Positions 1-64,000 of a stretch of DNA of 64,000 bases are shown one piece after another. Source of the stretch: Yuukianura sp. NJ FZ-2021. Taxonomy: Eukaryota. The stretch lies in NCBI GenBank assembly GCA_046563655.1, contig CM102286.1:8742001-8806000 (forward strand), given 5' to 3'. Positions within the stretch are counted from its first letter, which is position 1. Every line of letters begins with the position of its first letter. Both the position numbers and the translations under genes were made by a program. The notes under the pieces are model-generated. The model ran no database searches. It saw only the letters and a program-made list of their open reading frames with translations, and was not told the DNA's origin.

Positions 1-626
1 CATCTGAAGTGTTCCAAACTCACTTTTTCTCCGAAAAATCCATTTTTTTCATTTAAAACTCCCCAAAAAGTCATTCTGGGCTATCTGAGGAGTCAAAATT
101 GCAAACCGAAATTATGCTTCTGAAAGCCCATCTGACGTGTTCCAATCTCAATTTTTCTCCGAAAAATTCATTTTTTTCATTATAAACTCCTAAAAAAGTC
201 ATTCTGGAGTATGTGAGGAGTCAAAATTGCAAACCGAAATTATGCTTCTGAAAGCCCATCTGAAGTGTTCCAAACTCACTTTTTCTCCGAAAAATCCATT
301 TTTTTCATTTAAAACTCCCCATAAAGTCATTCTGGGCTATCTGAGGAGTCAAAATTGCAAACCGAAATTATGCTTCTGAAAGCCCATATGAAGTGTTCCA
401 AACCAAATTTTTCTCCGAAAAATCCATTTTTTTCATTTAAAACTCCCCAAAAAGTCATTCTGGGCTATCTGAGGAGTCAAAATTGCAAACCGAAATTATG
501 CTTCTGAAAGCCCATCTGAAGTGTTCCAAACTCAATTTTTCTCCGAAAAATCCATTTTTTTCATTTAAAACTCACCAAAAAGTCATTCTGGGCTATCTGA
601 GGAGTCAAAATTGCAAACCGAAATTA
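1..626. repeat. ~128-bp satellite array, block 1
   Basis: Monomer catctgaagtgttccaaactc...gaaattatgcttctgaaagcc recurs at 1, 129 and 257 (period 128). Confidence 0.98.
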
Positions 627-1566
627 CAGGGGGGGGCGTCCTATTTTGGACAGTTAGTTTTTGTCGTAGATCGAGGCGCGCAGTATACTTTTTGTCGGGT
701 TTTCGATCCTATCGTATCAATGGGTCGCAGATAAGCAAAGTTTAACTTTGTAATTCAGTTAATTAATTCAAAATGGCGGACAAAATGGCCGCCAAACTCG
801 AAGCTCCCATTATAACTTTTTCCAAAGGCGGATTTTCACTCTAAGGGTACCAGCGACAGTTCAAAACGTTAACTTTTGACGTTACGTCTAGCACAATTCG
901 TGCCAACATCGGTTACAATCGATTTGGCACGAATTTGAAATTTGTTGATGCTGTGAAGCATTAAAATGTTAAAATAAGAAAAAACTCGAAAAAAGGAAAA
1001 TTCGAAAAGGAAAAAAGGAACATTTGATATTTGAACCGCTGAGTACCCCGGTTGCAGTGTTGCAATGAAAAAAGGGTTGTAACTGTCACCCAGAGGCTCA
1101 GCAAGGTCACCCCGAAGAAGATTTGGAAAAAAAGTGAAAGTAAAGTGAAAGTAACTGACTTCAATGCACCATTACAAACTTTTCGCGTCCAGAATCAAAC
1201 AAAAAATTCAAAATGGTCAATGACCTTGATTAAAAATTTGACCTAAGGTGATGCCCAGCTCGGATATGCATATCAATAGCTCTGTTATCAGTATGGTAAA
1301 TTTTCGCACATTAGCGGCCTCAAAATAAAGGATTATCCAAATCCGTCTTAAGACTTTAGGAAGGGGTTTTGGAAACTCTCCCAGTAAAATGGTTTCAAAT
1401 GACCCCCTCGAAGGTCAAAATGGTAATCGATGGCGAGAAACTGACACTTCGGATGGTCACTCAAGTGTATTAGGAGCATCTTAAGGCAAAAATATTAGTT
1501 AATATTCGGTAATTACTGCAGCTACAGCGTAAAATATAACTGTCCAAAATAGGATGCCCCCCCCTG
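627..1566. mobile_element. Non-autonomous Tc1/mariner-type MITE (940 bp)
   Basis: 30-bp TIRs CAGGGGGGGGCGTCCTATTTTGGACAGTTA / TAACTGTCCAAAATAGGATGCCCCCCCCTG (1 mismatch). TA is duplicated at 625-626 and 1567-1568 within satellite aaatTAtgcttc. No transposase ORF. Confidence 0.92.
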
Positions 1567-4500
1567 TATGCTTCTGAAAGCCCATCTGAAGTGTTCCAAA
1601 CTCAATTTTTCACCAAAAAATCATTTTTTTTTTCATTAAATACTCTTCAAAAAGTCATTCTGGGCTATCTGAGGAGTCAAAATTGCAAACCGAAATTATG
1701 CTTCTGAAAGCCCATATGAAGTGTTCCAAACCAAATTTTTCTCCGAAAAATCCATTTTTTTCATTTAAAACTCCCCAAAAAGTCATTCTGCGCTATCTGA
1801 GGAGTCAAAATTGCAAACCGAAATTATGCTTCTGAAAGCCCATCTGAAGTGTTCCAAACTCAATTTTTCTCCGAAAAATCCATTTTTTTCATTTAAAACT
1901 CACCAAAAAGTCATTCTGGGCTATCTGAGGAGTCAAAATTGCAAACCGAAATTATGCTTCTGAAAGCCCATCTGAAGTGTTCCAAACTCAATTTTTCACC
2001 AAAAAATCATTTTTTTTTTCATTAAATACTCTTCAAAAAGTCATTCTGGGCTATCTGAGGAGTCAAAATTGCAAACCGAAATTATGCTTCTGAAAGCCCA
2101 TATGAAGTGTTCCAAACTCAATTTTTCTCCGAAAAATCCATTTTTTTCATTTAAAACTCACCAAAAAGTCATTCTGGGCTATCTGAGGAGTCAAAATTGC
2201 AAACCGAAATTATGCTTCTGAAAGCCCATCTGAAGTGTTCCAAACTCAATTTTTCACCAAAAAATCATTTTTTTTTTCATTAAATACTCATCAAAAAGTC
2301 ATTCTGGGCTATCTGAGGAGTCAAAATTGCAAACCGAAATTATGCTTCTGAAAGCCCATATGAAGTGTTCCAAACTAAATTTTTCTCCGAAAAATCCATT
2401 CTTTTCATTTAAAACTCACCAAAAAGTCATTCTGGGCTATCTGAGGAGTCAAAATTGCAAACCGAAATTATGGTTGTGAAAGCCCATCTGAAGTGTTCCA
2501 AGCTCAATTTTTCACCAAAAAATCATTTTTTTTTCATTAAATACTCTTCAAAAAGTCATTCTGGGCTATCTGAGGAGTCAAAATTGCAAACCGAAATTAT
2601 GCTTCTGAAAGCCCATCTGAAGTGTTCCAAACTCACTTTTTCTCCGAAAAATCCATTTTTTTCATTTAAAACTCACCAAAAAGTCATTCTGGGCTATCTG
2701 AGGAGTCAAAATTGCAAACCGAAATTATGCTTCTGAAAGCCCATATGAAGTGTTCCAAACTAAATTTTTCTCCGAAAAATCCATTCTTTTCATTTAAAAC
2801 TCACCAAAAAGTCATTCTGGGCTATCTGAGGAGTCAAAATTGCAAACCGAAATTATGGTTGAGAAAGCCCATCTGAAGTGTTCCAAGCTCAATTTTTCAC
2901 CAAAAAATCATTTTTTTTTCATTAAATACTCTTCAAAAAGTCATTCTGGGCTTTCTGAGGAGTCAAAATTGCAAACCGAAATTATGCTTCTGAAAGCCCA
3001 TATGAAGTGTTCCAAACTCAATTTTTCACCAAAAAATCCATTTTTTTTCATTTAAAACTCACCATAAAGTCATTCTGGGCTATCTGAGGTGTCAAAATTG
3101 TAAACCGAAATTACGCTTCTGAAAGCCCATCTGAAGTGTTCCAAACTCAATTTTTCTCCGAAAAATCCATTTTTTTTCATTTAAAACTCCCCAAAAAGTC
3201 ATTCTGGGCTATCTGAGGAGTCAAAATTGCAAACCGAAATTATGCTTCTGAAAGCCCATCTGAAGTGTTCCAAACTCACTTTTTCTCCGAAAAATTCATT
3301 TTTTTTTCATTTAAAACTCCCCATAAAGTCATTCTGGGCTATCTGAGGAGTCAAAATTGCAAACCGAAATTATGCTTCTGAAAGCCCATATGAAGTGTTC
3401 CAAACTCAATTTTTCTCCGAAAAATCCATTTTTTTCATTTAAAACTCACCAAAAAGTCATTCTGGGCTATCTGAGGAGTCAAAATTGCAAACCGAAATTA
3501 TGCTTCTGAAAGCCCATCTGAAGTGTTCCAAACTCAATTTTTCACTAAAAAATCATTTTTTTTTTCATTAAATACTCATCAAAAAGTCATTCTGGGCTAT
3601 CTGAGGAGTCAAAATTGCAAACCGAAATTATGCTTCTGAAAGCCCATATGAAGTGTTCCAAACTAAATTTTTCTCCGAAAAATCCATTCTTTTCATTTAA
3701 AACTCACCAAAAAGTCATTCTGGGCTATCTGAGGAGTCAAAATTGCAAACCGAAATTATGCTTCTGAAAGCCCATCTGAAGTGTTCCAAACTCACTTTTT
3801 CTCCGAAAAATCCATTCTTTTCATTTAAAACTCACCAAAAAGTCATTCTGGGCTATCTGAGGAGTCAAAATTGCAAACCGAAATTATGCTTCTGAAAGCC
3901 CATCTGAAGTGTTCCAAACTCACTTTTTCTCCGAAAAATTCATTTTTTTTCATTTAAAACTCCCCAAAAAGTCATTCTGGGCTATCTGAGGAGTCAAAAT
4001 TGCAAACCGAAATTATGCTTCTGAAAGCCCATCTGAAGTGTTCCAAACTCACTTTTTCTCCGAAAAATTCATTTTTTTTTCATTTAAAACTCCCCATAAA
4101 GTCATTCTGGGCTATCTGAGGAGTCAAAATTGCAAACCGAAATTATGCTTCTGAAAGCCCATCTGAAGTGTTCCAAACTCACTTTTTCTCCGAAAAATTC
4201 ATTTTTTTTCATTTAAAACTCCCCAAAGAGTCATTCTGGGCTATTTGAGATGTCAAAATTGCAAACCGAAATTATGCTTGTGAAAGCCCGTCTGAAGTGT
4301 TCCAAGCTCAATTTTTCACCAAAAAATCCATTTTTTTCATTTAAAACTCTCCAAAAAGTCATTCTGGGCTATCTGAGGAGTCAAAATTGCAAACCGAAAT
4401 TATGCTTCTGAAAGCCCATCTGAAGTGTTCCAAACTCAATTTTTCACCAAAAAATCATTTTTTTTTCATTAAATACTCTTCAAAAAGTCATTCTGGGCTA

Positions 4501-7500
4501 TCTGAGGAGTCAAAATTGCAAACCGAAATTATGCTTCTGAAAGCCCATCTGAAGTGTTCCAAACTCAATTTTTCACCAAAAAATCATTTTTTTTTCATTA
4601 AATACTCTTCAAAAAGTCATTCTGGGCTATCTGAGGAGTCAAAATTGCAAACCGAAATTATGCTTCTGAAAGCCCATATGAAGTGTTCCAAACTCAATTT
4701 TTCTCCGAAAAATCCATTTTTTTCATTTAAAACTCACCAAAAAGTCATTCTGGGCTATCTGAGGAGTCAAAATTGCAAACCGAAATTATGCTTCTGAAAG
4801 CCCATCTGAAGTGTTCCAAACTCAATTTTTCACCAAAAAATCATTTTTTTCATTAAATACTCATCAAAAAGTCATTCTGGGCTATCTGAGGAGTCAAAAT
4901 TGCAAACCGAAATTATGCTTCTGAAAGCCCATATGAAGTGTTCCAAACTAAATTTTTCTCCGAAAAATCCATTCTTTTCATTTAAAACTCACCAAAAAGT
5001 CATTCTGGGCTATCTGAGGAGTCAAAATTGCAAACCGAAATTATGCTTCTGAAAGCCCATCTGAAGTGTTCCAAACTCAATTTTTCACCAAAAAATCATT
5101 TTTTTCATTAAATACTCATCAAAAAGTCATTCTGGGCTATCTGAGGAGTCAAAATTGCAAACCGAAATTATGCTTCTGAAAGCCCATATGAAGTGTTCCA
5201 AACTAAATTTTTCTCCGAAAAATCCATTCTTTTCATTTAAAACTCACCAAAAAGTCATTCTGGGCTATCTGAGGAGTCAAAATTGCAAACCGAAATTATG
5301 GTTGTGAAAGCCCATCTGAAGTGTTCCAAGCTCAATTTTTCACCAAAAAATCATTTTTTTTTCATTAAATACTCTTCAAAAAGTCATTCTGGGCTATCTG
5401 AGGAGTCAAAATTGCAAACCGAAATTATGCTTCTGAAAGCCCATCTGAAGTGTTCCAAACTCACTTTTTCTCCGAAAAATTCATTTTTTTTTCATTTAAA
5501 ACTCCCCAAAAAGTCATTCTGGGCTATCTGAGGAGTCAAAATTGCAAACCGAAATTATGCTTCTGAAAGCCCATCTGAAGTGTTCCAAACTCACTTTTTC
5601 TCCGAAAAATTCATTTTTTTTCATTTAAAACTCCCCATAAAGTCATTCTGGGCTATCTGAGGAGTCAAAATTGCAAACCGAAATTATGCTTCTGAAAGCC
5701 CATATGAAGTGTTCCAAACTCACTTTTTCTCCGAAAAATTCATTTTTTTCATTTAAAACTCCCCAAAGAGTCATTCTGGGCTATTTGAGATGTCAAAATT
5801 GCAAACCGAAATTATGCTTGTGAAAGCCCGTCTGAAGTGTTCCAAGCTCAATTTTTCACCAAAAAATCCATTTTTTTCATTTAAAACTCTCCAAAAAGTC
5901 ATTCTGGGCTATCTGAGGAGTCAAAATTGCAAACCGAAATTATGCTTCTGAAAGCCCATCTGAAGTGTTCCAAACTCAATTTTTCACCAAAAAATCATTT
6001 TTTTTCATTAAATACTCTTCAAAAAGTCATTCTGGGCTATCTGAGGAGTCAAAATTGCAAACCGAAATTATGCTTCTGAAAGCCCATCTGAAGTGTTCCA
6101 AACTCAATTTTTCACCAAAAAATCATTTTTTTCATTAAATACTCTTCAAAAAGTCATTCTGGGCTATCTGAGGAGTCAAAATTGCAAACCGAAATTATGC
6201 TTCTGAAAGCCCATATGAAGTGTTCCAAACTCAATTTTTCTCCGAAAAATCCATTTTTTTCATTTAAAACTCACCAAAAAGTCATTCTGGGCTATCTGAG
6301 GAGTCAAAATTGCAAACCGAAATTATGCTTCTGAAAGCCCATCTGAAGTGTTCCAAACTCAATTTTTCACCAAAAAATCATTTTTTTTCATTAAATACTC
6401 ATCAAAAAGTCATTCTGGGCTATCTGAGGAGTCAAAATTGCAAACCGAAATTATGCTTCTGAAAGCCCATATGAAGTGTTCCAAACTAAATTTTTCTCCG
6501 AAAAATCCATTCTTTTCATTTAAAACTCACCAAAAAGTCATTCTGGGCTATCTGAGGAGTCAAAATTGCAAACCGAAATTATGGTTGTGAAAGCCCATCT
6601 GAAGTGTTCCAAGCTCAATTTTTCACCAAAAAATCATTTTTTCATTAAATACTCTTCAAAAAGTCATTCTGGGCTATCTGAGGAGTCAAAATTGCAAACC
6701 GAAATTATGCTTCTGAAAGCCCATCTGAAGTGTTCCAAACTCACTTTTTCTCCGAAAAATCCATTTTTTTCATTTAAAACTCACCAAAAAGTCATTCTGG
6801 GCTATCTGAGGAGTCAAAATTGCAAACCGAAATTATGCTTCTGAAAGCCCATATGAAGTGTTCCAAACTAAATTTTTCTCCGAAAAATCCATTCTTTTCA
6901 TTTAAAACTCACCAAAAAGTCATTCTGGGCTATCTGAGGAGTCAAAATTGCAAACCGAAATTATGGTTGTGAAAGCCCATCTGAAGTGTTCCAAGCTCAA
7001 TTTTTCACCAAAAAATCATTTTTTTCATTAAATACTCTTCAAAAAGTCATTCTGGGCTATCTGAGGAGTCAAAATTGCAAACCGAAATTATGCTTCTGAA
7101 AGCCCATATGAAGTGTTCCAAACTCAATTTTTCACCAAAAAATCCATTTTTTTCATTTAAAACTCACCAAAAAGTCATTCTGGGCTATCTGAGGTGTCAA
7201 AATTGTAAACCGAAATTATGCTTCTGAAAGCCCATCTGAAGTGTTCCAAACTCACTTTTTCTCCGAAAAATCCATTTTTTTCATTTAAAACTCCCCAAAA
7301 AGTCATTCTGGGCTATCTGAGGAGTCAAAATTGCAAACCGAAATTATGCTTCTGAAAGCCCATCTGAAGTGTTCCAAACTCAATTTTTCTCCGAAAAATT
7401 CATTTTTTTTTTCATTTAAAACTCCCCAAAAAGTCATTCTGGGCTATCTGAGGAGTCAAAATTGCAAACCGAAATTATGCTTCTGAAAGCCCATCTGAAG

Positions 7501-7965
7501 TGTTCCAAACTCACTTTTTCTCCGAAAAATTCATTTTTTTTTCATTTAAAACTCCCCATAAAGTCATTCTGGGCTATCTGAGGAGTCAAAATTGCAAACC
7601 GAAATTATGCTTCTGAAAGCCCATATGAAGTGTTCCAAACCAAATTTTTCTCCGAAAAATCCATTTTTTTCATTTAAAACTCCCCAAAAAGTCATTCTGG
7701 GCTATCTGAGGAGTCAAAATTGCAAACCGAAATTATGCTTCTGAAAGCCCATCTGAAGTGTTCCAAACTCAATTTTTCTCCGAAAAATCCATTTTTTTCA
7801 TTTAAAACTCACCAAAAAGTCATTCTGGGCTATCTGAGGAGTCAAAATTGCAAACCGAAATTATGCTTCTGAAAGCCCATCTGAAGTGTTCCAAACTCAA
7901 TTTTTCACCAAAAAATCATTTTTTTTTTCATTAAAAACTCCTCAAAAAGTCATTTTGGGCTATCT
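1567..7965. repeat. ~128-bp satellite array, block 2
   Basis: Continuous tandem monomers of 127-130 bp, varying mainly in T-tract length. Confidence 0.98.
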
Positions 7966-8964
7966 AATCAATCAATCAATCAATCTAGTTTATTTTCCCA
8001 TTGAGAATAGGTTTTTCAAAATAAACGCCAGTGTTTTTGAAAATATACTAACCTATGTGGAAATAAAGTATTAGGTATTTGGTATTGTATTAGATTATAT
8101 ATTAGAGTTAGTATTATAAAAGTAAAATTTTTTTTTCCTAAAATATTGTTCAAAGTGTGTTTATGTAAAAGTTTTTTTTTTTAGCTTACAAATAATTTCT
8201 ATTGTTGTTCGATTCTAAATAAATTTCTTATTCTTTATAGGTTTGGATTGATTGTTTTGTACTTCGCATACTTGATTTGCTATAAAGTGTTTGTGGAGGG
8301 CGTTGCTAAATGACAGTCTGTTGTTGATTTGAACCAATTCCTTCTCTAAATTGTTCCATAGGCGGTGTGCAGATGCTTTAAACGAGTTCGGGTGAAATGT
8401 GTTGTAATTCGCGTAAGCCTTATTTCTTGTGACTCTGGTAGTCTTGAATTCTGATTCATCGAGGTAATTGATGAAATAAGGCGGGCTTCTCAGTTTTTTA
8501 ATGTCGTAAGTCAGCATGATTACATTGAATTTGTATGCTTGTGATGGGAATAACCAGTTGAGTTCATTAGTAATTCGCAATTTGACTTTGTTGAATTTTG
8601 ACTCCATCAGCACAAATCTTCCTGCGCACCGTAAGACCTTCTCTGCCATCTTCAAAAATTGTTTTCTCGTACTTGCCCAGACTTCTGATAAGTACCTTAA
8701 CTTTGACAAGACATATGATTGCATGAGAATATTTCTGTTCTTTGAGTTTAGCAGCCGTTGAAGTGGATAGAATGACGCAATTATACTGAAGCATTTCTTT
8801 GTGGTTTTAGTGATGTGTTCATCCCACTGAAGCTTTCCGTCAATTGTCAAACCAAGGCTGACGATAGAACGAGATGTCTTGATTTTCAGTTTTTGGAACG
8901 AAAATTCAATATCTTCAGCAGTTTTCATGATCGTTGGTTTTGCGATTATAAGGATTTCCGTTTC
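7966..8964 (-). mobile_element. 5'-truncated non-LTR retrotransposon (CR1/L2-group LINE, e.g. Daphne/Crack-like)
   Basis: (AATC)5 at 7966-7985 is a (GATT)n 3' tail on the minus strand, followed by an AT-rich 3' UTR and an ORF2 C-terminus. The satellite resumes at 8965. Confidence 0.85.
8215..8964 (-). pseudogene. C-terminal part of LINE ORF2 (end of RT/thumb region)
   Basis: ETEILII...SLGLTIDGKLQWDEHI...YVLSKLRYLSEVW...LNWL...SFKASAHRLWNNL match the typical post-RT motifs of CR1/L2-group LINEs. The YADD core and endonuclease are absent. Confidence 0.85.
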
Positions 8965-11458
8965 TGCTTCTGAAAGCCCATATGAAGTGTTCCAAACTCA
9001 ATTTTTCTCCGAAAAATCCATTTTTTTTATTTAAAACTCACCAAAAAGTCATTCTGGGCTATCTGAGGAGTCAAAATTGCAAACCGAAATTATGCTTCTG
9101 AAAGCCCATCTGAAGTGTTCCAAACTCAATTTTTCACCAAAAAATCATTTTTTTTTTCATTAAATACTCATCAAAAAGTCATTCTGGGCTATCTGAGGAG
9201 TCAAAATTGCAAACCGAAATTATGCTTCTGAAAGCCCATATGAAGTGTTCCAAACTAAATTTTTCTCCGAAAAATCCATTCTTTTCATTTAAAACTCACC
9301 AAAAAGTCATTCTGGGCTATCTGAGGAGTCAAAATTGCAAACCGAAATTATGGTTGTGAAAGCCCATCTGAAGTGTTCCAAGCTCAATTTTTCACCAAAA
9401 AATCATTTTTTTTTCATTAAATACTCTTCAAAAAGTCATTCTGGGCTATCTGAGGAGTCAAAATTGCAAACCAAAATTATGGTTGTGAAAGCCCATCTGA
9501 AGTGTTCCAAGCGCAATTTTTCACCAAAGAATCATTTTTTTTTCATTAAATACTCTTCAAAAAGTCATTCTGGGCTATCTGAGGAGTCAAAATTGCAAAC
9601 CGAAATTATGCTTCTGAAAGCCCATCTGAAGTGTTCCAAACTCACTTTTTCTCCGAAAAATCCATTTTTTTCATTTAAAACTCACCAAAAAGTCATTCTG
9701 GGCTATCTGAGGAGTCAAAATTGCAAACCGAAATTATGCTTCTGAAAGCCCATATGAAGTGTTCCAAACTAAATTTTTCTCCGAAAAATCCATTCTTTTC
9801 ATTTAAAACTCACCAAAAAGTCATTCTGGGCTATCTGAGGAGTCAAAATTGCAAACCGAAATTATGGTTGAGAAAGCCCATCTGAAGTGTTCCAAGCTCA
9901 ATTTTTCACCAAAAAATCATTTTTTTCATTAAATACTCTTCAAAAAGTCATTCTGGGCTATCTGAGGAGTCAAAATTGCAAACCGAAATTATGCTTCTGA
10001 AAGCCCATATGAAGTGTTCCAAACTCAATTTTTCACCAAAAAATCCATTTTTTTTCATTTAAAACTCACCAAAAAGTCATTCTGGGCTATCTGAGGTGTC
10101 AAAATTGTAAACCGAAATTACGCTTCTGAAAGCCCATCTGAAGTGTTCCAAACTCAATTTTTCTCCGAAAAATCCATTTTTTTCATTTAAAACTCCCCAA
10201 AAAGTCATTCTGGGCTATCTGAGGAGTCAAAATTGCAAACCGAAATTATGCTTCTGAAAGCCCATCTGAAGTGTTCCAAACTCACTTTTTCTCCGAAGAA
10301 TTCATTTTTTTTTCATTTAAAACTCCCCATAAAGTCATTCTGGGCTATCTGAGGAGTCAAAATTGCAAACCGAAATTATGCTTCTGAAAGCCCATATGAA
10401 GTGTTCCAAACCAAATTTTTCTCCGAAAAATCCATTTTTTTCATTTAAAACTCCCCAAAAAGTCATTCTGGGCTATCTGAGGAGTCAAAATTGCAAACCG
10501 AAATTATGCTTCTGAAAGCCCATCTGAAGTGTTCCAAACTCACTTTTTCTCCGAAAAATTCATTTTTTTTTCATTTAAAACTCCCCATAAAGTCATTCTG
10601 GGCTATCTGAGGAGTCAAAATTGCAAACCGAAATTATGCTTCTGAAAGCCCATATGAAGTGTTCCAAACTCAATTTTTCTCCGAAAAATCCATTTTTTTC
10701 ATTTAAAACTCACCAAAAAGTCATTCTGGGCTATCTGAGGAGTCAAAATTGCAAACCGAAATTATGCTTCTGAAAGCCCATCTGAAGTGTTCCAAACTCA
10801 ATTTTTCACTAAAAAATCCATTCTTTTCATTAAATACTCATCAAAAAGTCATTCTGGGCTATCTGAGGAGTCAAAATTGCAAACCGAAATTATGCTTCTG
10901 AAAGCCCATATGAAGTGTTCCAAACTAAATTTTTCTCCGAAAAATCCATTCTTTTCATTTAAAACTCACCAAAAAGTCATTCTGGGCTATCTGAGGAGTC
11001 AAAATTGTAAACCGAAATTATGCTTCTGAAAGCCCATCTGAAGTGTTCCAAACTCACTTTTTCTCCGAAAAATCCATTCTTTTCATTTAAAACTCACCAA
11101 AAAGTCATTCTGGGCTATCTGAGGAGTCAAAATTGCAAACCGAAATTATGCTTCTGAAAGCCCATATGAAGTGTTCCAAACTCAATTTTTCTCCGAAAAA
11201 TCAATTTTTTTCATTTAAAACTCACCAAAAAGTCATTCTGGGCTATCTGAGGAGTCAAAATTGCAAACCGAAATTATGCTTCTGAAAGCCCATCTGAAGT
11301 GTTCCAAACTCAATTTTTCACCAAAAAAATCATTCTTTTTCATTAAATACTCATCAAAAAGTCATTCTGGGCTATCTGAGGAGTCAAAATTGCAAACCGA
11401 AATTATGCTTCTGAAAGCCCATATGAAGTGTTCCAAACTAAATTTTTCTCCGAAAAAT
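8965..11458. repeat. ~128-bp satellite array, block 3
   Basis: Tandem monomers sharing rare variants with block 2. Confidence 0.98.
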
Positions 11459-11993
11459 TATGAGGTCATGGACCTCATCTGAGAACATTTAATTAAGTTA
11501 AATTAAGTAGGGCGAATGCCCATAAGTGGTTGTCCACGGTCTCCCTCCCTTTTTGTGTCGGCAGAGCCGACAGAAGAACTCAGCCAGAGTCCTCCTCCAG
11601 CTGCCACGCTGACAACAGCTCTCCAGGACTGCTCCGTCCATCTTCTCCAGGTCGCCTGCTTCCAGCCCAAAGGTCTCAGGTCAGGTCAGCAGTAGGCCAG
11701 TGATTGGCCTTGCCAGTGATTGGCATCGTCGTAGCCAGTGATTGGCTGGGTTGTGGCCAGTGATTGGCCGGGAGCCAGTGATTGGCTTTTCCCCTTCCCC
11801 CGGATCTGGGTTTGTCGGTTATGGCCCTTCAGGCCCGTTAGTTTAGCCCAAAGGGCTTAGTCTTTTAGTTAGTGTCTTCAGTTGCTACGATTTGAATAAA
11901 TCGTAGCTCAAAGATCATCAGTTTTTGGCGTTGTTTTCATTTATTTCATTGTGAGGCTGGAGCAGTGCGGAGAGGCACTGCTCAAGCCTCATA
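11459..11993 (+). repeat. 5' LTR (535 bp)
   Basis: TATGAGG...CCTCATA; direct repeat of 17263-17754; contains AATAAA. Confidence 0.95.
11695..11787 (-). promoter_or_regulatory. Five GCCAGTGATTGGC units (inverted CCAAT boxes) in the LTR
   Basis: Each unit reads GCCAATCAC on the minus strand, resembling an NF-Y site. There are only three units in the 3' LTR (17499-17551). Confidence 0.55.
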
Positions 11994-11995
11994 TC

Positions 11996-12007
11996 TGGTG
12001 CCCCGAG
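11996..12007 (+). promoter_or_regulatory. Primer-binding site, plausibly elongator tRNA-Met
   Basis: TGGTGCCCCGAG lies 2 nt after the 5' LTR and is complementary to a ...CGGGGCACCA tRNA 3' end. The tRNA identity is from recall. Confidence 0.7.
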
Positions 12008-12566
12008 CCTTAACTGCCCCCTTCAGAGACATGAGCATTTCATCATAATGGATGATTGATCAGTGATCAATCATCGATTCATGTAAAAACCGCAAAAATC
12101 GGTTCGGATGCCGATCATTGGGTAACGCAAAGCATGGTTTCCCACTTCCTATACATATAGTGCGCGAATCGGTACGGTTTTGCGCATATGTGGTAAAAAG
12201 ACATTTTTGATTTCAATTTTTCACTTGAGCGCGGTCCGAACCCCGATTCAACTTTCCGATTTCACTTTTCATTTTTCGTAAAGTCAATTACTAATTACAT
12301 GTACAAAGTTTAGATGCATAATTAATCATTCCTAATTAATTCCTGAATTCTAAATTCGCGTTTTTGTTTCCTTTTTTTGGTTATCTCAGGATTTTTACTC
12401 GCAGTCCGAGTAAGTGTTAGCACATTTAGTATAGGAGATTCCCGCTCCTTCCGCGCTCAGATCGGTCAAACATGCGCGCCGCGCTAGCGATCTCTCATTT
12501 GTTTTAACGGTTTTTTCTGCTACTCCAAAAACAGAAACAGATTTTTTTTGGGATTCTTTTGTAGCA

Positions 12567-13532
12567 ATGGCTACTAATGATGTCAAAGACGCAGAGATTG
12601 CGGATCTTACTGAGCAATTACGTGTATTAGAAACAGTGATGGATGATTTGCGTGCACAGCAGCGATTTTCCGCCGCGCCCGCTCCGGCCGCGCCCGCTCC
12701 ACAAGTAGTGCTTGTAGAACAAGCACCTGTGATTCCGATCCCAAAATATTCTCAGAAAATTCCAATTTCTTCCTTTTTTAAAGAAGCAGAAGAGTATTTT
12801 ACGCTCAAAAATTCGGATGAAAAGTCAAAACTTGTTTTAATTGGTTTCATGCTTCATAAAGATTCGGACATTTTTCGTTGGTGGTTGGATGTTAAGGATA
12901 ACATCACCTCCTGGGAACAATTCAAAATCGCATTTTTAAATTACGAAGGCATTGGTCAGTCTACAGACAAGCTTCTTTCTGATCTTTTCGCTAAAAAGCA
13001 ATTTTTTTCAGAAGCTTTTGAAACTTTTGCGTGGGATGTAGCGAATTCCTACAAACGAATTGACCCAAATGTTTCCACTGAAACGATTCGAGAACGGATT
13101 GTAAATTCTTGTCTTCCGGAAATTTCAATTTTGCTTAGATCTTCCCGCGCTACGAATGTAGCCGAGCTAATTGCGCATGGCAAACAAATTGTGGGCGATC
13201 TCAATCGGACTAGACGTTTTGAAAACAAGCCTTTGATTCGTGCGACAGCTTCTGATGATTTTTCCGATTTCAATCAAAGACTCAAGGACAGAGCAGCAGC
13301 ACGTCAACCGTCTAGAGCGGCTTACATTCCAAGGGAATCTTTCCAACCGCAGCCTATTGGGCCTATTTCAGTCCCACCCGAAAATTCTGGGGCAAGTCAA
13401 TTCTTTCCAAAGCAAGACTCGGAGGCTCAAACAGCTCCAATTTTTTCTGCCATGACTCCAAAACAACCGGAAATTTCTTATTCGCGCCCAGAGCGCGCTC
13501 CTAATATTCCGCCAAACTCCGACGGAAGGTAG
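12567..13532 (+). CDS. gag: Gag (321 aa)
   Basis: ATG-initiated ORF before pol with an N-terminal coiled coil and a retrotransposon capsid-like segment (RWWLDVKDNITSWEQFKIAFL). No CCHC knuckle visible. Confidence 0.88.
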   Translation: MATNDVKDAEIADLTEQLRVLETVMDDLRAQQRFSAAPAPAAPAPQVVLVEQAPVIPIPKYSQKIPISSFFKEAEEYFTLKNSDEKSKLVLIGFMLHKDSDIFRWWLDVKDNITSWEQFKIAFLNYEGIGQSTDKLLSDLFAKKQFFSEAFETFAWDVANSYKRIDPNVSTETIRERIVNSCLPEISILLRSSRATNVAELIAHGKQIVGDLNRTRRFENKPLIRATASDDFSDFNQRLKDRAAARQPSRAAYIPRESFQPQPIGPISVPPENSGASQFFPKQDSEAQTAPIFSAMTPKQPEISYSRPERAPNIPPNSDGR

Positions 13533-16500
13533 GACGGGAGTTCCCTATCCTTCCGAAATCGGATTTTTCCAAAGCAGCTCCCACAATTAAAATCAAAATT
13601 CGGAATTCCTTTTATTTTGCTCATTTGGATTCGCTATCAACTTATTCGCATATTTCCGCTTCTTTAGCCAAAGAACTCGGCTTGATTATTCAAAAAGGGC
13701 AAATTCAATTAACGATTGGTGACTCAAGTACAATCAGTACTTCCGGAACTGGAGAGTTACATTTCAAAATTTATACGGACGATTACATTCACACAGTCCA
13801 CATTCTCCAGTCTCCGCCTTTTCCAATTATTCTCGGACTTGACTTTATTCGGAAATATCATTTAGTCCCGGACTTTCATGACGGTACATTTTCGATTCTC
13901 GGAACAAAAACAACAGGTCGACTCGAATACTATTTTCAAAATCGTGAGTATTTATGTGCATTGCTTGGGCTCAGCGATGTGCAAACTCAGGAACTCAAAA
14001 GTCTGACCGACAGCTTTCCTTCACTTTTCTCATCTCAGTTAGGCCAAACTGATTGGGTCAAGTGTGAGTTGACACCGTCTCCCGGACCTCCTATTTCCTC
14101 TAAACCCTATCCGGTTAGTCCTTTCAAAAGACAGCTCATTTCGGACAACATTTCGGAAATGTTGAAACTGGGCGTCATTGAACCCTCTGATTCTGAGTGG
14201 GCCTCCCCTGTATATATGCACACTCGTGACAAAGGTCAGTCATGGAGATTTACTTTGGATTTGCGGAAAGTAAATGCTCGGCTACCTCATGATCCTTTTC
14301 CTATTCCTAGATTAGATTATTTATTTCATAACTTAGGTCAAGCTAAATTTCTTTCGGTGATTGATCTTAAGAAGGGCTACTGGCAAGTGGCCATGGATCC
14401 CCAGAGCGCAAAGTACACCGCTTTCATTTGTCATGAGGGTAAATTTCAATTTACGCGCATGCCCTTTGGTTTAAAGTCGGCCCCTTCTTTATTTCAACGC
14501 CTTGTAAATAAAATTTTAGGCACAGCGCGAGGACGCTTTGCTGACGGTTACATAGACGATATAATCGTCTATTCTAGTTCCTGGAAGGAACACTTAGAGC
14601 ATCTCAAGTACGTTTTTGAGAGATTAAATGCGGCTGGTCTCACTGTAAATATGCAGAAATGTGAGTTCGGTAAAACTACCCTCAAGTACTTAGGGTACAT
14701 TGTTTCTCCAAATGGAATTGAGAGAGACCCGGATAAGATTTCCGCTGTTTCCGATTTTCCCAGGCCGACGACGCCTAAACAAGTACGTCAGTTTTTAGGT
14801 CTTTGTTCTTGGTATCGACAGTTTGTCGAAAAATTTTCGGAGCTCAGCGAGCCCCTCAATCGGTTATTACACAAAGATGTTCCTTTTGTTTGGTCAGACG
14901 ACCAGGAATCTGCGTTTTTGAGGCTCAGAGCAGCCATTTGTTCGGATGATTTGGTTTTGGCTTTCCCGGATTTTTCCAAGGAGTTTATTATTCGGACGGA
15001 CGCGTCACGAGTTGGAGTATCCGCGGTTTTAGCCCAAGAAATTAACGGTTTTGAGAGACCAATTGCGTTTGCGAGTCGCTCTTTAAATAACGCTGAGAAG
15101 AATTACGGTTCCAGCGAAATTGAATGTGTCGGAATTTTGTTTGCTTTAAAGAAATTTGAACATTACATTGACGGTCAAAGATTTCGGCTTGAGACCGACA
15201 ACAAAGCTTTGGTTTGGTTGGACAAAATGAAAGACGTAAACAGCAAGTTTACTCGTTGGGCCCTTCGTATTCAAGATTTTCAGCCCATTATTACGCATTG
15301 TCCTGGCAAACTTAACGTTGTTGCTGATGCCCTGTCACGTGCCCCCGTGGGAGAAAGTGAGGATTGTGCACTGCTTACGGACACTGGAAAGGATTTCGTA
15401 GTCGACGACGGAATTCTTTACCGTTTGGGGAAATACGCTGGCAAACTTCCCTTTATTCCAACTTCTTTACGTTCTCAAGTTTTGAGTTACTTCCATGACA
15501 GACCGGTAGCAGGTCACATGGGCTTTCGTAAAACGCTTTACCGTCTTTTGCGTCGTGTTTTTTGGTTCGGAATGCACGAAGATATTTACAAGTTTGTCCA
15601 GTCTTGCGACATTTGTCAGCGGATTAAAAATCCTAATTCTAAACCGGTTGGTCAACTGCAAAGTGTTCAAACCAGAGGTCCTTGGGACATGCTGGCTTTA
15701 GATCTGATTGGTCCCCTTACGAAAACGCAACGTCAGAATACTTTCTTGCTCGTTGTCACTGATCATTTTACAAAATGGGTAGAATTATTCCCAATTCGAG
15801 AAGCTACGGCTCCTTTGATCGTTAAAAAAGTCGAACAAGAAATTTTCTGTCGTTTCGGTCGTCCCAGAGCCTTGTTAAGCGATAACGGTTCTCAATTTAC
15901 TTCCGAGTTATTTAAAAAGCTTTGTAAAACATGGAATGTCAAGTTGAAGTACACTACTACTTATCATCCCCAGGCAAACATCACTGAGCGCGTAAATCGT
16001 AACGTCATTGCTATTCTTCGCGCCTATGTCGCGAGAAAACACAGCAAATGGGATGAAAATTTACCGGAAGTCGCCATGGCTTTGCGCACTGCTATTTCGG
16101 ATTCTACCGGATTTAGTCCTTCGATGCTTAATTTTGGTCGTGAACTTTCGACTCCGTTTGATTTAGCGCTAGACGACTCTGACAGCGATGATTTTGCTGA
16201 GTGGACGCAGTACCAACTCACTTTGATTGAACGCCTTTCGAAAGTTTACCGTTTGGCTAGGGAGAATCTAGAAAAAGCGCAAGCGTCGCAAGCTAAGCAT
16301 TACAACAAGCATCGCCGCTCGGATGCATTTCAAATTGGCGATTTGGTACTTTTGCGTACTCATGAGAAGTCTGACAAGGCCAAGGGTTACATGAAAAAGT
16401 TCGCTTTTAAGTGGGAAGGCCCTTACATGATTTTTGAAAAGGTTACGGATTTAGTTTATGGCCTGAAATTTTGCGATTCTGACGAGGAAATTGGTCGTCA

Positions 16501-16642
16501 TAACATTGTGAATCTAAAACGCTACTTTTCAAGGCCAGGAACAGTCATTTCAGCGCCTTTGCCGCCTTCTAAGATCCCTAAATCAAAGCCTGAGCCTGTC
16601 ATTAGCAATTACAATCTGCGCAGTCGTGGTACTCTCAATTGA
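13505..16642 (+). CDS. pol: Pol polyprotein (PR-RT-RNase H-integrase) in the -1 frame relative to gag
   Basis: Frame is open from 13505. Motifs: PR-like FAHLDSLSTYSHIS and ILGLDF; RT MPFGLKSAP and YIDD; RNase H TDAS, ETDNKAL, VADALSR; IN zinc finger H..H..CDIC, LDLIG, SDNGSQF, TERVNR; GPY. Confidence 0.97.
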   Translation, partial: YSAKLRRKVGREFPILPKSDFSKAAPTIKIKIRNSFYFAHLDSLSTYSHISASLAKELGLIIQKGQIQLTIGDSSTISTSGTGELHFKIYTDDYIHTVHILQSPPFPIILGLDFIRKYHLVPDFHDGTFSILGTKTTGRLEYYFQNREYLCALLGLSDVQTQELKSLTDSFPSLFSSQLGQTDWVKCELTPSPGPPISSKPYPVSPFKRQLISDNISEMLKLGVIEPSDSEWASPVYMHTRDKGQSWRFTLDLRKVNARLPHDPFPIPRLDYLFHNLGQAKFLSVIDLKKGYWQVAMDPQSAKYTAFICHEGKFQFTRMPFGLKSAPSLFQRLVNKILGTARGRFADGYIDDIIVYSSSWKEHLEHLKYVFERLNAAGLTVNMQKCEFGKTTLKYLGYIVSPNGIERDPDKISAVSDFPRPTTPKQVRQFLGLCSWYRQFVEKFSELSEPLNRLLHKDVPFVWSDDQESAFLRLRAAICSDDLVLAFPDFSKEFIIRTDASRVGVSAVLAQEINGFERPIAFASRSLNNAEKNYGSSEIECVGILFALKKFEHYIDGQRFRLETDNKALVWLDKMKDVNSKFTRWALRIQDFQPIITHCPGKLNVVADALSRAPVGESEDCALLTDTGKDFVVDDGILYRLGKYAGKLPFIPTSLRSQVLSYFHDRPVAGHMGFRKTLYRLLRRVFWFGMHEDIYKFVQSCDICQRIKNPNSKPVGQLQSVQTRGPWDMLALDLIGPLTKTQRQNTFLLVVTDHFTKWVELFPIREATAPLIVKKVEQEIFCRFGRPRALLSDNGSQFTSELFKKLCKTWNVKLKYTTTYHPQANITERVNRNVIAILRAYVARKHSKWDENLPEVAMALRTAISDSTGFSPSMLNFGRELSTPFDLALDDSDSDDFAEWTQYQLTLIERLSKVYRLARENLEKAQASQAKHYNKHRRSDAFQIGDLVLLRTHEKSDKAKGYMKKFAFKWEGPYMIFEKVTDLVYGLKFCDSDEEIGRHNIVNLKRYFSRPGTVISAPLPPSKIPKSKPEPVISNYNLRSRGTLN
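13511..13555 (+). promoter_or_regulatory. Candidate -1 programmed ribosomal frameshift signal
   Basis: G_CCA_AAC in the gag frame, a 5-nt spacer, then stem CGGAAGG-TAGG / CCTATCCTTCCG. The heptamer lies in the 28-nt gag/pol overlap. Confidence 0.6.
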
Positions 16643-17246
16643 TTTCCGTTTTTCTTCTTTTTGTTCCAGCCAAAGCGTTTCCTGAACCGGCTCCTTCCTA
16701 AATTCCAAAACTTGCCCAATTCCAAGCGCTCGGACGCGGAAAACGCTCATTTTGATTCTAAACTTTATTGGAAATGCTCCGTTCGCATCCATACCATTTT
16801 TCAAAAACCAAAACCGAAGTTTCGGTACACCAAAAAGCCTTAAAAGCGACGATCTTTTGTGCTACAAATTGTTAGTTAAGCTGGGGCTAGAGCCCCTTAG
16901 TTAAGTGTACTCAGCACGAATTCCAAAATTAGTCTTAGTTTTTTGCACATTTTCATTCATTTTGCCATTGTTTCTTGTTTATTTCATTATTTTTGTCAGT
17001 TTTTGTTTATAGTCGATTCCAATTCTTTAGTTCATTTTTTGTAGTTTGCAAAATTTTTTGTCATTTTCCATTTTTGTGTATAGTCGATCCCATTAGTTTA
17101 GTTTCTTTTTTATTCCTAAGTTTGCCAAAATTTTCTGTTCATAGTGGAGCTAAGTTTTTGTTGTTTAGGTTGCAAATTTTTTGTGTACAGTTTTAGAGCT
17201 AAGTTAGTTAGTTAGCCCTGGTCCAACCCCTGGAGCAACGCTTCAT

Positions 17247-17262
17247 GGCGAGGAGGGGGTGA
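17247..17262 (+). promoter_or_regulatory. Polypurine tract
   Basis: GGCGAGGAGGGGGTGA immediately before the 3' LTR. Confidence 0.85.
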
Positions 17263-17754
17263 TATGAGGTCATGGACCTCATCTGAGAACAATTAATTAA
17301 GTTAAATTAAGTAGGGCGAATGCCCATAAGTGGTTGTCCCCGGTCTCCCTCCCTTTTTGTATCGGCAGAGCCGACAGAAGAACTCAAGCAGATTCCTCCT
17401 TCTGCTGCCACGCTGACAACAGCTCTCCAGGACTGCTCCGTCCATCTTCTCCAGGTCGCCTGCTTCCAGCCCAAAGGTCTCAGGTCAGGTCAGCAGTAGG
17501 CCAGTGATTGGCCTTGCCAGTGATTGGCATCGTCGTAGCCAGTGATTGGCTGTCCCCTTCCCCCGGATCTGGGTTATCGGTATGGCCCTTCAGGCCCGTT
17601 AGTTTAGCCCAAAGGGCTTAGTGTTTTAGTTAGTGTGTTCAATCGCTACGATTTGAATAAATCGTAGCTCGAGATCATCGGTTTTCGGTTGTTGTTTTCA
17701 TTTATTTCATAGTGAGGCTGGAGCAGTGCAGAGAGGCACTGCTCAAGCCTCATA
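17263..17754 (+). repeat. 3' LTR (492 bp)
   Basis: TATGAGG...CCTCATA followed by TSD AAAT. Confidence 0.95.
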
Positions 17755-20700
17755 AAATCCATTCTTTTCATTTAAAACTCACCAAAAAGTCATTCTGGGC
17801 TATCTGAGGAGTCAAAATTGTAAACCGAAATTATGCTTCTGAAAGCCCATCTGAAGTGTTCCAAACTCACTTTTTCTCCGAAAAATCCATTTTTTTCATT
17901 TAAAACTCCCCAAAAAGTCATTCTGGGCTATCTGAGGAGTCAAAATTGCAAACCGAAATTATGCTTCTGAAAGCCCATCTGAAGTGTTCCAAACTCACTT
18001 TTTCTCCGAAAAATTCATTTTTTTTCATTTAAAACTCCCCAAAGAGTCATTCTGGGCTATTTGAGATGTCAAAATTGCAAACCGAAATTATGCTTGTGAA
18101 AGCCCGTCTGAAGTGTTCCAAGCTCAATTTTTCACCAAAAAATCATTTTTTTCATTAAATACTCTTCAAAAAGTCATTCTGGGCTATCTGAGATGTCAAA
18201 ATTGCAAACCGAAATTATGCTTCTGAAAGCCCATCTGCTGAAGTGTTCCAAACTCACTTTTTCCCCGAAAAATCCATTTTTTTCATTTAAAGTTCCCCAA
18301 AAAGTCATTCTGGGCTATCTGAGGAGTCAAAATTGCAAACCGAAATTATGCTTCTGAAAGCCCATATGAAGTGTTCCAAACTAAATTTTTCTCCGAAAAA
18401 TCCATTCTTTTCATTTAAAACTCACCAAAAAGTCATTCTGGGCTATCTGAGGAGTCAAAATTGCAAACCGAAATTATGGTTGTGAAAGCCCATCTGAAGT
18501 GTTCCAAGCTCAATTTTTCACCAAAAAATCATTTTTTTTTCATTAAATACTCTTCAAAAAGTCATTCTGGGCTATCTGAGGAGTCAAAATTGCAAACCGA
18601 AATTATGCTTCTGAAAGCCCATATGAAGTGTTCCAAACTCAATTTTTCTCCGAAAAATCCATTTTTTTCATTTAAAACTCACCAAAAAGTCATTCTGGGC
18701 TATCTGAGGAGTCAAAATTGCAAACCGAAATTATGCTTCTGAAAGCCCATCTGAAGTGTTCCAAACTCAATTTTTCACCAAAAAATCATTTTTTTTTTCA
18801 TTAAATACTCATCAAAAAGTCATTCTGGGCTATCTGAGGAGTCAAAATTGCAAACCGAAATTATGCTTCTGAAAGCCCATATGAAGTGTTCCAAACTCAC
18901 TTTTTCTCCGAAAAATCCATTTTTTTCATTTAAAACTCCCCAAAAAGTCATTCTGGGCTATCTGAGGAGTCAAAATTGCAAACCGAAATTATGCTTCTGA
19001 AAGCCCATCTGAAGTGTTCCAAACTCACTTTTTCTCCGAAAAATTCATTTTTTTTTCATTTAAAACTCCCCAAAGAGTCATTCTGGGCTATTTGAGATGT
19101 CAAAATTGCAAACCGAAATTATGCTTGTGAAAGCCCGTCTGAAGTGTTCCAAGCTCAATTTTTCACCAAAAAATCATTTTTTTTTCATTAAATACTCTTC
19201 AAAAAGTCATTCTGGGCTATCTGAGATGTCAAAATTGCAAACCGAAATTATGCTTCTGAAAGCCCATCTGCTGAAGTGTTCCAAACTCACTTTTTCCCCG
19301 AAAAATCCATTTTTTTCATTTAAAGTTCCCCAAAAAGTCATTCTGGGCTATCTGAGGAGTCAAAATTGCAAACCGAAATTATGCTTCTGAAAGCCCATAT
19401 GAAGTGTTCCAAACTAAATTTTTCTCCGAAAAATCCATTCTTTTCATTTAAAACTCACCAAAAAGTCATTCTGGGCTATCTGAGGAGTCAAAATTGTAAA
19501 CCGAAATTATGCTTGTCAAAGCCCATCTGAAGTGTTCCAAGCTCAATTTTTCACCAAAAAATCATTTTTTTTTCATTCTTCAAAAAGTCATTCTGGGCTA
19601 TCTGAGGAGTCAAAATTGCAAACCGAAATTATGCTTCTGAAAGCCCATATGAAGTGTTCCAAACTCAATTTTTCTCCGAAAAATCCATTTTTTTCATTTA
19701 AAACTCACCAAAAAGTCATTCTGGGCTATCTGAGGAGTCAAAATTGCAAACCGAAATTATGCTTCTGAAAGCCCATCTGAAGTGTTCCAAACTCAATTTT
19801 TCACCAAAAAAATCATTCTTTTTCATTAAATACTCATCAAAAAGTCATTCTGGGCTATCTGAGGAGTCAAAATTGCAAACCGAAATTATGCTTCTGAAAG
19901 CCCATATGAAGTGTTCCAAACTAAATTTTTCTCCGAAAAATCCATTCTTTTCATTTAAAACTCACCAAAAAGTCATTCTGGGCTATCTGAGGAGTCAAAA
20001 TTGCAAACCGAAATTATGCTTCTGAAAGCCCATCTGAAGTGTTCCAAACTCAATTTTTCACCAAAAAATCATTTTTTTTTTCATTAAATACTCATCAAAA
20101 AGTCATTCTGGGCTATCTGAGGAGTCAAAATTGCAAACCGAAATTATGCTTCTGAAAGCCCATATGAAGTGTTCCAAACTAAATTTTTCTCCGAAAAATC
20201 CATTCTTCTCATTTAAAACTCACCAAAAAGTCATTCTGGGCTATCTGAGGAGTCAAAATTGCAAACCGAAATTATGCTTCTGAAAGCCCATCTTAAGTGT
20301 TCCAAACTCACTTTTTTTCCGAAAAATCCATTTTTTTCATTTAAAACTCCCCAAAAAGTCATTCTGGGCTATCTGAGGAGTCAAAATTGCAAACCGAAAT
20401 TATGCTTCTGAAAGCCCATCTGAAGTGTTCCAAACTCAATTTTTCTCCGAAAAATTCATTTTTTTTTTCATTTAAAACTCCCCAAAGAGTCATTCTGGGC
20501 TATTTGAGATGTCAAAATTGCAAACCGAAATTATGCTTGTGAAAGCCCGTCTGAAGTGTTCCAAGCTCAATTTTTCTCCGAAAAATCCATTCTTTTCATT
20601 TAAAACTCACCAAAAAGTCATTCTGGGCTATCTGAGGAGTCAAAATTGCAAACCGAAATTATGGTTGAGAAAGCCCGTCTGAAGTGTTCCAAGCTCAATT

Positions 20701-23700
20701 TTTCTCCGAAAAATCCATTCTTTTCATTTAAAACTCATTAAAAAGTCATTCTGGGCTATCTGAGGAGTCAAAATTGCAAACCGAAATTATGGTTGAGAAA
20801 GCCCATCTGAAGTGTTCCAAGCTCAATTCTTCTCCGAAAAATCATTTTTTTTTCATTAAATACTCTTCAAAAAGTCATTCTGGGCTATCTGAGGAGTCAA
20901 AATTGCAAACCGAAATTATGCTTCTGAAAGCCCATATGAAGTGTTCCAAACTAAATTTTTCTCCGAAAAATCCATTCTTTTCATTTAAAACTCACCAAAA
21001 AGTCATTCTGGGCTATCTGAGGAGTCAAAATTGCAAACCGAAATTATGCTTCTGAAAGCCCATATGAAGTGTTCCAAACTCACTTTTTCTCCGAAAAATC
21101 CATTTTTTTCATTTAAAACTCCCCAAAAAGTCATTCTGGGCTATCTGAGGAGTCAAAATTGCAAACCGAAATTATGCTTCTGAAAGCCCATCTGAAGTGT
21201 TCCAAACTCACTTTTTCTCCGAAAAATCCATTTTTTTCATTTAAAACTCCCCAAAAAGTCATTCTGGGCTATTTGAGATGTCAAAATTGCAAACCGAAAT
21301 TATGGTTGTGAAAGCCCATCTGAAGTGTTCCAAGCTCAATTTTTCACCAAAAAATCATTTTTTTTTCATTAAATACTCTTCAAAAAGTCATTCCGGGCTA
21401 TCTGAGATGTCAAAATTGCAAACCGAAATTATGCTTCTGAAAGCCCATCTGCTGAAGTGTTCCAAACTCACTTTTTCCCCAAAAAATCCATTTTTTTCAT
21501 TTAAAGTTCCCCAAAAAGTCATTCTGGGCTATCTGAGGAGTCAAAATTGCAAACCGAAATTATGCTTCTGAAAGCCCATATGAAGTGTTCCAAACTAAAT
21601 TTTTCTCCGAAAAATCCATTCTTTTCATTTAAAACTCACCAAAAAGTCATTCTGGGCTATCTGAGGAGTCAAAATTGCAAACCGAAATTATGGTTGTGAA
21701 AGCCCATCTGAAGTGTTCCAAGCTCAATTTTTCACCAAAAAATCATTTTTTTCATTAAATACTCTTCAAAAAGTCATTCTGGGCTATCTGAGGAGTCAAA
21801 ATTGCAAACCGAAATTATGCTTCTGAAAGCCCATATGAAGTGTTCCAAACTCAATTTTTCTCCGAAAAATCCATTTTTTTCATTTAAAACTCACCAAAAA
21901 GTCATTCTGGGCTATCTGAGGAGTCAAAATTGCAAACCGAAATTATGCTTCTGAAAGCCCATCTGAAGTGTTCCAAACTCAATTTTTCACCAAAAAATCA
22001 TTTTTTTTTTCATTAAATACTCATCAAAAAGTCATTCTGGGCTATCTGAGGAGTCAAAATTGCAAACCGAAATTATGCTTCTGAAAGCCCATATGAAGTG
22101 TTCCAAACTAAATTTTTCTCCGAAAAATCCATTCTTTTCATTTAAAACTCACCAAAAAGTCATTCTGGGCTATCTGAGGAGTCAAAATTGCAAACCGAAA
22201 TTATGCTTCTGAAAGCCCATCTTAAGTGTTCCAAACTCACTTTTTTTCCGAAAAATCCATTTTTTTCATTTAAAACTCCCCAAAAAGTCATTCTGGGCTA
22301 TCTGAGGAGTCAAAATTGCAAACCGAAATTATGCTTCTGAAAGCCCATCTGAAGTGTTCCAAACTCAATTTTTCTCCGAAAAATTCATTTTTTTTTCATT
22401 TAAAACTCCACAAAGAGTCATTCTGGGCTATTTGAGATGTCAAAATTGCAAACCGAAATTATGCTTGTGAAAGCCCGTCTGAAGTGTTCCAAGCTCAATT
22501 TTTCACCAAAAACTCATTTTTTTTTCATTTAAAGCTCCCCAAAAAGTCATTCTGGGCTATCTGAGGAGTCAAAATTGCAAACCGAAATTATGCTTCTGAA
22601 AGCCCATATGAAGTGTTCCAAACTAAATTTTTCTCCGAAAAATCCATTCTTTTCATTTAAAACTCACCAAAAAGTCATTCTGGGCTATCTGAGGAGTCAA
22701 AATTGTAAACCGAAATTATGCTTGTGAAAGCCCGTCTGAAGTGTTCCAAGCTCAATTTTTCACCAAAAAATCCATTTTTTTCATTAAAAACTCTCCAAAA
22801 AGTCATTCCCGGCTATCTGAGGAGTCGAAATTGCAAACCGTTATAAAACTTGTTAATGCCCAACTGAAGTGTACAAATCTCAATTTTTCTCCGAAAAATG
22901 CATTTTTTTCATTTATAACTCACCAAAAAGTCATTCCGGGCAATCTGAGGAGTCAAAATTGCAAACCGAAATTATGCTTGTGAAGGCACATTTGAAGTGT
23001 ACCAATCTCAATTCTTCTCCGAAAAATCATTTTTTTTTCATTAAATACTCTTCAAAAAGTCATTCTGGGCTATCTGAGGAGTCAAAATTGCAACCCGAAA
23101 TTATGCTTCTGAAAGCCCATCTGAAGTGTTCCAAACTCAATTTTTCACCAAAAAATCATTTTTTTCATTAAATAGTCTTCAAAAAGTCATTCTGGGCTAT
23201 CTGAGGAGTCAAAATTGCAAACCGAAATTATGCTTCTGAAAGCCCATCTGAAGTGTTCCAAACTCACTTTTTCTCCGAAAAATTCATTTTTTTTTCATTT
23301 AAAACTCCCCAAAGAGTCATTCTGGGCTATTTGAGATGTCAAAATTGCAAACCGAAATTATGCTTGTGAAAGCCCGTCTGAAGTGTACCAAGCTCAATTT
23401 TTCACCAAAAAATCATTTTTTCATTTAAAACTCACCAAAAAGTCATTCTGGGCTATCTGAGGAGTCAAAATTGCAAACCGAAATTATGCTTCTGAAAGCC
23501 CATCTGAAGTGTTCCAAACTCAATTTTTCACTAAAAAATCCATTCTTTTCATTAAATACTCATCAAAAAGTCATTCTGGGCTATCTGAGGAGTCAAAATT
23601 GCAAACCGAAATTATGCTTCTGAAAGCCCATATGAAGTGTTCCAAACTCAATTTTTCTCCGAAAAATCCATTTTTTTCATTTAAAACTCACCAAAAAGTC

Positions 23701-26700
23701 ATTCTGGGCTATCTGAGGAGTCAAAATTGCAAACCGAAATTATGCTTCTGAAAGCCTATCTGAAGTGTGAAGTGTTCCAAACTCAATTTTTCACCAAAAA
23801 ATCATTTTTTTTCATTAAATACTCATCAAAAAGTCATTCTGGGCTATCTGAGGAGTCAAAATTGCAAACCGAAATTATGCTTCTGAAAGCCCATATGAAG
23901 TGTTCCAAACTAAATTTTTCTCCGAAAAATCCATTTTTTTCATTAAAAACTCTCCAAAAAGTCATTCCCGGCTATCTGAGGAGTCGAAATTGCAAACCGT
24001 TATAAAACTTGTTAATGCCCAACTGAAGTGTACAAATCTCAATTTTTCTCCGAAAAATGCATTTTTTTCATTTATAACTCACCAAAAAGTCATTCTGGGC
24101 AATCTGAGGAGTCAAAATTGCAAACCGAAATTATGCTTGTGAAGGCACATTTGAAGTGTACCAATCTCAATTCTTCTCCGAAAAATCATTTTTTTTTCAT
24201 TAAATACTCTTCAAAAAGTCATTCTGGGCTATCTGAGGAGTCAAAATTGCAAACCGAAATTATGCTTCTGAAAGCCCATATGAAGTGTTCCAAACTAAAT
24301 TTTTCTCCGAAAAATCCATTCTTTTCATTTAAAACTCACCAAAAAGTCATTCTGGGCTATCTGAGGAGTCAAAATTGTAAACCGAAATTATGCTTGTGAA
24401 AGCCCGTCTGAAGTGTTCCAAGCTCAATTTTTCACCAAAAAATCCATTTTTTTCATTAAAAACTCTCCAAAAAGTCATTCCCGGCTATCTGAGGAGTCGA
24501 AATTGCAAACCGTTATAAAACTTGTTAATGCCCAACTGAAGTGTACAAATCTCAATTTTTCTCCGAAAAATGCATTTTTTTCATTTAAAACTCACCATCA
24601 AGTCATTCTGGGCAATCTGAGGAGTCAAAATTGCAAACCGAAATTATGCTTGTGAAGGCACATTTGAAGTGTACCAATCTCAATTCTTCTCCGAAAAATC
24701 ATTTTTTTTCATTAAATACTCTTCAAAAAGTCATTCTGGGCTATCTGAGGAGTCAAAATTGCAAACCGAAATTATGCTTCTGAAAGCCCATCTGAAGTGT
24801 TCCAAACTCAATTTTTCACCAAAAAATCATTTTTTTTTTCATTAAATACTCATCAAAAAGTCATTCTGGGCTATCTGAGATGTCAAAATTGCAAACCGAA
24901 ATTATGCTTCTGAAAGCCCATCTGCTGAAGTGTTCCAAACTCACTTTTTCCCCGAAAAATCCATTTTTTTCATTTAAAGTTCCCCAAAAAGTCATTCTGG
25001 GCTATCTGAGGAGTCAAAATTGCAAACCGAAATTATGCTTCTGAAAGCCCATATGAAGTGTTCCAAACTAAATTTTTCTCCGAAAAATCCATTCTTTTCA
25101 TTTAAAACTCACAAAAAAGTCATTCTGGGCTATCTGAGGAGTCAAAATTGCAAACCGAAATTATGGTTGTGAAAGCCCATCTGAAGTGTTCCAAACTCAA
25201 TTTTTCACCAAAAAATCATTTTTTTTTTCATTAAATACTCATCAAAAAGTCATTCTGGGCTATCTGAGGAGTCAAAATTGCAAACCGAAATTATGCTTCT
25301 GAAAGCCCATATGAAGTGTTCCAAACTCACTTTTTCTCCGAAAAATCCATTTTTTTCATTTAAAACTCCCCAAAAAGTCATTCTGGGCTATCTGAGGAGT
25401 CAAAATTGCAAACCGAAATTATGCTTCTGAAAGCCCGTCTGAAGTGTTCCAAGCTCACTTTTTCCCCGAAAAATCCATTTTTTTCATTTAAAGTTCCCCA
25501 AAAAGTCATTCTGGGCTATCTGAGGAGTCAAAATTGCAAACCGAAATTATGCTTCTGAAAGCCCATATGAAGTGTTCCAAACTAAATTTTTCTCCGAAAA
25601 ATCCATTCTTTTCATTTAAAACTCACCAAAAAGTCATTCTGGGCTATCTGAGGAGTCAAAATTGCAAACCGAAATTATGGTTGTGAAAGCCCATCTGAAG
25701 TGTTCCAAGCTCAATTTTTCACCAAAAAATCATTTTTTTCATTAAATACTCTTCAAAAAGTCATTCTGGGCTATCTGAGGAGTCAAAATTGCAAACCGAA
25801 ATTATGCTTCTGAAAGCCCATATGAAGTGTTCCAAACTCAATTTTTCTCCGAAAAATCCATTTTTTTCATTTAAAACTCACCAAAAAGTCATTCTGGGCT
25901 ATCTGAGCAGTCAAAATTGCAAACCGAAATTATGCTTCTGAAAGCCCATCTGAAGTGTTCCAAACTCACTTTTTCTCCGAAAAATCCATTTTTTTCATTT
26001 AAAACTCACCAAAAAGTCATTCTGGGCTATCTGAGGAGTCAAAATTGCAAACCGAAATTATGCTTCTGAAAGCCCATATGAAGTGTTCCAAACTAAATTT
26101 TTCTCCGAAAAATCCATTTTTTTCATTTAAAACTCCCCAAAAAGTCATTCTGGGTTATCTGAGGAGTCAAAATTGCAAACCAAAATTATGCTTCTGAAAG
26201 CCCATCTGAAGTGTTCCAAACTCAATTTTTCACCAAAAAATCATTTTTTTTTCATTAAATAGTCTTCAAAAAGTGATTCTGGGCTATCTGAGGAGTCAAA
26301 ATTGCAAACCGAAATTATGCTTGTGAAGGCACATCTGAAGTGTACCAATCTCAATTTTTCTCCGAAAAATCCTTTTTTTTTCATTTATAACTCACCAAAA
26401 AGTCATTCTAGGCTATCTGAGGAGTCAAAATTGCAAACCGAAATTCTGCTTGTGAAGGCACATCTGAAAAGTTCCAAGCTCAATTTTTCACCAAAAACTC
26501 CATTTTTTTCATTTAAAACTCCCCAAAAAGTCATTCTGGGTTATCTGAGGAGTCAAAATTGCAAACCGAAATTATGCTTCTGAAAGCCCATCTGAAGTGT
26601 TCCAAACTCAATGTTTTTCCGAAAAATCCATTTTTTTCATTAAATACTCTTCAAAAAGTCATTCTGGGCTATCTGAGATGTCAAAATTGCAAACCGAAAT

Positions 26701-29700
26701 TATGCTTCTGAAAGCCCATATGAAGTGTTCCAAACTCACTTTTTCTCCGAAAAATCCATTCTTTTCATTTAAAACTCACCAAAAAGTCATTCTGGGTTAT
26801 CTGAGGAGTCAAAATTGCAAACCAAAATTATGCTTGTGAAGGCACATTTGAAGTGTACCAATCTCAATTCTTCTCCGAAAAATCATTTTTTTTTCATTAA
26901 ATACTCTTCAAAAAGTCATTCTGGGCTATCTGAGGAGTCAAAATTGCAAACCGAAATTATGCTTCTGAAAGCCCATCTGAAGTGTTCCAAACTCAATTTT
27001 TCACCAAAAAATCATTTTTTTCATTAAATAGTCTTCAAAAAGTCATTCTGGGCTATCTGAGGAGTCAAAATTGCAAACCGAAATTATGCTTCTGAAAGCC
27101 CATCTGAAGTGTTCCAAACTCACTTTTTCTCCGAAAAATTCATTTTTTTTTCATTTAAAACTCCCCAAAGAGTCATTCTGGGCTATTTGAGATGTCAAAA
27201 TTGCAAACCGAAATTATGCTTGTGAAAGCCCATCTGCTGAAGTGTTCCAAACTCACTTTTTCTCCGAAAAATCCATTTTTTTCATTTAAAACTCACCAAA
27301 AAGTCATTCTGGGCTATCTGAGGAGTCAAAATTGCAAACCGAAATTATGCTTCTGAAAGCCCATATGAAGTGTTCCAAACTAAATTTTTCTCCGAAAAAT
27401 CCATTTTTTTCATTTAAAACTCCCCAAAAAGTCATTCTGGGTTATCTGAGGAGTCAAAATTGCAAACCAAATTATGCTTCTGAAAGCCCATCTGAAGTGT
27501 TCCAAACTCAATTTTTCACCAAAAAATCATTTTTTTTTTCATTAAATAGTCTTCAAAAAGTGATTCTGGGCTATCTGAGGAGTCAAAATTGCAAACCGAA
27601 ATTATGCTTGTGAAGGCACATCTGAAGTGTACCAATCTCAATTTTTCTCCGAAAAATCCTTTTTTTTTTCATTTATAACTCACCAAAAAGTCATTCTGGG
27701 CTATCTGAGGAGTCAAAATTGCAAACCGAAATTCTGCTTGTGAAGGCACATCTGAAAAGTTCCAAGCTCAATTTTTCACCAAAAACTCCATTTTTTTCAT
27801 TTAAAACTCCCCAAAAAGTCATTCTGGGTTATCTGAGGAGTCAAAATTGCAAACCGAAATTATGCTTCTGAAAGCCCATCTGAAGTGTTCCAAACTCAAT
27901 GTTTTTCCGAAAAATCCATTTTTTTCATTAAATACTCTTCAAAAAGTCATTCTGGGCTATCTGAGATGTCAAAATTGCAAACCGAAATTATGCTTCTGAA
28001 AGCCCATATGAAGTGTTCCAAACTCACTTTTTCTCCGAAAAATCCATTCTTTTCATTTAAAACTCCCGAAAAAGTCATTCTGGGCTATCTGAGGAGTCAA
28101 AATTGCAACCCGAAATTATGCTTCTGAAAGCCCATCTGAAGTGTTACCAATCTCAATTCTTCTCCGAAAAATCATTTTTTTTTCATTAAATACTCTTCAA
28201 AAAGTCATTCTGGGCTATCTGAGGAGTCAAAATTGCAAACCGAAATTATGCTTCTGAAAGCCCATCTGAAGTGTTCCAAACTCAATTTTTCACCAAAAAA
28301 TCATTTTTTTCATTAAATAGTCTTCAAAAAGTCATTCTGGGCTATCTGAGGAGTCAAAATTGCAAACCGAAATTATGCTTCTGAAAGCCCGTCTGAAGTG
28401 TTCCAAACTCACTTTTTCTCCGAAAAATCCATTTTTTTCATTTAAAACTCACCAAAAAGTCATTCCGGGCAATCTGAGGAGTCAAAATTGCAAACCGAAA
28501 TTATGCTTGTGAAGGCACATCTGAAGTGTACCAATCTCAATTCTTCTCCGAAAAATCATTTTTTTTTTCATTAAATACTCTTCAAAAAGTCATTCTGGGC
28601 TATCTGAGGAGTCAAAATTGCAAACCGAAATTATGCTTCTGAAAGCCCATCTGAAGTGTTCCAAACTCAATTTTTCACCAAAAAATCATTTTTTTCATTA
28701 AATAGTCTTCAAAAAGTCATTCTGGGCTATCTGAGGAGTCAAAATTGCAAACCGAAATTATGCTTCTGAAACCCCATCTGAAGTGTTCCAAACTCAATTT
28801 TTCACCAAAAAATCATTTTTTTTTTCATTAAATACTCATCAAAAAGTCATTCTGGGCTATCTGAGATGTCAAAATTGCAAACCGAAATTATGCTTCTGAA
28901 AGCCCATCTGCTGAAGTGTTCCAAACTCACTTTTTCCCCGAAAAATCCATTTTTTTCATTTAAAGTTCCCCAAAAAGTCATTCTGGGCTATCTGAGGAGT
29001 CAAAATTGCAAACCGAAATTATGCTTCTGAAAGCCCATATGAAGTGTTCCAAACTAAATTTTTCTCCGAAAAATCCATTCTTTTCATTTAAAACTCACCA
29101 AAAAGTCATTCTGGGCTATCTGAGGAGTCAAAATTGCAAACCGAAATTATGGTTGTGAAAGCCCATCTGAAGTGTTCCAAACTCAATTTTTCACCAAAAA
29201 AATCATTCTTTTTCATTAAATACTCATCAAAAAGTCATTCTGGGCTATCTGAGGAGTCAAAATTGCAAACCGAAATTATGCTTCTGAAAGCCCATATGAA
29301 GTGTTCCAAACTCACTTTTTCTCCGAAAAATCCATTTTTTTCATTTAAAACTCCCCAAAAAGTCATTCTGGGCTATCTGAGGAGTCAAAATTGCAAACCG
29401 AAATTATGCTTCTGAAAGCCCGTCTGAAGTGTTCCAAGCTCACTTTTTCCCCGAAAAATCCATTTTTTTCATTTAAAGTTCCCCAAAAAGTCATTCTGGG
29501 CTATCTGAGGAGTCAAAATTGCAAACCGAAATTATGCTTCTGAAAGCCCATATGAAGTGTTCCAAACTAAATTTTTCTCCGAAAAATCCATTCTTTTCAT
29601 TTAAAACTCACCAAAAAGTCATTCTGGGCTATCTGAGGAGTCAAAATTGCAAACCGAAATTATGGTTGTGAAAGCCCATCTGAAGTGTTCCAAGCTCAAT

Positions 29701-32700
29701 TTTTCACCAAAAAATCATTTTTTTCATTAAATACTCTTCAAAAAGTCATTCTGGGCTATCTGAGGAGTCAAAATTGCAAACCGAAATTATGCTTCTGAAA
29801 GCCCATATGAAGTGTTCCAAACTCAATTTTTCTCCGAAAAATCCATTTTTTTCATTTAAAACTCACCAAAAAGTCATTCTGGGCTATCTGAGGAGTCAAA
29901 ATTGCAAACCGAAATTATGCTTCTGAAAGCCCATCTGAAGTGTTCCAAACTCACTTTTTCTCCGAAAAATCCATTTTTTTCATTTAAAACTCACCAAAAA
30001 GTCATTCTGGGCTATCTGAGGAGTCAAAATTGCAAACCGAAATTATGCTTCTGAAAGCCCATATGAAGTGTTCCAAACTAAATTTTTCTCCGAAAAATCC
30101 ATTCTTTTCATTTAAAACTCACCAAAAAGTCATTCTGGGCTATCTGAGGAGTCAAAATTGCAAACCGAAATTATGCTTCTGAAAGCCCATATGAAGTGTT
30201 CCAAACTCACTTTTTCTCCGAAAAATCCATTTTTTTCATTTAAAACTCCCCAAAAAGTCATTCTGGGTTATCTGAGGAGTCAAAATTGCAAACCAAAATT
30301 ATGCTTCTGAAAGCCCATCTGAAGTGTTCCAAACTCAATTTTTCACCAAAAAATCATTTTTTTCATTAAATAGTCTTCAAAAAGTCATTCTGGGCTATCT
30401 GAGGAGTCAAAATTGCAAACCGAAATTATGCTTGTGAAGGCACATCTGAAGTGTACCAATCTCAATTTTTCTCCGAAAAATCCTTTTTTTTCATTTAAAA
30501 CTCCCCAAAAAGTCATTCTGGGCTATCTGAGGAGTCAAAATTGCAAACCGAAATTCTGCTTGTGAAGGCACATCTGAAAAGTTCCAAGCTCAATTTTTCA
30601 CCAAAAACTCCATTTTTTTCATTTAAAACTCCCCAAAAAGTCATTCTGGGTTATCTGAGGAGTCAAAATTGCAAACCGAAATTATGCTTCTGAAAGCCCA
30701 TCTGAAGTGTTCCAAACTCAATGTTTTTCCGAAAAATCCATTTTTTTCATTAAATACTCTTCAAAAAGTCATTCTGGGCTATCTGAGATGTCAAAATTGC
30801 AAACCGAAATTATGCTTCTGAAAGCCCATATGAAGTGTTCCAAACTCACTTTTTCTCCGAAAAATCCATTCTTTTCATTTAAAACTCACCAAAAAGTCAT
30901 TCTGGGTTATCTGAGGAGTCAAAATTGCAAACCAAAATTATGCTTCTGAAAGCCCATCTGAAAAGTTCCAAGCTCAATTTTTCACCAAAAACTCCATTTT
31001 TTTCATTTAAAACTCCCCAAAAAGTCATTCTGGGTTATCTGAGGATTCAAAATTGCAACCCGAAATTATGCTTCTGAAAGCCCATATGAAGTGTTCCAAA
31101 CTCACTTTTTCTCCGAAAAATCCATTCTTTTCATTTAAAACTCACCAAAAAGTCATTCTGGGTTATCTGAGGAGTCAAAATTGCAAACCAAAATTATGCT
31201 TCTGAAAGCCCATCTGAAGTGTTCCAAACTCAATTTTTCACCAAAAACTCCATTTTTTTCATTTAAAACTCCCCAAAAAGTCATTCTGGGTTATCTGAGG
31301 AGTCAAAATTGCAACCCGAAATTATGCTTCTGAAAGCCCATCTGAAAAGTTCCAAGCTCAATTTTTCACCAAAAACTCCATTCTTTTCATTTAAAACTCA
31401 CCAAAAAGTCATTCTGGGCTATCTGAGGAGTCAAAATTGCAAACCGAAATTATGCTTCTGAAAGCCCATATGAAGTGTTCCAAACTCAATTTTTCTCCGA
31501 AAAATCCATTTTTTTCATTTAAAACTCACCAAAAAGTCATTCTGGGCTATCTGAGGAGTCAAAATTGCAAACCGAAATTATGCTTCTGAAAGCCCATCTG
31601 AAGTGTTCCAAACTCACTTTTTCTCCGAAAAATCCATTTTTTTCATTTAAAACTCACCAAAAAGTCATTCTGGGCTATCTGAGGAGTCAAAATTGCAAAC
31701 CGAAATTATGCTTCTGAAAGCCCATATGAAGTGTTCCAAACTAAATTTTTCTCCGAAAAATCCATTCTTTTCATTTAAAACTCACCAAAATGTCATTCTG
31801 GGCTATCTGAGGAGTCAAAATTGCAAACCGAAATTATGCTTCTGAAAGCCCATATGAAGTGTTCCAAACTCACTTTTTCTCCGAAAAATCCATTTTTTTC
31901 ATTTAAAACTCCCCAAAAAGTCATTCTGGGTTATCTGAGGAGTCAAAATTGCAAACCAAAATTATGCTTCTGAAAGCCCATCTGAAGTGTTCCAAACTCA
32001 ATTTTTCACCAAAAAATCATTTTTTTTTTCATTAAATAGTCTTCAAAAAGTGATTCTGGGCTATCTGAGGAGTCAAAATTGCAAACCGAAATTATGCTTG
32101 TGAAGGCACATCTGAAGTGTACCAATCTCAATTTTTCTCCGAAAAATCCTTTTTTTTTCATTTATAACTCACCAAAAAGTCATTCTAGGCTATCTGAGGA
32201 GTCAAAATTGCAAACCGAAATTCTGCTTGTGAAGGCACATCTGAAAAGTTCCAAGCTCAATTTTTCACCAAAAACTCCATTTTTTTCATTTAAAACTCCC
32301 CAAAAAGTCATTCTGGGTTATCTGAGGAGTCAAAATTGCAAACCGAAATTATGCTTCTGAAAGCCCATCTGAAGTGTTCCAAACTCAATGTTTTTCCGAA
32401 AAATCCATTTTTTTCATTAAATACTCTTCAAAAAGTCATTCTGGGCTATCTGAGATGTCAAAATTGCAAACCGAAATTATGCTTCTGAAAGCCCATATGA
32501 AGTGTTCCAAACTCACTTTTTCTCCGAAAAATCCATTCTTTTCATTTAAAACTCACCAAAAAGTCATTCTGGGTTATCTGAGGAGTCAAAATTGCAAACC
32601 AAAATTATGCTTCTGAAAGCCCATCTGAAAAGTTCCAAGCTCAATTTTTCACCAAAAACTCCATTTTTTTCATTTAAAACTCCCCAAAAAGTCATTCTGG

Positions 32701-33316
32701 GTTATCTGAGGAGTCAAAATTGCAACCCGAAATTATGCTTCTGAAAGCCCATATGAAGTGTTCCAAACTCACTTTTTCTCCGAAAAATCCATTCTTTTCA
32801 TTTAAAACTCACCAAAAAGTCATTCTGGGTTATCTGAGGAGTCAAAATTGCAAACCAAAATTATGCTTCTGAAAGCCCATCTGAAGTGTTCCAAACTCAA
32901 TTTTTCACCAAAAACTCCATTTTTTTCATTTAAAACTCCCCAAAAAGTCATTCTGGGTTATCTGAGGATTCAAAATTGCAACCCGAAATTATGCTTCTGA
33001 AAGCCCATATGAAGTGTTCCAAACTCACTTTTTCTCCGAAAAATCCATTCTTTTCATTTAAAACTCACCAAAAAGTCATTCTGGGTTATCTGAGGAGTCA
33101 AAATTGCAAACCAAAATTATGCTTCTGAAAGCCCATCTGAAAAGTTCCAAGCTCAATTTTTCACCAAAAACTCCATTTTTTTCATTTAAAACTCCCCAAA
33201 AAGTCATTCTGGGTTATCTGAGGAGTCAAAATTGCAACCCGAAATTATGCTTCTGAAAGCCCATCTGAAGTGTTCCAAACTCAATGTTTTTCCGAAAAAT
33301 CCATTTTTTTCATTAA
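17755..33316. repeat. ~128-bp satellite array, block 4
   Basis: About 120 uninterrupted monomers with recurring variant series. Confidence 0.98.
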
Positions 33317-33495
33317 GGAGAGACTGGAGGTCAATAAAAACAACGCCAAAGAACGTTTTGTAGACATGGCAACGACTGAAAATTTAGAATTTACAACCTA
33401 CGTAATCATGAAAAACCCGAACGGGTGGATTCTTTACGATTGAAATTTTGCACAACGTAAGCTTACGTCCCGATCAATCCGTTTCATAGTCGTGC

Positions 33496-33943
33496 ATGAG
33501 GTCAATTCGTAAGCATGACCAATTCGTAATCAGAAAAGTCGTAAGCACCGTCAATTCGTAAGCATATCTTTTCGTATCCTTGGGTTTCCGTTTCGTAGAG
33601 TTTGGTTTTTAGGTTTTCTTTTGTCAAAATTTGGGAAATAAGGCTATCACCATCTAAAACGCAGTTTTTAGCGAAATGTAAGTCATACTGCCCACAATTC
33701 TTAATTGAATTTAGCTTATGCTATGTTAGTTTAAGTCAGGTTAGGTTTTTTAGGTTATTTTTTCTTAAAAATTTTGAAATTGAAATAGGGTTTACGAGAC
33801 TTACGAAAGCACTGCTTACGATTTGGGCTGTTTCCGAATTGACCATGCTTACGAGTTGTCCCTACTTATGAATTGTCGGCTTACGAAATTGAGTTTACAA
33901 ATTGACTGTTTACGAATTTGAGCTTACAAATTGACCTGGAACC
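33496..33943. mobile_element. MULE/foldback-like MITE with subterminal repeats; left end probably deleted
   Basis: GTCAATTCGTAAGC-like units on the left and inverted GCTTACGAATTGAC-like units on the right, ending ...ACCTGGAACC. Flanked by GTCGTGC(A/G)TG at 33489 and 33944. Confidence 0.6.
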
Positions 33944-34327
33944 GTCGTGCGTGCTCTAAATTGTATTATAAAATGTCTTCAGGAAAATATGAAAGCATGA
34001 ATACTATTTCGAAAAATAACACATGCATATAATTTTATTTCTGGGGATTATGTTTGAATGACAAGTGTGGCCAGTGAAGCTGCAGAAGACAAAGTCGTAA
34101 AATGTGTTGACAAACATGATTTCTCTCTGGAAGATTGAAAAACATTGAGACTATTTTAAAGCATATTTATTAGACAAAATTATAACGAACCAAATTTGAA
34201 TACTAATGACGAATAATAGTAGTAATGATAATAGTAATAATACAATACATACAGCTATAGTTATTACTATTTCCTGATATCCAATTTAGTATGATTAGTT
34301 TGGCCGAAGACACAAACATGCTAGGAT

Positions 34328-37040
34328 TTATAAGTTTTCTGGAACCTCATCTGTTGACCTACGCTTCCTTTCGAGACGTGACTTTTGGATTGCTTCGAGT
34401 CTGTAGTTTGGTTGTTTGATGGGCATCGACCGTGCGACTCGCGAGTTGACGATCTCTGGCCCCAAGTCTTCACGGTAGAATTTCAGCAGTTTGGTGGTCA
34501 TCTTATTCCATAGACAGCCAGTTGCATCATCACGATAAATTCGCTCAATGTAGAGAGGAAAGTCGACAATTCCCTTGGACGTATTCCGAAAACTGTAGAC
34601 TACAAAGTCACACCATTGCCTTCCACTGACATGCAATTGCATCACGATTTGACTAGAGAAAACACATAAAACAATTCGCAACCTTGTACTCAAACCATAT
34701 TAATGCTCGGCTAAATTCTGAAAGACATACCGATAGTACTTGTGGTTCTTCTTCAATTCCAAAACTTGTTCGCTTCCAAGAGCAGTTGAGCTTGATGCCA
34801 ATCCTAAGAAGGAAGTCTTTTTCATGATCGAAGGCATCTCTTTCGGAGCAAATCCAATCATGGATTGTGGACATTTCACTTCGATAAGGCCATCTTCTCC
34901 AACCAATCCATCTGGTGAAGCTGCAAAGACCCCATGATCGATACTGACAAAAAGACCAGACGGTCTGACGACGACATTTGTTTCTTTCTCATAAGCGCGT
35001 ATTGCATAGGCTTCGTACTTCTTCCCGTGTGTAATGCCTGCAAGGTGGGATAAGCACTTGGGATACAGAAGCTTGGATACGACGGACGAGTTGTTCGTTG
35101 AGTCCTTTAGAGAAAAAACCTCCCCAGCTACAGATGCCGTTATCCTCCCACCTCGCTCCACTGTCCACATTTCGGATTCCGATTGGAGCGTAGTACCTTG
35201 TAGAATTCTCTTCTGTTGTTCTATGGTGACATTTTTGCTCTGCATGAGCTGCACAACCTGATCCCGAACAGTATCATCATCAAAGTCTTCGTCAGCTGCG
35301 TTGGGACCGTAATCTGCATCTGGTTGATTGGGAGTGTTTGGTTTACAAGTCTTCCTCAGCTTCTGCTTACTCTTCTTTGCGGTTTGTGCTTTTTTTGCAG
35401 CATTTAGTGCGGCAACTTTCCACCGTCTTGATGGACTTCGATGGTTCAAACTTTTGAATGCATCCGCATAGAAACAAGCTCCTTTGTTGAAGGATAGTGC
35501 TGAAGTGGAAGCTTTGAGCTTCCATCCTCCCCTCTGTATGACGTTCAGCCGCTTTCCATGATTAAATTTTGCCACTCTGCTCATAAAAGACTCACAAATG
35601 TTGGAGGTCAAGTTTGGCATTAGTCTTGAAGAAATGGAGGCAATCTGTTTGAATCGATGGATGACATCGCTCCAGAGCGACGTATCTTGCAGGGCAACAA
35701 ACAAGTTCTCATTTTTAGTTGTTCCATCGCAAAAGTATGAAGCACAGTTCTGATGTCGCCCGAAGGTATGGAAAGGAATGTTTTCAATGTCCTTCCGTAA
35801 CAGACTATCATTTCTGTGTGACTCTTGGCTTCTGTAACTGATGGCTGCTCGAAGTGACTTGCCCATTCTGTGCATCTGGGATTTCAAAACCTGGCGTTCT
35901 CTAAGACTATACATTTTGGTAGCCTTCGTAGCAGCAATGCAAAACTTATTCAAGTTCTTCACAATGTGATTGACGCATTCAGCCTTCTCGATTTGAATTC
36001 CAGGGTAGATTTGTGAATTCACCAGAGTATGATAAACCGAGGAGTCACCATCAGCGATCAGAGTCTTGAAGACAAGTCCATGCATTTCAATACTTGCTCT
36101 GAAGCCTTCTTGTATGATTCGAGTTTCCATCACAGTTGCGCTGACAGCTTCATCCCAGTTCTTGTAACAGATATGTTCCTTTGGGGGTTGACCAGAGCTA
36201 CTGGCTCTTTTGCAGACGATGCAGAACATGTTCTTTATCCCAATGTAAAGCAGTTTTTTGCTTCTGGCGCCAATAAGGACAGCGACGCCGCCTTTGGATT
36301 TGAAAGAATGGCCGTAGGATCTCGTGCACCACGCACCATCGGCGTACACGGAAGTACATGGGTATGTGATACCCTCAATGACGACAGTGTCTTTCGCAGC
36401 TTCAGCTAATTGGACCTCCAACTTTCCATTTTCAAGTATCTGCTCGGCAAGTGTTTCATCCCATTGTTTGGTCAGTTTCTCTAAGTGCCTGCTGTATGTC
36501 TTGAACACTGGAAAAGGAATATCCATGACTGTCATCATGTGTTTGGAAGCTTCGTAGTTGCTAGCTCCAGCGCATGTGCCCCACACAAGACTCTCGTTCA
36601 CCGGTAGAGTTACCCCAGCTTCTTCCTTGTCCGACGAAATCCAATTTTTCCAATCACATGAAGTACAGCGAACTAACATGCGGCTTCGAAGGCCCATTCT
36701 TGTTTCCTTAAACCAAAGTAACTTCATTTTAATGCTGTAACCTACTAGAGACAGCTAACAACAAGATGATGTAAACTCTTACTTTGTCAAACACCAACAC
36801 AGGATTGGAACAAATTGCTCCGTGGCGTGATGCTGCATTCAAGGACAAGAGCCATTGGGAGACTGTAATTATTCGCCTGCCGGAAATACTCTTTTCGTTT
36901 GAGCCGCATTGAGCTGGGGTTGCGGAAGGCACGTCTTCAATGGTTCCCTTTTGATGTTGGTTGTTCCTCCATTTTCGATATCCAGTCTTTTTGGCAGTTG
37001 CAACTTTCCTCGAAAAATAGCGCTTGCGTTGTCTGCCCAT
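34328..37040 (-). CDS. DDE transposase (Kolobok/Mutator-like) fused to a C-terminal YqaJ/lambda-exonuclease domain; 3 coding exons, ~852 aa
   Basis: Exons 37040-36783, 36706-34731 and 34652-34328 with GT-AG introns of 76 and 78 bp give one open frame (FDK|ETR; YYR|QIVMQ). DDE motifs: YADGAWCTRSYGH, CIVC, IADGDSS, ECVNH, NICES. YqaJ motifs: W..ER.GRITAS, ASPDGLVGEDGLIEVKCP, QIVMQL...WCDFVV. Confidence 0.88.
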
Positions 37041-38370
37041 CCTGAAATAACGAACATCGTTAGTAAAGATGGAAAACATTGCCGAATTTTCAATCCCAAG
37101 TCCAACAACCTAACCTAATCGAAATACGCACTCTAACAAAAACCCCAAGGAACAGGGAACCTCTACGCACCGTGTAGTTGTGGTCAAGACGTCAGCAAAT
37201 GATATAGATGACGCAGAATACTGCGAAAAGAGAAGATGCCCCTAATAGTCTGGAGAAGTCAATGCCCTAACAACATTTGGCCAGCATTCGTGGAAACCAA
37301 GGGGTTACGTAATTCGCAAAATTCTTCACATTTCATATAAAGGTTGGCGATTGCAGAGGACTGCATGTGCCACAGACGAAAAAAAAAATGGACAGCGTAA
37401 CCCCAAGGCCTGGCCAAATGTGAGTTTTGGACCAGACTCTAGGCACGCTCAGACTTAGGCCATCATAGAAATTCTGGTCCCCTCCCTCCGGAGTATGTGA
37501 GAACATCAAACGACGAGGAAGCGAGGAGAAGTCTGGTCCTGGATGTATGGTGCCAAGTATTTAAAAATTTCAAGTGGGGGCAGCAATTAAGCCGCTTGAC
37601 GTTTCCTTCTGGGTTGGACCCCCTCGCGGGGGGGAGGGGGGGGGCAAATATCTATGGTTAATATGCCAAACTTGCTCCTCTCATGCAAATGAAGAACTTT
37701 TGCTTGTCTAGTCTATAACACGGGAACTTATCCTATGTGTTAAGCGCATGGGAAAACTCGGGAACATATACTTGTTTTTAGCATGGCTGAAAAGCGGGAA
37801 ATTTGAGAAAAATCGGAATCGGTTATACTAAAGTACCTATGCATATATAAGGGGCCTAGATATTTCTTTTCTAATATTTGTTTTCTAAAGCTGGACTTAC
37901 GAGACGTAAGTTTTCCCGTGATTTTTTTTCACCCCAATTTCGACAAATTTGTGTAATTTTTTGAAAACTTTCGCCATTTTTGATGTAAAAATTGACATAC
38001 TTGGACGTAGTTACGGGAAAAAGTCCTAAAAAAGTTTTTATGGTCGAAAAAGTTTTTAAAACTTTTTTAAAAGTCCGCCAAGTGCTAAAAGGGCTAAAAA
38101 GTTTTTACGTCATTATCCGATCTATGGTCATAAGGATGATTAATTTTTGATTGTGATTTGTAACACAGACATAAACATAAAGCACATACAAACATGAAGT
38201 ACCTCATACTTTCGCTACTTAATAATTGTTAGGCAGCGGGACAGAGTGACATGATTACCTTATAAAGTAACTTTACTATCCTTGACAGAGGGACAGTGAC
38301 ATGAGGACATCATAAAGGAACTTTGACAGGGGGACAGAATGACATAGGGACATCATAAAATATGTTTGCT

Positions 38371-38745
38371 TAAGTCTGTCAGATGGACACAGTGACATTG
38401 GAACTCATAAAGTAGCTTTGGTAAGTCCGACAGATGGACAGAGTGACATTGGAACTCATAAAGTAGCTTTGGTAAGTCCGACAGATGGACAGAGTGACAT
38501 TGGAACTCATAAAGTAGCTTTGGTAAGTCCGACAGATGGACACAGTGACATTGGAACTCATAAAGTAGCGTTGGTAAGTCTGACAGATGGACACAGTGAC
38601 ATTGGAACTCATAAAGTAGCTTTGGTAAGTCTGACAGATGGACACAGTGACATTGGAACTCATAAAGTAGCTTTGGTAAGTCTGACAGTTGGACAGAGTG
38701 ACTTTGGAACGCTTAAAGTAGCTATGGTGACTTTGTCCGAAGGAC
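38371..38745. repeat. 51-bp minisatellite (~7 copies, with degenerate copies upstream to ~38240)
   Basis: Unit cagatggacacagtgacattggaactcataaagtagctttggtaagtccga at 38380, 38431, 38482 and onward. Confidence 0.95.
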
Positions 38746-38826
38746 AGACGGACACATGGACATGTCCAACATGTGTTCTTGGTACTTTAGTATAATGCTT
38801 GCAGCCTTTTCACATGCTGGTAAGAC

Positions 38827-39394
38827 TAGGGCTGTTCAAGTTCCGGTTCCAGATCCGGAACTTTTACGGTTCCAGTTCCGTTTCCGGATCCGTTTCCTAA
38901 ATATTTGGAACCGGAACTTATTTTCGGATCCGGTTCGGATCCAGTTCCATTGTATGATGGAACCGGTTCTTCCGGCATTTGGAACTGGAACCGGTTAACT
39001 TCATTATCGCCAAATTCAAACAGAAAATTTTGCTTAAAAAGCTGGTATGCATCACCAAAACAATTTAACGAAAAATGAATTGACAAAGTACAAGTGGCTT
39101 ATAAGTCCCTTGGTGAATATTTATATACGATAACTAAACCTAACAATTTAACTAATATACAGATTAGTTAAATTGTTAGGTTTAGATACCCTTTTGCAAT
39201 TTATGAACGGGACAAATGCATTTTCTGCTTTTATTCCGGTTCCAGTTCCGGTTCGGTTCGGATCCGGTTCCGGTTCGGTTCGTTTCCGGTTCTGAATTTT
39301 TGAACTAGTTCGGTTCCGTTACCAAATTTATCAGTTCCAGTTCCGGATCCGTTTCCATGTGGATCCGATCCGATCCGGAACTTGAACAGCCCTA
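38827..39394. mobile_element. hAT-family MITE (568 bp)
   Basis: Perfect 20-bp TIR TAGGGCTGTTCAAGTTCCGG, 8-bp TSD GGTAAGAC (38819-38826 and 39395-39402), and many subterminal CCGGTT/GGATCC repeats. Confidence 0.95.
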
Positions 39395-39685
39395 GGTAAG
39401 ACAGGCAAATGTTGCAGCTTTTTAGACCGAGCCATGCTAAATACATGCAAAACTTCTCGAGTTTTCCCATGCCCTTAACACATACGAAAAGTTCCGTTTT
39501 TAGACCGAGCCAATTTTGTGAGGGTCATTTCCCCGATTTTTATATTGAAAAGGCTGAAGACGTTGACCTTTGACCCAGTAAAAGCTCACGGCTCCAGATG
39601 ATTTGATAAACATGAATTGACATGAGGTATGAGATATCGATTGGTGAAAACCGGGATGAAATCGGTCCAGTATTTTTACATCTCT

Positions 39686-39859
39686 AAGTACCATTGCAAT
39701 GATAGGCACTATGTTAAGGAACCCATCAAATGCTCCGCTCGAAAGTACATTGACTACCACATGACATGGATTCAGGATCAACTGGGTGACGAAACACGGT
39801 ATCCATTCTCATAACATTTCGTAGAAGTTGTTCAATTAGGAGAACTACATCCTAACACA
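39686..39859 (+). pseudogene. MOB1: Decayed fragment of MOB kinase activator 1 (MOB1/mats)
   Basis: VKEPIKCSARKYIDYHMTWIQDQLGDETRYP matches MOB1 IKKPIKCSAPKYIDYLMTWVQDQLDDETLFP. After a stop, HFVEVVQLGELHPNT matches HF.EVV.LGEEAHLNT. Confidence 0.85.
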
Positions 39860-40283
39860 ATTACCTGCTTCTAATAAATTAAACTATACGAATAAGGAGA
39901 AAGAGATTACCTGAAGAAGTGACCTTGACTGGCCAGAGACTGAAGACGATGACACTTGACTCGATTACGTCTGGATATGAATAGGATGACCAGGACACGG
40001 ACTGACAACTGATTGATTGATTATTTATTGACTTTCGGTGATACACCCTGATCAACACGGACTGACAACCGACTGACAAGACAGTGGACGAACAAAGAAA
40101 GAGACTGACTTCTTTGAATTTTGAAAACTGAAATTCGGAGATCATTCGCGCGGATTTTTCTAAAAGGTCATGCGCAGTGGGTGAGCCACACTTGAGACTA
40201 AATTCTCACGTCGCCCCAACTCTTAGTGACGTATTCCGTAAATAGTAAATTGTAAACAAGAAATTCGTGAACTCTGACCCAAT

Positions 40284-40600
40284 CTTCTGGTGCACTTCCT
40301 GACTGATTGGTAAGACCCTCAGAAAACTACGACCACACTTTTCGCATTAGCGCACGCCAATACACAGCACACCTGACGATTATTTGAAGAAAACAGGACC
40401 CTTCGCCCAGAAAACTTAGGTTTTCTGGGTTTTCCCAGGATTTCAGAAACATCTTCCAGAAAACCTAAGTTTTCTGGGCGAAGGGTCCTGTTTTCGTCAA
40501 ATAATCGTCAGGTGTGCTGTTTATTAGCGTGTGCTAATGCGAAAAGTGTGGTCGTAGTTTTCTGAGCGTCTTACCAATCAGTCAGGAAGTGCACCAGAAG
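40284..40600. repeat. Long palindrome (145-bp arms, 27-bp spacer)
   Basis: 40284-40428 is the reverse complement of 40456-40600 with a few mismatches. Confidence 0.95.
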
Positions 40601-41183
40601 TCTTATGGGAAATTGGGTAATAAGCGAATCTGTCCATCGTAATCTTAAATACTCTTCAAAAAGTCATTCTGGGCTATCTGAGATGTCAAAATTGCAAACC
40701 GAAATTATGCTTCTGAAAGCCCATATGAAGTGTTCCAAACTCAATTTTTCTCCGAAAAATCCATTTTTTTCATTTAAAACTCCCCAAAAAGTCATTCTGG
40801 GTTATCTGAGGAGTCAAAATTGCAAACCGAAATTCTGCTTGTGAAGGCACATCTGAAAAGTTCCAAGCTCAATTTTTCACCAAAAACTCCATTTTTTTCA
40901 TTTAAAACTCCCCAAAAAGTCATTCTGGGCTAACTGAGGAGTCAAAATTGCAACCCGAAATTATGCTTCTGAAAGCCCATCTGAAGTGTTCCAAACTCAA
41001 TTTTTCACCAAAAAATCATTTTTTTCATTAAATAGTCTTCAAAAAGTCATTCTGGGCTATCTGAGGAGTCAAAATTGCAAACCGAAATTATGTTTGTGAA
41101 AGCCCATCTGAAGTGTACTAACCTCAATTTTCTTCGAAAAAATCTATTTTTTTCATTAGAAACTCTACAAAAGTCATTCCCGG

Positions 41184-41687
41184 TGTTATGAAACAGTCAA
41201 TTTCCATAATAACGAGAGTTCACTAGAGTTCATTGCCAAATTGAATTGTCACTCTAAAAGTAGCTCATTGTTATACTTTTAACAAACACAACCTATGTAC
41301 AACTTGTCTTTTGTTGTAGTAATTAGAAGTTAGGCCTACAAATGATTTACATATATTCCAAGTAGGGTAACTTCTGACTCTATTCTACTCCAGTGGTTTC
41401 CGGTTGAATCCCTATAAAAAGGGCTCAGTCCGGCCAGCAAGATTCATTCTGTTTTCTGCTCTTGACCTCTGGTCAATAGGACTTAGTGTCCTACGCCTAC
41501 TCCTATGCCTTGTCACAAACTTTGTCCGTCAAAATAAAGTTCATTAACCTTTCCTATTGCAAAACATTGCAAAAGACATTAGTAGTGAAGATTTGTTTCA
41601 TTTATTTTATCATTTCACTACATTTGGTGGTACGAGCTGCTGAATCCTATGGCTTCCACAGGAAGCGAAAATGCGAAAAGCGAAAAT
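41184..41687 (+). mobile_element. Truncated LTR retrotransposon: 439-bp LTR, PBS and possible gag start (long form, copy 1)
   Basis: TGTTATGAAA...TTTCACTACA (41184-41622) with CTATAAAA and AATAAA, then TTTGGTGGTACGAG and ATG GCT TCC ACA GGA (MASTGSENAKSEN). It joins the satellite at GAAAAT. Confidence 0.75.
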
Positions 41688-44600
41688 CATTTTTTTCATT
41701 AAGTAGTCTTCAAAAAGTGATTCTGGGCTATCTGAGGAGTCAAAATTGCAAACCGAAATTATGCTTCTGAAAGCCCATCTGAAGTGTTCCAAACTCAATG
41801 TTTTTCCGAAAAATCCATTTTTTTCATTTAAAACTCACCATAAAGTCATTCTGGGCAATCTGAGGAGTCAAAATTGCAAACCGAAATTATGCTTCTGAAA
41901 GCCCATATGAAGTGTTCCAAACTCAATTTTTCTCCGAAAAATCCATTTTTTTCATTTAAAACTCCCGAAAAAGTCATTCTGGGCTATCTGAGGAGTCAAA
42001 ATTGCAACCCGAAATTATGCTTCTGAAAGCCCATCTGAAGTGTTCCAAACTCAATTTTTCACCAAAAAATCATTTTTTTCATTAAATAGTCTTCAAAAAG
42101 TCATTCTGGGCTATCTGAGGAGTCAAAATTGCAAACCGAAATTATGTTTGTGAAAGCCCATCTGAAGTGTACTAACCTCAATTTTCTTCGAAAAAATCTA
42201 TTTTTTTCATTAAAAACTCTCCAAAAAGTCATTCCGGGCAATCTGAGGAGTCAAAATTGCAAACCGTTATAAAACTTGTTAATGCCCAACTGAAGTGTAC
42301 AAATCTCAATTTTTCTCCGAAAAATGCATTTTTTCCATTTATAACTCACCAAAAAGTCATTCCGGGCAATCTGAGGAGTCAAAATTGCAAACCGAAATTA
42401 TGCTTGTGAAGGCACATCTGAAGTGTACCAATCTCAATTCTTCTCCGAAAAATGCATTTTTTCCATTTATAACTCACCAAAAAGTCATTCCGGGCAATCT
42501 GAGGAGTCAAAATTGCAAACCGAAATTATGCTGGTGAAGGCACATCTGAAGTGTTCCAATCTCAATTTTTCTCCGAAAAATCATTTTTTTTTCATTAAAT
42601 ACTCTTCAAAAAGTCATTCTGGGCTATCTGAGGAGTCAAAATTGCAAACCAAAATTATGCTTCTGAAAGCCCATCTGAAGTGTTCCAAACTCAATTTTTC
42701 TCCGAAAAATCCATTTTTTTCATTTAAAACTCCCCAAAAAGTCATTCTGGGTTATCTGAGGAGTCAAAATTGCAAACCAAATTATGCTTCTGAAAGCCCA
42801 TCTGAAGTGTTCCAAACTCAATTTTTCACCAAAAAATCATTTTTTTTTCATTAAATAGTCTTCAAAAAGTGATTCTGGGCTATCTGAGGAGTCAAAATTG
42901 CAAACCGAAATTATGCTTGTGAAGGCACATCTGAAAAGTTCCAAGCTCAATTTTTCACCAAAAACTCCATTTTTTTCATTTAAAACTCCCCAAAAAGTCA
43001 TTCTGGGCTATCTGAGGAGTCAAAATTGCAAACCGAAATTATGCTTCTGAAAGCCCATCTGAAGTGTTCCAAACTCACTTTTTCTCCGAAAAATTCATTT
43101 TTTTTTTCATTTAAAACTCCCCATAAAGTCATTCTGGGCTATCTGAGGAGTCAAAATTGCAAACCGAAGTTATGCTTCTGAAAGCCCATCTGAAGTGTTC
43201 CAAGCTCAATTTTTCACCAAAAAATCATTTTTTTTCATTTAAAACTCACCATAAAGTCATTCTGGGCTATCTGAGGAGTCAAAATTGCAAACCGAAATTA
43301 TGGTTGTGAAAGCCCATCTGAAGTGTTCCAAGCTCAATTTTTCACCAAAAAATCATTTTTTTTTTCATTAAATACTCTTCAAAAAGTCATTCTGGGCTAT
43401 CTGAGGAGTCAAAATTGCAAACCGAAATTATGCTTCTGAAAGCCCATATGAAGTGTTCCAAACTCAATTTTTCTCCGAAAAATCCATTTTTTTCATTTAA
43501 AACTCCCCAAAAAGTCATTCTGGGCTATCTGAGGAGTCAAAATTGCAAACCGAAATTATGCTTGTGAAAGCCCATCTGAAGTGTTCCAAACTCAATTTTT
43601 CTCCGAAAAATCCATTTTTTTCATTTAAAACTCCCCAAAAAGTCATTCTGGGTTATCTGAGGAGTCAAAATTGCAAACCGAAATTCTGCTTGTGAAGGCA
43701 CATCTGAAGAGTTCCAAGCTCAATTTTTCACCAAAAACTCCATTTTTTTCATTTAAAACTCCCCAAAAAGTCATTCTGGGCTATCTGAGGAGTCAAAATT
43801 GCAAACCGAAATTATGCTTCTGAAAGCCCATCTGAAGTGTTCCAAACTCAATTTTTCACCAAAAAATCATTTTTTTCATTAAATAGTCTTCAAAAAGTCA
43901 TTCTGGGCTATCTGAGGAGTCAAAATTGCAAACCGAAATTATGTTTGTGAAAGCCCATCTGAAGTGTACTAACCTCAATTTTCTTCGAAAAAATCTATTT
44001 TTTCATTAAAAACTCTCCAAAAAGTCATTCCCGGCTATCTGAGGAGTCGAAATTGCAAACCGTTATAAAACTTGTTAATGCCCAACTGAAGTGTACAAAT
44101 CTCAATTTTTCTCCGAAAAATGCATTTTTTCCATTTATAACTCACCAAAAAGTCATTCTGGGTTATCTGAGGAGTCAAAATTGCAAACCGAAATTCTGCT
44201 TGTGAAAGCCCATCTGAGGTGTACCAATCCCAATTTTTCTCCGAAAAATCATTTTTTTTTCATTAAATACTCTTCAAAAAGTCATTCTGGGCTATCTGAG
44301 ATGTCAAAATTGCAAACCGAAATTATGCTTCTGAAAGCCCATATGAAGTGTTCCAAACTCAATTTTTCTCCGAAAAATCCATTTTTTTCATTTAAAACTC
44401 CCCAAAAAGTCATTCTGGGCTATCTGAGGAGTCAAAATTGCAAACCGAAATTATGCTTCTGAAAGCCCATCTGAAGTTTACCAATGTCAATTTTTTCCGA
44501 AAAATCCATTTTTTTCATTTAAAACTCCCCAAAAAGTCATTCTGGGCTATCTGAGGAGTCAAAATTGCAAACCGAAATTATGCTTCTGAAAGCCCATCTG

Positions 44601-45833
44601 AAGTGTTCCAAACTCAATTTTTCACCAAAAAATCATTTTTTTCATTAAATAGTCTTCAAAAAGTCATTCTGGGCTATCTGAGGAGTCAAAATTGCAAACC
44701 GAAATTATGCTTGTGAAAGCACATCTGAAGTGTTCCAAGCTCAATTTTTCACCAAAAACTCCATTTTTTTCATTTAAAACTCCCCAAAAAGTCATTCTGG
44801 GCTATCTGAGGAGTCAAAATTGCAAACCGAAATTATGCTTCTGAAAGCCCATCTGAAGTGTTCCAAACTCACTTTTTCTCCGAAAAATTCATTTTTTTTT
44901 CATTTAAAACTCCCCATAAAGTCATTCTGGGCTATCTGAGGAGTCAAAATTGCAAACCGAAGTTATGCTTCTGAAAGCCCATCTGAAGTGTTCCAAGCTC
45001 AATTTTTCACCAAAAAATCATTCTTTCTTCATTTAAAACTCACCATAAAGTCATTCTGGGCTATCTGAGGAGTCAAAATTGCAAACCGAAATTATGCTTG
45101 TGAAAGCCCATCTGAAGTGTTCCAAGCTCAATTTTTCACCAAAAAATCATTTTTTTTTCATTAAATACTCTTCAAAAAGTCATTCTGGGCTATCTGAGGA
45201 GTCAAAATTGCAAACCGAAATTATGCTTCTGAAAGCCCATATGAAGTGTTCCAAACTCAATTTTTCTCCGAAAAATCCATTTTTTTCATTTAAAACTCCC
45301 CAAAAAGTCATTCTGGGTTATCTGAGGAGTCAAAATTGCAAACCAAAATTATGCTTGTGAAAGCCCATCTGAAGTGTTCCAAACTCAATTTTTCTCCGAA
45401 AAATCCATTTTTTTCATTTAAAACTCCCCAAAAAGTCATTCTGGGCTATCTGAGGAGTCAAAATTGTAACCGAAATTATGCTTGTGAAGGCCCATCTGAA
45501 GTGTTCCAAGCTCAATTTTTCACCAAAAAATCATTTTGTTTTCATTTAAAACTCCCCAAAAAGTCATTCTGGGCTATCTGAGGAGTCAAAATTGCAAACC
45601 GAAATTATGCTTCTGAAAGCCCATCTGAAGTGTTCCAAACTCAATTTTTCACCAAAAAATCATTTTTTTCATTAAATAGTCTTCAAAAAGTCATTCTGGG
45701 CTATCTGAGGAGTCAAAATTGCAAACCGAAATTATGTTTGTGAAAGCCCATCTGAAGTGTACTAACCTCAATTTTCTTCGAAAAAATCTATTTTTTTCAT
45801 TTAAAACTCACCAAAAAGTCATTCTGGGCTATC

Positions 45834-46338
45834 TGAAACAGTCAAAATTGCAAACCGAAATAACGAAAGTTCACTAGAGTTCATTGCCAAATTGAATTGT
45901 CACTCTAAAAGTAGCTCATTGTTATACTTTTAACAAACACAACCTATGTACAACTTGTCTTTTGTTGTAGTAATTAGAAGTTAGGCCTACAAATGATTTA
46001 CATATATTCCAAGTAGGGTAACTTCTGACTCTATTCTACTCCAGTGGTTTCCGGTTGAGTCCCTATAAAAAGGGCTCAGTCCGGCCAGCAAGATTCATTC
46101 TGTTTTCTGCTCTTGACCTCTGGTCAATAGGACTTAGTGTCCTACTCCTACTCCTATGCCTTGTCACAAACTTTGTCCGTCAAAATAAAGTTCATTAACC
46201 TTTCCTATTGCAAAACATTGCAAAAGACATTAGTAGTGAAGATTTGTTTCATTTATTTTATCATTTCACTACATTTGGTGGTACGAGCTGCTGAATCCTA
46301 TGGCTTCCACAGGAAGCGAAAATGCGAAAAGCGAAAAT
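45834..46338 (+). mobile_element. LTR fragment, long form, copy 2 (5' end mosaic with satellite)
   Basis: Near-identical to 41184-41687. Confidence 0.8.
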
Positions 46339-49300
46339 CATTTTTTTCATTAAATAGTCTTCAAAAAGTCATTCTGGGCTATCTGAGGAGTCAAAATTGC
46401 AAACCGAAATTATGCTTCTGAAAGCCCATCTGAAGTGTTCCAAGCTCAATTTTCCACCAAAAAATCAATTTTTTTCATTAAAAACTCTCCAAAAGGTCAT
46501 TCTGGGCTATCTGAGGAGTCGAAATTGCAAACCGTTATAAAACTTGTTAATGCCCAACTGAAGTGTACAAATCTCAATTTTTCTCCGAAAAATGCATTTT
46601 TTTCATTTATAACTCACCAAAAAGTCATTCTGGGCTATCTGAGGAGTCAAAATTGCAAACCGAAATTATGGTTGTGAAAGCCCATCTGAAGTGTTCCAAG
46701 CTCAATTTTTCACCAAAAAATCATTTTTTTTTCGTTTAAAACTCACCAAAAAGTCATTCTAGGCTATCTGAGGAGTCAAAATTGCAACCGAAATTATGCT
46801 TGTGAAGGCCCATCTGAAGTGTTCCAAGCTCAATTTTTCACCAAAAAATCATTTTGTTTTCATTAAATACTCTTCAAAAAGTCATTCTGGGCTATCTGAG
46901 GAGTCAAAATTGCAAACCGAAATTATGCTTCTGAAAGCCCATCTGAAGTGTTCCAAACTCAATTTTTCTCCGAAAAATCCATTTTTTTCATTTAAAACTC
47001 CCCAAAAAGTCATTCTGGGCTATCTGAGGAGTCAAAATTGCAAACCGAAATTATGCTTGTGAAAGCCCATCTGAAGTGTTCCAAACTCACTTTTTTTCCG
47101 AAAAATCCATTTTTTTCATTTAAAACTCCCCAAAAAGTCATTCTGGGCTATCTGAGGAGTCGAAATTGCAAACCGAAATTATGCTTGTGAAAGCCCATCT
47201 GAAGTGTTCCAAGCTCAATTTTTCACCAAAAATCCATTTTTTTCATTTAAAACTCCCCAAAAAGTCATTCTGGGCTATCTGAGGAGTCAAAATTGCAAAC
47301 CGAAATTATGCTTCTGAAAGCCCATCTGAAGTGTTCCAAACTCAATTTTTCACCAAAAAATCATTTTTTTCATTAAATAGTCTTCAAAAAGTCATTCTGG
47401 GCTATCTGAGGAGTCAAAATTGCAAACCGAAATTATGCTTGTGAAAGCCCATCTGAAGTGTTCCAAGCTCAATTTTCTTCGAAAAAATCTATTTTTTTCA
47501 TTAAAAACTCTCCAAAAAGTCATTCCGGGCAATCTGAGGAGTCAAAATTGCAAACCGAAATTATGCTTGTGAAAGCCCATCTGAAGTGTTCCAAGCTCAA
47601 TTTTTCTCCGAAAAATCCATTTTTTTCATTTATAACTCACCAAAAAGTCATTCTGGGCTATCTGAGGAGTCAAAATTGCAAACCGAAATTATGCTTGTGA
47701 AAGCCCATCTGACGTGTTCCAATCTCAATTTTCCCCAGAAAAATCCATTTTTTTCATTAAAAACTACCAAAAAAGTCATTCTGGACTATGTGAGGAGTCA
47801 AAATTGCAAACCGAAATTATGCTTCTGAAAGCCCATCTGAAGTGAACCAAGCTCAATTTTTGTCCAAAAAAATTCATTTTTTTCATTCAAAACTCCCCAA
47901 AAAGTCATTCTGGGTTATCTGAGGAGTCAAAATTGCAAACCGAAATTATGCTTGTGAAGGCACATCTGAAGTGTACCAATCTCAATTTTTCACCAAAAAA
48001 TCATTTTTTTTCATTTAAAACTCACCATAAAGTCATTCTGGGCTATCTGAGGAGTCAAAATTGCAAACCGAAATTATGCTTGTGAAAGCCCATCTGAAGT
48101 GTTCCAAGCTCAATTTTTCACCAAAAAATTATTTTTTTCATTAAATACTCTTCAAAAAGTCATTCTGGGCTATCTGAGGAGTCAAAATTGCAAACCGAAA
48201 TTATGCTTCTGAAAGCCCATCTGAAGTGTTCCAAACTCAATTTTTCTCCGAAAAATCCATTTTTTTCATTTAAAACTCCCCAAAAAGTCATTCTGGGCTA
48301 TCTGAGGAGTCAAAATTGCAAACCGAAATTATGCTTGTGAAAGCCCATCTGAAGTGTTCCAAACTCACTTTTTTTCCGAAAAATCCATTTTTTTCATTTA
48401 AAACTCCCCAAAAAGTCATTCTGGGCTATCTGAGGAGTCGAAATTGCAAACCGAAATTATGCTTGTGAAAGCCCATCTGAAGTGTTCCAAGCTCAATTTT
48501 TCACCAAAAACTCCATTTTTTTCATTTAAAACTCCCCAAAAAGTCATTCTGGGCTATCTGAGGAGTCAAAATTGCAAACCGAAATTATGCTTCTGAAAGC
48601 CCATCTGAAGTGTTCCAAACTCAATTTTTCACCAAAAAATCATTTTTTTCATTAAATAGTCTTCAAAAAGTCATTCTGGGCTATCTGAGGAGTCAAAATT
48701 GCACACCGAAATTATGTTTGTGAAAGCCCATCTGAAGTGTACTAACCTCAATTTTCTTCGAAAAAATCCATTTTTTTCATTTAAAACTCACCAAAAAGTC
48801 ATTCTGGGCTATCTGAGGAGTCAAAATTGCAAACCGAAATTATGCTTCTGAAAGCCCATCTGAAGTGTACAAATCTCAATTTTTCTCCGAAAAATCCATT
48901 TTTTTCATTTATAACTCACCAAAAAGTCATTCTGGGCTATCTGAGGAGTCAAAATTGCAAACCGAAATTATGCTTCTGAAAGCCCATATGAAGTGTTCCA
49001 AACCAAATTTTTCTCCGAAAAATCATTTTTTTTTCATTAAATACTCTTCAAAAAGTCATTCTGGGCTATCTGAGGAGTCAAAATTGCAAACCGAAATTAT
49101 GCTTCTGAAAGCCCATCTGAAGTGAACCAAACTCAATTTTTCTAAAAAAAAATCCATTTTTTTCTTAAAAACTCCCCAAAAAGTCATTCTGGGCTATCTG
49201 AGGAGTCAAAATTGCAAACCGAAATTATGCTTCTGAAAGCCCATCTGAAGTGTTCCAAACTCAATTTTTCACCAAAAAATCCATTTTTTTCATTTAAAAC

Positions 49301-52300
49301 TCCCCAAAAAGTCATTCTGGGCTATCTGAGGAGTCAAAATTGCAAACCGAAATTATGCTTCTGAAAGCCCATCTGAAGTGTTCCAAACTCAATGTTTTTC
49401 CGAAAAATCCATTTTTTTCATTAAATACTCTTCAAAAAGTCATTCTGGGCTATCTGAGATGTCAAAATTGCAAACCGAAATTATGCTTCTGAAAGCCCAT
49501 ATGAAGTGTTCCAAACTCAATTTTTCTCCGAAAAATCCATTTTTTTCATTTAAAACTCCCCAAAAAGTCATTCTGGGCTATCTGAGGAGTCAAAATTGCA
49601 AACCGAAATTATGCTTCTGAAAGCCCATCTGAAGTGTTCCAAACTCAATTTTTCTCCGAAAAATCCATTTTTTTCATTAAAAACTCCCCAAAAAGTCATT
49701 CTGGGCTATCTGAGGAGTCAAAATTGCAAACCGAGATTATGCTTGTGAAAGCCCATCTGAAGTGTTCCAAACTCACTTTTTTTCCGAAAAATCCATTTTT
49801 TTCATTTAAAACTCCCCAAAAAGTCATTCTGGGCTATCTGAGGAGTCGAAATTGCAAACCGAAATTATGCTTGTGAAAGCCCATCTGAAGTGTTCCAAGC
49901 TCAATTTTTCACCAAAAAATCCATTTTTTTCATTTAAAACTCCCCAAAAAGTCATTCTGGGCTATCTGAGGAGTCAAAATTGCAAACCGAAATTATGCTT
50001 CTGAAAGCCCATCTGAAGTGTTCCAAACTCAATTTTTCACCAAAAAATCATTTTTTTCATTAAATAGTCTTCAAAAAGTCATTCTGGGCTATCTGAGGAG
50101 TCAAAATTGCAAACCGAAATTATGCTTGTGAAAGCCCGTCTGAAGTGTACCAAGCTCAATTTTCTTCGAAAAATCTATTTTTTTCATTAAAAACTCTCCA
50201 AAAAGTCATTCTGGGCTATCTGAGGAGTCAAAATTGCAAACCGTAATAAAACTTGTTAATGCCCAACTGAAGTGTACAAATCTCAATTTTTCTCCGAAAA
50301 ATGCATTTTTTTCATTTAAAACTCACCAAAAAGTCATTCTGGGCTATCTGAGGAGTCAAAATTGCAAACCGAAATTATGCTTGTGAAAGCCCATCTGAAG
50401 TGTTCCAATCTCAATTTTTCTCCGAAAAATCATTTTTTTTCATTAAATACTCTTCAAAAAGTCATTCTGGGCTATCTGAGGAGTCAAAATTGCAAACCGA
50501 AATTATGCTTCTGAAAGCCCATATGAAGTGTTCCAAACTCAATTTTTCTCCGAAAAATCCATTTTTTTCATTTAAAACTCCCCAAAAAGTCATTCTGGGC
50601 TATCTGAAGAGTCAAAATTGCAATCCGATATTATGCTTCTGAAAGCCCATCTGAAGTGTACCAAACTCAATTTTTCTCAAAAAAATCCATTTTCTTCATT
50701 AAAAACTCCCCAAAAAGTCATTCTGGGCAATCTGTGAAGTCAAAATTGCAAACCGAAATTATGCTTGAAAAATCCATTTTTTTCATTTAAAACTCACCAA
50801 AAAGTCATTCTGGGCTATCTGAGGAGTCAAAATTGCAAACCGAAATTATGCTTCTGAAAGCCCATCTGAAGTGTTCCAAACTCAATTTTTCACCAAAAAA
50901 TCATTTTTTTCATTAAATAGTCTTCAAAAAGTCATTCTGGGCTATCTGAGGAGTCAAAATTGCAAACCGAAATTATGCTTGTGAAAGCCCGTCTGAAGTG
51001 TACCAAGCTCAATTTTTCACCAAAAACTCCATTTTTTTCATTTAAAACTCCCCAAAAAGTCATTCTGGGCTATCTGAGGAGTCAAAATTGCAAACCGAAA
51101 TTATGCTTCTGAAAGCCCATCTGAAGTGTTCCAAACTCACTTTTTCTCCGAAAAATTCATTTTTTTTTTCATTAAATACTCATCAAAAAGTCATTCTGGG
51201 CTATCTGAGGAGTCAAAATTGCAAACCGAAATTATGCTTCTGAAAGCCCATCTGAAGTGTTCCAAGCTCAATTTTTCACCAAAAAATCATTTTTTTTTTC
51301 ATTTAAAACTCACCAAAAAGTCATTCTGGGCTATCTGAGGAGTCAAAATTGCAAACCGAAATTATGCTTGTGAAAGCCCATCTGAAGTGTTCCAAGCTCA
51401 ATTTTTCACCAAAAAATCATTTTTTTCATTAAATACTCTTCAAAAAGTCATTCTGGGCTATCTGAGGAGTCAAAATTGCAAACCGAAATTATGCTTCTGA
51501 AAGCCCATCTGAAGTTTACCAATGTCAATTTTTTCCGAAAAATCCATTTTTTTCATTTAAAACTCCCCAAAAAGTCATTCTGGGCTATCTGAGGAGTCAA
51601 AATTGCAAACCGAAATTATGCTTGTGAAAGCCCATCTGAAGTGTTCCAAACTCAATTTTTCTCCGAAAAATCCATTTTTTTCATTTAAAACTCCCCAAAA
51701 AGTCATTCTGGGCTATCTGAGGAGTCAAAATTGCAAACCGAAATTATGCTTCTGAAAGCCCATCTGAAGTGTTCCAAACTCAATTTTTCTCCGAAAAATC
51801 CATTTTTTTCATTTAAAACTCACCAAAAAGTCATTCTGGGCTATCTGAGGAGTCAAAATTGCAAACCGAAATTATGCTTCTGAAAGCCCATCTGAAGTGT
51901 TCCAAACTCAATTTTTCTCCGAAAAATCCATTTTTTTCATTTAAAACTCCCCAAAAAGTCATTCTGGGCTATCTGAGGAGTCAAAATTGCAAACCGAAAT
52001 TATGCTTCTGAAAGCCCATCTGAAGTGTTCCAAACTCAATTTTTCTCAAAAAAATCCATTTTTTTCATTAAAATCTCCCCAAAAAGTCATTCTGGGCTAT
52101 CTGAGGAGTCAAAATTGCAAACCGAAATTATGCTTGTGAAAGCCCATCTGAAGTGTTCCAAACTCAATTTTTCTCCGAAAAATCCATTTTTTTCATTCAA
52201 AACTCCTCAAAAAGTCATTCTGGGCTATCTGAGGAGTCAAAATTGCAAACCGAAATTATGCTTCTGAAAGCCCATCTGAAGTGTTCCAAGCTCAATTTTT

Positions 52301-52608
52301 CACCAAAAAATCATTTTTTTTTTCATTTAAAACTCACCAAAAAGTCATTCTGGGCTATCTGAGGAGTCAAAATTGCAAACCGAAATTATGCTTCTGAAAG
52401 CCCATCTGAAGTGTTCCAAACTCAATTTTTCACCAAAAAATCATTTTTTTCATTAAATAGTCTTCAAAAAGTCATTCTGGGCTATCTGAGGAGTCAAAAT
52501 TGCAAACCGAAATTATGCTTGTGAAAGCCCGTCTGAAGTGTACCAAGCTCAATTTTCTTCGAAAAAATCCATTTTTTTCATTAGAAACTCTCCAAAAGTC
52601 ATTCCCGG

Positions 52609-53112
52609 TGTTATGAAACAGTCAATTTCCATAATAACGAGAGTTCACTAGAGTTCATTGCCAAATTGAATTGTCACTCTAAAAGTAGCTCATTGTTATA
52701 CTTTTAACAAACACAACCTATGTACAACTTGTCTTTTGTTGTAGTAATTAGAAGTTAGGCCTACAAATGATTTACATATATTCCAAGTAGGGTAACTTCT
52801 GACTCTATTCTACTCCAGTGGTTTCCGGTTGAGTCCCTATAAAAAGGGCTCAGTCCGGCCAGCAAGATTCATTCTGTTTTCTGCTCTTGACCTCTGGTCA
52901 ATAGGACTTAGTGTCCTACTCCTACTCCTATGCCTTGTCACAAACTTTGTCCGTCAAAATAAAGTTCATTAACCTTTCCTATTGCAAAACATTGCAAAAG
53001 ACATTAGTAGTGAAGATTTGTTTCATTTATTTTATCATTTCACTACATTTGGTGGTACGAGCTGCTGAATCCTATGGCTTCCACAGGAAGCGAAAATGCG
53101 AAAAGCGAAAAT
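52609..53112 (+). mobile_element. LTR fragment, long form, copy 3
   Basis: Same junctions as copy 1 (attcccgg|TGTTATG). Confidence 0.8.
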
Positions 53113-54869
53113 CATTTTTTTCATTAAATAGTCTTCAAAAAGTCATTCTGGGCTATCTGAGGAGTCAAAATTGCAAACCGAAATTATGCTTGTGAAAGCC
53201 CATCTGAAGTGTACTAACCTCAATTTTCTTCGAAAAAATCTATTTTTTTCATTAAAAACTCTCCAAAAAGTCATTCCCGGCTATCTGAGGAGTCGAAATT
53301 GCAAACCGTTATAAAACTTGTTAATGCCCAACTGAAGTGTACAAATCTCAATTTTTCTCCGAAAAATCCATTTTTTTCATTTATAACTCACCAAAAAGTC
53401 ATTCTGGGCTATCTGAGGAGTCAAAATTGCAAACCAAAATTATGCTTCTGAAAGCCCATCTGAGGTGTACCAATCACAATTTTTCTCCGAAAAATCATTT
53501 TTTTTCATTAAATACTCTTCAAAAAGTCATTCTGGGCTATCTGAGGAGTCAAAATTGCAAACCGAAATTATGCTTCTGAAAGCCCATCTGAAGTGTACCA
53601 AACTCAATTTTTCTAAAAAAAAAATCCATTTTTTTCATTTAAAACTCCCCAAAAAGTCATTCTGGGCTATCTGAGGAGTCAAAATTGCAAACCGAAATTA
53701 TGCTTCTGAAAGCCCATCTGAAGTGTTCCAAACTCAATTTTTCACCAAAAAATCCATTTTTTTCATTTAAAACTCCCCAAAAAGTCATTCTGGGCTATCT
53801 GAGGAGTCAAAATTGCAAACCGAAATTATGCTTCTGAAAGCCCATCTGAAGTGTTCCAAACTCAATGTTTTTCCGAAAAATCCATTTTTTTCATTAAATA
53901 CTCTTCAAAAAGTCATTCTGGGCTATCTGAGGAGTCAAAATTGCAAACCGAAATTATGGTTGTGAAAGCCCATCTGAAGTGTTCCAAACTCAATTTTTCA
54001 CTAAAAAATCCATTTTTTTCATTAAAAACTCCCCAAAAAGTCATTCTGGGCTATCTGAGGAGTCAAAATTGCAAACCGAAATTATGCTTCTGAAAGCCCA
54101 TCTGAAGTGTTCCAAACTCAATTTTTCTCCGAAAAATCCATTTTTTTCATTTAAAACTCCCCAAAAAGTCATTCTGGGCTATCTGAGGAGTCAAAATTGC
54201 AAACCGAAATTATGCTTCTGAAAGCCCATCTGAAGTGTTCCAAGCTCAATTTTTCACCAAAAAATCCATTTTTTTCATTTAAAACTCCCCAAAAAGTCAT
54301 TCTGGGCTATCTGAGGAGTCAAAATTGCAAACCGAAATTATGCTTCTGAAAGCCCATCTGAAGTGTTCCAAACTCAATTTTTCACCAAAAAATCATTTTT
54401 TTCATTTAAAACTCACCAAAAAGTCATTCTGGGCTATCTGAGGAGTCAAAATTGCAAACCGAAATTATGCTTGTGAAAGCCCATCTGAAGTGTTCCAAGC
54501 TCAATTTTTCACATCTGAAAAGTTCCAAGCTCATTTTTTTCATTTAAAACTCACCAAAAAGTCATTCTGGGCTATCTGAGGAGTCAAAATTGCAAACCGA
54601 AATTATGCTTGTGAAGGCCCATCTGAAGTGTTCCAAGCTCAATTTTTCACCAAAAAATCATTTTGTTTTCATTTAAAACTCACCAAAAAGTCATTCTGGG
54701 CTATCTGAGGAGTCAAAATTGCAAACCGAAATTATGCTTCTGAAAGCCCATCTGAAGTGTTCCAAACTCAATTTTTCACCAAAAAATCATTTTTTTCATT
54801 AAATAGTCTTCAAAAAGTCATTCTGGGCTATCTGAGGAGTCAAAATTGCAAACCGAAATTATGTTTGTG

Positions 54870-55025
54870 AAATAAAGTTCATTAACCTTTCCTATTGCAA
54901 AACATTGCAAAAGACATTAGTAGTGAAGATTTGTTTCATTTATTTTATCATTTCACTACATTTGGTGGTACGAGCTGCTGAATCCTATGGCTTCCACAGG
55001 AAGCGAAAATGCGAAAAGCGAAAAT
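54870..55025 (+). mobile_element. LTR fragment, short (~156 bp) form, copy 1
   Basis: Begins tttgtg|AAATAAAGTTC and has the same 3' junction as the long form. Confidence 0.8.
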
Positions 55026-57148
55026 CATTTTTTTCATTAAATAGTCTTCAAAAAGTCATTCTAGGCTATCTGAGGAGTCAAAATTGCAAACCGAAATTCT
55101 GCTTGTGAAGGCACATCTGAAAAGTTCCAAGCTCAATTTTTCACCAAAAACTCCATTTTTTTTTCATTAAATACTCTTCAAAAAGTCATTCTGGGCTATC
55201 TGAGGAGTCAAAATTGCAAACCGAAATTATGCTTCTGAAAGCTCTTCTGAAGTGTACCAATCTTAATTTTTTTCCGAAAAATCCATTTTATTCATTTAAA
55301 ACTCACCAAAAAGTCATTCTGGGCTATCTGAGGAGTCAAAATTGCAAACCGAAATTATGCTTCTGAAAGCCCATCTGAAGTGTTCCAAACTCAATTTTTC
55401 TCCGAAAAATCCATTTTTTTCATTTAAAACTCCCCAAAAAGTCATTCTGGGCTATCTGAGGAGTCAAAATTGCAAACCGAAATTATGCTTCTGAAAGCCC
55501 ATCTGAAGTTACCAATCTCAATTTTTTCCGAAAAATCCATTTTATTCAAAAACTCCCCAAAAAGTCATTCTGGGCTATCTGAGGAGTCAAAATTGCAAAC
55601 CGAAATTATGCTTCTGAAAGCCCATCTGAAGTGTTCCAAACTCAATTTTTCACCAAAAAATCATTCTTTCCATTAAAAACACCCCAAAAAGTCATGCTGG
55701 GCTATCTGAAGAGTCAAAATTGCAATCCGATATTATGCTTCTGAAAGCCCATCTGAAGTGTACCAAACTCAATTTTTCTCAAAAAAATCCATTTTTTCCT
55801 TAAAAACTCCCCAAAAAGTCATTCTGGGCTATCTGAAGAGTCAAAATTGCAATCCGATATTATGCTTCTGAAAGCCCATCTGAAGTGTACCAAACTCAAT
55901 TTTTCTCAAAAAAATCCATTTTTTTCATTAAAAACTCCCCAAAAAGTCATTCTGGGCTATCTGAAGAGTCAAAATTGCAAACCGAAATTATGCTTCTGAA
56001 AGCCCATCTGAAGTGTTCCAAACTCAATTTTTCACCAAAAAATCATTTTTTTCATTAAATACTCACCAAAAAGTCATTCTGGGCTATCTGAGGAGTCAAA
56101 ATTGCAAACCGAAATTATGCTTGTGAAAGCCCATCTGAAGTGTTCCAAGCTCAATTTTTCTCCGAAAAATCCATTTTTTTCATTTAAATACTCTTCAAAA
56201 AGTCATTCTGGGCTATCTGAGGAGTCAAAATTGCAAACCGAAATTATGCTTCTGAAAGCCCATCTGAAGTGTTCCAAACTCAATTTTTCTCCGAAAAATC
56301 CATTTTTTTCATTTAAAACTCACCAAAAAGTCATTCTGGGCTATCTGAGGAGTCAAAATTGCAAACCGAAATTATGCTTCTGAAAGCCCATCTGAAGTGT
56401 TCCAAACTCAATTTTTCTCCGAAAAATCCATTTTTTTCATTTAAAACTCCCCAAAAAGTCATTCTGGGCTATCTGAGGAGTCGAAATTGCAAACCGAAAT
56501 TATGCTTGTGAAAGCCCATCTGAAGTGTTCCAAGCTCAATTTTTCACCAAAAAATCTTTTTTTTTCATTTAAAACTCCCCAAAAAGTCATTCTGGGCTAT
56601 CTGAGGAGTCAAAATTGCAAACCGAAATTATGCTTCTGAAAGTCCATTTGACGTGTTCCAATCTCAATTTTTCCCAGAAAAATCCATTTTTTTCATTAAA
56701 AACTACCAAAAAAGTCATTCTGGGCTATGTGAGGAGTCAAAATTGCAAACCGAAATTATGCTTCTGAAAGCCCATCTGACGTGTTCCAATCTCAATTTTT
56801 CACAAAAAAATCCATTTTTTTCATTAAAATCTCCCCAAAAAGTCATTCTGGGCTATCTGAGGAGTCAAAATTGCAAACGAAGTTATGCTTCTGAAAGCCC
56901 ATCTGAAGTGTTCCAAACTCAATTTTTCTCCGAAAAATCCATTTTTTTCATTTAAAACTCCCCAAAAAGTCATTCTGGGCTATCTGAGGAGTCAAAATTG
57001 CAAACCGAAATTATGCTTCTGAAAGCCCATCTGAAGTGTTCCAAACTCAATTTTTCACCAAAAAATCATTTTTTTCATTAAATAGTCTTCAAAAAGTCAT
57101 TCTGGGCTATCTGAGGAGTCAAAATTGCAAACCGAAATTATGTTTGTG

Positions 57149-57304
57149 AAATAAAGTTCATTAACCTTTCCTATTGCAAAACATTGCAAAAGACATTAGT
57201 AGTGAAGATTTGTTTCATTTATTTTATCATTTCACTACATTTGGTGGTACGAGCTGCTGAATCCTATGGCTTCCACAGGAAGCGAAAATGCGAAAAGCGA
57301 AAAT
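57149..57304 (+). mobile_element. LTR fragment, short form, copy 2
   Basis: Same sequence and junctions as short copy 1. Confidence 0.8.
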
Positions 57305-58886
57305 CATTTTTTTCATTAAATAGTCTTCAAAAAGTCATTCTGGGCTATCTGAGGAGTCAAAATTGCAAACCGAAATTATGCTTGTGAAAGCCCATCTGAA
57401 GTGTACCAACCTCAATTCTTCTCCGAAAAATCATTTTTTTTTAATTAAATACTCTTCAAAAAGTCATTCTGGGCTATCTGAGGAGTCAAAATTGCAACCC
57501 GAAATTATGCTTCTGAAAGCCCATCTGAAGTGTTCCAAACTCAATGTTTTTCCGAAAAATCCATTTTTTTCATTTAAAACTCACCAAAAAGTCATTCTGG
57601 GCTATCTGAGGAGTCAAAATTGCAAACCGAAATTATGCTTCTGAAAGCCCATCTGAAGTGTTCCAAACTCAATTTTTCTCCGAAAAATCCATTTTTTTCA
57701 TTTAAAACTCCCCAAAAAGTCATTCTGGGCTATCTGAGGAGTCGAAATTGCAAACCGAAATTATGCTTGTGAAAGCCCATCTGAAGTGTTCCAAGCTCAA
57801 TTTTTCACCAAAAAATCATTCTTTCTTCATTTAAAACTCCCCAAAAAGTCATTCTGGGCTATCTGAGGAGTCAAAATTGCAAACCGAAATTATGCTTCTG
57901 AAAGCCCATCTGAAGTGTTCCAAACTCAATTTTTCACAAAAAAAATCCATTTTTTTCATTTAAAACTCCCCAAAAAGTCATTCTGGGCTATCTGAGGAGT
58001 CAAAATTGCAAACCGAAATTATGCTTCTGAAAGCCCATCTGAAGTGTTCCAAACTCAATTTTTCTCCGAAAAATCCATTTTTTTCATTTAAAACTCACCA
58101 AAAAGTCATTCTGGGCTATCTGAGGAGTCAAAATTGCAAACCGAAATTATGCTTCTGAAAGCCCATCTGAAGTGTTCCAAACTCAATTTTTCTCCGAAAA
58201 ATCCATTTTTTTCATTTAAAACTCCCCAAAAAGTCATTCTGGGCTATCTGAGGAGTCGAAATTGCAAACCGAAATTATGCTTGTGAAAGCCCATCTGAAG
58301 TGTTCCAAGCTCAATTTTTCACCAAAAAATCCATTTTTTTCATTTAAAACTCCCCAAAAAGTCATTCTGGGCTATCTGAGGAGTCAAAATTGCAAACCGA
58401 AATTATGCTTCTGAAAGCCCATATGAAGTGTTCCAAACTCAATTTTTCTCCGAAAAATCCATTTTTTTCATTTAAAACTCTCCAAAAAGTCATTCTGGGC
58501 TATCTGAGGAGTCAAAATTGCAAACCGAAATTATGCTTCTGAAAGCCCATCTGAAGTGTTCCAAACTCAATTTTTCTCCGAAAAATCCATTTTTTTCATT
58601 TAAAACTCTGCAAACCGAAATTATGCTTCTGAAAGCCCATCTGAAGTGTTCCAAACTCAATTTTTCTCCGAAAAATCCATTTTTTTCATTTAAAACTCAC
58701 CAAAAAGTCATTCTGGGCTATCTGAGGAGTCAAAATTGCAAACCGAAATTATGCTTCTGAAAGCCCATCTGAAGTGTTCCAAACTCAATTTTTCACCAAA
58801 AAATCATTTTTTTCATTAAATAGTCTTCAAAAAGTCATTCTGGGCTATCTGAGGAGTCAAAATTGCAAACCGAAATTATGTTTGTG

Positions 58887-59042
58887 AAATAAAGTTCATT
58901 AACCTTTCCTATTGCAAAACATTGCAAAAGACATTAGTAGTGAAGATTTGTTTCATTTATTTTATCATTTCACTACATTTGGTGGTACGAGCTGCTGAAT
59001 CCTATGGCTTCCACAGGAAGCGAAAATGCGAAAAGCGAAAAT
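58887..59042 (+). mobile_element. LTR fragment, short form, copy 3
   Basis: Same sequence and junctions as short copy 1. Confidence 0.8.
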
Positions 59043-62000
59043 CATTTTTTTCATTAAATAGTCTTCAAAAAGTCATTCTGGGCTATCTGAGGAGTCAAAA
59101 TTGCAAACCGAAATTATGCTTGTGAAAGCCCATCTGAAGTGTTCCAATCTCAATTTTTCTCCGAAAAATCATTTTTTTCATTAAATACTCTTCAAAAGGT
59201 CATTCTGGGCTATCTGAGGAGTCAAAATTGCAAACCGAAATTATGCTTCTGAAAGCCCATCTGAAGTGTACTAACCTCAATTTTCTTCGAAAAAATCCAT
59301 TTTTTTCATTTAAAACTCACCAAAAAGTCATTCTGGGCTATCTGAGGAGTCAAAATTGCAAACCGAAATTATGCTTCTGAAAGCCCATCTGAAGTGTTCC
59401 AAACTCAATTTTTCTCCGAAAAATCCATTTTTTTCATTTAAAACTCCCCAAAAAGTCATTCTGGGCTATCTGAGGAGTCAAAATTGCAAACCGAAATTAT
59501 GCTTCTGAAAGCCCATCTGAAGTGTTCCAAACTCAATTTTTCACCAAAAAATCCATTTTTTTCATCAAATACTCATCAAAAAGTCATTCTGGGCTATCTG
59601 AGGAGTCAAAATTGCAACCGAAATTATGCTTGTGAAGGCCCATCTGAAGTGTTCCAAGCTCAATTTTCTTCGAAAAAATCTATTTTTTTCATTTAAAACT
59701 CTCCAAAAAGTCATTCTGGGCTATCTGAGGAGTCAAAATTGCAAACCGAAATTATGCTTGTGAAAGCCCATCTGAAGTGTTCCAAACTCAATTTTTCACC
59801 AAAAAATCCATTTTTTTCATTTAAAACTCCCCAAAAAGTCATTCTGGGCTATCTGAGGAGTCAAAATTGCAAACCGAAATTATGCTTCTGAAAGCCCATC
59901 TGAAGTGTTCCAAACTCAATTTTTCACAAAAAAATCCATTTTTTTCATTAAAATCTCCCCAAAAAGTCATTCTGGGCTATCTGAGGAGTCAAAATTGCAA
60001 ACCGAAATTATGCTTCTGAAAGCCCATCTGAAGTGTTCCAAACTCAATTTTTCTCCGAAAAATCCATTTTTTTCATTTAATACTCTTCAAAAAGTCATTC
60101 TGGGCTATCTGAGGAGTCAAAATTGCAAACCGAAATTATGCTTCTGAAAGCCCATCTGAAGTGTACCAAACTCAATTTTTCTAAAAAAAAAATCCATTTT
60201 TTTCTTAAAAACTCCCCAAAAAGTCATTCTGGGCTATCTGAGGAGTCAAAATTGCAAACCGAAATTATGCTTCTGAAAGCCCATCTGAAGTGTTCCAAAC
60301 TCAATTTTTCTCCGAAAAATCATTTTTTTTTAATTAAATACTCTTCAAAAAGTCATTCTGGGCTATCTGAGGAGTCAAAATTGCAACCCGAAATTATGCT
60401 TCTGAAAGCCCATCTGAAGTGTTCCAAACTCAATTTTTCTCCGAAAAATCCATTTTTTTCATTTAAAACTCCCCAAAAAGTCATTCTGGGCTATCTGAGG
60501 AGTCAAAATTGCAAACCGAAATTATGCTTGTGAAGGCACATCTGAAAAGTTCCAAGCTCAATTTTTCACCAAAAACTCCATTTTTTTCATTTAAAACTCC
60601 CCAAAAAGTCATTCTGGGCTATCTGAGGAGTCAAAATTGCAAACCGAAATTATGCTTCTGAAAGCCCATCTGAAGTGTTCCAAACTCAATTTTTCACCAA
60701 AAAATCATTTTTTTCATTAAATAGTCTTCAAAAAGTCATTCTGGGCTATCTGAGGAGTCAAAATTGCAAACCGAAATTATGTTTGTGAAAGCCCATCTGA
60801 AGTGTACTAACCTCAATTTTCTTCGAAAAAATCTATTTTTTTCATTAGAAACTCTCCAAAAGTCATTCTGGGTTATCTGAGGAGTCAAAATTGCAAACCG
60901 AAATTATGCTTGTGAAGGCACATCTGAAGTGTACCAATCTCAATTTTTCACCAAAAAATCCTTTTTTTTCATTTAAAACTCCCCAAAAAGTCATTCTGGG
61001 CTATCTGAGGAGTCAAAATTGCAAACCGAAATTATGCTTCTGAAAGCCCATCTGAAGTGTTCCAAACTCAATTTTTCACCAAAAAATCATTTTTTTCATT
61101 AAATAGTCTTCAAAAAGTCATTCTGGGCTATCTGAGGAGTCAAAATTGCAAACCGAAATTATATTTGTGAAAGCCCATCTGAAGTGTACTAACCTCAATT
61201 TTCTTCGAAAAAATCCATTTTTTTCATTTAAAACTCACCAAAAAGTCATTCTGGGCTATCTGAGGAGTCAAAATTGCAAACCGAAATTATGCTTCTGAAA
61301 GCCCATCTGAAGTGTTCCAAGCTCAATTTTTCTCCGAAAAATCCATTTTTTTCATTTATAACTCACCAAAAAGTCATTCTGGGCTATCTGAGGAGTCAAA
61401 ATTGCAAACCGAAATTATGCTTCTGAAAGCCCATCTGAAGTGTACCAATCTCAATTCTTCTCCGAAAAATCATTTTTTTTTCATTAAATACTCTTCAAAA
61501 AGTCATTCTGGGCTATCTGAGGAGTCAAAATTGCAACCCGAAATTATGCTTCTGAAAGCCCATCTGAAGTGTTCCAAACTCAATGTTTTTCCGAAAAATC
61601 CATTTTTTTCATTTAAAACTCACCAAAAAGTCATTCTGGGCTATCTGAGGAGTCAAAATTGCAAACCGAAATTATGCTTCTGAAAGCCCATCTGAAGTGT
61701 TCCAAACTCAATTTTTCTCCGAAAAATCCATTTTTTTCATTTAAAACTCCCCAAAAAGTCATTCTGGGTTATCTGAGGAGTCAAAATTGCAAACCGAAAT
61801 TATGCTTGTGAAGGCACATCTGAAAAGTTCCAAGCTCAATTTTTCACCAAAAACTCCATTTTTTTCATTTAAAACTCCCCAAAAAGTCATTCTGGGCTAT
61901 CTGAGGAGTCAAAATTGCAAACCGAAATTATGCTTCTGAAAGCCCATCTGAAGTGTTCCAAACTCAATTTTTCACCAAAAAATCATTTTTTTCATTAAAT

Positions 62001-62447
62001 AGTCTTCAAAAAGTCATTCTGGGCTATCTGAGGAGTCAAAATTGCAAACCGAAATTATGCTTGTGAAAGCCCATCTGAAGTGTACTAACCTCAATTTTCT
62101 TCGAAAAAATCTATTTTTTTCATTAAAAACTCTCCAAAAAGTCATTCTGGGTTATCTGAGGAGTCAAAATTGCAAACCGAAATTATGCTTCTGAAAGCCC
62201 ATCTGAAGTGTTCCAAGCTCAATTTTTCACCAAAAAATCATTTTTTTCATTTAAAACTCCCCAAAAAGTCATTCTGGGCTATCTGAGGAGTCAAAATTGC
62301 AAACCGAAATTATGCTTCTGAAAGCCCATCTGAAGTGTTCCAAACTCAATTTTTCACCAAAAAATCATTTTTTTCATTAAATAGTCTTCAAAAAGTCATT
62401 CTGGGCTATCTGAGGAGTCAAAATTGCAAACCGAAATTATGTTTGTG

Positions 62448-62603
62448 AAATAAAGTTCATTAACCTTTCCTATTGCAAAACATTGCAAAAGACATTAGTA
62501 GTGAAGATTTGTTTCATTTATTTTATCATTTCACTACATTTGGTGGTACGAGCTGCTGAATCCTATGGCTTCCACAGGAAGCGAAAATGCGAAAAGCGAA
62601 AAT
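62448..62603 (+). mobile_element. LTR fragment, short form, copy 4
   Basis: Same sequence and junctions as short copy 1. Confidence 0.8.
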
Positions 62604-63322
62604 CATTTTTTTCATTAAATAGTCTTCAAAAAGTCATTCTGGGCTATCTGAGGAGTCAAAATTGCAAACCGAAATTATGCTTGTGAAGGCACATCTGAAG
62701 TGTACCAACCTCAATTCTCCGAAAAATCATTTTTTTTTCATTAAATACTCTTCAAAAAGTCATTCTGGGCTATCTGAGGAGTCAAAATTGCAACCCGAAA
62801 TTATGCTTCTGAAAGCCCATCTGAAGTGTTCCAAACTCAATGTTTTTCCGAAAAATCCATTTTTTTCATTAAATACTCTTCAAAAAGTCATTCTGGGCTA
62901 TCTGAGGAGTCAAAATTGCAAACCGAAATTATGCTTCTGAAAGCCCATATGAAGTGTTCCAAACTCAATTTTTCTCCGAAAAATCCATTTTTTTCATTTA
63001 AAACTCCCCAAAAAGTCATTCTGGGCTATCTGAGGAGTCAAAATTGCAAACCGAAATTATGCTTCTGAAAGCCCATCTGAAGTGTTCCAAACTCAATTTT
63101 TCTCCGAAAAATCCATTTTTTTCATTTAAAACTCCCCAAAAAGTCATTCTGGGCTATCTGAGGAGTCAAAATTGCAAACCGAAATTATGCTTCTGAAAGC
63201 CCATCTGAAGTGTTCCAAACTCAATTTTTCACCAAAAAATCATTTTTTTCATTAAATAGTCTTCAAAAAGTCATTCTGGGCTATCTGAGGAGTCAAAATT
63301 GCAAACCGAAATTATGTTTGTG

Positions 63323-63478
63323 AAATAAAGTTCATTAACCTTTCCTATTGCAAAACATTGCAAAAGACATTAGTAGTGAAGATTTGTTTCATTTATTTTA
63401 TCATTTCACTACATTTGGTGGTACGAGCTGCTGAATCCTATGGCTTCCACAGGAAGCGAAAATGCGAAAAGCGAAAAT
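63323..63478 (+). mobile_element. LTR fragment, short form, copy 5
   Basis: Same sequence and junctions as short copy 1. Confidence 0.8.
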
Positions 63479-64000
63479 CATTTTTTTCATTAAATAGTCT
63501 TCAAAAAGTCATTCTGGGCTATCTGAGGAGTCAAAATTGCAAACCGAAATTATGCTTGTGAAAGCCCATCTGAAGTGTTCCAATCTCAATTTTTCTCCGA
63601 AAAATCCATTTTTTTCATTAAATACTCTTCAAAAAGTCATTCTGGGCTATCTGAGGAGTCAAAATTGCAAACCGAAATTATGCTTCTGAAAGCCCATCTG
63701 AAGTGTACCAAACTCAATTTTTCTCAAAAAAAATCCATTTTTTTCATTAAAAACTCCCCAAAAAGTCATTCTGGGCTATCTGAGAAGTCAAAATTGCAAA
63801 CCGAAATTATGCTTGTGAAAGCCCATCTGAAAAGTTCCAAGCTCAATTTTTCACCAAAAACTCCATTTTTTTCATTTAAAACTCCCCAAAAAGTCATTCT
63901 GGGCTATCTGAGGAGTCAAAATTGCAAACCGAAATTATGCTTCTGAAAGCCCATCTGAAGTGTTCCAAACTCAATTTTTCACCAAAAAATCATTTTTTTC

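Follow-up and report, generated by a model that had tools for sequence, protein, structure and literature searches.

A TTAA-flanked 7.3-kb insert in satellite DNA carries an intact KolobokE transposase-exonuclease gene between mismatched ends that probably derive from two different elements

Which transposition system accounts for a 7.3-kb insert that is flanked by TTAA, lacks terminal inverted repeats and lies within a satellite array? The 128-bp satellite of the window (the whole stretch of DNA analysed, 64,000 nucleotides) is interrupted by a 7,328-bp block with TTAA on either side, identified as the part left uncovered by a BLAST map of the satellite. An earlier note, made from the sequence alone, had presented this block as the best candidate for an undescribed system. 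Its boundaries are as follows:

33313..33316: left TTAA, target-site copy; satellite ...TTCATTAA directly abuts the insert
33317..40644: whole insert, first letters GGAGAGACTGG, last letters CCATCGTAATC, with 5'-GG..TC-3' termini
40634..40644, plus strand: right terminus CCATCGTAATC, the reverse complement of which begins GATTACG
40645..40648: right TTAA, target-site copy; the satellite restarts as TTAAATACTCTTC

The flanks TTCATTAA and TTAAATACTCTTC, when joined, yield the common monomer variant TTCATTAAATACTCTTCA with the TTAA duplicated, and have 4 bp in common and no more. The right TTAA lies 18 nt before the monomer anchor, which is the usual TTAA phase: the array holds 122 TTAA per ~121.6 monomers, or about one per monomer, and 107 of the 122 satellite TTAAs are situated 17-18 nt upstream of the same anchor. 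With the TTAA recurring once in each monomer at a constant position, junctions at any two TTAA sites of the array are bound to be in phase, and a pair of TTAA insertions, if joined by a later internal deletion, would mimic one exact insertion. The exact insertion at a satellite TTAA that had been claimed for this locus therefore holds for the duplicated TTAA and the rebuilt monomer, but is no proof of a single event. No further TTAA-phase insertion was found in the 64-kb window besides the 7.3-kb insert, and no satellite remnant above chance was detected inside the block (best score 26, shuffle 99th percentile 25).

The two ends of the insert are unrelated to each other, in agreement with the first reading of the locus. 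Smith-Waterman alignment of the left and right 200 nt gave scores of 15 in inverted and 14 in direct orientation against a shuffle mean of 16.6, and shuffles scored as high as the real ends in 241 of 300 cases (inverted) and 290 of 300 cases (direct). The terminal 14-mers, counted by eye, are identical at 6/14 positions, which is no better than chance. Nowhere in the window was a partner found for either terminal 14-mer (up to 3 mismatches) or 20-mer (up to 5 mismatches). Pairwise testing of 26 internal TTAA sites revealed no inverted partner of either terminus beside an internal TTAA, and the only strong pair among these sites is part of a longer inverted repeat. The right terminus has a 9/11 direct copy at 33397-33407. 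A recurrence of the left end ahead of the foldback described below (8-mer AGAGACTG in common, ~40101) was rejected as not above shuffles.

The insert encodes a single gene with recognizable domains:

34328..37040, minus strand: transposase-exonuclease gene, three exons, 852 aa, intact
37040-36783, 36706-34731 and 34652-34328 (stop included), minus strand: its exons
36782-36707 (76 nt) and 34730-34653 (78 nt), minus strand: its introns, both GT..AG, read from the sequence

The earlier note was right to describe this gene as intact, as the spliced 852-aa ORF runs without a stop and its product carries both PF20700 and YqaJ domains; residues 52-819 align to homologue P0001 (E 7.6e-152). Pfam identifies these two domains only: the DDE transposase domain PF20700 (E 1.9e-70) and PF09588 YqaJ (E 5.4e-12), the latter matched at residues 530-631 of a 684-aa ORF and extending into exon 3. 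In an alignment of 18 sequences (the insert protein and 17 homologues), the residues D139, D235/D237 and E388, the CxxH residues C260/H263 and the zinc finger H329/H334/C337/C342 are invariant or nearly so, and a CCHC finger of the 852-aa protein, C178/C181/H194/C196, is kept. The nuclease motif ...SPDG...IEVKCP (D...ExK) is also present. Among the best-supported 40 of 1,041 differences between gene copies, 17 of the 20 coding ones are synonymous.

The Kolobok superfamily, whose first description Kojima & Bao (2022, Mob DNA 13:24, PMC9587614) credit to Kapitonov & Jurka, is characterized in their paper by TTAA duplications, 5'-RR..YY-3' termini and a C/DxxH motif followed by a zinc finger; lineage KolobokE is defined there by a DDE transposase fused to a downstream lambda-exonuclease-like nuclease, and is also given a CCHC finger after the first catalytic D. 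The insert is flanked by TTAA at either end (which, as each monomer offers one TTAA, is no proof of a single event) and has RR..YY termini in the form GG..TC, the DDE residues, C/DxxH and the zinc finger after it. It also has the two KolobokE features, a second CCHC zinc finger located after the first catalytic D and a PD-(D/E)xK lambda-exonuclease-like domain downstream in one protein; terminal inverted repeats, a further Kolobok feature, are lacking. The gene, target site and end signature of the insert are those of the Kolobok superfamily, lineage E, an assignment made by published description, with named KolobokE sequences outside the comparison. The candidate new system is thereby removed, since the protein has a known KolobokE architecture, the target is TTAA and the ends are RR..YY. 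A literature search for 'Kolobok' with 'lambda exonuclease' returned nothing beyond PMC9587614.

Homologues of the fused protein are encoded in 250 of 306 candidate metagenome-contig stretches, from which 80 loci were kept; no relative was found in viral contigs. The related families compared were F1-F4, L013, L018, L049, L051/L073, L054 and L065. Family F1 comprises nine copies of ~4.03 kb with at least 99.4% identity, in which TTAA is followed by GGTTAGGGTA at one end and preceded by TACCCTAACC at the other, and the other families are alike. TTAA precedes 65 of 75 terminal 10-mers of the relatives. Like the insert, the relatives possess 5'-GG ends, TTAA duplications and the fused protein, which is 30-37% identical across nearly its full length. 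Unlike the insert, all related families with ends found have inverted repeats of 10-17 bp that start with GG and are perfect or near-perfect (GGTTAGGGTA, GGTTACGGGTACC...), and the relatives have conserved subterminal motifs (CCTCATGAAT..., GAGTGGGTGGA). At 7.3 kb, the insert is also longer than most relatives (~4-5 kb, with one candidate of ~8 kb) because of its nested repeats. GATTACG, from the right end, matches 6/7 bases of the GGTTACG termini of families F2 and L018, and the left end matches GGTTAGG of related families at 4/7. The Kolobok alternative that the earlier note had raised is thus upheld in its gene and target-site part by the KolobokE architecture and motifs and by homologous elements with TTAA and GG..CC ends.

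Other known systems fit less well. Helitrons have a Rep/helicase gene, 5'-TC...CTRR-3' ends, a small hairpin 10-20 nt from the 3' end and no duplication, whereas the insert ends in GG..TC or GA..CC depending on the strand, has no Rep/Hel domain, and contains a 317-bp multi-copy foldback in place of a small hairpin. piggyBac elements, which have CCC..GGG termini, share the TTAA duplication but encode a piggyBac-type DDD transposase, to which the insert transposase is unrelated by Pfam. Kolobok termini (RR..YY) are distinguished from those of piggyBac in the relevant part of Kojima & Bao (PMC9587614). MuDR/MULE elements make 8-11-bp duplications and usually have long inverted repeats, in contrast to the 4 bp common to the insert flanks and to the TTAA and 10-17-bp inverted repeats of the relatives; the Pfam label 'Mutator-like' for PF20700 reflects distant similarity only. 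ISL2EU elements make a 2-bp duplication. Their YqaJ exonuclease-domain protein is encoded, according to Han et al. (2014, PMC4122938), by an ORF of its own next to a PIF/Harbinger-like transposase, unlike the fusion found here.

The remainder of the insert consists largely of nested repeats:

33429..33917: MITE-A, a hairpin MITE-like unit with arms at ~33429-33603 and ~33769-33917
33996..34269: low-copy spacer downstream of the gene, summed depth 103 (run X1) and 105 (run X2)
37711..39505: nested element with inverted repeats of ~73-78 nt (82%)
38324-38728: tandem array of 51 bp x 7.9, inside the nested element 37711..39505
38826..39395: nested MITE with 24-nt inverted repeats (96%)
40284..40600: foldback palindrome, arms 40284-40428 and 40456-40600, 145 nt, 97% complementary

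The arms of MITE-A are made of ~15-nt units (GGTCAATTCGTAAGC) and align with a score of 84 against a shuffle mean of 37 and maximum of 66. The unit is multi-copy in the sequencing runs, with a depth of 1176-2428 compared with ~100 in adjoining unique DNA. An origin of the right terminus from the 15-nt unit was rejected, with fewer than 10/15 matches, a background of ~1.7 such matches per kb, and only the 7-mer CGTAATC in common. The spacer at 33996-34269 is not common to other gene copies at 85% likeness or above, the gene itself having a depth of 180-540; with a depth that is that of single-copy DNA, this region immediately downstream of the gene gives no visible sign that the 7.3-kb unit is repeated. 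With its ends taken as TAGGGCTG.., the nested MITE at 38826..39395 has an 8-bp duplication, GGTAAGAC, which is the hAT pattern. A nested Kolobok MITE had been considered for the TTAA-bounded pair 37740/39475 (15/16) and was rejected, as the repeat runs 29 nt beyond the TTAAs, which are therefore internal to a longer inverted repeat. The palindrome ends 44 bp before 40644 and belongs to a very high-copy family (depth 35,732 in X1), and by run depth the right part of the insert is pieced together from repeats that differ widely in copy number. The nested MITEs and the long palindrome near the right end had both been noticed beforehand and are confirmed. The host-gene fragment is not: ORFs in 39500-40205 have no Pfam match, and a search of longer proteins with a 102-aa ORF gave no homologue at E<=0.001. 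Among 20 ORFs of at least 80 aa, none besides the transposase-exonuclease gene has a Pfam match above cut-off and none has a tyrosine or serine recombinase domain, which bears out the statement that no tyrosine recombinase is encoded.

In runs X1 and X2, a contig joins 33418 to 39898 with AA in between, hinting that both end regions co-occur elsewhere. This contig fits an internal-deletion derivative of one element, and could also be an allele of the locus. The internal junctions at 33916-34552, 33685-34020, 35261-36701, 36848-37278 and 39616-40009 are covered with few differences by contigs belonging to a second organism as well as to three runs of a single sample. The listed contigs are short, and none of them, nor any listed read, spans the whole block or either outer junction. 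Satellite-to-satellite joints were found at 33080 to 41019, 33156 to 41002 and 33169 to 41019; as the flank is itself satellite, an empty site is not distinguishable. A loose end at 33456 in four runs was rejected as a family boundary, given that its loose letters resemble the window by eye and were taken as diverged copies, although its 20-nt consensus is absent from the window. One X3 contig, a thin piece of evidence, departs from the window at 40633 and ends in ...TTAA 11 nt further on.

Taken with a probability of about 0.6, the favoured reading is that the insert is a KolobokE copy that entered at a monomer TTAA and later received nested MITEs, and that its outer ends come from two TTAA elements fused by deletion; the insert as it stands most likely differs from the unit that first entered. 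By analogy with the family, the transposase would bind the element ends, excise the element and join it into a TTAA, which is thereby duplicated, and the likely task of the C-terminal PD-(D/E)xK nuclease is the processing of DNA ends in the course of this reaction or after it. Each outer end probably stems from a different TTAA-inserting element, and the two elements may have been stacked at one TTAA or placed in different monomers. An internal deletion would then have fused their outer ends into a product that resembles one exact insertion, and the nested MITEs would have arrived later in the KolobokE copy. This composite origin is suggested by the lack of inverted repeats here when the relatives have them, by the one fixed-phase TTAA per monomer, and by the single-copy depth downstream of the gene together with the patchwork right part. 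Against it, there is no internal trace of the lost ends and no satellite remnant in the block. Two close hits are also not obviously likely, given that the window has no other TTAA-phase insertion, and the contig joining 33418 to 39898 fits an internal-deletion derivative carrying both end regions.

An unlikely alternative is a true Kolobok without terminal inverted repeats, in which the 7.3-kb unit, or a precursor without the nested MITEs, moves whole and the transposase recognises two different ends that have only RR..YY and TTAA in common. It is consistent with the exact TTAA on either side and the rebuilding of one common monomer variant, with GG..TC ends that obey the Kolobok rule, with an intact gene whose coding differences, in the best-supported subset given above, are mostly synonymous, and with the junction contig that links both end regions. 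There are also precedents among MULEs, some families of which lack inverted repeats according to Dupeyron et al. (2019, PMC6446971). The same paper has a 'Ghost' MULE clade, in which neither TIRs nor TSDs were detected. Like the insert, these MULEs encode DDE transposases of the hAT/P/MuDR/Kolobok group (C/DxxH) and lack recognisable inverted repeats, but MULEs make 8-11-bp duplications rather than TTAA. This alternative is opposed by the 10-17-bp inverted repeats of every related family with ends found, by the fact that no second full copy was seen, by the single-copy depth of the spacer and by the chance-level identity of the terminal 14-mers. If true, the insert would be the first Kolobok example that transposes without terminal inverted repeats, extending the MULE 'non-TIR' phenomenon to Kolobok; the unit could take up long cargo, the contig joining 33418 to 39898 would come from another locus, as an internal-deletion derivative, and the intact transposase with two asymmetric ends would be a tractable pair for biochemistry.

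Rather unlikely, too, is a single event in which one real, KolobokE-like right end was paired with a cryptic left end, a chance TTAA followed by GG at the donor locus, so that ~1 kb of foreign flank (MITE-A and unique DNA) was carried along with the gene. One event would account for the exact TTAA pair, only the right end resembles the termini of relatives (6/7 compared with 4/7 on the left), and the stretch from the gene to the left end combines unique DNA with an unrelated MITE. However, 33317-34328 yielded no trace of the true downstream end, a donor locus is lacking, and the literature consulted documents no use of a cryptic end by Kolobok. A chimeric assembly join of repeats in this repeat-dense, satellite-rich region is very improbable: the outer junctions and the whole block are spanned by no listed contig or read, but many internal junctions are covered in two organisms, and both outer junctions fall exactly at an in-phase TTAA, which is not expected of a random misjoin. 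Scarcely credible is a pack element, Crypton-like as the earlier note had entertained or driven by some other recombinase, in which the transposase gene would be mere captured cargo. The lack of inverted repeats and the short direct repeat bordering the insert would fit it, but no ORF of at least 80 aa (20 in all) encodes the tyrosine recombinase of Cryptons or a serine recombinase, and the sole gene codes for a DDE transposase from the very superfamily that makes TTAA duplications, so that no second system is needed.

The locus carries a general caution: where every monomer of a satellite contains one TTAA, an insertion that looks exact and has TTAA at both borders is no proof of one event. 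Among the relatives examined, the fusion of PF20700 ('Mutator-like transposase') with YqaJ marks TTAA-inserting, GG..CC-ended elements. A literature search found no paper pairing 'Mutator-like transposase' with 'YqaJ', and the named database matches of the fused protein are all annotated as hypothetical, as uncharacterized or under an unrelated name.

A 128-bp satellite, repeated in one long array, occupies the window, which is eukaryotic DNA, and a BLAST map of the satellite resolves twelve non-satellite blocks that break up the array, the largest of which is the 7,328-bp focal block at 33317-40644. The satellite ends in ...TTCATTAA at 33316 and restarts with TTAAATACTCTTC at 40645, and fusing the two flanks with a single TTAA yields TTCATTAAATACTCTTCA, the commonest TTAA-bearing monomer variant (the left array has 39 further TTCATTAA sites, and 18 of them show it), which bears out the earlier note's claim of an exact insertion at a satellite TTAA. 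The array contains 122 TTAA in its approximately 121.6 monomers, and because 107 of the 122 lie 17-18 nt before one common anchor, a TTAA-targeting element can enter the array only at one phase; the exact TTAA pair around the block is weaker evidence than first appears. None of the listed contigs of the sequencing runs, all of them short, crosses the outer junctions.

The block carries a minus-strand open frame of 684 aa with two Pfam domains, PF20700 'Mutator-like transposase' (1.9e-70) and PF09588 YqaJ (5.4e-12). An in-frame stop at 34700 falls within a 78-nt GT..AG intron, and a second intron of 76 nt links an upstream exon with a conserved GRRI motif. The spliced ORF of 852 aa is stop-free, and its residues 52-819 can be aligned with P0001, a homologue of 870 aa (E 7.6e-152), in agreement with the intact gene proposed previously. 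An alignment with 17 homologues shows conservation of the catalytic residues D139, D235/D237 and E388, of the CCHC finger that follows the first D, of a CxxH motif, of another zinc finger ahead of the final E, and of D...ExK in the nuclease part. A homology search returned 59 proteins with at most 45% identity, the named ones coming from ticks, springtails, insects, a brine shrimp, a coral and a clam; many share the PF20700 and PF09588 pair, and with a single exception the named homologues have no annotation beyond hypothetical or uncharacterized. The run contigs contain a few diverged copies of the gene, in which 17 of 20 coding differences, among the best-supported differences listed, are synonymous.

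In its description of superfamily features, Kojima & Bao 2022 (PMC9587614) assigns to Kolobok 4-bp TTAA-specific duplications, 5'-RR..YY-3' termini, a C/DxxH motif common to hAT, P, MuDR and Dada, and a zinc finger downstream of this motif; in a few lineages, KolobokE among them, the first D is followed by a CCHC finger, and in KolobokE the DDE transposase is fused to a lambda-exonuclease/YqaJ domain. The focal protein and flanks display every protein feature in that description, together with TTAA and RR..YY ends (GG..TC). By the features of this published description, the block is placed as a KolobokE-lineage transposon copy. Its protein motifs, TTAA flanks and GG..TC ends thus run counter to the suggestion of an undescribed system; of the two affinities that had been offered, Kolobok-like is upheld by the same features, and Crypton-like has no support, no ORF of at least 80 aa carrying a recombinase domain. 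Outside the gene, ORFs of at least 80 aa in the block have zero Pfam matches above cut-off, and therefore no recombinase is encoded, as the earlier note had stated for tyrosine recombinases. Kojima & Bao 2022 (PMC9587614) is the only literature found that joins Kolobok with lambda exonuclease, and none was found linking 'Mutator-like transposase' with YqaJ; the Pfam name does not imply MuDR behaviour. If it acts as elsewhere in the superfamily, the DDE domain would excise the element and then integrate it at TTAA, and the fused nuclease domain could plausibly resect 5' strands at breaks.

Metagenome contigs were scanned with a protein alignment, giving 250 encoding stretches, from which 80 loci were retained. 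A single set of long contigs supplied approximately 50 of the 80, and these group in multi-copy families. Family F1 (nine copies of approximately 4.03 kb, at least 99.4% identity) is bounded as TTAA|GGTTAGGGTA...TACCCTAACC|TTAA, and this layout recurs in F2, F3, L018, L049, L051/L073, L054 and L065, with inverted repeats of 10-17 bp, and in L013, from a different source, with repeats in the same range. Eight terminal 10-mers occur 75 times across all 80 loci, and in 65 of these cases TTAA precedes them. The protein family therefore belongs to TTAA-inserting elements with GG..CC ends, which is what the Kolobok description requires. At least five young transposase-YqaJ families are present in the long-contig set (L024-L031, L035, L048 and others). 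Their shared subterminal motifs are conserved but differ between the ends: one end carries CCTCAT(G/T)AAT..ATGAG, the opposite end GAGTGGGTGGA. The families look recently active, and would be good material to define KolobokE ends.

Unlike these relatives, the focal copy is without inverted repeats. Its termini are GGAGAGACTGG... on the left and ...CCATCGTAATC on the right, and their mutual unrelatedness, noticed earlier, holds: the terminal 200 nt, compared inverted or direct, give local alignment scores below the shuffle mean, and nowhere in the window do the terminal 14-mers and 20-mers have a partner. Compared with the block body, inverted or direct, the outermost 45 nt on the right give no match above shuffles (score 20, shuffled null mean 19.9). 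Families F2 and L018 have GGTTACG termini, with which the right end in reverse complement, GATTACGATGG, agrees at 6 of 7 bases, and agreement of the left end with termini of this type is limited to GG..AG. The right-terminal 11-mer (40634-40644) has a 9/11 direct copy, CCTACGTAATC, at 33397-33407, 81 nt inside the left end, and therefore the first 91 bp end GG..TC like the whole block.

The origin ranked first for these ends is that two TTAA insertions were fused by internal deletion: two TTAA-targeting elements would have entered the same TTAA or separate monomers, and a later deletion would have joined them into an in-phase, TTAA-flanked block with two unrelated ends. Several results count against this fusion. 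Neither relics of the lost ends nor a satellite remnant was found inside the block, and no further TTAA-phase insertion was found in the 64-kb window. In addition, runs X1 and X2 contain a contig in which 33418 is linked to 39898 through AA; an internal-deletion derivative of one element would look like this, though the contig may be an allele. A single event with a cryptic left end, or a true repeat-less Kolobok, is ranked below the fusion of two insertions. The mismatched ends are probably a secondary peculiarity of this copy.

The interior of the block is a patchwork:

33429-33917, hairpin unit built of approximately 15-nt units
33996-34269, low-copy DNA
34328-37040, the transposase-exonuclease gene
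37711-39505, 1.8-kb inverted-repeat element containing the next two features
38324-38728, 51-bp tandem array (7.9 copies, 92% matches)
38826-39395, nested 570-bp MITE with 24-nt inverted repeats
Stopping 44 bp from the right end, foldback palindrome with 145-nt arms, 97% complementary

The palindrome is as first described, and the host-gene fragment reported among the cargo was not confirmed. The MITE, with ends read as TAGGGCTG.., retains an intact flanking 8-bp duplication, GGTAAGAC. The 51-bp array has a high copy number in the runs (depth 4,000-8,000 versus approximately 100), and the depth of the foldback family is hundreds of times that of the gene.

The other non-satellite blocks of the window include a Ty3/gypsy-type LTR retrotransposon at 11462-17753. 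It has two open frames, gag of 365 aa and pol of 1,045 aa, and its LTRs of approximately 490-530 bp share a mere 88% identity, which is odd given the intact ORFs. A 940-bp element at 627-1566 lies at a satellite TA, and its 36-nt inverted repeats (92%) begin with CAGGGGGGGGCG; a TA duplication is the Tc1/mariner pattern. One non-satellite sequence of 148-503 bp occurs eight times at 99-100% identity with a constant right junction:

41180-41682, 45862-46333 and 52605-53107, longer copies
54873, 57152, 58890, 62451 and 63326, 148-bp pieces

This insert seems to have been co-amplified with the satellite within a higher-order repeat.

Follow-up and report, generated by a model that had tools for sequence, protein, structure and literature searches.

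Introduction

End-processing nucleases have been gained by unrelated eukaryotic DNA transposons: nucleases of the YqaJ type by ISL2EU and KolobokE, of the DEDDh type by KolobokD, and of the DEDDy type by some Dada elements. To our knowledge, none of these transposon nucleases has been tested. Phage and bacterial lambda-type exonucleases are free-standing toroidal trimers that work together with an annealing protein. The bacterial transposon Tn7 pairs a DDE protein with TnsA, a nuclease of the restriction-enzyme fold. The IS256 family is the bacterial relative of Mutator.

The closest described relatives of the locus presented here are the KolobokE transposons. According to PMC9587614, KolobokE elements duplicate the target TTAA, have 5′-RR...YY-3′ termini, and encode transposases with a C/DxxH motif. 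The same source places a zinc finger between the C/DxxH signature and the final catalytic E of Kolobok transposases, describes this finger as absent in MuDR, P, and hAT, and assigns a CCHC finger located after the first D to KolobokP, E, D, and 5. The Repbase families of KolobokE named there are KolobokE_1_TC, KolobokE_2_TC, KolobokE_3_LHu, KolobokE_1_SpEx, and KolobokE_1_LGig.

Here, we describe a gene from a 64,000-nucleotide stretch of contig CM102286.1 of Yuukianura sp. NJ FZ-2021 (assembly GCA_046563655.1), which we refer to as the window. Judged from its sequence, it is probably a KolobokE-type transposon gene of the Kolobok superfamily with a real transposase-exonuclease fusion, organized as a single three-exon gene that would produce one polypeptide. 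We assign this reading a probability of about 0.8.

Gene structure

The original prediction joined three open reading frame fragments into a product of 852 residues; we find the fragments where it placed them and a product of that length (Table 1). The gene is apparently intact, as had been proposed; its product is stop-free and all catalytic motifs are present. The N-terminus resembles a nuclear localization signal, also in agreement with the prediction, and contains 12 lysine or arginine residues among the first 40. The transposase family has an N-terminal zinc-binding motif, whose first half (H...C) is encoded by exon 1, and the stretch around GRRI...H...C can be aligned with homologues. 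Exon 2 contains the complete DDE transposase core and continues through the exonuclease domain to beyond the ExK motif. Exon 3 supplies the final third of the nuclease domain together with a basic tail. When searched alone, neither exon 1 nor exon 3 matches a Pfam family at E ≤ 1. A scan for promoters and terminators, which used bacterial models on a eukaryotic gene, found fewer sites than in shuffled sequences.

Both introns are predicted, and their splicing rests on homology. Frame-preserving GT and AG pairs are frequent by chance (27 are possible for intron 1, 14 for intron 2), and the introns were therefore chosen by comparison with homologues. Intron 1 has a length not divisible by three, so that only its removal brings exons 1 and 2 into the same frame; joined in this way, they align with homologues without gaps. 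Two other forms of intron 1 were rejected. An intron of 61 nucleotides, with its acceptor at 36722, adds five residues opposite a gap in the homologues, which spans five columns in 14 of the 15 sequences covering the position and three columns in P0004. An intron of 38 nucleotides ending in ...TCTCTAG (36745), which was implicit in the first reading of the locus, does not figure among the combinations that stay in frame and free of stops. Intron 2 splits the codon of R745, and the nuclease's QxxxQ motif follows immediately. The nuclease domain is gap-free in homologues across this junction, and a diverged paralogous contig has the same length at intron 2 (joint 34662>34786). The fusion is independent of splicing, because the single 684-residue reading frame already contains the entire transposase and two thirds of the nuclease.

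Table 1 Features of the gene and of the surrounding block in the window
Feature	Position	Strand	Description
Gene	37040-34328	minus	3 exons and 2 GT-AG introns; predicted product of 852 aa, stop-free
Exon 1	36783..37040	minus	residues 1-86; ATG at 37040; basic NLS-like N-terminus
Intron 1 (predicted)	36707..36782	minus	76 nt, GTAAGA...TTTAAG; acceptor picked by homology
Exon 2	34731..36706	minus	residue 87 to first two bases of codon 745
Intron 2 (predicted)	34653..34730	minus	78 nt, GTATGT...pyrimidine tract...TCTCTAG; in-frame TAA inside
Exon 3	34328..34652	minus	residues 746-852; stop codon TAA 34330-34328
AATAAA polyadenylation-like signal	34166..34171	minus	~160 nt past the stop codon; pattern match only
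Open reading frame pieces	36729-37109; 34700-36754 (684 aa); 34328-34699	minus	from the list of open reading frames
Transposase region	35591..36887	minus	~residues 52-458; span includes intron 1
Lambda-exonuclease/YqaJ-type PD-(D/E)xK nuclease (predicted)	34400..35179	minus	~residues 596-829; span includes intron 2
Non-satellite block holding the gene	33317..40644		7,328 bp; termini 5′-GG...TC-3′; patchy interior
Left TTAA of target-site duplication	33313..33316		directly before the block
Right TTAA of target-site duplication	40645..40648		from satellite phase

Transposase and exonuclease domains

The Pfam family PF20700 (Mutator-like transposase) matches the 684-residue reading frame with an E-value of 1.9e-70. 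The DDE and C/DxxH residues are D209, D305/D307, C330xxH333, and E458 in the numbering of the 852-residue protein, and residues 304–309 read ADGDSS. A CCHC finger composed of C248, C251, H264, and C266 follows the first D, and its pattern is present in 178 of 197 homologues. The segment between CxxH and the last E contains an HHCC zinc finger (H399, H404, C407, and C412), which is invariant in 19 of 19 aligned sequences. The motif residues of the transposase are invariant in the 19 aligned sequences, with D209 nearly so. The predicted structure of the core is most similar to ISCth4 of the IS256 family (6xgw, 6xgx; Z 13.8, rmsd 4.1, 261 aligned residues; VIA), a match found by Foldseek with an E-value of 1.2e-4. 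The comparison with Hermes gives a Z-score of at most 9.7, and other structures score lower. Since there is no Kolobok or eukaryotic MULE structure among the matches, the fold cannot separate Kolobok from MULE.

The nuclease domain carries every catalytic residue and is a predicted exonuclease. PF09588 matches the 684-residue reading frame with an E-value of 5.4e-12 and 46.7 bits, compared with a gathering cut-off of 22; the match extends over profile positions 2–116 of 150 and is interrupted by intron 2. The nuclease residues are R604, T609/S611, E651, D685, E695-x-K697, and Q746/Q750. The R, T, S, E, D, E, and K do not vary among the 19 aligned sequences, and in the window protein and its three closest homologues a valine replaces the second Q of the QxQ motif. 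Of the 128 homologues that cover the D...ExK signature, 118 retain it as PD[GAS]...ExK, and inspection by eye reveals xDG...ExK in seven of the remaining ten. Matches of the family profile include LHK-Exo (3syy), with an E-value of 6.3e-23, and lambda exonuclease (1avq), with an E-value of 5.1e-14. The predicted model of the nuclease superimposes on lambda exonuclease with Z-scores of 9.4–9.5 over 149–153 residues. In the profile alignment, the invariant Arg is aligned with an Arg of lambda exonuclease, which in that enzyme binds the 5′ phosphate. Profile and structure searches thus confirm the DDE transposase and YqaJ/lambda-exonuclease identities that the original prediction gave to the two domains.

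Family and copies

Both domains occur together in 141 of the 197 retrieved homologues, and the transposase precedes the nuclease in all 141. The proportion is 81 of 85 among homologues of at least 750 residues and 31 of 55 according to precomputed Pfam annotation. The family comprises 422 cluster representatives at E ≤ 1e-30, and among its named sources are ticks, a springtail, a moth, an ant, a bee, Artemia, a coral, and a clam. The best identity of the window protein to a retrieved homologue is 35–38% over both domains, and 45% to a fragment containing only the transposase. Homologue P0021 matches the window protein with an E-value of 1.1e-81 and is, by eye, about two thirds identical to KolobokE_3_LHu. 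The five published KolobokE sequences (supplement of PMC9587614) have the same order of motifs as the window protein, also by eye. A single-protein scan of metagenome contigs produced 205 pattern matches, among which tblastn confirmed no relative.

The architecture is not new and belongs to a named, widespread lineage of invertebrate transposons. The original prediction had considered it novel unless it closely matched a characterised family; the protein matches the named KolobokE family, in which the fusion is the norm. The statement that such fusions occur in some Kolobok lineages was correct, KolobokE being described with one in PMC9587614. Those fusions had also been called biochemically uncharacterised, in line with which we found no biochemical work on the KolobokE lineage in the literature searched. 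A literature search retrieved no mention of the Pfam identifier PF20700; a search for fusions of a Mutator transposase with YqaJ retrieved none, in a literature whose coverage excludes the original description of Phantom.

The contigs covering the gene diverge from it by 0%, about 2%, and about 11–14%, and several diverged copies are present in one sample. Contig depths were not taken as copy number, because the contig-wide means are inflated by the adjacent satellite. Twenty-one variant sites are listed in the coding sequence (514 more are distributed across 8 kb), 16 of them in third codon positions and 15 synonymous; the synonymous excess among these listed sites has a binomial p of 7e-5. 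Variation among the copies mostly spares the protein. Near-identical pieces, with 1–9 differences per 193–529 nucleotides, are present in X5, a run labelled as another organism.

Insertion site

The block holding the gene is inserted in a satellite with a 128-bp monomer, which resumes in phase at the right flank. In contigs with the empty site, ...TTTTTTTCA directly precedes position 40645. The termini of the block fit the RR...YY pattern, for which the chance expectation is about 1/16. The satellite contains approximately one TTAA per monomer, and therefore two separate TTAA insertions accompanied by the loss of whole monomers would look identical. Other insertions in the satellite are a TIR element at 627–1566 with a TA duplication and an LTR element with a 5-bp repeat. 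Since these duplications are readable, the reading of target sites against the satellite works. As a find in the window, the element is ordinary, one more transposon in the satellite array.

No terminal inverted repeats were detected when the opening 300 nucleotides of the block were aligned with its final 300 in reverse complement; the best local alignment scores 16, relative to 17.8 ± 2.3 for shuffled sequences. Neither terminus recurs within the window with up to three mismatches, no TTAA-anchored pair among 5 × 19 sites exceeds 11 of 24 matches, and a general inverted-repeat scan offered no convincing pair for the element that bears the gene. The missing inverted repeats bear on the integrity of this copy and not on the family of its protein. 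Repeats in the interior of the block include a hAT-like MITE, a 51-bp minisatellite, and a 317-bp palindrome. Many contig joints and loose ends are also located in the block, for example after position 33456 in four of four runs. A contig joint, 33418>39898, present in X1 and X2 of the same sample, links both end regions of the block and suggests a shorter form produced by deletion, with the two ends retained.

Discussion

All features described for KolobokE are present in the window, except for inverted repeats. It is conceivable that the gene instead belongs to a true Mutator-like element, that is, an animal MULE similar to Phantom that carries an exonuclease, and that KolobokE is a branch of MuDR. 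PF20700, named after Mutator, is the only Pfam transposase match, the fold of the core is nearest to an IS256-family transposase, and the C/DxxH signature is common to Kolobok and MuDR according to PMC9587614. We regard this origin as unlikely, since the duplication is the 4-bp TTAA, whereas MULE groups have duplications of 8–11 bp (PMC6446971), and long inverted repeats are not present. Furthermore, the protein has a zinc finger in the segment from C/DxxH to E, a feature that MuDR lacks according to PMC9587614, no other MULE-type Pfam family matches at E ≤ 1, and neither "exonuclease" nor "nuclease" appears in the MULE survey PMC6446971. It is less probable still that the gene was domesticated from such a transposon and serves a cellular function without being mobile. 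In favor of a host gene are the intact, intron-bearing frame of 852 residues, the mostly synonymous variation, the near-identical pieces in X5, and the failure to find inverted repeats. Against it are the several diverged versions in one sample, the location within a satellite array among other transposons, the TTAA flanks of the block, the contig joint resembling a derivative deleted between both ends, and the conservation of all catalytic residues of the transposase.

The block may be chimeric and this copy immobile, which is compatible with the KolobokE identity of the gene. The gene would then be intact within a patchwork that had lost one or both true ends of the element, so that the copy could not mobilize itself. 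We take this possibility seriously without favoring it. The failure to find inverted repeats, the MITE, minisatellite, palindrome, and other repeats in the interior, and the many joints and loose ends all point to a patchwork, and with one TTAA in each monomer the phase of the satellite fits two insertion events too. On the other hand, a single event accounts exactly for the TTAA flanks and for the phase of the satellite, the joint 33418>39898 ties both end regions together in a shorter form, and Kolobok termini are defined only as RR/YY in PMC9587614, which leaves room for short or imperfect repeats. A separate alternative concerns the PD-(D/E)xK domain, which could cut the second strand, at the 5′ end, in the manner of TnsA, or process the transposon ends before integration. 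Tn7 provides the precedent, and the fusion would hold the nuclease at the transposon ends. DEDDh and DEDDy nucleases are present in KolobokD and some Dada elements, respectively, and their authors suggest processing of 3′ ends (for KolobokD, in PMC9587614). We nevertheless find such a role improbable, as the domain belongs specifically to the lambda-exonuclease/YqaJ family and keeps the Arg that is aligned with the 5′-phosphate-binding residue of lambda exonuclease. In addition, related C/DxxH transposases make both cuts through a hairpin, as described in PMC5499845.

The protein combines a basic N-terminus with a zinc-binding region for DNA recognition. By analogy with related C/DxxH transposases, the DDE domain would excise the element by double-strand breaks and join its 3′ ends to TTAA. 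On a 5′-phosphorylated double-strand end, the fused nuclease would work as an exonuclease in the 5′→3′ direction. The role that we prefer for it, tentatively and with less than half of our belief, is the resection of the break at the donor site. The break could then be repaired from a homologous template, either the sister chromatid or a further copy. Such repair would restore the element, and cut-and-paste transposition would result in a net gain of copies. Within a tandem satellite, single-strand annealing between monomers would be allowed. Homology-driven repair, gene capture, and satellite rearrangement, the consequences originally proposed, might follow, purely as a matter of conjecture. 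We consider doubtful a more encompassing reading, according to which the exonuclease is obligatory in the KolobokE cycle and resects the donor break or flank hairpins, leading to homology repair, effectively replicative transposition, and the gain or loss of satellite monomers by single-strand annealing. In a bolder part of this doubtful reading, the lineage could move on ends other than inverted repeats, and Kolobok and Mutator would constitute one structural superfamily through an IS256-like core.

An apparently intact and constrained KolobokE gene offers a construct with which to ask whether a tethered 5′→3′ exonuclease steers the repair of the excision site. The answer bears on the gain of copies by cut-and-paste elements and possibly on tools for genome engineering. 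For annotation, the "Mutator-like" PF20700 of Pfam and KolobokE of Repbase are the same protein family.

Comparison with known systems

The gene shares with KolobokE the DDE transposase with C/DxxH, the CCHC finger, the zinc finger before the last E, the downstream lambda-exonuclease-like nuclease, the TTAA duplication, and RR...YY termini. It differs in that the window copy has no detectable inverted repeats; the likeness to the published sequences was assessed by eye. ISL2EU of the PHIS superfamily is, like the window element, a eukaryotic DDE transposon with a YqaJ-type exonuclease, as described in PMC4122938 and PMC4482050. In ISL2EU, however, the YqaJ protein is encoded by a separate second reading frame, the transposase is PIF/Harbinger-like with a THAP domain, and the target is A|AT|T instead of TTAA, according to the same two papers.

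The predicted nuclease resembles lambda exonuclease and LHK-Exo in the motifs R...TAS, G...E, PD, ExK, and YxxQ, and in structure, with Z-scores of 8.0–9.5. Unlike these enzymes, it forms the C-terminus of a transposase, and the block encodes no annealing protein. The RNase-H-fold DDE core with C/DxxH is shared with Mutator-like and IS256 elements, of which ISCth4 is the best structural match. The window element is distinguished from them by a 4-bp TTAA in place of 8–11 bp, by its extra zinc fingers, and by its lack of long inverted repeats; it has an exonuclease, whereas PMC6446971 gives none for any MULE group. KolobokD and some Dada elements resemble the window gene in that a C/DxxH-type DDE transposase is supplemented by an exonuclease. 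Their nucleases are of the DEDD (DnaQ-like) type and act 3′→5′, the opposite polarity to the 5′→3′ direction of lambda-type exonucleases.

Domain architecture and catalytic motifs

The fusion protein is composed of an N-terminal DDE transposase and a C-terminal YqaJ/lambda-type exonuclease, as claimed in the original prediction. On the 684-aa open reading frame (ORF), Pfam places PF20700 'Mutator-like transposase' at residues 13-342 (E 1.9e-70) and PF09588 'YqaJ' at residues 530-631 (E 5.4e-12). Since both domains lie on this one uninterrupted ORF, the fusion is visible without splicing. The PF09588 match reaches from position 2 to position 116 of the 150-position profile, so the domain is truncated where the ORF ends; splicing is required solely to supply the N-terminal end of the protein and the final third of its nuclease.

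Residue conservation was scored in a 19-sequence alignment and is numbered by the 852-aa model. The transposase contains a near-invariant first aspartate, D209, with G210 and W212, and the invariant or nearly invariant sets C248/C251/H264/C266, D305-G-D307, C330xxH333, H399/H404/C407/C412 and N455xxE458. Positions R604, T609/S611, G647/E651/A654, D685 and E695/K697 of the nuclease are equally conserved. The catalytic sets are intact: the complete DDE, CxxH and PD-(D/E)xK motifs previously read from the sequence are all seen in the model and in the alignment.

The profile of this alignment matches LHK-Exo (3syy, E 6.3e-23), lambda exonuclease (1avq, E 5.1e-14) and Mimivirus R354 (E 1e-10) in the PDB; the same search matched no solved transposase by sequence. 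Modelled with AlphaFold, the 684-aa ORF reaches a mean pLDDT of 75.3. The model's core is closest to the IS256-family transposase ISCth4 (Foldseek E 1.2e-4; VIA Z 13.8, rmsd 4.1, 261 aligned), with further matches to Hermes (Z 9.7) and retroviral integrase cores (Z about 9), and its C-terminal part resembles lambda exonuclease (Z 9.4-9.5, 149-153 aligned). Profile and structure searches, proposed earlier as a check, both recover the lambda-exonuclease type at the C-terminus.

Gene model

Frame-open GT-AG pairs are plentiful by chance (27 combinations at the first junction and 14 at the second), and the introns were therefore chosen by homology, with 16 full-length homologues aligned to the model. 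Exon 1 is homologous to the relatives (GRRI...H...C), and the nuclease motif Y-Y-x-Q...Q...CDF carries on into exon 3. A 61-nt intron 1 was rejected, as its five additional residues face a five-column gap in 14 of the 15 homologues covering the region and a three-column gap in the remaining one, P0004; a 38-nt intron 1 ending at 36745 is out of frame. Two-intron splicing is predicted from this homology. The 852-aa product has zero stops, reproduces the length and coordinates first proposed, and begins with the basic N-terminus noted then (12 K/R among the first 40 residues). In a diverged paralogue, the length of intron 2 is unchanged, though the stretch is too different to align (contig joint 34662>34786).

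Features of the fusion gene, the block and the surrounding satellite
Feature	Position	Strand	Details
Stop-free piece 1	36729-37109	-	ORF listing
Stop-free piece 2	34700-36754	-	684 aa; ORF listing
Stop-free piece 3	34328-34699	-	ORF listing
Intron 1	36782-36707	-	76 nt; donor AAA|GTAAGA, acceptor TTTAAG|; gap-free join in homologue alignment
Intron 2	34730-34653	-	78 nt; GTATGT...TCTCTAG; in-frame TAA inside; homologues bridge without gap
Block	33317-40644		Boundaries by eye; 33315-40644 by satellite mask
Satellite arrays	1-626, 1567-7965, 8965-11458, 17754-33314, 40645-41179, 41683-62450, 62599-64000		128-bp monomer
940-bp element	627-1566		Terminal inverted repeats of 30-36 nt starting CAGGGGGGGG; TA duplication in satellite
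996-bp non-satellite insert	7966-8961		Begins with (AATC)n run
260-aa stop-free frame of 996-bp insert	8215-8997	-	No Pfam match
LTR retrotransposon	11459-17753		Ty3/gypsy order; direct terminal repeats 97% identical over 290 nt; flanking AAAAT repeat
1,045-aa ORF of LTR retrotransposon	13505-16642		RT, RNase H, integrase
51-bp minisatellite	38324-38728		7.9 copies, 92% matches
568-bp MITE, nested in block	38827-39394		hAT-like; inverted repeats of 23-24 nt starting TAGGGCTG; 8-bp duplication GGTAAGAC
Palindrome, near block right end	40284-40600		317 bp, near-perfect; 145-nt arms 97% complementary; 27-nt loop
503-bp sequence, longer copies	41180-41682, 45862-46333, 52605-53107		503, 472 nt
503-bp sequence, five 148-bp pieces	54873-55020, 57152-57299, 58890-59037, 62451-62598, 63326-63473

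Target site and structure of the block

Most of this eukaryotic window is a 128-bp satellite in a single orientation, with higher-order periods of 256 and 384 bp and 82-93% matches between copies; masking it leaves a few insertions, including the block, which holds the fusion gene. The left flank of the block reads TTTTTTTCA-TTAA followed by the block start GGAGAGAC, and the right end CGTAATC is followed in phase by satellite TTAA-ATACTC. Contigs of uninterrupted satellite carry TTTTTTTCA immediately before 40645. Together, these readings give a TTAA duplication and block termini GG...TC, as in Kolobok. Applied to the 940-bp element this reading yields TA, and applied to the LTR element a repeat of 5 bp, so the method discriminates between insertions.

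The block ends display no inverted repeats (alignment score 16 versus 17.8 +/- 2.3 for shuffles), neither terminus is found again within the 64-kb window, and the internal pairs anchored at TTAA include no convincing one. To the right of the gene, the interior is pieced together from a 78-nt imperfect inverted pair (37711/39505), the hAT-like MITE, the minisatellite and the palindrome, around which many contigs break. Contig joint 38811>39407 may be the empty site of the MITE. Joint 33418>39898, which includes two filler letters, brings the two end regions together in a shorter version, the pattern expected of an internal-deletion derivative; it was found in sequencing runs X1 and X2, which represent one sample. 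Contigs of all four DNA runs follow the first 140 nt of the block (33317-33456) and then diverge into a common different sequence, so the left end is also joined to something else in the genome.

Among the other insertions, the 940-bp element is Tc1/mariner-like and non-autonomous, and the 365-aa ORF upstream in the LTR retrotransposon has no Pfam match. The recurrent 503-bp sequence inside the satellite (99-100% identity, constant right end, variable left truncation to 503, 472 or 148 nt) represents either a retroelement that truncates at its 5' end or a component of a higher-order unit of the satellite.

Homologues and gene copies

The transposase-nuclease architecture is common. A word-indexed search found 55 homologues, 31 with both Pfam accessions, from sources including ticks, a springtail, a moth, an ant, a bee, Artemia, a coral and a clam. 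When 1.84 billion cluster representatives were scanned exhaustively with HMMER, 422 scored E <= 1e-30. Of the 197 homologues retrieved, 141 match each of the two halves of the window ORF at E <= 1e-5, always in the order transposase to nuclease (141/141), and both domains occur in 81 of the 85 homologues of at least 750 aa. Of the 128 homologues whose match spans the nuclease motif, 118 carry PD[GAS]...ExK; in seven of the other ten, xDG...ExK is kept, by eye.

Gene versions read from contigs of four DNA runs are identical (0 of 334 differences), about 2% diverged (25 of 1,441) or about 11-14% diverged (46 of 428; 46 of 335). Run X5, labelled as another organism, contains near-identical gene pieces with 1-9 differences per 193-529 nt. 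Third codon positions account for 16 of the 21 CDS variant sites listed, and 15 of the 21 are synonymous (binomial p 7e-5); a further 514 sites across 8 kb are outside this list. This resembles a transposon family whose coding sequence is under selection. The multiple diverged copies and mostly synonymous variation argue against a single domesticated gene.

Family affiliation

According to PMC9587614, Kolobok elements have TTAA duplications and 5'-RR/YY-3' termini; in most of their transposases a zinc finger, absent from MuDR, P and hAT, sits between C/DxxH and the final E, and in KolobokP, E, D and 5 a CCHC finger follows the first D. The five KolobokE cores in its supplement (ant, Tribolium (two), moth and Lottia) share, by eye, the motif order of the window protein, and the retrieved ant homologue P0021 is about two thirds identical to KolobokE_3_LHu, as judged by eye only. 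The window gene has six of the seven testable KolobokE features. The seventh, inverted repeats, bears on the ends of the present copy. With a probability of roughly 0.8, the gene belongs to a KolobokE-lineage transposon, and it would work like one. A Mutator affiliation, as a question of naming or deep relationship, is improbable: the Pfam label and the IS256-like predicted fold speak for it, but the MULE groups, for which the sections used of a survey (PMC6446971) mention no nuclease, have duplications of 8-11 bp, in contrast to TTAA at the block. PF20700 and the curators' KolobokE appear to be the same protein family, which constitutes a naming conflict. TTAA occurs about once in each satellite monomer. 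Two insertions at such sites, with subsequent loss of the whole monomers between them, would result in the same flanks as one KolobokE insertion.

Proposed mechanism and comparison with known systems

The DDE domain would cut the element out and insert it at TTAA. The related MULE Muta1 is described, in part of PMC5499845, as excising via a hairpin on the flanking DNA. The C-terminal domain would digest a 5'-phosphorylated end in the 5'->3' direction. We take the aligned invariant arginine to be the counterpart of the lambda exonuclease arginine that binds the 5' phosphate. We tentatively favor, at somewhat below even odds, a nuclease that resects the donor break, after which the element would be restored by homologous repair or, in a tandem array, the donor gap would instead be closed by single-strand annealing; ORF and Pfam reading found no annealing protein encoded in the block. 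It is doubtful that the nuclease trims the transposon's own 5' strands or makes a TnsA-like second-strand cut; a role of an unforeseen kind is a further alternative to donor-break resection.

At 35-38% identity to its best full-length relatives, the window protein is a fairly divergent new member of a kind that is known and widespread, and biochemically untouched. ISL2EU, in the portions of PMC4122938 and PMC4482050 that describe it, encodes its YqaJ protein as a separate ORF, whereas the nuclease of the window gene is fused to the transposase.
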